Virus record (IMG/VR): IMGVR_UViG_3300043403_000102
Coordinates: 18,089-82,088 of that record
Reading direction: 5' to 3' (one strand)
DNA length: 64,000 bases
DNA from: a virus
The notes beneath the pieces are model-generated. The model did not search any database. It was not told the origin of the DNA and was given only the letters and a program-made list of their open reading frames with translations. The position numbers and the translations under genes are program-made. Numbering within the stretch: the stretch's first letter is position 1; each line of letters starts with the position of its first letter. Of the stretch, positions 1 through 64,000 are shown piece by piece.

Positions 1-662
1 ACCGCAGGCGTCACCGTCAGGGTGCCGCCGTGGATCTCGTCACCAGGGATGTCCGAGGTGAAGCCCGTGACCAGGCCGACGTAACCGCCAGTGATCGAGA
101 TCGCGATGGGGTTCGCAACCGACACCGGGGTGGGGCGACCGTTGAACAGCTTGCGAGTGAAGCCCGCGAGGTTCACGACAGGGACCGAAGTGCCCGCACC
201 TACGCCGCCCGCCTTGACGACCGTGTTACCGGCCACGTAGCAGTTAAACAGCTTGTCGCGAACGACGCGGTTCAAGCTCTGCCCCGAGTGGAGGCCGAGC
301 TGATGCATGTTGCGCAGGTACTGCGACGCAAGCGTCACGTAGCTGGTGGGCATGCTGGTGTCGATGGTGCTGGCCCACTGCTGAGCCGTGGCTTCCCACT
401 GCTCGATGCCGTAGGAGACAGGCACCGGGTCGTTGCCCGGCTGCAGGGGGCGCGTGGTCGGGGTGATGAGCCCGGCACGCGTGAAGGTCTGGTTGGCGCC
501 AAGGTTCACAGGCCACATCTCCGCCACGGCTTCCATGCGGAAAAGCAGCCGTGGGTACAGGGCATCTCGGAAGACGCGCTGAAGGGTGCGATCCTGGATG
601 GACGCCACGACGCTTGCGTTGAAGCTCGTGACCGCGAGTGACGAATCGGGGAAGTTGGCCAT
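1..662 (-). CDS. Major capsid protein, N-terminal part (runs off the window)
   Basis: Manual translation from ATG at 662 with an AGGAG RBS: MANFPDSSLAVTSFNASVVASIQDRTLQRVFRDALYPRLLFRMEAVAE... It stays open to position 1 and lies directly after the scaffold-like gene. Confidence 0.7.
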   Translation of the reverse strand, partial: MANFPDSSLAVTSFNASVVASIQDRTLQRVFRDALYPRLLFRMEAVAEMWPVNLGANQTFTRAGLITPTTRPLQPGNDPVPVSYGIEQWEATAQQWASTIDTSMPTSYVTLASQYLRNMHQLGLHSGQSLNRVVRDKLFNCYVAGNTVVKAGGVGAGTSVPVVNLAGFTRKLFNGRPTPVSVANPIAISITGGYVGLVTGFTSDIPGDEIHGGTLTVTPA

Positions 663-767
663 GTGAAATTCTTGCTCCTATTTTGTTCCAGCGGAAACGA
701 GTTGTTTGTTTATCGCACGAAGAGAGTGGGTAACGCAAACGATCCGCCCGCCGTCGCGCCCCCGAGA

Positions 768-1559
768 TTACATCCCAGGACGGTAACCGTATGTCCCCTG
801 CATGTGTTTATTGAACGCCGTGGGGGACATCTTGTCCACATCAACCGTACCGCCACCCGGGGTGGTAGGTGTAGGAGTAGGCAAAGACTCCCCCGGTAAT
901 GTGGAGGCTTTGGGGGCGGTGCCCGCAGGGACCGCAACCACAACGGGAGCGGCAGGGGTCACGTTGCCAAACAGATAGGGATGCGTGTTCTTCAACGTCC
1001 CGTAGAACGTCTCAGGGGTCAGCGTGTTGTCCGCCATCACGGCACGCGCGAAAAGCTGCACCGCGAGGGTCGCGCGCTCGTCGTCGGCAACCCCGGCTCG
1101 AAAGGCCGCGCTCTTGATGGCTTGCTCCATCTGGGCGTCCTTCAACCGGCGGGTGTCCTTCTTGTATTTGTTCTCGATGTCCTGGGCCCGCTTGTTGGCC
1201 TCGGCCAGTTGGCGCTCGGCCTTGCGCAGGGCAGCCGCGTGGTCGGCCGCTGCGGCGGGGGTTCCTGCCGGTGCGGCGGGCGTGGCCGCTGCAGCACTAG
1301 AGAGCTTTGCTCGCGCCTCCTCCAAGGTCATCCCCAGCGCTTCACGAGCCAGGGCATTGGAGTCCCGGCGAACGCGTTCCTTGAACGCGCTGACGGGGAT
1401 TCGAATTTCCTTGGGCTTGTTTTTCTGACTCCCAGCAGCAGACACGGGCTTTGCGGCGGCAGGCACAGGGGTGCTCACCGGGGCGGGTGGCTCGGTCGGG
1501 GTTACGGGCTGAGTGGGGTCTTGCGTTGGATCGGGCATGGGATTCTCCTGGGTACTCAC
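768..1559 (-). CDS. Capsid scaffolding protein
   Basis: Pro/Ala-rich ends, central coiled coil (ALRKAERQLAEANKRAQDIENKYKK), immediately upstream of the capsid gene. Confidence 0.65.
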   Translation of the reverse strand: MSTQENPMPDPTQDPTQPVTPTEPPAPVSTPVPAAAKPVSAAGSQKNKPKEIRIPVSAFKERVRRDSNALAREALGMTLEEARAKLSSAAAATPAAPAGTPAAAADHAAALRKAERQLAEANKRAQDIENKYKKDTRRLKDAQMEQAIKSAAFRAGVADDERATLAVQLFARAVMADNTLTPETFYGTLKNTHPYLFGNVTPAAPVVVAVPAGTAPKASTLPGESLPTPTPTTPGGGTVDVDKMSPTAFNKHMQGTYGYRPGM

Positions 1560-1624
1560 CGATATTTACCGCTCGGCGGGGGCGTCTTGGAGGGTGGGCG
1601 CGAGGCTTAAGTGAGGGGTAGTTT

Positions 1625-2014
1625 TTAGAGGCTGGCTTCGAGGACCGAGGCCTTGTCAGTGGCGACCGAGTAGGTCACGCTGACAGCGGTGGCGGCGTCG
1701 ATAGGCGAGAACAAGATCTTGGTCGCGCCGTCCCAGATGCACTCGCCGGTCGCTGCGACCTGAGCTCCAGAGCCGGTGATGACGCCACGACGAAGCGTCT
1801 TCACGCCCGTCACGGTTCCCGCAGTCACGTTGACCTGGAACAACCCAGAGGGAGTCGCGGCCATCGTGGCGATGTTGGACGCCGGAACCAAGCCCGCCTC
1901 GGTGGCGGTCATCGACTTGATGAGCTTGGTCAGGAGCTCGCCGATGGGAAGCGCATGAAGCGCGTCTTCGAGCTGGTTCAGGTTGTTGGTATTGAGAACT
2001 TGACGAACGGACAT
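1625..2014 (-). CDS. Putative head structural/decoration protein
   Basis: 129 aa, Thr/Ala/Gly-rich beta-type composition, AGGAGG RBS, head module position. Confidence 0.5.
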   Translation of the reverse strand: MSVRQVLNTNNLNQLEDALHALPIGELLTKLIKSMTATEAGLVPASNIATMAATPSGLFQVNVTAGTVTGVKTLRRGVITGSGAQVAATGECIWDGATKILFSPIDAATAVSVTYSVATDKASVLEASL

Positions 2015-2066
2015 GATGGCCTCCTAGAAATTTGAAACGTCTACAAGTCTACTGAATAGGTGGGCG

Positions 2067-2462
2067 TTAAGTAACGTCCCCCGCGATCACGTATTCGAGG
2101 TCTGCGGTACCGACGCACTTGATGCTCGTGACCTCAGAGCCCGCAGAGGGTGTCGAGAGCATGAACAACTCAGATACGGGGAAGGCCTGGTCCGTGCCCG
2201 CCGCGCTGGTCAGCTTTACAACCAGTGACCCCCCGCGAACGCGCATGACAATCACGCGTACCTTCGTGATCGTTTCTAAGGCGATCACGAAGGGCGCTAG
2301 GTCCGTGGCCCCGTTGATTGTCGGCCGTGCGCCCTTGCTGGACCCGTAAGTGCCAGTGAACGACGTGTTCAGCAGCTCGGTCAGGCTCGGGGACGAGATC
2401 GAACTTTGCGCGGGAGATCCATTGATGGACCCCGTGTGTTGCATGACCGACGGGCTGGCCAC
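2067..2462 (-). CDS. Putative virion structural protein
   Basis: 131 aa, Ser/Thr/Gly-rich, GAGG RBS, head module position. Confidence 0.5.
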   Translation of the reverse strand: MASPSVMQHTGSINGSPAQSSISSPSLTELLNTSFTGTYGSSKGARPTINGATDLAPFVIALETITKVRVIVMRVRGGSLVVKLTSAAGTDQAFPVSELFMLSTPSAGSEVTSIKCVGTADLEYVIAGDVT

Positions 2463-2473
2463 GGGGGGTTACC

Positions 2474-2647
2474 TCAGCCCCCGACCGATTTGAGGCCCTT
2501 GCCAGCGAGAGGCGTCTCGCGGACCGGGTTCAGGCTCGTGCCCCAGGCGTCCGCTTCGGACTGCTTGGGCGCCGCGGGGGTCTTGGCAGGATCGCCGTGA
2601 GCGCGATCGTATTCGTCAGTCGTCAGCTTGGGTTCGGGTTCGCTCAT
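2474..2647 (-). CDS. Small disordered protein (57 aa)
   Basis: Manual translation MSEPEPKLTTDEYDRAHGD...ETPLAGKGLKSVGG, with GGAG RBS. Fills the gap between neighbours. Confidence 0.6.
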   Translation of the reverse strand: MSEPEPKLTTDEYDRAHGDPAKTPAAPKQSEADAWGTSLNPVRETPLAGKGLKSVGG

Positions 2648-2677
2648 GGGAAGGCTCCAGTTGGGAAAGGGTTAGGG

Positions 2678-3043
2678 TCAGTCGTTACCGTCGCCGGACT
2701 CGTCAGCAGCACTCGCCGCGAGTTCTTCCTCGCTGATGAGCTCATCAGACAGGGCGCTGGCCTCCTCGGCGTGGGCCCGGAAGTCCTCGACCGCTTTGCC
2801 CAGCTTGCCGATGTCGACGTCCGTATCCGTGTCGGCCTTCAGCAGAGCATCGATTCGGTCGGCCATCGTGGCCATGTCCGCCGACAGAGTCAGCAGGGCC
2901 TCGCCCGTGACCGTGGGCGCGGGCTCGCCGCCACCCTCGTCACCGTCAGGCTCACCGCCGCCACCGGCACCAAAGTCTTCACCGACGGGGCCTTGAGCGG
3001 CGTTGCGGGCGGCCCAGTTTTTCAAGTCTTCGGGATTCATCAT
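2678..3043 (-). CDS. Acidic hypothetical protein
   Basis: 121 aa ORF, very D/E-rich, in line with operon strand. Confidence 0.6.
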   Translation of the reverse strand: MMNPEDLKNWAARNAAQGPVGEDFGAGGGGEPDGDEGGGEPAPTVTGEALLTLSADMATMADRIDALLKADTDTDVDIGKLGKAVEDFRAHAEEASALSDELISEEELAASAADESGDGND

Positions 3044-3076
3044 CGGAGAGTCTCGCTTGTGAGAGGGGGAAAAGGG

Positions 3077-3247
3077 TTAGCGCTTCAAACCAGAGGCAGG
3101 CGCGGGGCCTGCCGGGGGATTCGACACGTTGATGTCGTACGTGGGGGCCGCGGGGAGGGTGCTGCCCTTGGCGGCCTGCTCGACGACGGCGTCATCGAAG
3201 TTGGCCTTGTTGTTCTTCTGCAAAGCGATCTCGCGTGGGCTGGGCAT
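3077..3247 (-). CDS. Small disordered protein (56 aa)
   Basis: Manual translation MPSPREIALQKNNKANFDDAVV...PAPASGLKR. GGAGG RBS; start overlaps the upstream stop (TAATG). Confidence 0.6.
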   Translation of the reverse strand: MPSPREIALQKNNKANFDDAVVEQAAKGSTLPAAPTYDINVSNPPAGPAPASGLKR

Positions 3248-3453
3248 TACCGACCTCCGGTCAGGTTCTTAAAAGGCGTCGAGTCAACGACAGGGGCGCC
3301 GCTCTCGGTGGGGTCATCCGACAACCCGCCGGACTGGATGCGCTCCATGTCCGAGGCGAACGTGTTCTGCCTCATCGGGACATAGGGGCTCGTTGGATCG
3401 GAGGGGTGCCCGTCCAGGGTTTGCGATTGAGGAGGACCTTTAGATGCAGCCAT
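3247..3453 (-). CDS. Small disordered protein (68 aa)
   Basis: ORF with GGAGGAG RBS, ends DSTPFKNLTGGR. Confidence 0.6.
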   Translation of the reverse strand: MAASKGPPQSQTLDGHPSDPTSPYVPMRQNTFASDMERIQSGGLSDDPTESGAPVVDSTPFKNLTGGR

Positions 3454-3459
3454 GATGAT

Positions 3460-3765
3460 TCACTCCTCCGCGATGTTCGCGACCAGATAGAGCAACAACG
3501 CCAGCTTATCAGGGTTTTTGATTGTTCCCAAGCGGCTCACCATATCGCTGCATTGAGCCATGTCCGGCTTCAAAGCAGAGAGCCCCTCGACCAGGGCCTC
3601 CAGCTTCGGGTTCTCCCCCAGCAAACTGACAACGGTATCCATCGACACCAGCGGCTCGGTCTGAGGGATGGCTTTGGACATCGCAAGCAACTGCCCATCA
3701 TGGACCTCGTCCTCAAGACGACGTGATGCCCAATCGGCTAACGGCTCGTCTGTTGAGTTCCACAC
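3460..3765 (-). CDS. Hypothetical protein
   Basis: 101 aa helical ORF that fills the operon. Confidence 0.5.
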   Translation of the reverse strand: MWNSTDEPLADWASRRLEDEVHDGQLLAMSKAIPQTEPLVSMDTVVSLLGENPKLEALVEGLSALKPDMAQCSDMVSRLGTIKNPDKLALLLYLVANIAEE

Positions 3766-3788
3766 GGTGATTGAGGTTGCTCTGAGAT

Positions 3789-4715
3789 TCAGGGCAGTGT
3801 CAAGCCCTGCGGCACTTCGGCAGTCACGTCACCAGGCCCATCATCATCGGGCCTTGTGACCGAGCTGTTCTGCCATGAGGGGGACCAAGGGATCACGACA
3901 GCACGATCATTGGGCCTGCCCGGAGGCATCATAAAAGGCGGATACCCCTTCTTTCCAGGGGGTGGCGTGTACACGAAGGGATCTCCCATGTCCCTCACTT
4001 GCCCATGCAGTCTCTTCGAGTCGTCGCCCGTTCGGTCGTCGAAAGTCTCGATGAGCTTGCGCTGGAGCTTGGGGATCTCTTCTTGAACCTTCCTCATCGT
4101 GGCGTACTGCGTGACCCCGTAACTGTGGCTGAGCTCCGTTCGAACTATGCGTTCGGCACGCCACCGCTGGGCAGCGAACACTCCGTCGGTACCCACCACG
4201 CGGTCGATGGCCTCGTCGACACCCTCGCCCGAGATGATGGACTTAGCCATCTGCATCTTGACCTGCTCGACCACGGGCTTGGTGTAGTAGGCCTCGGACT
4301 TTTTATATCGATTCAGCAGCGCGGGGTGAACGTCTTTATAGACGCCGCGAAGGACTGCAGCCTGCTCGACCTGTAACACGGGTGCGTGTCCGACGAACTG
4401 CTTTTCCAGGGCTTTTACCGAATAAACCGTGTGATGCGCACCCAGAGCACTGGCCTGTGCCCCGGTGGAATCGAGGTGCCCGACGAGCTTATTCCCGAAC
4501 TGCTGGATGCCTGCTTTGAGCTGGAGCATGACAAGGCGGGCGTGATAGGCGCTGAAGGACTCGCCCATGCCCCGCTTGACGAGGGCACGCAGCTTGGCCT
4601 CCATCTCGGCGCGCACCTCCTCGTACATGGGGGCCATCTTTCGGATCCCCCTAAGCTCAATGATGCCCTTGATCTGGGCACGCTGCAGCTTCAGGACCTT
4701 GTCGAGTGCGGTCAC
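3789..4715 (-). CDS. Minor head morphogenesis protein (MuF/SPP1 gp7-like)
   Basis: Motifs RAERIVRTE, DDRT, LHGQ and PPGRPNDR (variant of PPxHPNCR); near the portal. Confidence 0.8.
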   Translation of the reverse strand: MTALDKVLKLQRAQIKGIIELRGIRKMAPMYEEVRAEMEAKLRALVKRGMGESFSAYHARLVMLQLKAGIQQFGNKLVGHLDSTGAQASALGAHHTVYSVKALEKQFVGHAPVLQVEQAAVLRGVYKDVHPALLNRYKKSEAYYTKPVVEQVKMQMAKSIISGEGVDEAIDRVVGTDGVFAAQRWRAERIVRTELSHSYGVTQYATMRKVQEEIPKLQRKLIETFDDRTGDDSKRLHGQVRDMGDPFVYTPPPGKKGYPPFMMPPGRPNDRAVVIPWSPSWQNSSVTRPDDDGPGDVTAEVPQGLTLP

Positions 4716-5566
4716 GGTTTCAGCTCTGGCGGCTTCTTTCCGTCTTCGATGGCGTTCTCACGCTTTATGCGCGCGATGTCGCTATCGCCAATCAACACCA
4801 GGGGGAGGGGAAGTACCCCGCGAGCGAAATGAATCTTCGTGATCTTCTTTTCATCGCCCGGTTTCACCCTTTCAAAACGATGAACTTCTACATACGCCTC
4901 GCCCAACGGGCTGCGCACCCAGAAATCAGGCGTGTACAATCTGCCGTCGCCGAGATCGAATTGCTGCGGCTCGTATTTCCAGGCGCACCCGAGCACATCC
5001 AGTCTTTCGGCAAACGCCACTTCCCACGTCGAGCGCATTTTCACGCCACCGTATTTTACCCAAACGATCGGCCGCACGGCCCCCCGCTTTTTCATCGCCT
5101 CCTTAAACACCGGACCGCGAACGAACTGACGCATGCGGTCTCGGCGCGCCTCATCCGACCAAATTCGGCGCGCCACCGCCGACCTAAGCTTTTGGTACTC
5201 GGGCGTGCGCACGCTCGCCAGGTGCCTGTCGCGGTGCTCCGGGTTCTTCCACGAGCGCTGCGATCTTGTCCTTTGAGCATCTCGCGCCCCTGGTACTGCC
5301 CACTGGCTTTTGGCGCTTTCCGAATACGCCTTCGAGGCACCCGCTTTAGAGCACGCGGGGGAGCAGTATTTTGTGACTCCTAATCGACTGGGAAACACCC
5401 GAAACTCCGCAGCGCATTCAGAGCACGCCGCATAAACAACAGGCTTTAAAGCCCCCCCGCGCTTCCCCGCGTGGCAACAAGACGGAGAGCAATACCGATA
5501 GACGTGCGAGGGCCCTCTCTTCTGCGCGACCTTCCCGCCGCAAGATACGCAAGCCGTGTAGATCAT
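4712..5566 (-). CDS. Zinc-finger plus PD-(D/E)xK endonuclease (homing endonuclease-like)
   Basis: Two CxxC...YCSxxC fingers at the N-terminus; C-terminal MRSTWEVAFAERLD...YEP...YTPDF...YVEV. Confidence 0.7.
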   Translation of the reverse strand: MIYTACVSCGGKVAQKRGPSHVYRYCSPSCCHAGKRGGALKPVVYAACSECAAEFRVFPSRLGVTKYCSPACSKAGASKAYSESAKSQWAVPGARDAQRTRSQRSWKNPEHRDRHLASVRTPEYQKLRSAVARRIWSDEARRDRMRQFVRGPVFKEAMKKRGAVRPIVWVKYGGVKMRSTWEVAFAERLDVLGCAWKYEPQQFDLGDGRLYTPDFWVRSPLGEAYVEVHRFERVKPGDEKKITKIHFARGVLPLPLVLIGDSDIARIKRENAIEDGKKPPELKP

Positions 5567-5994
5567 TTGGTCATCGGCGGGGGAGATTTATCGGCATCCA
5601 GGGCGTCTTCTCGCGCATGGCAGAGGTCATGGTGGCGTGCACACAAGACGTGAAGGCTGTCGAGGTCATCGCCTTTGGGCTTCTTGGCCTGGGCCTTGAG
5701 CCACTTGTCGGCCTCGGGATCTTCGGCAATCTCTTTCTTGTGTCCGGCGATGTGGTCGAGGTCGAGGTTTTCCTTCGGGGCCTTGCAGCCGGGGATCTGA
5801 CAGGTCCACTTGTCCCGCTGGAACACGGCGAGGGCCAGCTTAGGGTCGAGACCTCCCTTGCCGTTGTTCTTGAGGGTGGCCCCTGCGGCCTTGGCCTCGG
5901 CTTGAATCTGCCCGACGGTGTCGAGCTTCTCGGCCAGGCGAAAGGCCGTGTTCTTGAGGTGCCTGGCTGCCCAGGGAGGAAGTACGCGCGGCAT
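5563..5994 (-). CDS. HNH endonuclease
   Basis: RDKWTCQIPGC...DLDHI...LHVLCARHHDLCH motif; common in packaging modules. Confidence 0.75.
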   Translation of the reverse strand: MPRVLPPWAARHLKNTAFRLAEKLDTVGQIQAEAKAAGATLKNNGKGGLDPKLALAVFQRDKWTCQIPGCKAPKENLDLDHIAGHKKEIAEDPEADKWLKAQAKKPKGDDLDSLHVLCARHHDLCHAREDALDADKSPPPMTK

Positions 5995-5997
5995 GGG

Positions 5998-6501
5998 TTA
6001 GCTCCCGGCTAAAGGGGCAATCTTAACCGCCGGACGATGCGCGGCCGACGTGAAGGCCCTTGGAGAAGGCTGGTTCATCGACTGTGAGAACAAAGCATCA
6101 CCGCGAAGCGCCTCGAGCGTCTCGGGGCTGGGTTGCCCATTCATCGAGTCGTAGCCGCTGTCCGCCACCAGCTCGGGGACGTTCGCCAGCATGGCCGCAT
6201 AGGTGTCGACGTTCCCAGGCTTCACCAGTTCGCAGGAAGTGAACTCCTTAGGAGCTGCGGCCACTCGACGCATGGGCTGAGGATACGCGGCGGGTGCGGC
6301 GACCTGAGCCTGTCCTTGCCCCAGGGGAACTAGGACAAACCCATACTGGGGGTTCGGGACGTACCCGTACCCGGGGGGCGGCGGCGGGAGCTCGCCCGGG
6401 GAATTAACTGGTGGGGCCTGAACCGCGGCGCGCGGCTGGGGAGCGGGGGCCTTCGAGGGGCCGCGCCCGGTGTGACGTGAAGCCCAGTCTTTAAAGTCCA
6501 T
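5998..6501 (-). CDS. Pro-rich hypothetical protein
   Basis: Start at MDFKDW with GGAGG RBS (the longer listed ORF overlaps the upstream gene). Confidence 0.55.
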   Translation of the reverse strand: MDFKDWASRHTGRGPSKAPAPQPRAAVQAPPVNSPGELPPPPPGYGYVPNPQYGFVLVPLGQGQAQVAAPAAYPQPMRRVAAAPKEFTSCELVKPGNVDTYAAMLANVPELVADSGYDSMNGQPSPETLEALRGDALFSQSMNQPSPRAFTSAAHRPAVKIAPLAGS

Positions 6502-6892
6502 TGAGGGTTCCTCCGGTGATGGTGGTGACGAGCGCTTGCCAGTCTGGGGGTTCGGCCAGGTTGTCCACGTAGACGTCGGCCACGGGCTTCCCGGGGGCCT
6601 GCCAAACGACATCAAAGAGGCTCCACAACTGCGCGGCTTTCAGGGCCGTGCGCATCTCGTTGAACCAGGCCCACTGGGTTTCGACCCGCGCGGGGACGGC
6701 CCCGTAGGACCAGAACCGCTGTTCCTCGTCGAGGAGCTGGGGCGAGTCGTCGCAGGGGTTGCATCGACATGACCACAGGATCAGCCGACACCCGGCCGTG
6801 TGGAGGGCCTTGATGGCGGCGACCGCGGCGGGCTTGGGCACGCCGTTCGAGGCGATGGTGCCGTCGAAGTCTATGGCGAGCGTGGACATCAC
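6491..6892 (-). CDS. HAD-superfamily hydrolase (phage type)
   Basis: AIDFDGTI motif I, LWSCR, GKPVADVYVDN. Confidence 0.75.
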   Translation of the reverse strand: MMSTLAIDFDGTIASNGVPKPAAVAAIKALHTAGCRLILWSCRCNPCDDSPQLLDEEQRFWSYGAVPARVETQWAWFNEMRTALKAAQLWSLFDVVWQAPGKPVADVYVDNLAEPPDWQALVTTITGGTLNGL

Positions 6893-8547
6893 AGCGGTGC
6901 GTCCATGCCCCCGAAGCCGCCCCCGGTCATGCTGTCCATCTCGGCCTTCTGCTGCTCGGCGATCCTGGCTTCCATCCCGGCGACGTCGCGCACGTCGAAC
7001 ACGGGGGCCGCGCTCTTAACGGCGGTCTCCTGGTCGATGAGGCCCCCGGCCTTGGCCGCGACGATGTTGCCGATTACCTTCTGGTCGTCGTCGACGGTGG
7101 GCTGGAAGTACGGCCCCCATTGAAGCGCCAGATACCCACCGGGCCCGAGGGTCTGCTGGCCCATGGTACCGTCGGGGAGCTTGCGAGGCGGGAGCTTGAA
7201 GGCGTTCTTCAGGACGCGGGGGGCCCCCGTCGCTGCGTCGGGTTCCAGGGGAAACTCTTGGCCTAGGAGATGACGGGCCATCTTCTCGACGATGAGCAGC
7301 AACGGAATCATGCCGAGGTCGCCGTATTGGGCTCGCAGGTCGTCGGACTTCTCGAGCATGGGTGCATAGATGTATTCGATGGCCTTGGCCGACTGGGCGG
7401 CCCCCGAGATGGTTTGGGGGTCGACCATCACGCACCGAACGACGTCGAGGGTGTTCTGCTTCAACCGGTCGAAAAACTCCTGCCCGGCCTTGACGCCAGA
7501 GCCCGTGATCTCGAGAAAGTTGGCGGTGCCACCGGGGCCTACGTTAAGGGCGCCCGCGCTACCGGTGCGCACGCTGCCGCCTTGGGAGGCCATGACCTTG
7601 GGATCCACGCCCAGCACCAGCGTGGGGTCCAGGTTCGCCAGGATGGCCTGGTTGATCTGACTGATGATGCGGTCCATCGTGTCGAAGTTCTGCCAGGACC
7701 CGTGGCAGTCCGGGTGACCGTCTTCGCTCTCGGTGACGGGGAGGTTCTGAATCCAAACCCCGGGAAAGAACCCGAGGTTGTGTTCGACTTGGTCTTCGAC
7801 CTCCCACTCGAACGAGGCATCGTCTGTGAGCTGCACGGGCTTGTAGACGATGTCGTGCTCGGAGGTGATGATGCGGCGGTAGAGGAAGTCCACGATCTCG
7901 GTGCCGTCGACGTTGCCCTGCTTATCGTAGTGGTCGACCTCGACGGGGTACCGATATGACTTCAGCACCGCGGCGGGCGTGAAGGTGCGGCGGTCCTTCC
8001 ACATGATCTGAAGGTGCTTGGGGTTATGGACCTCAAGGCTGAATTTCCCTTCGCGAACGTGGGCCGTGACCAGGACGGAGCCGCAGGACCCGCCGATGGT
8101 GCGGGCCTCGCGCATCTTGGCGGTGAAGCGCATCTGCTCCATAGCGGCAAGCAAGAACTGCTCGGTGTCGGGGTCACCCTCGACCGTGAGCTTGGGCTTG
8201 CGCGTCTCCCCGAACAGGAGGCCCGTGAACCTATCGACGACGGCCTTGCACAGGTGGTACGGGGCGGTGGGACGTTTGCCACGCACGCTCATGGACATGG
8301 CGGGCTGGGTAAACCCGTTGGGTACTAAGATCTCAGGGGACACCGTTTCGAGGTTGTCCGCATTCATCCCCCACCAGTCGAGCTTCAGGTGGTTGTACTG
8401 GGTCGTGTCATAGAACGCCTGGTAGCGTTCGATTTGCTTGAAGCGCCTCGTCTCCCCAAGGACGGCGTTCGACTGCAGCACCTCGACGAGTTGGAAGTTC
8501 CGCTTGATGGGCGTTGTGGGGGCTGCCCCGCCGACGAGAGTGCTCAT
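6889..8547 (-). CDS. Portal protein (SPP1 gp6-like)
   Basis: 552 aa; LCKAVVDRFTGLLFGE, HNLGFFPGV, SGAAQSAKAIEY, GLIDQETAV; position in the head module. Confidence 0.85.
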   Translation of the reverse strand: MSTLVGGAAPTTPIKRNFQLVEVLQSNAVLGETRRFKQIERYQAFYDTTQYNHLKLDWWGMNADNLETVSPEILVPNGFTQPAMSMSVRGKRPTAPYHLCKAVVDRFTGLLFGETRKPKLTVEGDPDTEQFLLAAMEQMRFTAKMREARTIGGSCGSVLVTAHVREGKFSLEVHNPKHLQIMWKDRRTFTPAAVLKSYRYPVEVDHYDKQGNVDGTEIVDFLYRRIITSEHDIVYKPVQLTDDASFEWEVEDQVEHNLGFFPGVWIQNLPVTESEDGHPDCHGSWQNFDTMDRIISQINQAILANLDPTLVLGVDPKVMASQGGSVRTGSAGALNVGPGGTANFLEITGSGVKAGQEFFDRLKQNTLDVVRCVMVDPQTISGAAQSAKAIEYIYAPMLEKSDDLRAQYGDLGMIPLLLIVEKMARHLLGQEFPLEPDAATGAPRVLKNAFKLPPRKLPDGTMGQQTLGPGGYLALQWGPYFQPTVDDDQKVIGNIVAAKAGGLIDQETAVKSAAPVFDVRDVAGMEARIAEQQKAEMDSMTGGGFGGMDAPL

Positions 8548-8714
8548 GGCCTAAACAGTACCATCCCCGGGCGTGCGGGTGAGAGCCCGCGACATGCGCA
8601 GCAGCAACCAAGCCAGACAACGGTCATACCAAGACAGCCGCACCGCAGGATAGATGGGCCTGTCTGAGGGACCCTTCAAAGCACCGTCGGGGGTCGTCGT
8701 TGGGTAGGCGAAGC

Positions 8715-9092
8715 TCACCGTGACCGGCGGGCGTGCTTGGCTTTCTGTTTTTGGATCCATTTCCAAAGGTCCTCCGGGGTCTCGAACCAGGCCAGCACGT
8801 CTTCGGTCGTGAAGGCCTTGCGCAGGTAGTTGTTCCGCCAAAGGCCACGGGTCTGCTTGCGGCCGTCTTGCAAGGTAGGCAACGCATTCGGGGGCCAGTA
8901 CGTGAAGCCCCCGTTGCCGAGGGCCTGGCGGTAGTCGGCAATCTTACGCCCTCGCACGGCCTCGGCCACGGCGTCCTGGTGCTGCTTGGGGTCGAAGATC
9001 GGCTGCGGGGCCGTGAGGTCTTGGCCCTGCCTTACGCGCTCGATGGTGCGGGCGAACTCGGCGGCGTCGAAAACCTTCGAGGGCTCGGGCAT
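8715..9092 (-). CDS. Hypothetical protein
   Basis: 125 aa ORF in operon context. Confidence 0.5.
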   Translation of the reverse strand: MPEPSKVFDAAEFARTIERVRQGQDLTAPQPIFDPKQHQDAVAEAVRGRKIADYRQALGNGGFTYWPPNALPTLQDGRKQTRGLWRNNYLRKAFTTEDVLAWFETPEDLWKWIQKQKAKHARRSR

Positions 9093-9095
9093 GAC

Positions 9096-9386
9096 TTAGG
9101 CCCAACCCCAGTCGTCGGCCAGCATGTCGGTCTGGCTGGCCAACCAAGGGACGAAGGATCCGTCTACCGTTCGCATGATGAGGTACGGGAGGAACTTGCA
9201 GACGGTGCCCTCGGGCATGCTTGTCGCCTTCGCGGTGTTCGCGTTGATGGGGATCCCCCCGGGATAGCCCGCCTGGTAGGCCAGCCACATATTTTTCCCG
9301 TTCCACCCCTTGCGGGAAACCTGACGACCGAGCTTGAGTTGGTTCAGAGCCCAACCGAAGTCGTACACGTATTCGTTGTCGCCCAT
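9096..9386 (-). CDS. DUF2829 / Tad2-like anti-defence sponge protein
   Basis: FGWALNQLKLGRQVSRKGWNGKNMWL...PYLIMRT...VPWLASQTDMLADDW matches the DUF2829 pattern. Confidence 0.85.
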   Translation of the reverse strand: MGDNEYVYDFGWALNQLKLGRQVSRKGWNGKNMWLAYQAGYPGGIPINANTAKATSMPEGTVCKFLPYLIMRTVDGSFVPWLASQTDMLADDWGWA

Positions 9387-9670
9387 CAGATCTTGCTCCT
9401 GTCGACGGTGGGGCCTTCCATCTCGCGACGGCGGGCCATGATCTCGGGCTCGGTTGAAACGCCAGGGGGAACGGCGAACATCACGCGGTACCCCGTAAGG
9501 GCCCTCACGTCGGCGTGGTACTGGGCGGCCGATGGGTCGGAGGCCTCCACGGTCACGCGCTTGAAGTCCCCGGGCTTGGCGGCCAAGTCATTGACGTCGG
9601 CCTTGATGAGAACGACGTCGAACATCTCACTGTGCTCGGGGAAGTTGGTCGGGGTTTCTTTGGTTGTCAT
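9386..9670 (-). CDS. Hypothetical protein
   Basis: Start MTTKETP with AAGGA RBS, coupled to neighbours. Confidence 0.5.
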   Translation of the reverse strand: MTTKETPTNFPEHSEMFDVVLIKADVNDLAAKPGDFKRVTVEASDPSAAQYHADVRALTGYRVMFAVPPGVSTEPEIMARRREMEGPTVDRSKI

Positions 9671-19134: not shown

Positions 19135-19605
19135 TCACACCATGCCCTTCTGTTTTGCAAGCCAACCGGCAACTCGCAGCGTGCCCGCGTCGCCGTCGTG
19201 CTGAATGTCTCCGCCCTTGAGCTGGCTCTTAGGCAACCTGTACTCGGTGCCGCAGGACAACTGTACGAGCACGCTGGCTGCGGTCTCGCTCATGCAGATG
19301 ACGTCGTCGAACTCCGCCACCTCATCCTCAGTGGCAGCCTGTGGGTCTGTGAAGTCGGCCTGAATCTTCCGCCCCAGCCAGCGTGTAACCATAAGGGTTC
19401 CGCGTTCGCCCTTGAGGTGGATGCCTCCGGGGACGATCTGGCTCTTGGGGACGGGCCGGGTAACGCCTAGGGGGAAGGCGACGATGAGGGCCTTCTCGGT
19501 CTCGTGCTTCACCTCGCAGTCCTTGAACTCGACTAGGTCCCGGTCGAGATCTGCCAGCGATTGGCCTTCGTATTCAATGTCGTCGAGGACGTCCCACCCG
19601 GCCAT
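19135..19605 (-). CDS. Protein with a tandem duplicated small beta domain
   Basis: ETEKALIV...PKSQI...GTLMVTRWL repeated as ETAASVLV...PKSQL...GTLRVAGWL. Confidence 0.65.
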   Translation of the reverse strand: MAGWDVLDDIEYEGQSLADLDRDLVEFKDCEVKHETEKALIVAFPLGVTRPVPKSQIVPGGIHLKGERGTLMVTRWLGRKIQADFTDPQAATEDEVAEFDDVICMSETAASVLVQLSCGTEYRLPKSQLKGGDIQHDGDAGTLRVAGWLAKQKGMV

Positions 19606-19883
19606 CAGAACCCCGCCCCCGCGACGACAAAGATCCTATCTTGCCCGCAGACGTTGTTCCCAGACACTTCGCGGATCTCCTTCAGCTCCACTAGCCTGTC
19701 GAGCAAGGCCATGAAATAAAAGCGGTCTCCCGACCCAACGGTGTTAGAGACGACGTGGTACCCGTTAAAGGCCCCCGCAATACGCGAGGCTTTGTACGTG
19801 GCTTTGAGAACTTTAATAACGTCGCGCTGGCCGTTGTCGTCGAGCACTCGAGAACGCTCGGTCTGGTATGAATAAGGCATCAC
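19605..19883 (-). CDS. Hypothetical protein
   Basis: 92 aa coupled ORF. Confidence 0.55.
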   Translation of the reverse strand: MMPYSYQTERSRVLDDNGQRDVIKVLKATYKASRIAGAFNGYHVVSNTVGSGDRFYFMALLDRLVELKEIREVSGNNVCGQDRIFVVAGAGF

Positions 19884-20203
19884 GCGATCTCATCGGCGGG
19901 CGTGGCGGCGGCAATCGCAGCTTGCTCGGCCTTCATGGCGGCCCTGAACTGCTTCATCGCTTCGACGATGGTGACGACGACCTGCGCATGATGGGATTGG
20001 ATCCCCGTCGTAAGCGTGTCGCTCAGGGTGAGCATCGCCGCCACACGTCCCACCGAGGGCTCGACGGTGCTTATAAGATGCATGCACTGGTCGAGGAACC
20101 CAAGGTAATCGCGCACGACCTCCTCGACGGCATCTGGGGGCATATCGGGGATGTTGTGCTGAAGGGCGGACTCGAACAAGGCGACCATGGCTGATTTGCT
20201 CAT
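19880..20203 (-). CDS. Hypothetical helical protein (probably leaderless)
   Basis: ATG 6 nt downstream of the TAAATA box. Confidence 0.6.
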   Translation of the reverse strand: MSKSAMVALFESALQHNIPDMPPDAVEEVVRDYLGFLDQCMHLISTVEPSVGRVAAMLTLSDTLTTGIQSHHAQVVVTIVEAMKQFRAAMKAEQAAIAAATPADEIA

Positions 20204-20209
20204 GCCTGG

Positions 20210-20235
20210 TATTTAGGGCGCCCCCTCGGGTTTAC
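20210..20235 (-). promoter_or_regulatory. Phage promoter GTAAAC-N14-TAAATA (copy 2)
   Basis: Exact motif; ATG 6 nt downstream. Confidence 0.8.
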
Positions 20236-20236
20236 C

Positions 20237-20572
20237 TCAGCGGAACGTCGTCAGGTGCTTTATCACCAGAGGCTCGGCCGCAGCCAGGCAGTCGGGGCAC
20301 GTCACCGTCTCGAATAGGTAGGTCCAAGGGGCGCGCTCGTTGGCCCCGCAGTAGTGGGCCTGGAACATGTGGTTGATGGGGCGCCAGTGAAGCACCTGCG
20401 GAGGCCTGAGCAGCTCGCGTGTCGTGAGGCGCGTGACCACGAGCGGGGGTAGCGGCTTGGCGCTGACGTCCCACCAGAACCGCCACCACAAGCGACGCCA
20501 ACCCCCGAGGGCCTCGAAGCGATGTCGGGCCAGGGCCAGCCTGCCTATGCGCAGCAGCCACGGGGAGGTCAT
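20237..20572 (-). CDS. Zinc-finger family A protein (divergent)
   Basis: LHW...HYCG...VTCPDC. Confidence 0.55.
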   Translation of the reverse strand: MTSPWLLRIGRLALARHRFEALGGWRRLWWRFWWDVSAKPLPPLVVTRLTTRELLRPPQVLHWRPINHMFQAHYCGANERAPWTYLFETVTCPDCLAAAEPLVIKHLTTFR

Positions 20573-20757
20573 AGCTTTATGTGCTCCCTGCACAGGGGGC
20601 AAAGTATCTCGGTGGACAAGGGCTTAGCTATTGCCAGTAGATCGGTGGGTACCTCGCGCACGCACCGCGCTTTGAACGTCGGTCCCGTTACCGGCCAATA
20701 AGCCTGCAAGTGCACGACGCCTTCTAAGATCTCACGCAGCTCATCGGCTTTTGTCAT
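20569..20757 (-). CDS. Zinc-finger family A protein
   Basis: LEGVVH...ARC...LCPLC. Confidence 0.6.
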   Translation of the reverse strand: MTKADELREILEGVVHLQAYWPVTGPTFKARCVREVPTDLLAIAKPLSTEILCPLCREHIKL

Positions 20758-21200
20758 GTTCGATCACCTATGTGGTTGGGGAAGACCGCGCCCGCGGGCA
20801 GCTCAGGCATGAGGCCATTCACCACCAAGAAATCCCGACAGCTATACCCCGAGAGCTCCCGGTACAGCAGCATAGCCGTGCGCAAGGGTTCGTCGTCGCG
20901 GAGCATCTCGATGACCTTCCTGCGGTGCCCGATGTCGACGTCGAAGTGTCCCGCGACGGCCACAGCCCACCGTGGCCCCCACCAGCGCATTTGATCATGA
21001 GCATTGCTATCCACGGCTATTGCCTCCTTCAACAAGGTTGGGATCGCCTTCGCAAGCAACATGCGCGTAGCCCCTAGCCTAACGTAATCGATGGCCTCCA
21101 TGTCGAGCTTGACCTGGTTGATGCGATGGCCAACCGTCGCCTCATGATCTGAGCGCAGACGGTACCTTACGCCGCAGATTGAACACGTGCCCTTGGCCAT
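20754..21200 (-). CDS. Hypothetical protein with N-terminal CxxC
   Basis: MAKGTCSICG start; coupled ORF. Confidence 0.55.
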   Translation of the reverse strand: MAKGTCSICGVRYRLRSDHEATVGHRINQVKLDMEAIDYVRLGATRMLLAKAIPTLLKEAIAVDSNAHDQMRWWGPRWAVAVAGHFDVDIGHRRKVIEMLRDDEPLRTAMLLYRELSGYSCRDFLVVNGLMPELPAGAVFPNHIGDRT

Positions 21201-21203
21201 TGG

Positions 21204-21647
21204 TCAGAGCCCCGGAAGATTGGCTTGCCCTGCGTCCTGGTACTTGACGAGGACCTTCGTCGCTTTCTTAACGGCGCGCCAACGCTTCATGAGAAGTCTG
21301 ATTGAGTCGATGAGGTCGCCGTAGTTAGGGCTAGGCAACCTGACGTCGGCCCATGCGTCTGCGTCGCCCGCGTAGGCCGTGAACAACTCGAGGCCCCGTC
21401 GATGCATGCGGTTGCGCGTGTCTTCGTCGGCATAGTAACTCAGCACCTCGAAGGCCTTTGCTCGCCACGTAACGAGGTGACCATCAACGCCCCAGTCGCA
21501 GGCGAAGGCGAGCATGTAAGGCGGAACGTACGTGCCCCGGTGAATCCCGCCTTGGATCTTGATGAAGGTACCAGGGGCCATGTTGTTGCTGGCCGCCCTG
21601 GCACAGCCGTTCGTGACCTTGATGAAGCCCTCGGGAATCTTTGCCAT
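21204..21647 (-). CDS. Hypothetical protein
   Basis: Start MAKIPEG with AGGAGG RBS. Confidence 0.55.
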   Translation of the reverse strand: MAKIPEGFIKVTNGCARAASNNMAPGTFIKIQGGIHRGTYVPPYMLAFACDWGVDGHLVTWRAKAFEVLSYYADEDTRNRMHRRGLELFTAYAGDADAWADVRLPSPNYGDLIDSIRLLMKRWRAVKKATKVLVKYQDAGQANLPGL

Positions 21648-21648
21648 G

Positions 21649-21873
21649 TCAGCCCCTCCTGATGCTGTTAACGAGCACGCCGCATTCCTTGCACAAGGTG
21701 GTCCCCGGCAGGACAATGCGCTCGGCAGGGACGAGCCAGGCATAGGGGACCATGTTGCCACAAAGCGTATGCGTAAGGCCCATCCCCGCGTAGGAATCCC
21801 CCCTGCGCCTTTCGTGAACGACCCCTGCCAGTTGGGCGTCCATGTATCGGGCTATGCGTTCCCTCTCAAGCAT
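21649..21873 (-). CDS. Zinc-finger family A protein
   Basis: ARYMDAQLAGVVH...TLCG...W...LCKEC. Confidence 0.7.
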   Translation of the reverse strand: MLERERIARYMDAQLAGVVHERRRGDSYAGMGLTHTLCGNMVPYAWLVPAERIVLPGTTLCKECGVLVNSIRRG

Positions 21874-21879
21874 GTAGGC

Positions 21880-22476
21880 TCAGCAGGAGCAGGAGAAGAA
21901 GTTACCTCGGTCGGGGCCGACGTTCGCGCCCGTATAGATCGCGTAGTGCTCCCAGAAGTCATCACGCACTCGGTGCCCTTCCCAACGACCGCCGTCACTC
22001 AGGTAGTGGTCGTGAGCTAGGTACATGTCAGCCGCGTGCATGAACTCCTTAAGGTCGAGGCCTGCGGCTTCGGCCTCCTCGACCATCACGGCCCCCGCGC
22101 GCAGGAAGCGATCGCGGCTCTCGCTGTCCTCGACTGGGGGTGAGTCAATCTGGGGGTGCGACCACACGTGGCGCAGGGACGTGATCTTGCGGGGTAGGAC
22201 CACGAACCAGAAGTGCTCGCCTGGATCTACGTGGCGCGGAATGAAGGGGTCCACGATACCAAGGGCGTCGGCGGCATCGACGCACGCCACTGCGTCTATC
22301 CCGTTGCTCTGAAGGGTGACGTGCTGACCTCGCTGCAACCGATGAGCCGCACGGGCAGGAAGTACGGCGAGGTGGATGGCATCGCGTTTCTCCTTGTCGG
22401 TGATAATGGTCCCTAGGGTTTCGAGGGCGTCGGTGGAGACACTGCGCTTGTCGGCGCTCTTGGTTGGCTTGCTCAT
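21880..22476 (-). CDS. Hypothetical phage protein (probably leaderless)
   Basis: RDAIHLAV, GIVDPF, ITSLRHVWSHP, C-terminal FFSCSC; ATG 6 nt after the promoter box. Confidence 0.7.
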   Translation of the reverse strand: MSKPTKSADKRSVSTDALETLGTIITDKEKRDAIHLAVLPARAAHRLQRGQHVTLQSNGIDAVACVDAADALGIVDPFIPRHVDPGEHFWFVVLPRKITSLRHVWSHPQIDSPPVEDSESRDRFLRAGAVMVEEAEAAGLDLKEFMHAADMYLAHDHYLSDGGRWEGHRVRDDFWEHYAIYTGANVGPDRGNFFSCSC

Positions 22477-22482
22477 GCCTGG

Positions 22483-22508
22483 TATTTAGGGCAACTATTC
22501 GGGTTTAC
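22483..22508 (-). promoter_or_regulatory. Phage promoter GTAAAC-N14-TAAATA (copy 3)
   Basis: Exact motif; ATG 6 nt downstream. Confidence 0.8.
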
Positions 22509-22725
22509 CCCGAGCCAGCAGGTTGCTGAACTCCTCGATCACCATGAACTCGGCGGCGGCTAGGGCCTCGTCGAGGCTGCCTGCGAAGTATTGCCCTCGG
22601 GCTTCGCGCAGCGTGGTGATCTGCCAGTTGCGCTCTCCTTCGGGCCCGCCGACCATTGCGCGCTGGGGGAGGATCCAAAGCTCATAGCTGCCGTGGCCTT
22701 GCCGGTACCAGTCGCGGTGTCTCAC
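22495..22725 (-). CDS. Hypothetical protein
   Basis: 76 aa, ends SLDEALAAAEFMVIEEFSNLL; loosely resembles family C. Confidence 0.5.
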   Translation of the reverse strand: MRHRDWYRQGHGSYELWILPQRAMVGGPEGERNWQITTLREARGQYFAGSLDEALAAAEFMVIEEFSNLLARGKPE

Positions 22726-22852
22726 TCGTTGTTACCGTTCGGTAACGCCATGGCCAGCGATCCTAGGACGATGCCGAACTCCCACAGCTTGAAGCCGAGG
22801 GTGCCGACGTCAAAGAAGACGATGCCTGCGAGGGTTCCGACGATGAGCATCT

Positions 22853-25480
22853 TCATGTGTGCAATTTCCGAGTGAGCCTTGCTATGCGAAGGCACTCCTC
22901 GCAGATGTGAATGTCGATCGACGGCTCCACCGCGTAAGCCCACTTCAAAGCGACGAAGTCCCCGCACAGCGTTTTGAAGTGACTGAGTATCGGGTTATGC
23001 CCTAGGGGTTCGCTGCTGAAGTGGTAGTCCTGCGCAAGGTCAGCACGCATCCTGCGGGCAGCCTTCTCCTCCTTGGTCATGGTATCTTGCTCCGGGTTCT
23101 TAGGCGGCCTTCGGATAGGTGCGCACAGTCTGAGCACATCGTGTTACTCCGACCTGCAGGCATCGTGTAAGCTGACCACTGCAGCGGAGCGATGTCCCCG
23201 CATAGCGTGCGAAAATAGCCCGAGTGCAGATTGACGCTCGGGTGTTGATGGTGGGTGTAATGATAAAGCCGCGTGAGCTCTGCGCGCATCGAACACGCAG
23301 ACAGGGCCTCCGCGGTCATACTGCTTCCTTCCTGTAAACTGTAGGGTCTCTTTCACCACGGGCCAAACGTTCGCAATCCAGGCACAAATCATCAGCCCTC
23401 AACCTTGACGTGGGTGTTGCATATAGAACGGACCACTCAACGGGGACAATGTCCCCACAAAGGGTCTTAAAGTAGCGAGACATACCGCTGTGGTACGTAT
23501 CCCTGCGCTGACTGAAGTGATACACCCTTACAAGGTCCGCGTGCATCCTGCGGGCGGCCTTCTCTTCCTCGGTCAAGGCCATGTGATCTGCCCTGGTATC
23601 CGTTCACCGACTACCACGCGCGCGCAGTCAGGGCACATCTGGTCGGAGGCGTTGACCGTGTTTGGGTACGAACAGACCCAGCGCGATGGAATAAGCACCC
23701 CGCACTTCGAGCGAAAGAAGTGCCCTTCCATCGCCGGGATGGCGATGTCGGCGTAGTGGTAGACCTCGGCCATGTTCGCCGTCATTAACGACACTCGAAA
23801 GTCTTGGTTGGTGATCATAAACCTCTGCCCACAAGCCCGCCCATCAGGATGCTGTAACACAGGGGGCAGATTAGGTCGGCCAAGATCCTGTCCTTCGATT
23901 TAATCCAGGGGCCCCTAGGCACGTACGCTTCACACCAGGCCCTATAGAACGCTTGGCCCTCGTCGTTGTACATGGCAGGGTAGCCCATCCAGATGTGGAC
24001 GACCTGAGCCAACTCGGCTTCCATCGTGAACTTGACGGCGTCGAAGTCCGCGATGGCTTGGGTGGAGTACTTAGGTGGTGGCGAGCCCATGCCTTGTATT
24101 TAGGGCAGCCATTCAGGTTTACCCAGGGAACGAGGCACACTCGGGGCACACGGGGCTGTCGATGCCCACTGACGTCCCTTCAATCACGAGGACGCCACAC
24201 AGGCCTTCGAGCAGGCCTTGCCCTATCGGACGTAGGCGCAGGTGCCGCACGCGATCCGTGTTCTCAAGGACTCTGCGCATGCGCTCGACCCGATTGCGCG
24301 CTCGACGCTCCTTAGCAGCACGGCGCTTGCGGCTGACGACTTGGATCTTCTGGCTCTTGGTCATCTCAGCGCCCGCCTTGCCATGCAGTCCTCGCATCGA
24401 ACCAGCGTCTCGTCCCACCTCATACGGTGAGGGCTAAGGGTGATCCATTTGCGAGGCACCACGTCACCGCACAGTGTTTCGACAGGCTCGTCGTCAACAT
24501 CCTCAGTGGGCCTTGACGATAATAAATGCTTGGGAAAATGGGACACCCCCACCAACTCAGCACGCATCAAGGACGCGGGGTTCATCTTCATAGGCCCCTC
24601 AAGTAGGGCACATGAATGCGATGGTATTCGCGCAAGCAGTCAGGGCACCAGTACGGGGTCTTGTCTGTGACCTCGTGAAAGCGCGTGGTGATCCACTTGA
24701 ACGTCACGACCTCGCCGCACAAGGTTTCGATGGGGTGCTGGTCATACAGTTGCTCTCGGGACAAGACATGCCTGTGGTAGTGAAATACCCCGCGAAGGTC
24801 GGCACGCATAAGGTTTGCCTGGTCCATCACCATTTCCCCTGCTTCATCCTACGACTGCCGTTCCATCTAGGCAGGCGGGGCACCAGGGGTATTCGAGGGA
24901 CGCGAATCGCTCCTCGGCAGTGACGATGACCCACGAACGGTGAACCACATCGCCGCAAAGCGCTTTCGTAAGTGGTTTCGCCACCTCACCAACGGCAATG
25001 AAGTGCTTCACACCTATGAGGGTATCTCGCATGAGTGCGGCTCGCGCGTTCATCGGGCCTGCCAAAGCTGGAGGCACTCCGCGCACTTGATGTCCTCGGG
25101 GAAGTGCACGATGTGATTGCTCCCTACCGATAACTTTCGCCCACAGTACGCCCATGAAGTTGCGGCGTGCACAGAGTACGCCCTTACGATATGAGGCCCG
25201 GTCAGCAAGGCCTCTACTCGCGCGGCGGCTTTCAGATCATCAAAGGTCATCCGCCCACCGGGTCCTGCCTCTTTATCACCCCGTGAAGGGCCAGGCATTC
25301 GAGGCAGGCGGGCGCTGGCATGATCCACGGGTTGAACTCGGAGAACCACTGAGCCGGGACGTAGTCCCTGCATAGCGTCTCTATGAGGGGGGCTGTGCAG
25401 GCTCGGCCCGGGTACCTCCTGAGATGCTTAACCCCGTTAAGGGCCGCCCGCATAATACCCGCCTGCACCTCCTTGGTCAT
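22853..25480 (-). repeat. Tandem array of 11 paralogous small zinc-finger CDSs (family A, H..C..CxxC, DUF3039-like)
   Basis: ORFs 22853-23080, 23077-23319, 23316-23582, 23573-23818, 23815-24090, 24119-24364, 24361-24591, 24588-24833, 24844-25053, 25050-25250, 25247-25480. Consensus MxAxL..xH...(TL)CG...W...CxxC; mostly ATGA-coupled. Confidence 0.85.
24097..24122 (-). promoter_or_regulatory. Phage promoter GTAAAC-N14-TAAATA (copy 4)
   Basis: Exact motif; ATG 6 nt downstream. Confidence 0.8.
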
Positions 25481-26337
25481 CCGCCCACCAGCTTGAACGG
25501 TGCGGTCTGAGGCCCCCCAACGAGCGGGTACGAGATAGGGTCAGGCGCCCCGATGAGTTCCTGCTCGATGACGTCGCACCCCTGGGATACGCGCTGGATG
25601 AGCGTGCACCAGCCGGGGCGCTGCATAAGGTGATGGGTGGCGTCGTCCAGGTGCCAGGGCGTCCCGATGTACAGCACGCGGGCGTCGGGCTCTAGGCGGC
25701 TCAACCACGTGCTCTCGATGAACTGAAGGACCTTGGACCGCTGGGTGGAGTCGAAGCTGTTCTTCTGGTCGACGACGTCGTCAAAGATCATGATGTCCGC
25801 TCGTCCACCCACGCCCGTCGTGAGGATGCCTCGGGCGTGAATGCTCGGGTCGATGGCCCCGCCCGTACGCTCCAAGTAGATCTCATGGCCCGCCCATTTG
25901 CGACCTCGACGGATGCCAGGGAAAATGCCCTTGAAGGCTGCGGTCTCGATGAGGGCCTTGGCCCTCTCGACTCGTTTGGTGGCGCTGCTGTCGTCGTTGG
26001 TGATGACCTTGATTCGGAGGTTCGGATCTCTACCCAGGGACCACGCGATAAGAGGCACCGCAAGCGTGGAGCTTTTACCGTGACCGAAGGGCGCCATGAT
26101 CATGGCCTTGAGTCCACGGGACCAGCAGTACTTAAGGTGAAGGATCCACTGTATGTGGATGGGGCTTAGGCGCAGTGGATGGCCGTGGTCGTCCTGGACC
26201 ACACGCTCGATGAACAGACCGAGGTCCCCCTTGGCTGCGTCGGAGGCGCGGGCCATCGTTGCATACATCAGCAGGAGCTTGCGCCGCTGGGCCAGGGGCA
26301 ACATGTCCGCGATGGTCGTTGTGGTCGTCTCAGCCAT
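25477..26337 (-). CDS. terL: Terminase large subunit, N-terminal ATPase part (separate gene)
   Basis: Walker A APFGHGKSS, GVGGRAD, Walker B MIFDD, coupling motif IGTPWHLDD. Ends after 286 aa with no nuclease domain. Confidence 0.85.
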   Translation of the reverse strand: MAETTTTTIADMLPLAQRRKLLLMYATMARASDAAKGDLGLFIERVVQDDHGHPLRLSPIHIQWILHLKYCWSRGLKAMIMAPFGHGKSSTLAVPLIAWSLGRDPNLRIKVITNDDSSATKRVERAKALIETAAFKGIFPGIRRGRKWAGHEIYLERTGGAIDPSIHARGILTTGVGGRADIMIFDDVVDQKNSFDSTQRSKVLQFIESTWLSRLEPDARVLYIGTPWHLDDATHHLMQRPGWCTLIQRVSQGCDVIEQELIGAPDPISYPLVGGPQTAPFKLVGG

Positions 26338-27519
26338 GATACTGATCCCCGGACATCAAGGCACGCCAAGCCAGGCAGGCTGGGCATGTCGCAAGAGCCA
26401 GGACTCTAACAAAGTGCCCATTGACGTCGCACTTCGCCCAGTCGCCCCACACGGCGTCGCCCGGGGTATCGAAGGCAGGGAACACACCGCACGGGCCATT
26501 GGCGTAGTGAATGTCGCCCGTCGGCTTGTAGGTAATGCGGGTCATCCGGGGTTACTCGGCCTCCCGCATGCGTGCCCATGTATCGTCGGGGTTGGCGTCA
26601 ACGAGCATGCGCCATGCTTTGCAGGCGGGACAGTTGACGACGCGTGTGTGCAACCTGGGCGTCTTGTCCGAAGCACACTTCGCGTACTTAAACGTCGACC
26701 ACCACGTACCATCGCTCACGCGGCACTTGTCACTAAAGCAAGGACCCTGCAGGTAATGGATAATCAGTACGCTAAACGGCATGGCTCAGGGCCTCCCACA
26801 TCGCGCAAGCAGGGCACATCTCGTCGTCACCCATAGTCCCAGCGCGAGCAACCCACGCCTCCCACATCTTCGGGAACATGTGATCGTAGTTCTTTAAATG
26901 GTAGTGGCTGCTGTGCTGGGTAAACGTCGGCGTGCCCTCGGGGCAAACACAAGGGCCGTCCACGTAGTGAGCAAGGCGTACCAAATCGAAGGCGCTCATC
27001 ACTTTGTATTTAGGGCCGGGCGTTCGGGTTACCTAGATTGTCCAGTTGGCGGGATCATCGTACTGTCGCACTTCAGCACTTCAGGTGCGGCGAGCTCCCG
27101 CCACATCTCGCACGCGGGGCAGTAGTCGAACCCGGCATCGGCGTGCTCGAACCACGCATGTCGCTTGTAGGCACCTCCATAAAACTGGTGAAGCTCGGGG
27201 TCATAGTCCTTTGGCTTTGTACACGGCCCTCCTTCATGGTGCACGAGCAACCCGCCGCTAAGAACTGACCGGGGGTTGCGGAGTAAGCTCGTGCAGGCCA
27301 AGCGCTGAGGAAGGGTCATCGCTCGGCCGCCATGAAGCGTGCAAACATCTCGCATGCGGGGCAGCGTCGTATGTCGACGCCATCACCAGAAGGCTCGAAC
27401 CAGGTTCGGTAATGGATACGCCCTGCCCTCTCGTGCGTTTCGTGTTCATAGCCTGGCGGCTTCACGCAGGGTCCCTCCTCATAGTGCGCGATGTAGCCGT
27501 ACTTAGTTCTTGGGGTCAT
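26330..27519 (-). repeat. Tandem array of 5 paralogous small zinc-finger CDSs (family B, HYxxGPC...CPACxxW)
   Basis: ORFs 26330-26545, 26552-26782, 26772-26999, 27029-27319, 27316-27519; all have H(Y/H)xxGPC and CPAC. Confidence 0.85.
27007..27032 (-). promoter_or_regulatory. Phage promoter variant GTAACC-N14-TAAATA (copy 5)
   Basis: One mismatch; ATG 7 nt downstream. Confidence 0.7.
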
Positions 27520-28348
27520 CGCTGCTCGTGGTGGTGACGGTACCGAAGAGGTCCTCGGCGCTAACACCGGGGGGCATGGCACCTCCGCTGGTGATGATGT
27601 AGTCGAGCTGCTCGGGCGTGAGCTTCTGAAAGGCGGCGAGCGCAGAGGCTGCGGTGCCCATGATCTCGGCCCGCGAGGTAGGGCCCCCACGCCAGAAGGA
27701 CTCGATGCGACCGACGGCCTCGACGGAGTTGACGATGGTGCGCCAGGCATCGGCCATCTCAAGCGCGGAAGCAGGGACATCCTCATCGATGACATGAACG
27801 TCGCCGTGCTTGTCGAGCACCTTGCGTTTGCGGTTCTTGATGAACTCGGCGCGCTGGGTCGCGACGTTGGCCTTCATGATGAGGTTGCCGAGGCCAATCT
27901 TGGTGGCGTGGGAGAGCTTGAGCATGTGGGCCTTGTTGGCCTCCCACTCCTCGGACTCCTTCTTTTTCTTGTCCTCGATGGTGCTGGTCTTGGCCGTGGC
28001 TGCGGCTGCCTCCCATACGCGCAGTCGTTCGATGAATGATGGGAACCCACGCTCGGGATAGCCGTCCTCGACGAGGCGCGAGATGGTCTGAAAGGACAGG
28101 GAGAACATGGCGGAAAGCCTGGACTTATTGCGGGTGCCGTCTCGCCAGGATTCCCATATGGCTTCGTAGAGCTCGGCGTCGATGCGCTTGCCGTGGTGCT
28201 TGTGCTTGGGGTCGCCCTTGATGACCTTGCGCTTACCCTTGATGTAGCTCCCGCCGTTCTTGGCTGTGGTGTGCGGGGGTGGTATGACCGTCGTGGGGTC
28301 GGGGACGTTTGGCGGTGGTGGTGCTGGCGGGTCGTTCGGGTTGGACAT
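27503..28348 (-). CDS. Putative terminase small subunit (HTH plus helical region)
   Basis: HTH-like NKSRLSAMFSLSFQTISRLV followed by long helices; upstream of the TerL ATPase gene. Assignment is inference. Confidence 0.45.
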   Translation of the reverse strand: MSNPNDPPAPPPPNVPDPTTVIPPPHTTAKNGGSYIKGKRKVIKGDPKHKHHGKRIDAELYEAIWESWRDGTRNKSRLSAMFSLSFQTISRLVEDGYPERGFPSFIERLRVWEAAAATAKTSTIEDKKKKESEEWEANKAHMLKLSHATKIGLGNLIMKANVATQRAEFIKNRKRKVLDKHGDVHVIDEDVPASALEMADAWRTIVNSVEAVGRIESFWRGGPTSRAEIMGTAASALAAFQKLTPEQLDYIITSGGAMPPGVSAEDLFGTVTTTSSDDPKN

Positions 28349-28523
28349 GTCTGGTCTCCTCCTTGGGGTATCCCGCCTGCCGGTGCGCTGTCCGTGAGCG
28401 TACTGGGGAGTCGAAGAGCGGGGTGCTGATGGTTAAGATACGCCGCGTGATGGGCTTTGGGCAAGGAGGCTTGGATTAGGCGGGGTTCGGGTACGGGCTG
28501 GAAGATGGCTATGCTGCAGAGTT

Positions 28524-29735
28524 TCAGGGCGTGGTCTCGTCATCCTGCTCGGCGTAACGAGCCAGCCGGTAAGCCATGTCGGCGGCGACGTGCTCGACGT
28601 AGAACTGCGCAGCGAGGTCTTTGAGGTCTTGGATTACCTGGTCTTCGGGGGCTCTGTTTGTTATCCGGCGTCGAACGCGATGCGGGGGATCTGGGTAGTT
28701 GCGCAGCTCGACGGTGACGCGCCCTATGCGGCTGATGATACAAAAGGAGCCGCTCGTACCAATCCAATCAAGCCTGCCGTTGGAAGCGGGCTTGCCGCAT
28801 ATGGAGTTGCTGTAGAGCGAGCCATAGGGCTTCCACAGCAGGGTGGGGTGACTGCTCATAGATCCCATCTCGGCTTCACACCATGCTCCAGCAGCTTGGC
28901 GAAATGCTCGGCCACAAGTTCCTCCCAGCGGGCCTGCGCCATGGCCTTGGCCGTATCCATCGTGACGTCAAGGGCCTTCGTCAGAAGGAAGTTTTCGCAC
29001 ATGATGGGGCTCGGGATGCTGCGGACTTGAACGCGATACTGGTTGGGCTCAATCCAGACGGTGGCCACGTGCCTGTCATCTGCCGTGAACCCGTTACAAG
29101 CCAGGGCTTCGAAGCCGTTGTACGTCCAGCGAAGGCTCATGGCTTGCTAAGACGCTTGGCCATGCTTCCGGCCACCGCGCGCTCAAAGGCCCCTTGGGCG
29201 TTGCGTTTGGCGTCGTTCAAGGTGACCCCCTGGGTGGAGAACATGAACTGCTCGGTGGTGATCCATGAGGCGAAGATCTGAATTCGATACCGTTGCATCT
29301 GGGGCTCCAGCCATATGATGGACGCCAGGCAGTGAGTGTCAGGCGTGAACCCGTCGACGCGATTGTCAACGACGCCCCCCCATTGAATCAATCTGCCCTT
29401 GACGATGTCCATGTTGGTCCTTATGCTAAGTGTCCCCCGTGGGGGACACTTCAGGTAATGCCTACGCACGCAAGAAGCCCTGCCATGTACCGCGCGACGT
29501 GCCTCTCAGAGGACCAGATCTTTTCGGCGTGCGCCTTTGCTATCTCTACAGTGCGGGGCCTGTACGTTTTGGAAAGCCAGGGTTTGTTGTGCACCGTCAA
29601 AACAAGCGGCCCTCGCGTGTAAATCTTTGAGGAGTTGTACACGAACACGCGAGCACCGACGTCGGTGCTATCGCCTAGGTAACCTGTGTGATACGTCACG
29701 CTCTGGTTATTCCAGCAAACCCATCGCAGCTTCAC
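28524..29735 (-). repeat. Tandem array of 4 paralogous small CDSs (family C)
   Basis: 28524-28859, 28856-29140, 29137-29412, 29451-29735. N-terminal (L/I)xW; C-terminal (A/L)KxxA...E..VA..(M/F)A..L. Confidence 0.65.
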
Positions 29736-30046
29736 GGCTTCACCAGTGCGTCTTCCATCTTCAGGGCCCGGAAGGCATTCATTCGCTCCGTGATGGATCG
29801 GGTGGTGTCGAGTGCGTTGGCCAGCTCCAAGGCGAGGTTGTTGAGGTACCCAACTTCGGGATAGGCCCAGCCAAGGAGTTGGCCGCCCGAGATGTAATCG
29901 CCGGGACCGTCACCAAACCCGGGCTGTCCCAGCACATTGCCTAGGGAACGCATCTGGCGAGCCCAATCATCCCAAAGGATCCTGAGCTTGTGAGCCTCGG
30001 CCAAGAGCTCGGCCCTGGCGAGCACCGCGGGGCTGAACGACATCAC
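29732..30046 (-). CDS. Hypothetical protein
   Basis: 104 aa coupled ORF. Confidence 0.55.
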   Translation of the reverse strand: MMSFSPAVLARAELLAEAHKLRILWDDWARQMRSLGNVLGQPGFGDGPGDYISGGQLLGWAYPEVGYLNNLALELANALDTTRSITERMNAFRALKMEDALVKP

Positions 30047-31728
30047 ACGGCCTCCAGCCGGGAGCCGTCGACGTCATCCTTGACGGCGCGCATGACCGTG
30101 GACCTTGGGAACAGCGTCTGGACCTCGGGGTTGTGGGTGATGACCAGGACCTGCCGCCCTTGCCCCAGGGCTTCGAGGTACGAGGCCACCCGTGCGATGC
30201 CATCCCGGTCGAGGGCATCGAACACCTCGTCGAAGGCCACGAACCCCTCGGCGTCGGGCCCCAGGAGTTGGGCCAAGGCCAGCAGCAGCGCAACGTCTAC
30301 GCGGCTGCGCTCGCCCGAGCTGGCCCCCCCGTACTCGCCCCCGCCCGCCCCGATGACTTGGAACGAGATGGCATCGATGGCCTTGCCGCTCTTAAGCTGC
30401 GCCGTGGCGCTGATGCCGACCTTAAGGTCGAGCCCTAGCTGGCCGAGCACCTGGTTGGTGGCGTGCTCGATTTGCTTAAGGGCACGTCCTAGGAGCATAT
30501 GCCTAGCGCCCCTAAGGCCGTAGACCTCGGCCGTGGCCCCGAGGACAGCGACACGGGTTCGGATCTTGGCCAGCTCCGCGGCGACGACGGCCTGCTCGGC
30601 TTCGAGGTCGGTCGTGTCCTTGTCGCGGGCCGCGCGCATCTGGGCGACGAGCTCGGCCTCCCTCAGCTCCAGCGTGAGGCGTTCGACGTCCGTGCGGGCG
30701 GTAACGGCCTCCTGATTGAGGGCCTCCCCCCGTGCGTCAAGGACGGTCTTCTCGCCCTCGACCTCGGAGAGCTCCTCCTCGAAGCCCTTGATGGCGCCTA
30801 GGAGCTCGGCCAGGGCCTCGGACTGCTTTAGGCGATCTTCCCCTAGGACGGTGACGATGCGGGCCTTGGCGGCCTCCTCAATCGCTTGGAGGCAGGTCGG
30901 GCACTGGTCCCGGACTTGGAGCGCCAGCACCCGGGAGTCGAGCTTGGTCAGGGCGGCCTTCATGTCGTAGGTGCGCGCCTGGGCCCCGGTCAGGTTCTTC
31001 AGGGCCTTGTCCCGGGCCAGGCTCGTCGCGGCAAGCAGCTCCTTGAGTTTGATCTTCTTGTCCTGGGTTCGAAGGAGCGCCTCGGTAGCGGCCTGCTTCT
31101 CGGCCGTGATGGCGTCGAGGGGGCGCGTGGCCTTGAGAGCGGGCTGGGCCTCGATTGCGGCGATGCGCTTGGTCAGGGCGAAGGCTTGGCCGTCGAGCTG
31201 CATCTGGCGGTCGCTGGCCTCTCGCAGGCGCACCTTGAGCACGTCGGCGGCTTCGCCGAACCGCTCGAGCCCGAGGAAACTTTCAAGCAGCTCCTTGCGT
31301 TCCTTGTCGGTGCTGGCCCCAAACTTGGCGAGGAACTCCTTAGCGAACAGGCGCGTGGCCGTGAACCGGGCCCAGGGACCTAGGAGGTTTTCGATCTTGG
31401 TTTGGGTCTCGGTGGCGGTCTGCCCTGCGAGGTCCTCGCCGTCTCGGGTGAGCAGGATGGTGGCGGTCTGTTTGTTGCGCGTACGCCCCACCGCCCAGTC
31501 ATGGCCCTTATGGGTGAAGTTGACTTGGGCGCTGGCGCTCTTGGCCCCCGGGGGCACGGGGCTCTTACCCCGAAGGGTCTCGCCATAGAGAGCCCAGCAC
31601 ATGGCCTCCATCATCGTGCTCTTGCCTGCACCGTTGTCGCCCGTGAGCAGCGTGACCCCGTCGACGGGGGACCAGGCCCCCGCGTGATAGGTCATGAAGT
31701 TCTCGAGCTTGATTGATTGGATCTTCAT
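30043..31728 (-). CDS. SbcC/Rad50-like recombination ATPase
   Basis: LENFMTY, Walker A GDNGAGKST, coiled coil with CPTC hook, SSGE signature, FDE, ITH. Confidence 0.9.
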   Translation of the reverse strand: MKIQSIKLENFMTYHAGAWSPVDGVTLLTGDNGAGKSTMMEAMCWALYGETLRGKSPVPPGAKSASAQVNFTHKGHDWAVGRTRNKQTATILLTRDGEDLAGQTATETQTKIENLLGPWARFTATRLFAKEFLAKFGASTDKERKELLESFLGLERFGEAADVLKVRLREASDRQMQLDGQAFALTKRIAAIEAQPALKATRPLDAITAEKQAATEALLRTQDKKIKLKELLAATSLARDKALKNLTGAQARTYDMKAALTKLDSRVLALQVRDQCPTCLQAIEEAAKARIVTVLGEDRLKQSEALAELLGAIKGFEEELSEVEGEKTVLDARGEALNQEAVTARTDVERLTLELREAELVAQMRAARDKDTTDLEAEQAVVAAELAKIRTRVAVLGATAEVYGLRGARHMLLGRALKQIEHATNQVLGQLGLDLKVGISATAQLKSGKAIDAISFQVIGAGGGEYGGASSGERSRVDVALLLALAQLLGPDAEGFVAFDEVFDALDRDGIARVASYLEALGQGRQVLVITHNPEVQTLFPRSTVMRAVKDDVDGSRLEAV

Positions 31729-32873
31729 TGGTCTCTCCCAGCGCTGAGCGCGTTCCAAACCCCCAAGGCCTCGGCGTGGACGTCATCCCTCGATACCCCG
31801 GGCGGTAACGTCATCTGCTCGATGAACTCGGCAATGGCCGCCTTGGCATCGGACACCTGAGGCAGCGGCCCCAGGTCAATCGTGGCGTCGACGGGGGCCG
31901 CGTCTTCCACGACAATCGCACCGGTTGCCAGGACGGCACGCACCTTCTCGCCTGCCTTCGGTCCGAGGCGCGCATAGACGGGGTGGGACTTGGCGACCAG
32001 CATAGGCATCGCCATCGCGGCGTCGTTCGCCTCGTCCACGCGAAAGAACCGAGGCCCGGGGACTTCGACCCCTGTGATTGAATCAGGGACATACAGGGAC
32101 AGGCCGCCCACTGCTGGGTAGGTGCCGTCATCACCGAAGCCATGCGGAATTAGCGTGCCTACCTGAAGGATGCTCATCGCCCCGGTGACGCCCTCGCACT
32201 CCCAGAACTCACGGTGGTGGAAGTTCCCGACGAAGCAGTCGAGGACCCCGAGCCTCGTCATCACATCGAACAGGGCATCGTAATGGATGGCATCGTTGGC
32301 TCGGGCCTTCCATTCTCCCGCGCCCTTGTCGTCCCCGTAGACACCAACGTGTGTGATTAAGATCTTACGAGTATTGATCAACTCGCAAGGCGGGGGCTCG
32401 AAGGTCCGCAGGTACTCGGACATGGGCATCTGAGACTGGAACGGCACGCAGAGGGCCGTGATGCCCAACTCCTCCATGTCAATCCAAGTCGGCTCGGTGA
32501 CGATGGTGGCCTCGTTGAACAGCGGGGCCAGCGCCGTGTTGCCGTCCTTGGCGGTGGCGTCGGGCATGTCGTGGTTCCCCGGGATGAGCACGACCCCCAT
32601 GGTCTGGGCGTCCTCGCTGCTCAGCACGTGCTTCACGGCCGCGATGAGTGAGGGCTCGGGGCGGCACTTGTTAAAGAGGTCACCGGCCACGAACAGCACC
32701 TTCACCCCTGCGGCCTTGGCCTTGGAGATGGACGCGCTAAAGGCGTCGAGAGTTTCCTTTGCTCTACGGTTCAGGCCCGCGATGATGGGCCCTCCATACT
32801 TGGGGTGGTTGTCGATGTGAAGGTCGGCCACGATGCCGATGCAGTTGGATTCCTTTTTCTTGGCAGCCATCAC
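31725..32873 (-). CDS. SbcD/Mre11-like metallophosphoesterase nuclease
   Basis: ADLH, AGDLF, GNHD, GNFH motifs; adjacent to the SbcC-like gene. Confidence 0.9.
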   Translation of the reverse strand: MMAAKKKESNCIGIVADLHIDNHPKYGGPIIAGLNRRAKETLDAFSASISKAKAAGVKVLFVAGDLFNKCRPEPSLIAAVKHVLSSEDAQTMGVVLIPGNHDMPDATAKDGNTALAPLFNEATIVTEPTWIDMEELGITALCVPFQSQMPMSEYLRTFEPPPCELINTRKILITHVGVYGDDKGAGEWKARANDAIHYDALFDVMTRLGVLDCFVGNFHHREFWECEGVTGAMSILQVGTLIPHGFGDDGTYPAVGGLSLYVPDSITGVEVPGPRFFRVDEANDAAMAMPMLVAKSHPVYARLGPKAGEKVRAVLATGAIVVEDAAPVDATIDLGPLPQVSDAKAAIAEFIEQMTLPPGVSRDDVHAEALGVWNALSAGRDQ

Positions 32874-33865
32874 TTCTCCTCTTCGGGTATTGCGGCAAGG
32901 TCGGCCTCAAACTGCTCGATGCTGACAACGTCAGTCCAGCCCAAGTTGGCGAGCGCAGTCTTGATGGACTGGCACTTATCGGGCACGCAGCCGACATCCT
33001 TGGCGTGATGAAGGATGGCGTGCTTGTCGCTGAACCCCGTGGCGTAGTCGAGCTTGAGCTCGGCCTTGCGAAAGGGCGGGCACAGCTTGTTCTTCATGGC
33101 TTGGATCCCCATGTAGCGTGCGCCCGGGCCGTCGCCCTTGCCGTGCCTGACATTGAGGCGCACCGATGCGTAGAACTTGATGGCGTTGCCGCCGGGAGTG
33201 GTCTCGGGGTTCCCGTACAGGACCCCGATCTTCATGCGCACTTGGTTGATAAGCAGGAGCGTGGCCCCGTGGCGGTGCTTGCCCAGCAGCGCCGAGAGCT
33301 GCCTCAAGGAGCGCGACCAGATGCGCGCCTGCTCGCCTATGGCGGCGTCCCCGGTGAGGCCCTCGTCGAACTCCTTCTTGGTCTTGCAGGCGGCCACGCT
33401 ATCGACCGCAATCAACATCGGGCGCTTGGTCTTAGCGAGAAGCCGCTCAATCTGCGGGAACATCCCGGCCTCCCCGTCCATGTAGTCGGGCTGCAACAGC
33501 AGGAGCTCGTCGGTGTTCACACCCAGCATGCGGGCCCACTCGGGGTCGTAGGCGTGTTCGACTTCGACGAGGACGGCTTGACCGCCTATGCGCTGGCACC
33601 CGGCAAGCATCATGTTCATGACGCTGGACTTGCCCGCGCCTTCGCCCCCGTACATCTCAATCACGCGGCCCCAAGGAAGACCGCCTACTCCTAGGATGTA
33701 ACGATCGAGCGGTGTAATCCCGGTGGGGAACACGCCCCTCACGCCGACGTTGGCGCTGGCCAACGTCATGGCGATGTCGTCGCGCTTGAACACCGTACAA
33801 AGATCATCGGCCAATGCCTGGGCGGACTCGGTACCCGTCGGGGGTTTCTTCTTGATCGCGGCCAT
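32870..33865 (-). CDS. recA: RecA recombinase
   Basis: GGLPWGRVIEMYGGEGAGKS, VDSVAA, INQVRMKIGVLYGNPETTPGGNAIKFYASVRL. Confidence 0.95.
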   Translation of the reverse strand: MAAIKKKPPTGTESAQALADDLCTVFKRDDIAMTLASANVGVRGVFPTGITPLDRYILGVGGLPWGRVIEMYGGEGAGKSSVMNMMLAGCQRIGGQAVLVEVEHAYDPEWARMLGVNTDELLLLQPDYMDGEAGMFPQIERLLAKTKRPMLIAVDSVAACKTKKEFDEGLTGDAAIGEQARIWSRSLRQLSALLGKHRHGATLLLINQVRMKIGVLYGNPETTPGGNAIKFYASVRLNVRHGKGDGPGARYMGIQAMKNKLCPPFRKAELKLDYATGFSDKHAILHHAKDVGCVPDKCQSIKTALANLGWTDVVSIEQFEADLAAIPEEEK

Positions 33866-33884
33866 CGGTTCACCTCACACAAAT

Positions 33885-34009
33885 AAAAAAAGCGGCGGTG
33901 CTTTTTATCCGATAGTCAGCAGCAAAGAATCCATGACGGTGCTGCGCTCGAAAGGACCAACTCACGCACGCAGCACCCGGATCTCGCTGGTCGGAATTTG
34001 CACCGCCGC
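33885..34009 (-). ncRNA. Long intergenic hairpin RNA with an anti-RBS loop (candidate sRNA)
   Basis: Nested stems GCGGCGGTGC/GCACCGCCGC (33892-33901/34000-34009), TCCGA/TCGGA, CAGC/GCTG, ATCC/GGAT, GGTGCTGCG/CGCAGCACC. T7 run after the stem on the minus strand. Loop reads GUUGGUCCUUUCGA. Confidence 0.65.
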
Positions 34010-34034
34010 AAAAACAAGTCTACTTCACGACGGT

Positions 34035-34814
34035 CTAAAAGTCGTCGTCATCAATACCCCCGCCGCTCTTAACGGGCGTGGCATCGACGTCGATAACACC
34101 AGGCGGCGGGGCATCAGGATCTTCCCCCGCGAGGATGGCCGCGATCTCATCGGGCGTGCGGCGGGGGTAGACCGTGCTCAGGTCGTTCAAAGCGCCGAGC
34201 CAAGAACGATCGGCAATCGGGCTGGGTGCCTTAGAGAACCGCACCTTGTATCGGGTGTCCGTCTTGCCTGTGCCTTCGCGGTCGATGACCATGTTGTACC
34301 CGCGATCGGGATGACTGATGTCCCCCAGGGCCGTGTCATCGTCAGGGCCACTCCCGAGCATCAACGTGAGAATGTCCCCGTAAATGCCGGGGGCGTACTC
34401 CGCAACGAGCACCCCCAATGCGGGGTTCTGAAGGTCAATGACATTGGCCAAGATGCGGTGGCCTGCCGTGAAGTCGCCCGCCGTCTTGCTGGCCTGGCCC
34501 TGGCTGCGATAAAGCTCGGAGGCTTTGTCACAGGAGGCACACAGCTTCGACGCTCGTGTCTTGCGCGGGCACACGGTGGCCGTCTTCTTGGCGGGGTCAT
34601 TGGGGTTGGGAAGGTAGTGAACATATGTCTCGTAAAACGGGGACCTGATGTGGGGTCCCCACGGGGGCAGAATGCGCACGAGGTTGCGCCCCACGACCAG
34701 CTTCATCTTGGCCTTCTGACGGGCGGCCTTCTGGTCGAGGATGTTCTGGCGGGCTTCTTGAAGGAAGGAGAGGTCGGCTTTGCCGTGGACTGTCAGTGCT
34801 TTGTCGTCGCTCAT
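34035..34814 (-). CDS. Single-stranded DNA-binding protein (T4 gp32-like)
   Basis: VRILPP, H..C..CxxC zinc site, acidic DDDDF tail. Confidence 0.8.
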   Translation of the reverse strand: MSDDKALTVHGKADLSFLQEARQNILDQKAARQKAKMKLVVGRNLVRILPPWGPHIRSPFYETYVHYLPNPNDPAKKTATVCPRKTRASKLCASCDKASELYRSQGQASKTAGDFTAGHRILANVIDLQNPALGVLVAEYAPGIYGDILTLMLGSGPDDDTALGDISHPDRGYNMVIDREGTGKTDTRYKVRFSKAPSPIADRSWLGALNDLSTVYPRRTPDEIAAILAGEDPDAPPPGVIDVDATPVKSGGGIDDDDF

Positions 34815-34862
34815 GTGTGCTGGTTTCCTTTGGTTGCTGTTCTATGGGTTGCGTGTTGTGAT

Positions 34863-35354
34863 TTAGAGGTCGGAGTCGAGTAAGCGTTGGCGGGCCTTCG
34901 AGGTCGCAGTCTCGCCGTTGATGGAGGGGCTCGGCCTCATCTCGGCACGGTAGTTGGCCCCTAGGCTGATGAGCATCTCGCGCTTGGTCTGAAGGGCATC
35001 GCACACGTTGCCGACCTTCTCCACGTGCAGGGTTACGGAGTCCATCGCCTGTGCGGCACGCGTGAAACGCGGGTCGAGTATCGTGCTGGCCTTGACGAAC
35101 TCATCGGTGGCGGGCTTGCCGTTGGACATCGTGGCCCCCTTGTATTCGATGTAAAGCTGCGACTCGACCACCTCAAGCTCGCGCTTGACCTGGCGCTGAC
35201 GAGCCTTCGCTTCGGCGTAGCAGCCGCCGTAATACGCGACGTGACCGGGGATTGAGGTCATGTCGTTGTTGATCTCGGTCTCGTTCCCGATGCTCACGAC
35301 CTCGCGGACTTGGTCCGGGTCGAGCATCGACGTGTCTTGCTTGGGGTTTGTCAT
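34863..35354 (-). CDS. UvsY-like recombination mediator
   Basis: Helical protein with K-T-D..VKA and KREMLISLGANYRAE; next to ssb and recA. Confidence 0.65.
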   Translation of the reverse strand: MTNPKQDTSMLDPDQVREVVSIGNETEINNDMTSIPGHVAYYGGCYAEAKARQRQVKRELEVVESQLYIEYKGATMSNGKPATDEFVKASTILDPRFTRAAQAMDSVTLHVEKVGNVCDALQTKREMLISLGANYRAEMRPSPSINGETATSKARQRLLDSDL

Positions 35355-35360
35355 GTTAGA

Positions 35361-35386
35361 TATTTAGGGGCGCCAGTTTGGTTTAC
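35361..35386 (-). promoter_or_regulatory. Phage promoter GTAAAC-N14-TAAATA (copy 6)
   Basis: Exact motif; ATG 6 nt downstream; would drive uvsY-ssb-hairpin. Confidence 0.8.
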
Positions 35387-35391
35387 CCGAA

Positions 35392-37965
35392 TCAAACGGG
35401 CAGACTTTTTAGGTGACCCCAGTCATCCCCGACCTCCACGTCCACGGCCATCGGCACCCCGCCGCTAGGCCACCGCAGCATCAGGCGTTTGGCCTCGGCG
35501 GCCACCCGCAACACGTCGGCGTCGGGTACCTCCAGCACGATGGAGTCGTGCACCGTCATGACGACCTTGGTCTTGGGCTCCTCGTCCAGGGTCCATCGCA
35601 CGATCTCGACGAGGCTGGCCAGGCAGAAGCAATTCGCGATTCCTTGGATGGGGGTGTTCTGTGAGACGTTGACCCAGTGCCTTCGGATCTTCTCGTCCTC
35701 CTTGGTGCTGCCCTCTTGGCCCAGGCCATAGGCCGAACGACGGAACGTCCAATCAAGGCCGCTGCCCGGAGGGTTCCAAGACCACCGCAGCACGCCAGAT
35801 ACAGTGCCTTGAGCTTCTTGGTCGCGGCGCCACTTCGCCAGGCCCGCGTACTTGCCTAAGATCTTGTCGATGATGTTCTGCGCGGCATCGGTCGACATCC
35901 CCAAGGACTTACCCAGGGCATAGGAGCCCTGGCCAAAGATGAGGCCGAAGTTCACGGCCTTGGCGGCGGACCGCTGGGTCTTGGTAACCTGAGCAATCGG
36001 CGTGTTGAAAGCCAGAGCGGCCGTGGCCTTGTGGAAGTCCTCGCCGCTTTCAAAAGCCTTAGCCATCGCAACGTCCCCGCTCAGCATCGCGGCAACCCGC
36101 AACTCCTGCTGACTGTAGTCGAGCGAGACCAACTTCTTACCGTGAGGCGCGATGAAGCACCCACGCGCCCAAGACCCCTCGTCCCCCTCGACGTCGGGGC
36201 GGGTGATGTTCTGCATGTTGGGCCCCGACGAACTCAAGCGCCCCGTGCGCACGATCTTAAACGTCGTATGCACTCGCCCGTCGAGCACCGACATGTGCTT
36301 AAGCATCCCGAGCCCGTAGGTGCTGCGCTGCTTCTTGATGCCTGCGAAGTCCAGCAACAGGGCCACCGCGGGGTGTGAGGTCTTGAGCGCTTCAAGGGTG
36401 GCCGCGTCCGTGCTCGGCTTGCCCGTCGCGGTCTTGCTCATGACGGGCAGATTTAACTTTTCATACAGCAATTGAGCGATCTCATTGGGCGTGATCTTGA
36501 TCTCATGCGGGGCCTTCTTGGTCGAACCAGGCCGCGGAAGCAACCACTCACGGGGGACCTCGGGGATGGCCGCCAGGGATTGAATACACTGGTTGAGCTT
36601 GTTCTCTAAGAACATGTCATAGGCGCGCACGTTATCAGGGCTCAAGGCCATGCCGTTGCGCTCGACGTGGCCGAGCATCTCGAAGGCGGGGCCTATGAGC
36701 TTGGACCACGTAAGCTTCAACGCCTCAGGCATGGCCTTGGTCATCCAAGCATCAAGACGCGTAGTCGCGGCGATGTCGCGCCCGTTGTACGCGTGCAGCT
36801 TATCGACGGGCATCTTGGCGAACCGTGCGCCCCCCTTGGCGTCCTCGTCGTCCTCGCCGCTCTTAGCGGCTTCCTTGTACCCGCCGAACCCCACGAGCCA
36901 GGACAGCGGGCCTAGCCCCGATAGGGCCTCGGGTTCTCGCAGGCGCGCCCACAGCATCAGGTCACGTTCGACCCCCTTAATGTCCACGCCGAACTGCCGG
37001 TAGATGGCGTGGCGATCGTGCTTGACGTTGACGTTGACCTTAGGGACTCGGTGGTCTTCCATGAGCGCCTTGAAGGCACGCTGAACCACGGGGGTCCCCA
37101 GGGCCTCGCGGCTGAGCACCAGGGGGGCGCATCCACCATGGCCAATGCCTACGCATAGCAGCGCGAAGTCGCGCCCCCATAGGCTGCCTGCATGCTCAAC
37201 GTCAACCACCAGATTCCCGGGCGTCGTTGGCCCTTTGTATTTGTAGTCCCAGTGGATGTCGCACAACCTCTGGGCCGCCTCTATCGGGTCGGGTACCAAA
37301 GTCACCCCTGCGGGTTGCACGGGTAGCTCGGACGTCAGAGCCCAGGCCAGGTCTCTCTCGAACGTGATGCGTATAAAGCGATTGCGAATGCTGACGGTGT
37401 GGTCGCCCAAAATGAATGCGGGGATCCCCCGCACCATCCCCCAGGCGTGCCGCAGGTAGGTCGCATCTACATACCGCCCGAACGCGGACTGTATCGCGTG
37501 GTTACCGATGAGAATGATCCGGCTCGGCTTCGACTGCTCGATGTCGTTCAGCAAGTAGGGGCGGCACTTCTCGATCGTGTCGGTCTCGGGGGACTTCCCG
37601 ACGGAACACCCGATGGCATAGGTCAGGTTGACGCCGTCGGGGCATATGCGCTCAGCCAACCTGCGCACGTAAACGGACGAATGACTTGAGAAGGACCTGC
37701 CGCTGTGTGCCTCGTCGCGCGTGGGCGAGGGCAGCACGACGAGCGGCAAGCCAGGCGTAATAACAGGTGCCCCCATGCAGACGGTGGGGCTCTTGGTGTA
37801 AGCCTCGCAAGCCGTACATCCCGGAGTTCGCGCACGGGCTGCGTTCGCTCCCAACGTATCGAGCCCAGGGTTCCAAGGCTCCCACAGAGGCAGCGAGCGC
37901 GTGGGCTGCTCGGCCGTGGGTTCCAGAGGGTAAACCCGGTTATTCCAGTCGTCCCAGGGCTTCAC
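35392..37965 (-). CDS. polA: Family A DNA polymerase with N-terminal UDG-like domain and 3'-5' exonuclease
   Basis: UDG-like Cys cluster (CTAC..C..CRPYL); Exo I-III (DVE, NVKHD, YNGRD); TGRLSS, DYSQQELR, KAVNFG, NTPIQG, TVHDS. Confidence 0.93.
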   Translation of the reverse strand: MKPWDDWNNRVYPLEPTAEQPTRSLPLWEPWNPGLDTLGANAARARTPGCTACEAYTKSPTVCMGAPVITPGLPLVVLPSPTRDEAHSGRSFSSHSSVYVRRLAERICPDGVNLTYAIGCSVGKSPETDTIEKCRPYLLNDIEQSKPSRIILIGNHAIQSAFGRYVDATYLRHAWGMVRGIPAFILGDHTVSIRNRFIRITFERDLAWALTSELPVQPAGVTLVPDPIEAAQRLCDIHWDYKYKGPTTPGNLVVDVEHAGSLWGRDFALLCVGIGHGGCAPLVLSREALGTPVVQRAFKALMEDHRVPKVNVNVKHDRHAIYRQFGVDIKGVERDLMLWARLREPEALSGLGPLSWLVGFGGYKEAAKSGEDDEDAKGGARFAKMPVDKLHAYNGRDIAATTRLDAWMTKAMPEALKLTWSKLIGPAFEMLGHVERNGMALSPDNVRAYDMFLENKLNQCIQSLAAIPEVPREWLLPRPGSTKKAPHEIKITPNEIAQLLYEKLNLPVMSKTATGKPSTDAATLEALKTSHPAVALLLDFAGIKKQRSTYGLGMLKHMSVLDGRVHTTFKIVRTGRLSSSGPNMQNITRPDVEGDEGSWARGCFIAPHGKKLVSLDYSQQELRVAAMLSGDVAMAKAFESGEDFHKATAALAFNTPIAQVTKTQRSAAKAVNFGLIFGQGSYALGKSLGMSTDAAQNIIDKILGKYAGLAKWRRDQEAQGTVSGVLRWSWNPPGSGLDWTFRRSAYGLGQEGSTKEDEKIRRHWVNVSQNTPIQGIANCFCLASLVEIVRWTLDEEPKTKVVMTVHDSIVLEVPDADVLRVAAEAKRLMLRWPSGGVPMAVDVEVGDDWGHLKSLPV

Positions 37966-37967
37966 CG

Positions 37968-38588
37968 CTACAGCGCTCCTTCGATCCCCTTGTTGGTGCA
38001 CTGACGGCGAACGCGCTCTTCGAGCTTGCCGTCCTTGTGAATCTTGTCGATGGCGGGGCTGATGTTCGCATCACGCAGGTGCTCGACGAACTTCCACACG
38101 TCGGCGTAGGTCTTGGCGCCGCTGTCTCGGATGGCGTCGACGATCTCACCGAGCAGGGTCATGCGTGCGTAGGCAGACACGTCCGTCGAAATGACTGTGC
38201 CCTTGGCTTTAACGGGTGCCTGCGCCGCCGGTGGCTCCTCGTCCATCTCGCGCTTGATATCCGCCGAGGTCATGGTCGACAGCGTCGGCGGTACCACGGG
38301 GGCTGCGCCACCGAGCGTAAGCTTGGGCTTAATCCCAATTGTAAGCGGGGGCGCGGCGGCCGAGCCCGGACCCCCGCGAAGCAGTGCGGGAGCTTCGGTG
38401 AATATCTCCTTGAGCTGAACTGTCGCTTCGGCCGTCGAAGGCGGGGCCGCTTCGGGCGCAATCCCGAGAAGCTGCTGCACCTCCTTCCATGAAGTTACCC
38501 CCTCAATGGTCAAGGCGTGGCCAGTCCAGTTGATGCCGTACGCATTGCCGTTAATTTTTATCGCGGCCGAGATCGCTCTTATTTCCAT
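37968..38588 (-). CDS. Hypothetical protein
   Basis: Start MEIRAIS with AAAGGA RBS downstream of promoter copy 7. Confidence 0.6.
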   Translation of the reverse strand: MEIRAISAAIKINGNAYGINWTGHALTIEGVTSWKEVQQLLGIAPEAAPPSTAEATVQLKEIFTEAPALLRGGPGSAAAPPLTIGIKPKLTLGGAAPVVPPTLSTMTSADIKREMDEEPPAAQAPVKAKGTVISTDVSAYARMTLLGEIVDAIRDSGAKTYADVWKFVEHLRDANISPAIDKIHKDGKLEERVRRQCTNKGIEGAL

Positions 38589-38626
38589 GGTCGTTTGGTC
38601 CTTTTCTTCTTGCTTGTGCTGAATTG

Positions 38627-38653
38627 TATTTAGGGAAGGGGTCCGGGGTTTAC
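38627..38653 (-). promoter_or_regulatory. Phage promoter GTAAAC-N15-TAAATA (copy 7)
   Basis: Same boxes with a 15-nt spacer. Confidence 0.7.
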
Positions 38654-39501
38654 CCCACGATGTACCGATCGACCTCTCGCTTGAGCACGCCCGGGTCGGT
38701 GCCGGGGGGCAGGTGACACCAGCGCACGTCGTCGGCTCCTCGCAGGCGTAGACGCATCGCCAGGGCCGCGCACTCCTCCCAAGCGTCACCGTCGAGGCAA
38801 AAGATGATGCGTGATCCTGTTACCTCGACGGCTTCCAACCAGGCAAGCTGCTCCTCGGTGACGTTCTTGCCGAACGTGGCCACACCACACGGATACAGTG
38901 CAAGCGCATCGAGAACGCCCTCGACCACGTAGACGCTGGCCTTCCATCCGAGATCCTGCCCCCAAAGGGTCCCTCGACGGTTCATGCCTTTTGGGTATAG
39001 ATACTTAGGCTCGACCTTCGGGTGAATTGTGCGCGCGCTGAAGCCCGCATACTGCCCGGAGACAATGTGCGGAACGATGATGCGCCCGGCATAGTACCCC
39101 CGCGCAGCCACAAGCACCCCGGCTTGAAGTGCCTCCTCAAGCAGGTTGCGCTTGCGCAGGTAGGCGATGAATGCACGATGGTCAGAAGATCTTGGGTCAA
39201 GGGGATCGGCGTCCTCGGGCATCGGTTCGAGGGTGACCTCGACCTTGACCTTCTCGGCCAGCACCTCAACGTCTAAGATCTCAGAAACGTCGGCCTTGCC
39301 ACCCGAGCCGCAGCGATAGCAGTTGTACAGGCCGTTCTCGGCGTTGAGCTGCATCTTGTACTTGCGGTCGGCTTCGCCGGTCTTTAGCTCGCAGAACGGG
39401 CAGCACGTCGCATACTCCCCTCGGGCGTTGGGGCCCTTGGTGCCGTGCTCGGCCACCGCACGCGCGATGACCTTCGAGACCTTGGTGAGGGGCTTCTTCA
39501 T
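38650..39501 (-). CDS. DNA primase (zinc finger plus TOPRIM)
   Basis: CCPFC...YNCYRC, PKYL, VVEGVLDA, CLDGDA. Confidence 0.9.
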   Translation of the reverse strand: MKKPLTKVSKVIARAVAEHGTKGPNARGEYATCCPFCELKTGEADRKYKMQLNAENGLYNCYRCGSGGKADVSEILDVEVLAEKVKVEVTLEPMPEDADPLDPRSSDHRAFIAYLRKRNLLEEALQAGVLVAARGYYAGRIIVPHIVSGQYAGFSARTIHPKVEPKYLYPKGMNRRGTLWGQDLGWKASVYVVEGVLDALALYPCGVATFGKNVTEEQLAWLEAVEVTGSRIIFCLDGDAWEECAALAMRLRLRGADDVRWCHLPPGTDPGVLKREVDRYIVG

Positions 39502-40835
39502 AGGGCACCTTCCTCGTCAGCCGTGAGCGCCTGACCCCCGCGAATGAACTGCCCATAGGCGAAGCCATTGTGGTACGGGCCGACGACCGCCCCGCTTTGA
39601 GCATACCGGCACCACCCGACGTTCAACCTTACGAGGCCGTTCTGTCGCTCCTCCTCGGTGCCGCAGATGGCGATACCAACGTCCGAGATCGCAGCCTTCA
39701 TGAAGCTGTCCGCGATGTCCGCCATCGACACGACCTCCTTCGATAAGCTGTCTCGCTTAGCCCACGACGCCGTCCAAAAGCGCGTGCGGTACTTCACGGC
39801 AAGGCCTCGAAGCTCGGAGTACACCCCGCCGAGCGCCCCGTACTTGTTGTCAAAGGACCCTAGGCTTTGCATAAGGTCGCCCGAGTCCACGATGACCACG
39901 GTGGGTTCAAGCCCACGTTCGGCACGCAACATCTGGAGATGCTCGTCGATGTCCTTGGCCGTGGTGCTGTAGCTAGGGAACTGCTTGATGACGAGACAGC
40001 CCCCCATCGTGTTGACGAAGTCCATGACCTTCGAGTTAACGAAGTCGGCGCGCTTGTTCAGCTCGTCGATGAGCACGTCGGCGATGGACGCGTCGATGCG
40101 ATCGATAAGGTCCGACTCGCTCATCTCAAGGCTGTAGTACACGACGGTGCCCCCGCACTCCATCGTGTACTTTGCGATATGTCCCAGCAGTTGGCTCTTG
40201 CCGAACTTGGGGGCCCCGAGGATGGTGCCGAGTTCACCGGCAGCCAGGCCCCCACGGATCATGTCGTCAAGGTCCGAAATACCGGTACCCAGACGAGGGG
40301 GGCGCTTGTTGAGGCGCCGTGCCTCGGTACGGGTTTCGAGGTCGCCTAGGTAGTCCGCGCCCATGCTGATGTCGACGAGACCGATGCTGGCGGCCTTGTC
40401 GATCTTGGCGCGGATGGCCTCGTAATCCCCGCGCGGAAGGATGGCGAGGGATTCGTTCATGGCGTTCCACATCGCCACCTTGCGGGCCTCGCCTAGGAAG
40501 GCCTCTTGGACAAATAGGCCGTCCGCTCGTGGGATCTCCTCGGCGTACTCGAAAGCCTGGGACGCGCCGATGAGTTGGTCGTTGGTGACCTTGCCCGAGT
40601 TTACCCGTGCGCGGATGTCCTGAAGGACGACGATGCTAGTCGGGGGTTTGTTGTGGCGCTTGTACAGGGCAACGGCGGACTCGACGATGAGTTGAAGCTC
40701 AGGCTTCCCCATACGAGCTGGTGCCAAGAACGGAGCCACACGCTGGAACAAGAGGGGGTCTGCGAAGAACTGATAGATGGACGCATACTGGAAGTCGACT
40801 TCAAAGGGATAGGGCTCGGTTGAGGGTGCGGGCAC
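39498..40835 (-). CDS. Replicative DNA helicase (DnaB-like)
   Basis: TGISDLD, GAPKFGKS, YSLEMS, VIVDSGD, LRGLA, IADS. Confidence 0.88.
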   Translation of the reverse strand: MPAPSTEPYPFEVDFQYASIYQFFADPLLFQRVAPFLAPARMGKPELQLIVESAVALYKRHNKPPTSIVVLQDIRARVNSGKVTNDQLIGASQAFEYAEEIPRADGLFVQEAFLGEARKVAMWNAMNESLAILPRGDYEAIRAKIDKAASIGLVDISMGADYLGDLETRTEARRLNKRPPRLGTGISDLDDMIRGGLAAGELGTILGAPKFGKSQLLGHIAKYTMECGGTVVYYSLEMSESDLIDRIDASIADVLIDELNKRADFVNSKVMDFVNTMGGCLVIKQFPSYSTTAKDIDEHLQMLRAERGLEPTVVIVDSGDLMQSLGSFDNKYGALGGVYSELRGLAVKYRTRFWTASWAKRDSLSKEVVSMADIADSFMKAAISDVGIAICGTEEERQNGLVRLNVGWCRYAQSGAVVGPYHNGFAYGQFIRGGQALTADEEGAL

Positions 40836-41331
40836 TTTCGATCCATTCTCGCCACTGGCGGCGTCGGTCGGCCTTAGACTGGTACGTTAACGGAGCAAGC
40901 ACTTCACCGGAACGTTGCCGATAATAAGGCAACCAACAAATCACCGCCTTCAAACTGATAACCTCGCTGCGATAAGGGGTGCGCCCCTTCAACTGACGCA
41001 TGCGGCGCATGACAAAGGTGACGTAAGCGTCGAAGCTGACACGAGCCCGTATAATGAGCACCGCTGCCGTCGAATAGGCAGCGCGTTGGTTTTCCGTGAT
41101 GATCGAACGGGTGTTAGGCTTGGTAAGCAGGTTGCGCTCGTAGGCGACGAGCAACCTATCGACGGCCGAGTCAAGGTTGATGAACCCGTTCGGTAGGTTG
41201 TCAGGCCGCTTGATCTCATCACGAGACACGGCATCCATGGGGGGTGGTGCAACCCATTCACCGGGGCACAGAGCACCCAGCGATCTACCTATGCGCTTGT
41301 CGTTCGTCCATATGGGGGGTCGTCGCTGCAT
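40801..41331 (-). CDS. Hypothetical protein (possible replication accessory)
   Basis: 176 aa, directly upstream of the helicase, GAGGA RBS. Confidence 0.55.
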   Translation of the reverse strand: MQRRPPIWTNDKRIGRSLGALCPGEWVAPPPMDAVSRDEIKRPDNLPNGFINLDSAVDRLLVAYERNLLTKPNTRSIITENQRAAYSTAAVLIIRARVSFDAYVTFVMRRMRQLKGRTPYRSEVISLKAVICWLPYYRQRSGEVLAPLTYQSKADRRRQWREWIESARTLNRALSL

Positions 41332-41347
41332 TGGTCCTCTCGATGTC

Positions 41348-41373
41348 TATTTAGATTGAGGTGGTTGGTTTAC
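41348..41373 (-). promoter_or_regulatory. Phage promoter GTAAAC-N14-TAAATA (copy 8)
   Basis: Exact motif upstream of the helicase-primase operon. Confidence 0.75.
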
Positions 41374-41716
41374 CTGTAAGAACCTCACGCACCGCAAGTG
41401 CTGCGGTTTGCCAAGCACCTACCTGCTGCGCAGCCGGAAGCCTGTCAAGGCTCAAGGCCAAACGGGCTGCCAGCGTACACAACAAACCAACCCCTGGGGC
41501 TAGAAGATGATCGGCGGTTAGACGATCGCGGAGGTGTGCAAGAACGCACACCTCTAAACTCGTTGGGGTATCAGCACGCCACACACCACGCTGCTTAAGT
41601 AGGTTGACGACTTCGATCACACCATCAACGGCATCATTCGATGTCGCAAGGTGCCTATGCATGTGTCGTTGCGCCTTCGTAGGCAGGCCTGTATTTACCC
41701 ATCTCTTCTTCATCAA
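41351..41716 (-). CDS. Hypothetical protein
   Basis: 121 aa ORF with GAGG RBS. Confidence 0.5.
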   Translation of the reverse strand: MMKKRWVNTGLPTKAQRHMHRHLATSNDAVDGVIEVVNLLKQRGVWRADTPTSLEVCVLAHLRDRLTADHLLAPGVGLLCTLAARLALSLDRLPAAQQVGAWQTAALAVREVLTGKPTTSI

Positions 41717-41788
41717 TTACCCCTCTCTTTCCTGCTTTGAATACACCCCGGCCTTTCCACCCCTTTGACATTCCCTTGTGCTGTAACC

Positions 41789-42552
41789 CAGCAGGGGAGA
41801 CGTCACGTCTGGTGTAGATGCCTTGCGTCTGAAAGAGTGAATGATCTACTGCTGCTAACTCAGGTCGTACTAGCTGCGAGGCTTAGCAAGGAGATCTCCT
41901 ATATCGACCCTGATGGTTGAACACGTCGGGGGCACTTCCGTTCCCCGTGCTTGCCATATCTTCAATCCATCGAAGGTCTTCGATGAGGGTCCCCCCTCAT
42001 CAGGCGATCTCAACGCGGCCGACGCTATGCTGTACAGCGTGGGTGGTTGAGGCAATTTTTGTCAATTGGACGCTTAAGTCTCTGACAGTAGATCAAAGCG
42101 ACTCGCTTTGTGCTGTTCGATCTCGCTATATGGCCAAGGACCGCGAGCTTGAGGTCGTGTCCCTCTGGAAGCCGCTTGCCCATCTACATCCTCCCGTCGC
42201 CCGGACTGCTCCGCCGTAACATCATTCTCTGTCGATCTTGAATCCGTACCTAGGTCGCAGTCGGTTGACGCTGCGACAAACTGCTTACGGTGATGCACTC
42301 GACATGAAGTTTGATGCCACCTCGTGGCGGTAGAAACGGTGCCCCTTTGAAAGCCAAGGCATGTAGTTGCACTTCACTAGCGTTGAGATCGGTTTTGTTT
42401 GTCAACCAGCATCAGTTGTCGTATTCTGCGAAAGCTCGGTTAACAACCGAGGGCAGCATCTGAGATTGGTTTCTTTGTGGTGATTGTTTCCCTCTCTTGG
42501 CTGCTGTTGAGCCCCCACCGAGTTCGAGCTCGGCTGGGGGCTTTTCCTTTTT
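41789..42552 (+). ncRNA. Candidate large structured ncRNA
   Basis: No convincing ORF; many local hairpins and 10-12 bp long-range complements; ends in a plus-strand terminator. Confidence 0.55.
42509..42552 (+). terminator. Rho-independent terminator
   Basis: GAGCCCCCA-CCGAG...CTCGG-TGGGGGCTT followed by a T-rich tail on the plus strand. Confidence 0.7.
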
Positions 42553-42635
42553 CAAGGAAGCTCCGGGGTTAATGATGCGCGGCAATTATTACCTCTGGTC
42601 CAGGCCCGAGGGGTAGGAAATTTTTCAGCCTGTTT

Positions 42636-42959
42636 CTAATTGCCTGAATCCTTTGGGGTTTTTTCTTCCGACCGGACCACGTGCTTGGCGATGAACTCGT
42701 CGTACTTCAGGCCCGTGAGGCCCTTGCACATGGCGTCCATCAGGGTCCGTTGCCGGTCAAGGGCCCCGCTGAGAAGGCCGATCATCCGGTCGGCCCTTCG
42801 GTTGACCTCGCGCAGCCTGACGTGGTGGGCGGCCAATGAGATTGCCAAGATCCCCAGAATCGGCCCCGTGAACCACGTTGGGGAGTGACGCACCAGCAGG
42901 TACCCCAACCCCGCCGAGAACCCCACCACGAGGGCTGCCTGCACCTTGTTGGAGGTCAT
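42636..42959 (-). CDS. Membrane protein (2 predicted TM helices)
   Basis: Two hydrophobic N-terminal segments. Confidence 0.55.
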   Translation of the reverse strand: MTSNKVQAALVVGFSAGLGYLLVRHSPTWFTGPILGILAISLAAHHVRLREVNRRADRMIGLLSGALDRQRTLMDAMCKGLTGLKYDEFIAKHVVRSEEKTPKDSGN

Positions 42960-43168
42960 GATGTGATGTCACCTACGTCGTCGTCTTCGTACTCCCCGTC
43001 GAACCCGCACCGGCAGCAGGGCTTCTCATCCCACCAGCAAGCGCAGTGCTTCTTGTCTTCGCTGTCCTTGCAGTACCCGTGCTCGGGCCTATTGGTTCTC
43101 TCCATCTCGGCGATGGCCGCGTTTACGTAGGCGATGGCGGCATCGAGTGCTTTGGTGTTGTTGCTCAT
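42956..43168 (-). CDS. Small Cys-rich protein
   Basis: C...HCACWW...CCRC. Confidence 0.55.
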   Translation of the reverse strand: MSNNTKALDAAIAYVNAAIAEMERTNRPEHGYCKDSEDKKHCACWWDEKPCCRCGFDGEYEDDDVGDITS

Positions 43169-44562
43169 AGGCGCCCCCTCATCAACTGGGTCTCTTCGTT
43201 CGATACCAGGCGCACGTCATGTCCCGTCTGAGCGTACAGGGTCCTGCGGGTGCGCGCGTGGTCCTCAAGCCAGGGGTTGCCTATGTCGGCGAGATCCCAC
43301 ACCTCGCACGTCGTCTTCCCCTCGGCGATGCGCTTCACACGCCCTATGCGCTGGATGATCTTGATGGTGGACTTGCCAGCCCCCGCCACAACCACAGAGG
43401 CCAGCTCAGGGATGTCCACCCCCTCGTCGAATACAGGGGTAGCAATCGCAACGTCGAGTTCGCCCCTGCGCATGCGATTGATGGTGTCGAGTCGGCTCAA
43501 GGCCCCATCAGCCCCGTGCACGAGTCGAACAGTGACCCCTAGGCGCTTCTCAAGCAACGGCTTTAGGGCCTTGCCATGTTCAAGGTGACTGACGAACACC
43601 AAGCACGGCTTCGCCGCGCCCTTGACGATCGCTGCGATGGTCAGGTTGCGGGTCTCGCTCGTCGCGACCAGCGCATGGTACGCGTCCTGCCACGTCTCCG
43701 CGGTCAGCCTTTGAATGCACGGCACGAGTCGCACGACGGGGGCCGACAGCTTCCCCAGGTCCACCAGGCCCTGCTCCCTGGCCGAATAGATCGGCTCCCC
43801 CAACGCCCCCACCACCAGAACGTTCCGGCTGTCCCCGCGCTCAAGCGGCGTGGCCGAGAACCCGAACCGCCAATAGGCGTTGTGTGTCGCGTTAAGAACG
43901 GGCAGGAAACCCGTGGCTGAAGCGGTGTGGCATTCGTCTACGATAAGGCCCCTGGCTTCGCCCAGGAGGCGCTGGACGTGGGCCGTGCCCAAACCCCTAG
44001 CCAGGGTCTGGAACGTCGCCACGGTCGCGCGCTGGGGGTCCCAGGTACCGTCCCCGACGGTGCCGCAGGTCTCCCCGGTCCTGGAGGTAATCCGGGCGGC
44101 CAACTGGCCCAGGAGGGACGTCGTATGGACCAGGACGACCCAGGGCCCCGGGATGGCTGCAACCAGGGCGGCTATGACCTCGCCCTTGCCTGCCCCGGTG
44201 GGGGCCTTGACCAGCCCTCGACCGGCCTTCAGGCAGGCCGCCAGCATCTGGGGCTGCTCTCGTTCGGTGTCGAGCCAGGACGTGTCGGCCTTCGAATCGG
44301 GTTCGATGCGGGTCCGCCGGTCCAAGATATCAACCCGGTGCCCTGCTCGCTCGGCCCCTCGGCGCACGGGCCCCAGGAACCCCGTGGGGAATGTATTCGC
44401 CACCGCGTTGAACATCCGCTGACGTGTGTCCCCTCGGGGCACCCTTGCTCCTGGGATGCGGGCCTGTGGGGGTTGGAAGCTCAGGTACCCGTCGAGCCAG
44501 GCGTGCTCGGCAGCCGTGCCGTTGACGACGCGGGTGTCTACGTTCCCGATGTGTAGGTGCAT
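43165..44562 (-). CDS. Superfamily 2 DNA helicase (UvsW/DEAH-like)
   Basis: APTGAGKG, VDECH, SATP, DEGVDIP, IQRIGR. Confidence 0.92.
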   Translation of the reverse strand: MHLHIGNVDTRVVNGTAAEHAWLDGYLSFQPPQARIPGARVPRGDTRQRMFNAVANTFPTGFLGPVRRGAERAGHRVDILDRRTRIEPDSKADTSWLDTEREQPQMLAACLKAGRGLVKAPTGAGKGEVIAALVAAIPGPWVVLVHTTSLLGQLAARITSRTGETCGTVGDGTWDPQRATVATFQTLARGLGTAHVQRLLGEARGLIVDECHTASATGFLPVLNATHNAYWRFGFSATPLERGDSRNVLVVGALGEPIYSAREQGLVDLGKLSAPVVRLVPCIQRLTAETWQDAYHALVATSETRNLTIAAIVKGAAKPCLVFVSHLEHGKALKPLLEKRLGVTVRLVHGADGALSRLDTINRMRRGELDVAIATPVFDEGVDIPELASVVVAGAGKSTIKIIQRIGRVKRIAEGKTTCEVWDLADIGNPWLEDHARTRRTLYAQTGHDVRLVSNEETQLMRGRL

Positions 44563-44566
44563 CGGG

Positions 44567-44821
44567 TCACGCGCGCTTGCCGTAGGCGGGTCCGCACAAG
44601 GTCTTGAGGTCGCCCGCGTGGACGAACACCCGCTTCAAGCCCGCGCGCTGCGTGCGCAGAACCTGCTTGGCGATCCATCCGTACACCGTTGATAGGGGCG
44701 TTCCACTCACGCGTGCGGCCTCCGATGGAGTGATCCAGCCATCTTTAGCGAGCGCGGCCGCAAGTCGCGGTTGCTTAGGTCCTGGAGGACAGCCGCGCGG
44801 TTTCATTGGTGTTGGGGCCAT
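44567..44821 (-). CDS. Helix-turn-helix DNA-binding protein (excisionase/MerR-like)
   Basis: ITPSEAARVSGTPLSTVYGWI. Confidence 0.7.
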   Translation of the reverse strand: MAPTPMKPRGCPPGPKQPRLAAALAKDGWITPSEAARVSGTPLSTVYGWIAKQVLRTQRAGLKRVFVHAGDLKTLCGPAYGKRA

Positions 44822-44831
44822 GAGGGTTTGC

Positions 44832-45488
44832 TCAACTTTCTTGTGGTTGGGGGAAACGACGGCACAACTCAAGCAGCCCGCTTTCGAGGGTGGTACCATA
44901 CCGCAGGGCGGTGGCTTTGATCTCGTCGCGGTCTTCGGCCGCGTCCAGCACGAGCCGCAGGGCGTATCGTTTCTGGTTGGTCATCGAGGCCTCCTCGGTT
45001 TGGAGGCCCCCGCCCTCGCCGTAGGCCCCGGGCCCCAGGTCGTCGAAGGTGTTGGTCTGGGCCAGGTCCTTGAGCATCAGCTCGATGTCCCCGCCCGAGA
45101 ACCCCGTCAGCGTGAGGTCGGGGAACTTGAGGTCGCTCAGATCTTTGAGCACCAGCGCGGCCTTGGCTAGGTCGGTGGTCCCACGCAGACGATTCAGCGA
45201 CAGCATCGCCGCCGCGGCCTGGGGGTCTTCGAGGTGGTCCGCAATCAACACGGGGATCTCTTTGAGCCCTGCGGCCTGGGCAGCACGGAATCGATGGTGC
45301 CCGTCGACCAGCACGAACCCATCATTGCCCGTGCGCACGGTCACCGGTTGGATAAATCCGAGCTTGGCGATGGCGTTCGTCAACATCTCGAACTCCGACG
45401 GGTCCATCGCGTTGGGGTTGATGCCTGGGTTCTCCTGTATCGCGGTGACCTTGAGATACTTCAGTTGGGGCTTCGGGGCTGCGGTCAT
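44832..45488 (-). CDS. ParB/Srx-like protein
   Basis: NPNAM, GFIQPV, LVDGHHRFRAA, NRLRG. Confidence 0.85.
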   Translation of the reverse strand: MTAAPKPQLKYLKVTAIQENPGINPNAMDPSEFEMLTNAIAKLGFIQPVTVRTGNDGFVLVDGHHRFRAAQAAGLKEIPVLIADHLEDPQAAAAMLSLNRLRGTTDLAKAALVLKDLSDLKFPDLTLTGFSGGDIELMLKDLAQTNTFDDLGPGAYGEGGGLQTEEASMTNQKRYALRLVLDAAEDRDEIKATALRYGTTLESGLLELCRRFPQPQES

Positions 45489-46099
45489 GGTCTCAGATCC
45501 TCCAGGGTGCCTAGTTCGTTCAGTTCTTCGTACAGATTCCAAAGCTCCACGTCCGAGCGCAAGGCCTCCTTCACTTGGCTGCACATCCGGTAGAACTGCC
45601 TCGTGGTGACACCGAGTTGCTCGGCCCGCTCTTGAGACGCCCCGTTGTAGACGTCGGCGAGCGTGTGCTCTCGAACGACCGCACGCGCCTGCTCGGGTAC
45701 CTGCTCTAGGGCATTGTCGAGTAGGCGGTGGAACTTGCGACGCGCGTCCCTAAGGGCCTGCGTGCGTTCGACGTTCAACGCGGCGACCTCGGGCGTGGAC
45801 CCCTCGTCATCGAGCCAGCCCTCGGCCGCGTCTAGGTCGACCGCGTGCTTGATGCCCCTCGCGGCTTCCCAGTTGTCATGTATCGAATACGGACAGATCG
45901 TCCGCGCGACAAAGTTCCCCAGCTCCCTGCTCACGGCCACGTACGTGTATCCGGGGGCCTTGATGCCCTTGTCCCAAGTCGACAGAGCAATCCGCCATGC
46001 CTCCTGCTGCAGGTCCTCGGCATCGACGTTGTAGTATTTACGCTGAGCGTTCTTGATGACGTCGCGCATGACTTTGGCCTGCTCGCTTGTAATTTCCAT
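45485..46099 (-). CDS. Phage RNA polymerase sigma factor (sigma70/ECF-like)
   Basis: Region 2-like DAEDLQQEAW; region 4-like ALEQVPEQARAVV...ERAEQLGVT. Confidence 0.7.
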   Translation of the reverse strand: MEITSEQAKVMRDVIKNAQRKYYNVDAEDLQQEAWRIALSTWDKGIKAPGYTYVAVSRELGNFVARTICPYSIHDNWEAARGIKHAVDLDAAEGWLDDEGSTPEVAALNVERTQALRDARRKFHRLLDNALEQVPEQARAVVREHTLADVYNGASQERAEQLGVTTRQFYRMCSQVKEALRSDVELWNLYEELNELGTLEDLRP

Positions 46100-46135
46100 C
46101 GCCGTTGGTCCCTTCGAAAGTGAGAGTGAGAAACT

Positions 46136-46177
46136 ATATAGAGCCGGGGGAGAAAGTAAATACCCCCGGCTCTATAT
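46136..46177. terminator. Perfect 15-bp stem-loop (terminator or processing site)
   Basis: ATATAGAGCCGGGGG-N12-CCCCCGGCTCTATAT between the AAA ATPase and sigma genes. Confidence 0.6.
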
Positions 46178-46188
46178 TCGACTGATGC

Positions 46189-47334
46189 TTAGGGCATGAT
46201 GCCTGCGGTCCTAAAGATCGGCTCGAGCTGATACAGGACCTTCGTCGCCGCCGAACCCTTGGACAGCTTCGCCCGGCATAGGAGCTTGGCCGCAGGGAAC
46301 ACCAGGTCCGCCGAAGTCTCGACGGATTTGATCATCAGCTCCCAGAGCTTGTCGGCCCGAGCGTCGCGCTTGGCTGCGTTCGTCGGGATGACCAGGGCTG
46401 CGCACCCTTGGTACACGGCCAGCGTGCGATCGAGGCGCTTGTCGGGCTTCCAAGTCGTTTTGCCGTCGAGAAGCTCCTCGAAGTCGGGTAGGTCGGCAGC
46501 CTCGCAGTAAACCAGAAACTCGGAGGCTGCTCCCTCTCCCACGCAGCCGCTTAGCAGTTGCTGCGCCTCGATGGTACCTAGGCCGTGGATTGCGCCGCCC
46601 GCGATGGCCCGGGTGGCGACCTCCCAAGTGCGCAGCGAGGCCCACGCCTTCGACGCGTTCGGGTCTTCGGGCTTCGGGGTCTTGCGCAGCAGCTCGGGCC
46701 GCCGCGAGATGAACCCCGTGGTCAGGCCCGTGGCATTCGCGTAGGCAACCGGCCACTTAGCCATGACCATCTCCTCCAACGCTTCGGGGTCAGCGTTGCC
46801 CCCGATGGCCGCGCTCCCCGCGCCGCCGATCATGTAATCAATCCAATCGGTGTGACTCGGGGCATCCCAGCGCCAGTGAATGAACCGGTTTGCCATCGGC
46901 ATCGGAAGGTCGGTGCCGTCGGCCGACATCTCGACGGGGTTCTGAGAGGCCAGGATGCGCACCCTGCGATTGAGCTTGGTCTCACCGATCACCCGCTCGA
47001 ACACCACCCGAAGCAAGGCCTTCTGAACCATGGCAGGGGCCGTGTTGAACTCGTCGAAGTGGATCACGCCACCCCCTGCCGTGTTCAGCCGCGTGGCATA
47101 GGCCGGGGGCAGATACGAAAGCGCCCCCTTCTCGACCCAGGGCATCCCGAGGAAGTCCGATGGTTCGCGCAGGGACGCGATGACGGTCTCGCACAGGAGA
47201 CCGAGCTCGCCGCAGGTGCGTTCGACTACCGAGCTCTTGGCGGTACCGGGCTCGCCGGTGAACAAGGTCGGGAGTCCCCAGCCGTGAGGGCCTGGCGTGA
47301 AGAGAACGGTCTTGAGCATTGCTGATAGGTTCAT
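46189..47334 (-). CDS. MoxR-like AAA+ ATPase
   Basis: GEPGTAKS, HFDEFN, ASQNP, ANRF. Confidence 0.88.
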   Translation of the reverse strand: MNLSAMLKTVLFTPGPHGWGLPTLFTGEPGTAKSSVVERTCGELGLLCETVIASLREPSDFLGMPWVEKGALSYLPPAYATRLNTAGGGVIHFDEFNTAPAMVQKALLRVVFERVIGETKLNRRVRILASQNPVEMSADGTDLPMPMANRFIHWRWDAPSHTDWIDYMIGGAGSAAIGGNADPEALEEMVMAKWPVAYANATGLTTGFISRRPELLRKTPKPEDPNASKAWASLRTWEVATRAIAGGAIHGLGTIEAQQLLSGCVGEGAASEFLVYCEAADLPDFEELLDGKTTWKPDKRLDRTLAVYQGCAALVIPTNAAKRDARADKLWELMIKSVETSADLVFPAAKLLCRAKLSKGSAATKVLYQLEPIFRTAGIMP

Positions 47335-47368
47335 GGTGTGATGGTCCTTTCGATTCAGGTCTGTGACG

Positions 47369-48631
47369 TCAGTCGTTGTCGATGTGGATGATTTGACCCC
47401 AGCTAAGGGGTCCAGCAGTCGTATGCGGCAATGGCGCGTTCTTTCCGCAGAGCACCCAGATCACCCGGATGCCGGGTGGGGGTGTTGCGGGGGCCTCGCC
47501 CGCGCCGTCGGTCAAGAACACGAACAGCGGTGGCTTGGGCTTCATACGTTCGACGGCATCGAACGCGGGGACGAAGCTGGTGCCCCCACCGCCCTTGAAG
47601 GCCTTGAGGAAGTCGAGGGCCGACTTGATCTTGCCGTTGTGGTGAACCTCCGAGTCGCAGGCAATGAACTGCACCGCCGCCCGCACGCTCTTGAGGATGC
47701 CGTCAATCTCGGAGGCGGCGAGCTTGAGGGCCTCGCCGAGCATGCTGCCCGAGGTATCGAGACCCACGCACACCTGAGGCAAGGGCGCGCGTATCGCCGG
47801 GATGATGATCTGCCCGTCTCGACCGCTGAACATCGCCTGCCGTCGGCTGCGATGTTGATAGGTGTAGTCCTTCATGCCGATTTGAGCCGCTACGCCCGAT
47901 CGGATGGCTCGGCGCAGTTGGTCCTCCCAGCGAATCTTGGGGGGCGCGAGATGCTCCTCCGCCCATATGCGCAGGCCAAGGGGCACCGACCCTTCGCCCT
48001 TGGTCCGGGTTTCCGCCTCGATGGCCGATGCCACTTGATTGCGTATGCGCTGCAGATCCGCTTCGCTGCGCCCCTCGCTGGCGGTTCCGTCGGCATCCTC
48101 GGGGGATTCCCCGGGGAGGGGCGCGCCCCCGCTGCCCGATCCATCCATGCCCCCGGCTGCCGTCGGCTTTGACGGGGCCCCCTTGAGGTTCCCGTCTTCG
48201 TCGAGTTTCTTCATCAACTCGTGGTAGTAGGTCTCGGCCAGCAGCCCGTTCTTGAGGCCGAATGTTTTGGGCCAGCAGCCATTCGTGGGCAGGGGCACGT
48301 TGGCCTCGGAGAGGTCATCGTTGATCTCGCAGTCGGCCGCTACGTTCCAGATCTTGGGCTCTGCCGCCATCGTCTTGGCCCGTGATGCGTGCGACCGGAT
48401 GCTGTGGTTCGCCTCGTGCAGCAGCACCCCCGAGACCTGCTCAAGGGGCAACGTCGATATCCATTCAGGATCCCACATAAGCACGCCGCTTCGGGTGACT
48501 CCCATCGTACCCAGGCCGGGCGTCTCTCGGGGAATGAGCCCCATCACGGCGGCCTGCATATAAGGCATGTATTTGCGGGTCATCATGCGCGCGATTGCCA
48601 TCATCTGCTCGGGCGAGAACGTCGTCATCAA
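47369..48631 (-). CDS. Metallopeptidase-like plus vWA domain protein (DUF2201-like)
   Basis: LHEANH, WNVAADCEIND, MIDAS DTSGSM, GGGGT, LTDG. Confidence 0.88.
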   Translation of the reverse strand: MMTTFSPEQMMAIARMMTRKYMPYMQAAVMGLIPRETPGLGTMGVTRSGVLMWDPEWISTLPLEQVSGVLLHEANHSIRSHASRAKTMAAEPKIWNVAADCEINDDLSEANVPLPTNGCWPKTFGLKNGLLAETYYHELMKKLDEDGNLKGAPSKPTAAGGMDGSGSGGAPLPGESPEDADGTASEGRSEADLQRIRNQVASAIEAETRTKGEGSVPLGLRIWAEEHLAPPKIRWEDQLRRAIRSGVAAQIGMKDYTYQHRSRRQAMFSGRDGQIIIPAIRAPLPQVCVGLDTSGSMLGEALKLAASEIDGILKSVRAAVQFIACDSEVHHNGKIKSALDFLKAFKGGGGTSFVPAFDAVERMKPKPPLFVFLTDGAGEAPATPPPGIRVIWVLCGKNAPLPHTTAGPLSWGQIIHIDND

Positions 48632-48861
48632 AGCACCTCAAGCCCGGCGTTCCGAACCCACTCGATGTAGCTCGCCAGGTTGATGAGGGTGGTGTTGACG
48701 TCGGTGCCGATCGTCTTGTACGCGATGACTTCACTACCTCCCTCGGCCATCAGCTCACCCACGCACGGGGTTCCCGGGTAGACGACGAACTTACGTTCGC
48801 TCTCTAACAAGATCGCCTGCGCCTCTTCCAACTTCATGTGCCGTCGTGTTGCCATGTTCAC
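48628..48861 (-). CDS. Hypothetical protein
   Basis: 77 aa coupled ORF. Confidence 0.5.
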   Translation of the reverse strand: MNMATRRHMKLEEAQAILLESERKFVVYPGTPCVGELMAEGGSEVIAYKTIGTDVNTTLINLASYIEWVRNAGLEVL

Positions 48862-49721
48862 ACCCTCCGTGCCTTCTTGTCTTGCGCCTCTTGTTCAGCG
48901 CGTGCCTCGGCATCCAAGATAGACGCCATCAGCCGCGCCTTCATCGCCTGCATTGCGTCCTGCAGGCCCTGCATCGATTGCCCTAGCATCGTCTCGTAGA
49001 CCGAGACCTTGTTGATGGCCTCGTCGGTCTTGAGCTGCCTTGTCCTCAGAGCGCGTACCCCGAGGTCGTCGTTGGTGTTGATCTCGGTTTCGAGGTCCAC
49101 CAGGTACTGATGGGCTTCGGCCTCCATCGAGCGCAGCACGAGGTCCTTCACCTCCTCGGTTTTGATTGCTGGTATCTCGACGAACGTCTGCCCCTTGAGC
49201 GTCGGGCACTTTGTCAAGGCCCGCGTCGGTAGGAAATACAAGCCCCCCGCCTGCTTCAAGGCGATGCCTTGAAGCAGGAACGCGGTGTCGATGAGCCAAC
49301 CCGAAAGGTCCTGCGTGGACAGGGTGCCGTCCATGATGCGGTCGAACTCCTCGATAATCGCGGGGCCTAGGTGGTGCGCAGGCGGCTCTATGAAGGGGCG
49401 CCCAAAAAGCCGTGCCTGCACCACCACCCGGTAGTCCAGGGGTTCGGCGGGGTCGTCCGATTTGCGCTCTTCGACGAGCGCCCACCGACCAGATTCAATC
49501 CGTCGAAGCAGCATGTGTGGCCCTGCGGCCAGGCTCATGGCCCTGCGCAATGCCACCGCGGGGCTGCACTGTTTGGGGTGCAGGTGATCGGAGATCTGCG
49601 CTGTCGTAAGATCTGCGCAAAGATTGGCGTGGCTCGTGTTGCCACTCAGGCTCCACGTCACGATCGCTCCGGCAAGGTGCGATTGGTCGAACCCGGGTAG
49701 GGCTATCAGGTCAAGGGGCAT
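48858..49721 (-). CDS. Hypothetical protein associated with the MoxR/vWA pair
   Basis: 287 aa, GGLYFLP motif, C-terminal coiled coil, conserved RBS motif. Confidence 0.6.
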   Translation of the reverse strand: MPLDLIALPGFDQSHLAGAIVTWSLSGNTSHANLCADLTTAQISDHLHPKQCSPAVALRRAMSLAAGPHMLLRRIESGRWALVEERKSDDPAEPLDYRVVVQARLFGRPFIEPPAHHLGPAIIEEFDRIMDGTLSTQDLSGWLIDTAFLLQGIALKQAGGLYFLPTRALTKCPTLKGQTFVEIPAIKTEEVKDLVLRSMEAEAHQYLVDLETEINTNDDLGVRALRTRQLKTDEAINKVSVYETMLGQSMQGLQDAMQAMKARLMASILDAEARAEQEAQDKKARRV

Positions 49722-49852
49722 GTTGGTCCTTTCGATTTACGGGGCGACAGTTACCGAGGCGAACACCCAGACCACCCCCACCAGGAGCGCGAGAAAGATC
49801 ACGCAATCAAGGATCGCGGCGGCGGGGCTTTGTTTGCATTCGTTTTCGTCAA

Positions 49853-50179
49853 TCATCCGAGTGCCTCTTGCATCGTGGTGTCCGAGCCCGACAACATCTC
49901 GTTGACCATCGCGGGCACCCGCCCGAAATACAGGATGCGTTTGTTGTGGTCCTCGCGACGTTCGATGACGGGGATCCCCGCCATACGCAGGCGACTGATG
50001 AGGGCCGCTGACGAGGCCCTATATTTCCCCGAATAGGTCGCGGCCGACCCCTTCAGGGTCGAGCCGCTGATGGACTCGTTCCCGAGAACGATACCGCGCT
50101 GATAGCTTCCCTTGCAAAGCGCCAGCGCCCGGTCTTGTTCCTCTTGTGTACCGTGGTCCCAGTTTGCCCACTTGCCCAT
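49853..50179 (-). CDS. Early hypothetical protein
   Basis: Start MGKWANW after the TCGAAAGGACC motif. Confidence 0.6.
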   Translation of the reverse strand: MGKWANWDHGTQEEQDRALALCKGSYQRGIVLGNESISGSTLKGSAATYSGKYRASSAALISRLRMAGIPVIERREDHNKRILYFGRVPAMVNEMLSGSDTTMQEALG

Positions 50180-50277
50180 GATGGTCCTTTCGATGATGCG
50201 GGTACTCCGCTCAGGACTCCGCATGCGTGATGCGAGGCCCTGAGCGAAGGGGCAGTCGCCTGCCCCTCAACACCTCC

Positions 50278-50784
50278 CTAGCGAGGGTTTGCAGACAGGT
50301 GGGCCAGCGGTACGAACCCGAGCATCTTCCGGACGTTGCCGTCCGTCATCTCGGCACCGATGCGCACGAGGGCGCGCTTGCCGATGAGCTTCTCGACATA
50401 GAGCGAGTTCAGGTCGCTCTCGCTGTACGCCCCCAGGTATTCGGCGTGGTGCTTGGCGCGAAGCCAAACCTGCGTGCCGAGGGACACGATCAGCTTGCCT
50501 GCGCCGACACCTACCGGAGGGGCAAATCCTTCGGCCTTCTGGGCGGCGATGGTTTCGATGAGCGTCTTGCAGGCGCTGATGGCTTCATCAGAGGCGGCCG
50601 TGATATCGACGTTGCGCCACTTTGCGACCATGCGGCCAATGCGCGCGGCCGATTTATGGGCAGCCACCGCGCTCCCGAAGACCGAGTCGATCTTGCTCTT
50701 CTTGGCCCTTGGGGCTTTGGTCGAGGCCTTGGTGACAGGAGGGGGGACGAGCGCGGGGCGAGCGGCCTTTTGAATAGTTGCCAT
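50278..50784 (-). CDS. Early hypothetical basic protein
   Basis: Start MATIQK after the TCGAAAGGACC motif. Confidence 0.65.
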   Translation of the reverse strand: MATIQKAARPALVPPPVTKASTKAPRAKKSKIDSVFGSAVAAHKSAARIGRMVAKWRNVDITAASDEAISACKTLIETIAAQKAEGFAPPVGVGAGKLIVSLGTQVWLRAKHHAEYLGAYSESDLNSLYVEKLIGKRALVRIGAEMTDGNVRKMLGFVPLAHLSANPR

Positions 50785-50857
50785 GATGTTTGGTCCTTTC
50801 GATTCGGGGGTAAGTCCCCGAAGCAGCCCGCAGTTGAGGGTGGGCTGCTTCGGACTC

Positions 50858-51136
50858 TCACTCATACGTCGCGGTGGCAAGGGCCCGAACGTAATCCGTC
50901 CAGCCGTCGATTATGTGCGCGTCGTCTGGGTCGACTCCGTTGAGGCACGTATCCAGGAGCGTTGCGGTGGTCCAAGCCCCGCTTCGCAGGTTGTCGAGGT
51001 CGCCTTGAACGTCTGCGAGGTCGCTACCGCAAAACTCAAGCGTCGTCATGGTGTTGCGGTTGAACAAGACGGGAGGGGTCGAGGGGACCAAAAACTTGTC
51101 ATCAGGCAAGGGCTTCGATTGAAGTGCGCAGGCCAT
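50858..51136 (-). CDS. Early hypothetical protein
   Basis: 92 aa ORF. Confidence 0.5.
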   Translation of the reverse strand: MACALQSKPLPDDKFLVPSTPPVLFNRNTMTTLEFCGSDLADVQGDLDNLRSGAWTTATLLDTCLNGVDPDDAHIIDGWTDYVRALATATYE

Positions 51137-51138
51137 GT

Positions 51139-51327
51139 TCAGTTGCCCCCTTTCTCTTTGCCCCCGAACTTCGCCTCGTCGAACGCGAGCTGCTTCAGGT
51201 CACGGGCGCTCAATCCGCTAATCGCCGCCGAGTTCCCCGCAACTACGGTATGAAAATCCCTTGCATGATGTTTGCGGAAAGCCTCGGCGTGAGCGGTGTC
51301 GGGGAAGGTGAAAATTTTGGTGGCCAT
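51139..51327 (-). CDS. Early hypothetical protein
   Basis: 62 aa ORF. Confidence 0.5.
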   Translation of the reverse strand: MATKIFTFPDTAHAEAFRKHHARDFHTVVAGNSAAISGLSARDLKQLAFDEAKFGGKEKGGN

Positions 51328-51425
51328 GTTTCAGTTGTCTTTCTTCTTAGGGTACACCAGCTCGCTCATCGTTACCGCTGGGATGCGGACCGTCTTGGAT
51401 TCTGGCGGCCTCTTTACCGGGGCGC

Positions 51426-51674
51426 TCATCGGAGGAACTCCTTGATGTCCCGGGCCAGGCAGCGCAGCTCCTCTTTGTCCAGGTCGGGGTCGCTGACCTC
51501 GATTGAGGCGCTGAGAATAGCGATGCAGGTTTGTAGGAGCTGCTTTTTGGCCCTCGCCTCCGTATCGCTCAACTCATCATCCCCACCATGGGGCTTCAGG
51601 TCTTCGAGGGCGAATTTGCAGTCATCCAGGTCGCGGAGAGTATTTTCAAATCGGCAATAGCTCATGTTGGCCAT
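51426..51674 (-). CDS. First early gene, phage protein with an MSYCRFENT N-terminus
   Basis: MANMSYCRFENTLRDLDDC, an N-terminus I recognise from phage hypothetical proteins; preceded by the RBS motif. Confidence 0.7.
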   Translation of the reverse strand: MANMSYCRFENTLRDLDDCKFALEDLKPHGGDDELSDTEARAKKQLLQTCIAILSASIEVSDPDLDKEELRCLARDIKEFLR

Positions 51675-52082
51675 GTTGTTTAGTCCTTTCGATTCGGGAA
51701 CAAGCCCGGTCGAACCGCCCACCCTTTCGGGGTGAGAAGCTCGACCGGGCCGCGCTTGTTTGCTGCGCGGCCCTTACAGAATTTATTTCAGCGGGGGTGC
51801 TCGGTGTCCGGGGGAATACTGACGGACCGTGCCGCCATCATCTCAGGAGCCGGTGCAGCGCGCTTTGGTTGCGCTCCCCTGCCTATCTGTCCATGTTCGT
51901 CTGCCGTCTCGCGTCCGCTCCCCTGTGGGGCCTGGGGACCTTTGGGGTCCTTGGGTTTGGGCCTGGCTCCTAGCGGGGTCTGTTACGTCCGCCCTGGGGC
52001 TGCCTACCGGTTTCGCGCTGGCCTGGTTTTCAGAGAGCGTCGGGGAGGAAGTTCTTTCGAGCCACCCGTCCTGACAAGAACA

Positions 52083-52120
52083 ATACTAGGGGATAAATAG
52101 AGAATAGGCAATAAATAATA
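52083..52120 (-). promoter_or_regulatory. Sigma70-type early promoter
   Basis: TTGCCT (52111-52106)-N17-TAGTAT (52088-52083) with an AT-rich UP-like tract, in an otherwise GC-rich genome. Confidence 0.7.
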
Positions 52121-52242
52121 ACGGGAAAAGAACATAGCTCCGCTAACTACGCGTAATCACGAGGCAATTAGGCGCAACTTTTTTCGACGGGAACTGCGGC
52201 CCGCGACAATGGGGGGCCGCAGTTCCCCGCAGCGCGCGGCCC

Positions 52243-52902
52243 CTATACCCGGGACCAGTCGAACCAGGGCGCGGCCCTCAGGGCCCCCGGATCCCAACCC
52301 CCGCCGCCACCCCACCGGGATAGGGGGGACAGATCCTCGTGCCCGAACACAGGCAGGCCAGAAATTAACCAGCGCCTCTGAATATCGGCCACGAGCGCCG
52401 CCACCGTCCGATATTGCGCCTCGGTATAGAGGGAGCCCGTCGAATCGATTCCCTGCAGCGGAACCAACTCGACCCCTACCCCTACTTGGTTGGGGCTCCC
52501 CGTGCGCAGAAGGCCCGCAGGGTTGTTGGCGGGGCCGTGGGCCCTGTCCCACGCCGCGAGGCCCGCAGGGCTCAGGCCCTTGCGCCAGGAGCCGTCTCGG
52601 TAGGACGCAGCTTCTTGGGGCGATACGCGGCAGTGCCAGGCCATCTCGGTCTCGTTGGCCACCTGCCACAGCACCCCATCGAGGTCGATCACGTAGTGCG
52701 CGAAGTTCGACTCAGGGTCCTGGTACTCTCCGAGCACGGCCTCGATGACGGGCTTGTTGAGCTTCTTGGCGAGGTCGTAGACCCCGCGTCCCGTGGTGTG
52801 CACGACGAGCGCCTCGGGTTCGGGGCGCGGGCGATCTTTCACGTCGCGCATGTGCCCGACTACGCGGGCGAGGGATGACAGGCCTCTAGGGTCGTTGCTC
52901 AC
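52243..52902 (-). CDS. Endolysin, N-acetylmuramoyl-L-alanine amidase (Amidase_2)
   Basis: LVVHTT, AHYVIDLDG, AWHC, VGVEL, YTEAQY, FGHED, DPG. Confidence 0.88.
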   Translation of the reverse strand: MSNDPRGLSSLARVVGHMRDVKDRPRPEPEALVVHTTGRGVYDLAKKLNKPVIEAVLGEYQDPESNFAHYVIDLDGVLWQVANETEMAWHCRVSPQEAASYRDGSWRKGLSPAGLAAWDRAHGPANNPAGLLRTGSPNQVGVGVELVPLQGIDSTGSLYTEAQYRTVAALVADIQRRWLISGLPVFGHEDLSPLSRWGGGGGWDPGALRAAPWFDWSRV

Positions 52903-53399
52903 GCACTGATTCTGCGCCCGTACTCCGCGATGAGCAAGGCGTCGGCCCAGCCGTCCTTCAGCCCGCCCTTGGGGCCTCGGAGGTTGACCCCGGGGAACAA
53001 CTGCCCCGCAATGTGCGCGGCTTGCTCTTTGCGCGCCTTTGTACCGTCTGCCTTGGGCATGCCCTTCATGAGCAACGCACGCCACGTCTGCGGGGCCACC
53101 TGAACGTAAGGGATGCGCAGCACCGAGAGCATGCCTATCCAAAGACCCCCGCCATACCCGATGCTGTGGGCGCTGACGACTCCCTCGCCGGGCCGAACAC
53201 CCGTGCGCTCGATGACGACGACGGCCTCCCCTAAGCGATGGATCGTTTCCAGCATTGTGACCATGCCGCGCAGATCATATTCCCGCTTCGTCGTCGTGGT
53301 TCCCAGCGTGGGGGTTGACGATATGAGCGGCACACCACTTGGTGACAGAGACACCACCGCGCCGCTCTTGCCTGGGTCGATACCGACATAAGTCTTCAT
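52899..53399 (-). CDS. RuvC-like Holliday junction resolvase
   Basis: VGIDPGKSGA, VIE, VAPQTW, ADALLIAEY. Confidence 0.88.
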   Translation of the reverse strand: MKTYVGIDPGKSGAVVSLSPSGVPLISSTPTLGTTTTKREYDLRGMVTMLETIHRLGEAVVVIERTGVRPGEGVVSAHSIGYGGGLWIGMLSVLRIPYVQVAPQTWRALLMKGMPKADGTKARKEQAAHIAGQLFPGVNLRGPKGGLKDGWADALLIAEYGRRISA

Positions 53400-53405
53400 C
53401 CCCCG

Positions 53406-53431
53406 TATTTAGGGGGAAGGTAGTGGTTTAC
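53406..53431 (-). promoter_or_regulatory. Phage promoter GTAAAC-N14-TAAATA (copy 9)
   Basis: Exact motif; ATG 6 nt downstream. Confidence 0.8.
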
Positions 53432-53679
53432 TTTTCAGGGGGGAACATCGGTGGCTGCGAGGGGGTCTTGTCCGCGCGCAGACGGTCCAGCGCCGCGTCC
53501 TGATACTGCGGGGTCAACGCCGACCGCAAGCTCGTCAGCAGTGCCACCGCAATGGCTGCCCACTTGGCGGCCTTGTCGCTGATGAGCCCCTGGGACGCAA
53601 TGTCCCCGATAACCCCGATGCTCAGGGAGAGAATCAAAAAGAAGATGCTGATGCCGCGTTTCTCAAGTTGCTGAAGCAT
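53428..53679 (-). CDS. Putative holin
   Basis: 83 aa, two hydrophobic helices, close to the endolysin. Confidence 0.55.
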   Translation of the reverse strand: MLQQLEKRGISIFFLILSLSIGVIGDIASQGLISDKAAKWAAIAVALLTSLRSALTPQYQDAALDRLRADKTPSQPPMFPPEK

Positions 53680-53682
53680 GGT

Positions 53683-54081
53683 TCATTCCCCTTCCGGTAG
53701 GTCCACACGACAAGCGAGGCCTTCGCCCTGCTTCATGCAGGTGATGACCATCGCCTTCAAAAGTTTTCGTGTCTTGGCATACGAGGCCGCGATCTCTTGC
53801 CGATACGCCACCCCGCCGCCTGCGACCACTTGCTCGGCGTTCAGGTGAATAGACTTGTCGCTCTGATGGACTTGGCCCTGGAAACCCACCATCGCCAAGC
53901 TGGCCACGCCTGACAGCAGCACAAGGAGCAAGGCGCCTACCATGGGGGCCGACAGCACCACGCGAGAAATGTTCACTGTGCTGTCCGGTTGGCTATAGCT
54001 AGACGGTACCGGACCCGATGCTTGAGGCCTCGAATAGCCAACGGGTATTTCAACTGGCGTGGGCGTGTTGTCGTTGGACAT
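53683..54081 (-). CDS. Membrane protein (lysis module)
   Basis: Single TM segment, GGAG RBS. Confidence 0.5.
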   Translation of the reverse strand: MSNDNTPTPVEIPVGYSRPQASGPVPSSYSQPDSTVNISRVVLSAPMVGALLLVLLSGVASLAMVGFQGQVHQSDKSIHLNAEQVVAGGGVAYRQEIAASYAKTRKLLKAMVITCMKQGEGLACRVDLPEGE

Positions 54082-54107
54082 TCGAGGGTACTCCTGCCGT
54101 GAGGGTT

Positions 54108-54152
54108 AAAAGATCCGAGAGCCCCCTGTTTGTAAGGAGGCTCCCGGATCTT
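54108..54152 (-). terminator. Stem-loop terminator after the tail genes
   Basis: AAGATCCGGGAGCC...GGCTCTCGGATCTT; G-U pairs favour the minus strand; short T run. Confidence 0.6.
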
Positions 54153-54173
54153 AAGCGGCGAGATTAACCTAAA

Positions 54174-54545
54174 TCAGCCTGCGACGCCTATTTCGCCTTC
54201 CATCTGGATCACCAGAGCGAGGGTCGTACCCGCACCACCGACGAGGAAGTCCGCGGCATCGAAGCGCATGATGCCGTTCCAGTCCACGAACGAGTTGGCC
54301 GGGACCGACGTGGCGATGCCCACAACTTCGGTGCCCGCTGCGTTGGCACCCGTGGCGCCCTTGTAGAGCGAGAACGTGGCCGCGGTGCCCGTCTTGTTGA
54401 TGATGCGGATGTGTCGCAGCACGATGTACTGAGAGCTGGAACCCGCATTCACGCCGCCCGTTGCCGTCGGAGGGTTGAGGATGTTGGTGGTGAGCGTCGT
54501 GGACAACGCCACCGGGCCGGAGTTGAAAACCTTGTTCTGCGCCAT
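54174..54545 (-). CDS. Virion structural protein
   Basis: 123 aa Thr/Ala/Gly-rich beta protein. Confidence 0.6.
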   Translation of the reverse strand: MAQNKVFNSGPVALSTTLTTNILNPPTATGGVNAGSSSQYIVLRHIRIINKTGTAATFSLYKGATGANAAGTEVVGIATSVPANSFVDWNGIMRFDAADFLVGGAGTTLALVIQMEGEIGVAG

Positions 54546-54573
54546 CTGATGATCCCTTTCGTTCGTTTCTTTT

Positions 54574-55632
54574 TTACTTGTCGAAAATGTCTATGCGCTT
54601 GCCGTTGCTGCCCGCTGTACCCGCAGCCCCGGTACCCGTGCCCGTGCCGCCCGTGCCACCTGAAAGCACGACGGTTCCGTTTTCGGTGAGGGTTTGGGTG
54701 ATGAAGCTGAGCAGCCCGCCGCCTCCGCCTCCCCCGCCGCCTGAGTTACCGCTGACGGCATTGCCGCCGTTCCCTCCGGCCACGCTGATGATGGATCCCG
54801 GGGCCATGAAGATCTTGGGCGAGCACAGCACCATGTGGCCACCTCCGGCGCCCCCGCCGCCTCCAAGGTTCGTTCCGCCGTTTCCCCCACCAGCACCACC
54901 ACCCGCCCCGCCTTGAAAGAAGGCCGCGCCTCCTGAGGCCGAACGATCGTCGTCTACGCCAGCCAGCAAGGACTCGGTTCGACGTGGGCGCACGCGCTGA
55001 TTTGATGGCCCTCGTGTATTCCCGCCAGCACCAGCAGCTGTGGCCCCAGCGCCGCCAGCCCCGCCATCACCACCGATGCCCGGGGTGTTGTTGTTGTTCC
55101 AGCCACTGCCTGCTGCCCCTGCCGCGTTCGTACCCGTTGCCCCTGCGGCACCTTGCCCGAGGGGGCCATTGGTGGCGTTCGTTCCCGCCGTGGCCCCGCT
55201 GGCGTTGCCGCCGACACAGGACAGTGTGCCAAAGATCTTGATCGCCTTGCGGGCGATGACCCTGAACCCGTCGGTCTTGACGGTGACTCCGGCATCGACG
55301 ATAAACTTGTCCGGGTAGACGTCCTGCGTGAGCGTTTGAACTGCCCCGCCACCGATGCTGAACTGAAGGTCGCCGTCTTTGCCGTCCCCGTACAGCGTCT
55401 GGTTACCAGGACCTGCTGCCGTGGCTGCGGCGTCAGCAGCCGCATTGTCCACGGCGGCGATCTCAGCGGCGCTCATCATCGACAGCGTGTCGCCGGTCAG
55501 CTTCCAATACTTACTCGGCCCAGTTAGACCAGTGACAACGGGGTTGATTAGGTACGGAGGATCTGTGAAGTCTGGCGTGTTGACGCTGACTTGGTAATCC
55601 GCTGTGTTCGTTCGATTTATTACGCTGCCCAT
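54574..55632 (-). CDS. Glycine-rich tail fibre/tip protein
   Basis: YGDGKDG motif and long GGxGG runs. Confidence 0.7.
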   Translation of the reverse strand: MGSVINRTNTADYQVSVNTPDFTDPPYLINPVVTGLTGPSKYWKLTGDTLSMMSAAEIAAVDNAAADAAATAAGPGNQTLYGDGKDGDLQFSIGGGAVQTLTQDVYPDKFIVDAGVTVKTDGFRVIARKAIKIFGTLSCVGGNASGATAGTNATNGPLGQGAAGATGTNAAGAAGSGWNNNNTPGIGGDGGAGGAGATAAGAGGNTRGPSNQRVRPRRTESLLAGVDDDRSASGGAAFFQGGAGGGAGGGNGGTNLGGGGGAGGGHMVLCSPKIFMAPGSIISVAGGNGGNAVSGNSGGGGGGGGGLLSFITQTLTENGTVVLSGGTGGTGTGTGAAGTAGSNGKRIDIFDK

Positions 55633-55639
55633 TTTTCAC

Positions 55640-56374
55640 CTATCCAGCAAGCTGCCCTGGGATACCAGTACACCTTGGAGCTGCGATGCGCATCGCACCG
55701 TACGCTGGCGATCCAACGAAGTTTGAGATCGTGCTCGACCCGAAATTGCTTGTATCCCTCACAGCGGTCGCAACCACACCAGGTGCGGCTTCGTTGAGGG
55801 CATACGAGTAATTCAACCCTCCGATAATGTTGTCGCCACCCGTAGCGATACACAGAAGCTCGGCAGCGGTGAGCGCACGGTCATAAATGCGTACGTCCTC
55901 GACTTCCCCAGTCCACGGATCGAACGATATGGCGGGCTCGGTCGCGTTGTTGTTCCCACCGATGTAAAGCGGATACGTGCAAGTCTCCAAGGACAGCGTG
56001 CTGGCGGTGCTCCCCACGTTCACCCCGTCCACGTAGCAAATTAGGTTCGCCCCGTCGTAGGTAAGGGCGACGTGATACCAAGTCGAGTAGTTCAACACGG
56101 TCGACCCTGTGACCTCGACGTTCGAGCCAGAGCTGACAGAAATGATCACCTGGCCATTGTATGTGCTGCCGCCGAGGTCATTCCCGCCAACCCAGAGCCA
56201 GTCCCGTGCGGGGTTCACACTAGATGCACGCGAGAACGCGGGGACCTTTTGCGCCGTAAATGCCGTGGCATACAGACGGCAGCAACACGTCATGTTGGTC
56301 GTGAAACTGAGATGATTGGGGTTCGACAGATAGCAGTACGCCAGCGGCGAGTTCCCGGTGAAAATCAGGCTCAT
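55640..56374 (-). CDS. LamG/concanavalin A-like virion protein
   Basis: [10 protein letters not shown]...YVDG...[17 protein letters not shown]. Confidence 0.85.

Positions 56375-64000: not shown

Follow-up and report, generated by a model that had tools for sequence, protein, structure and literature searches.

The phage considered here is uncultured; it is represented by an IMG/VR virus record of 82,088 bp that is rated 96% complete, has a G+C content of 62%, and is found in sequencing runs of freshwater and sediment metagenomes, among which no RNA run was listed. The stretch of DNA that was analysed, referred to below as the window, is 64,000 nucleotides long and corresponds to bases 18089-82088 of the record. 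In a rough gene call the minus strand carries nearly all of the genes, and it is treated here as the coding strand. Two of these genes, encoding an SSB-like protein and a UvsX/RecA-like recombinase, are separated by a gap of 169 nt (window positions 33866-34034). A family A DNA polymerase and a helicase are encoded upstream of the pair, and SbcD-like and SbcC-like proteins downstream. The gap contains a large hairpin followed by a tract of seven U residues, and the apex of the hairpin carries a 14-nt sequence that is complementary to a motif found at the ribosome sites of seven other genes of the phage. The features concerned are collected in Table 1.

Table 1. Features of the ssb-uvsX gap and of the tagged genes, in window coordinates
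Feature	Position	Strand	Remarks
SSB-like gene	34035-34814	minus	phrog_1192, E 3e-21; stop codon 25 nt ahead of hairpin
RNA hairpin, 118 nt	33892-34009	minus	10-bp GC-rich basal stem and internally structured upper part
Apical anti-tag GUUGGUCCUUUCGA	33948-33961	minus	hexaloop UUGGUC and weakly paired flanks; exact reverse complement of TCGAAAGGACCAAC
U7 tract, intrinsic-terminator-type tail	33885-33891	minus	directly behind basal stem; putative RNA 3' end
UvsX/RecA-like recombinase gene	32870-33865	minus	phrog_97, E 1.5e-53; ATG 19 nt past U7 tract
Repeated phage promoter copy	35358-35390	minus	family D1; nearest promoter-like element upstream of hairpin
RBS tag, two G-U compatible changes	41330-41343	minus	overlaps ATG 41331; directly behind repeated-promoter copy
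RBS tag, one G-U compatible change	46104-46117	minus	4 nt ahead of ATG, 204-aa sigma-like gene (45485-46099)
RBS tag, 12 contiguous nt	47340-47353	minus	5 nt ahead of ATG, AAA/MoxR-like ATPase gene (46189-47334)
RBS tag, 14/14	49722-49735	minus	ends at ATG of 287-aa gene (48858-49721)
RBS tag, 12 contiguous nt	50180-50193	minus	ends at ATG 50179
RBS tag, 13 contiguous nt	50789-50802	minus	4 nt ahead of ATG 50784; small hairpin precedes
RBS tag, one G-U compatible change and one end mismatch	51679-51692	minus	4 nt ahead of ATG 51674
Partial tag AAGGACCAAC, 10 nt	29413-29422	minus	at ATG 29412
Partial tag AAAGGACCAA, 10 nt	38595-38604	minus	6 nt ahead of ATG 38588

An earlier reading of this DNA, made from the sequence only, had described the gap as a hairpin of about 120 nt followed by U7, and folding bears this out, with 118 nt of structure and then U7 on the coding strand. 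The MFE of the minus-strand RNA (33866-34034) is -67.4 kcal/mol (z -4.09), and none of 200 shuffled sequences was as stable. The basal stem is formed by GCGGCGGUGC (34009-34000) paired with GCACCGCCGC (33901-33892); nine of its ten base pairs are G-C, and the U7 tract (33891-33885) follows. A GC-rich stem with a U-tract on the transcribed strand is the mark of an intrinsic terminator. The hairpin departs from the short form with a small loop, as its stem encloses 98 nt of further structure. The plus-strand fold of the gap is similarly stable (z -4.95), yet has no U-run behind it.

In a survey of the whole genome, in which the 140 nt ahead of each coding-strand run of at least five T residues were folded, a helix ended at the T-run in seven cases. 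The hairpin between ssb and uvsX reached -61.7 kcal/mol and the runner-up -36.8 kcal/mol, and no other terminator-like element stands out along the coding strand of the 82-kb genome. A simple terminator scan missed it because that scan was limited to loops of 3-8 nt. Assignment to a known RNA family was rejected: a search of 33700-34200 against Rfam, at E-values up to 10, returned three chance-level matches (E 0.49-1.6), all to eukaryotic miRNA or snoRNA models and far under the gathering scores, and none of them credible. The 3' half of the hairpin also holds a 9-codon ORF (ATG...TAA; 33903-33932, minus strand), which has no Shine-Dalgarno sequence and is probably meaningless.

The 14 nt at the top of this structure had been described as its apical loop. 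Their position is right, but they are not fully single-stranded: the predicted apex consists of the hexaloop UUGGUC on top of three weak pairs and two bulges, and the remainder of the 14 nt is weakly paired. Freeing the whole anti-tag costs 6.1 kcal/mol in the fold, which counts against an antisense role; that it covers the apical hexaloop of the single outstanding hairpin-plus-U7 counts in favour of one. Read on the plus strand, the same 14 nt are a copy of the motif itself. This copy was considered as a ribosome site and rejected, as no start codon follows downstream.

The motif complementary to the apex, TCGAAAGGACCAAC, is referred to here as the tag. Allowing up to two mismatches, it has eight matches in the window where 0.54 are expected, and none of 100 shuffles reached eight. 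One match lies on the plus strand and is the hairpin apex (33948-33961); the other seven lie on the minus strand, at 41330, 46104, 47340, 49722, 50180, 50789 and 51679, all between 41.3 and 51.7 kb. The claim that the loop is the reverse complement of a motif at start codons is thereby confirmed, with seven copies at start codons and one inverse copy. When the whole 82,088-bp record is searched with up to one mismatch, there are one forward and five reverse matches, against one and none for a control motif read backwards; no second inverse copy was found in the 82-kb genome at this threshold. From base composition (62% GC), an exact inverse 14-mer would be expected about 2e-4 times per genome. 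The recurrence of the motif is real and far beyond chance.

The placement of the tag is strict. The last nucleotide of each of the seven minus-strand copies falls somewhere from 2 nt inside the ATG to 5 nt ahead of it, and in each the GGA occupies the Shine-Dalgarno position. The six imperfect copies contain eight differences in total, of which four, at positions 5, 6 and 11 and, in the 41330 copy, a U at position 14, are compatible with G-U pairing; the other four are mismatches proper and are confined to the outer positions 13-14. In what is a small sample, this pattern would fit a pairing that needs the inner 12 nt. No similarity was seen beyond the 14 nt, into the flanks, so a recent duplication of the 14-mer is unlikely. 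Pairing with the 3' end of 16S rRNA would also be served by the purine changes and by the GAAAGGA core, and part of the conservation of the tag therefore needs no sRNA; what remains private to it is UC on one flank and CCAAC on the other. Contigs from four DNA runs covering 33000-52000 are fragmentary, with a depth of 0.13-2.4 in the bin that contains the hairpin. In fragmentary contigs of two diverged strains, the differences listed include the loss of 1 nt at 49736 and others at 49746-55, and none inside the tag at 49722-35. In run X10, strains of about 92% identity were seen.

The sequence-only reading had regarded the targets as early genes. Most of them do lie in the early block, but the gene starting at 41331 stands behind a copy of the repeated promoter and outside that block, and the set is therefore described here as tagged genes rather than strictly as early genes. 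The two partial 10-nt sites listed in Table 1 are also real, and both precede ATGs. At the upstream end of the set, ATG 51674 belongs to the first ORF after a long leader. The two most upstream tags lie within a common 38-nt block (50780-50817 and 51670-51707; 84% identity; repeat family D17), which includes a small hairpin immediately 5' of the tag. Further upstream, a perfect 14-bp hairpin (GGGAACTGCGGCCC ... GGGCCGCAGTTCCC) is followed by an AT-rich stretch in 52080-52260, and heads some 400-500 nt that contain no called minus-strand ORF and precede the first tagged gene. The region 52080-52260 is likely to be an early promoter and leader region.

One of the tagged genes had been named as a sigma factor. 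Its 204-aa product (45485-46099) has no Pfam or PHROG match, to a sigma factor or otherwise, but its neighbours in a protein atlas are viral clusters with Sigma70_r4 in 10-80% of their members, and a stored structural model of it aligns best with sigma-70-family clusters (TM 0.54). Its identity as a sigma factor is best treated as a lead provided by the model and the atlas, and the product is called sigma-like here.

The repeated promoter of the phage has the form GGTAAACC-N10/11-CCCTAAATA, with seven copies in family D1 and another at 41348. Copies of this promoter-like element lie on the minus strand at gene boundaries, at 17056, 20207, 22480, 24094, 27004, 35358, 38624 and 41348. An ATG is often found a few nt after the TAAATA of the element, which suggests leaderless messages. 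The hairpin had been placed downstream of one such copy. The copy exists, at 35358-35390, but it is 1.35 kb away and two genes intervene: it stands just ahead of the gene at 34863-35354, which is followed by ssb and then by the hairpin. No promoter-like (sigma-70-like) site was flagged adjoining the hairpin. A D1-type promoter directly ahead of it was sought by eye and rejected, as no GTAAAC box stands at a suitable distance; the sole promoter-like trace there, again by eye, is a weak TAGACT that precedes the stem by 7 nt.

Because no promoter-like site was flagged beside the hairpin, the RNA is more likely to be the 3' end of the ssb transcript than the product of a separate sRNA gene, and processing may release this 3' end as an RNA of its own. 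No other convincing hairpin-plus-T-run was found on the coding strand from the early leader (near 52 kb) down to position 33891, so early transcripts may also end at the hairpin. The next copy of the repeated promoter downstream of the hairpin is the one at 27004, and with the uvsX start codon so close behind the U7 tract, uvsX, sbcD and sbcC probably rely on read-through.

Complementarity between the apex and the tags is reflected in predicted pairing energies. When the loop 14-mer was paired with each of 104 translation-start regions, the seven tagged genes were the best seven of the 104, with duplex energies of -19.0 to -24.9 kcal/mol; the next start region reached -17.1 kcal/mol. With 200 shuffled loops, a mean of 0.2 start regions reached -18 kcal/mol or lower, with a maximum of three. 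Accessibility was then taken into account in a scan in which any 16-nt window of the 125-nt RNA was free to pair and the opening energies of both partners were added. An alternative that used suboptimal duplexes of the whole RNA gave just long, bulged duplexes with huge opening costs, and was replaced by these 16-nt windows. In the accessibility-corrected scan, tagged genes were the best six of the 104 start regions, at -10.1 to -14.6 kcal/mol, where the median of all regions was +0.3 kcal/mol. The partial site at 29412 ranked 7th, the tag of 51674 9th, the ssb start region 10th and the partial site at 38588 11th of the 104.

In all of the best 16 of these 104 rows, the window used on the RNA side fell within positions 43-63, which form the apex; in silico, no other part of the RNA is as prone to interact. 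The tag sites are moderately accessible, with opening costs of 2.5-7.2 kcal/mol (median 4.8 kcal/mol), compared with a median of 6.9 kcal/mol for other start regions. The expectation that the tagged ribosome sites would rank at the top thus holds among the 104 start regions. It is borne out only in part when about 16,400 windows of the coding-strand transcript are ranked by raw 20-nt duplex energy: the tags hold five of the ten best places and seven of the best 23, GC-rich coding sites that are not ribosome sites score like the tags, and the single best place is not a ribosome site, which counts against an antisense role.

Searches of INPHARED, IMG/VR, JGI metagenomes and GTDB gave no relative above 47-48% UvsX identity among the matches listed. 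In INPHARED, a DNA search returned a single 95-nt match and a protein search with the polymerase returned identities of at most 29%. IMG/VR offered UvsX proteins of at most 44% and a polymerase of 34% identity, and no relative of the SSB. For IMG/VR, too, identities in a 12-protein UvsX alignment were at most 47%; a scan of JGI metagenomes with UvsX returned cellular-type RecA proteins at 41-48% among the matches listed, and scans of GTDB with the SSB and the polymerase found nothing related. The exact 14-mer tag had just single, chance-like matches among the matches listed for IMG/VR, and the promoter pattern had nine single matches there, none of them a relative by tblastn. Closer UvsX proteins are present in a large protein collection; P0003 is 77% identical but is a fragment whose gene lacks the 5' end, and several others, P0002 and P0004-P0007, are 51-57% identical (BLASTP).

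Distant loci provide a partial view of what is conserved. In four of ten distant UvsX loci (L008, L010, L011 and L012) a simple terminator-like hairpin lies just ahead of uvsX, so a terminator at this place recurs. Three high-GC loci (L215, L254 and L258) have in common the order polymerase, small gene and/or ssb, uvsX, sbcD and sbcC. The ssb-uvsX hairpin is kept in none of these three syntenic relatives, which counts against an antisense role. In L258 and L254 the gene upstream of uvsX overlaps or abuts it, with no gap between them; this gene is SSB-like by match in L258 only. In L215 (GC 67%) the ssb-uvsX gap contains two strong hairpins, at 5121-5260, which are different from the hairpin of the phage. 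Both sense and antisense copies of AGAAATAAGGGCGC make them up, and this 14-mer, which has five matches there against 0.58 expected, doubles as the uvsX ribosome site of L215; the fold has a z of -6.45. The hairpins of L215 apparently serve local translational control of uvsX. Sequences complementary to a ribosome site do, then, occur in the ssb-uvsX gap of another lineage, an observation that is neutral with regard to action in trans. A search for repeated k-mers with inverse copies in L215, L254, L258 and L272 revealed no tag system, just codon-like repeats and, in L272, a 12-nt tandem repeat.

On the most likely reading, the arrangement would be that of an antisense RNA of the 3'UTR type, embedded in a terminator and masking the tagged ribosome sites, and the chances that this is correct are judged to be about even. 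The hairpin would then be both an intrinsic terminator and the stable 3' end of the transcript that carries 34863-35354 and ssb, and may also end longer early transcripts. The 14 nt of its apex would base-pair with the private tag, UCGAAAGGACCAAC, which in seven phage genes overlaps the Shine-Dalgarno sequence and the spacer. From the hexaloop UUGGUC, where contact would begin, the duplex would extend to 12-14 bp, covering the ribosome-binding site so that 30S binding is blocked; decay of the mRNA might follow. As the RNA accumulated, translation of the tagged set would fall. What the sequence shows is the structure, the U-tract, the exact complementarity with its statistics, and the target ranking; the existence and stability of the RNA, its pairing in the cell and its repressive effect are what we infer here.

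The sequence-only reading had proposed a shut-off of early genes by this RNA, driven by the phage sigma factor. The in-silico complementarity, the ranking of the targets and the terminator-like end on the coding strand speak for that proposal, but no promoter of its own was found for the RNA. The proposed negative-feedback timer, with feedback through the sigma factor, is coherent, and each of its steps beyond the complementarity would have to be granted. In its fullest form, a single terminator-embedded RNA would act as a master post-transcriptional switch, made once the phage promoters fire, directed by a 14-nt address at the early ribosome sites and closing the timer by including among its targets the sigma-like factor that would act at those promoters. 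This form is put forward tentatively, the balance being somewhat against it.

The 3'UTR-derived sRNAs of bacteria carry a single-stranded seed upstream of a small terminator; unlike these, the proposed seed here would lie at the apex of the terminator hairpin itself. The proposed regulator would be like them in being a terminator-proximal 3' end of an mRNA that finishes in a U-tract; CisR, described as derived from the prtV 3'UTR, is an example (PMC13250501). The nearest known mechanism is found in phages P1 and P7, where immunity is controlled through the ant operon by the c4 antisense RNA (Citron and Schuster 1990); according to a review, it base-pairs in trans around the ribosome site of the ant message, probably by way of loops, and translation is blocked (PMC12197685). 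The likeness is that a structured phage RNA carries sequences complementary to a ribosome-binding region encoded elsewhere; the complementarity here extends, in silico, over 12-14 nt and seven start regions. As the review presents it, c4 has one target, the ant operon, and belongs to temperate phages (PMC12197685), whereas here one loop faces seven tagged genes; no sign of lysogeny genes was seen in the parts of the phage that were examined. The hairpin is not a member of the c4 family, whose Rfam model has no match in 33700-34200 at E-values up to 10.

The closest parallel to the tag itself is provided by the start-associated sequences (SAS) that Pope et al. (2011, PMC3203893) describe in cluster K mycobacteriophages, a private 13-bp motif, GGGATAGGAGCCC, which contains a Shine-Dalgarno core. 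It lies 3-7 bp ahead of the start codons of non-structural genes, nearly always in one orientation, with a single opposite-orientation copy in four phages; its function has been open since 2011, and its authors name a host or phage RNA or protein as a possible partner (PMC3203893). The tag shares with the SAS its position within a few nt of start codons, its single orientation (seven of seven sense copies) and its association with non-structural genes (PMC3203893). It differs in sequence (TCGAAAGGACCAAC compared with GGGATAGGAGCCC), and is the same kind of feature from a different family; those phages have actinobacterial hosts, and the account given of the inverse SAS copy reports no hairpin around it (PMC3203893). 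In its logic, a post-transcriptional shut-off by one phage factor, the closest system is T4 RegA, according to a review a protein repressor in competition with the ribosome for the start regions of about 30 mRNAs of the early and middle classes (PMC3014915). RegA is described there as a protein with loose, A+U-rich sites (PMC3014915), whereas the factor here would be an RNA and its site an exact tag. In open-access papers and bioRxiv, no phage RNA was found that acts against multiple ribosome sites through a shared motif.

The features of the hairpin might also be explained in other ways. As a plain intrinsic terminator and mRNA stabiliser of the ssb transcript, and an attenuator for uvsX-sbcD-sbcC, with no function in trans for the match between loop and tag, it would need the basal GC stem and the U7 that are found; the uvsX ATG 19 nt behind it, the absence of a promoter copy belonging to uvsX-sbcD-sbcC (the next downstream being that at 27004) and the terminator-like hairpins at the same place in four of ten distant UvsX loci all agree with such a role. 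This explanation must, however, leave to chance the exact 14-nt inverse copy at the apex, for which about 2e-4 are expected per genome, and the 98-nt insert is not needed by a terminator; it is considered unlikely, though it deserves to be kept in mind. If the pairing is real, it might instead operate in cis or in the reverse direction, with tagged leaders, on the same long early transcript or acting in trans, altering the folding of the terminator, read-through into uvsX or the stability of the ssb message instead of early genes being repressed. Early transcripts may run into the hairpin, there being no other convincing coding-strand hairpin-plus-T-run upstream, and the gap hairpins of L215, which carry the 14-mer of the uvsX ribosome site, point to local control of uvsX in that lineage. 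The uvsX ribosome site of the phage is GAGGUGA, however, and lacks the tag; moreover, termination should not change, because the 10-bp basal stem and U7 would survive opening of the apex. Action of this kind appears improbable.

The 14-mer might otherwise be the site of a protein, on DNA (in either orientation) or on RNA, in which case the copy in the hairpin would count as an eighth site or, given transcription of the plus strand, as a decoy. Precedent is available in part, as the authors of the cluster K study allow for a host or phage protein, as well as an RNA, as partner of the SAS (PMC3203893), and in T4, as reviewed, a protein, RegA, is able to repress about 30 early mRNAs by acting on their start regions (PMC3014915). 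A protein that binds RNA would not be expected to recognise the motif in its complementary form, however, and the called genes are on the minus strand; no promoter-like site was flagged on the plus strand near the hairpin, and a U-run is lacking behind the fold of that strand. Nor would a DNA site be expected seven times at start codons and once exactly on the apex of a hairpin. A protein site is accordingly thought very improbable.

Should the antisense pairing work, one short RNA would address a whole set of genes through a private tag in their ribosome sites, providing a simple form of temporal control, and for the start-associated motifs described in cluster K (PMC3203893) a testable function would be on offer. 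If it also acts as a master switch, it would be an RNA counterpart of T4 RegA, and would explain the purpose of private start-associated motifs and of lone inverse copies in phages. The tag and the loop would, in addition, form a compact, orthogonal pair for translational control, which can be tested with reporters without knowledge of the host.

Two further observations concern the distant loci and proteins. At 336-385 of L272, four tandem copies of the 12-nt unit CACCTGTCCTTT lie in non-coding DNA beside a strong terminator-like hairpin; no GAAAGGA ribosome sites matching this unit were found on the same strand, and the repeats look like iterons. P0002, a UvsX relative of 486 aa (51% identity by BLASTP, 62% over aligned columns), carries an insert of some 155 aa that directly follows the conserved motif YGNPE (columns 246-400 of alignment A1). 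In its position, and in ending in HN, the insert resembles a putative intein.
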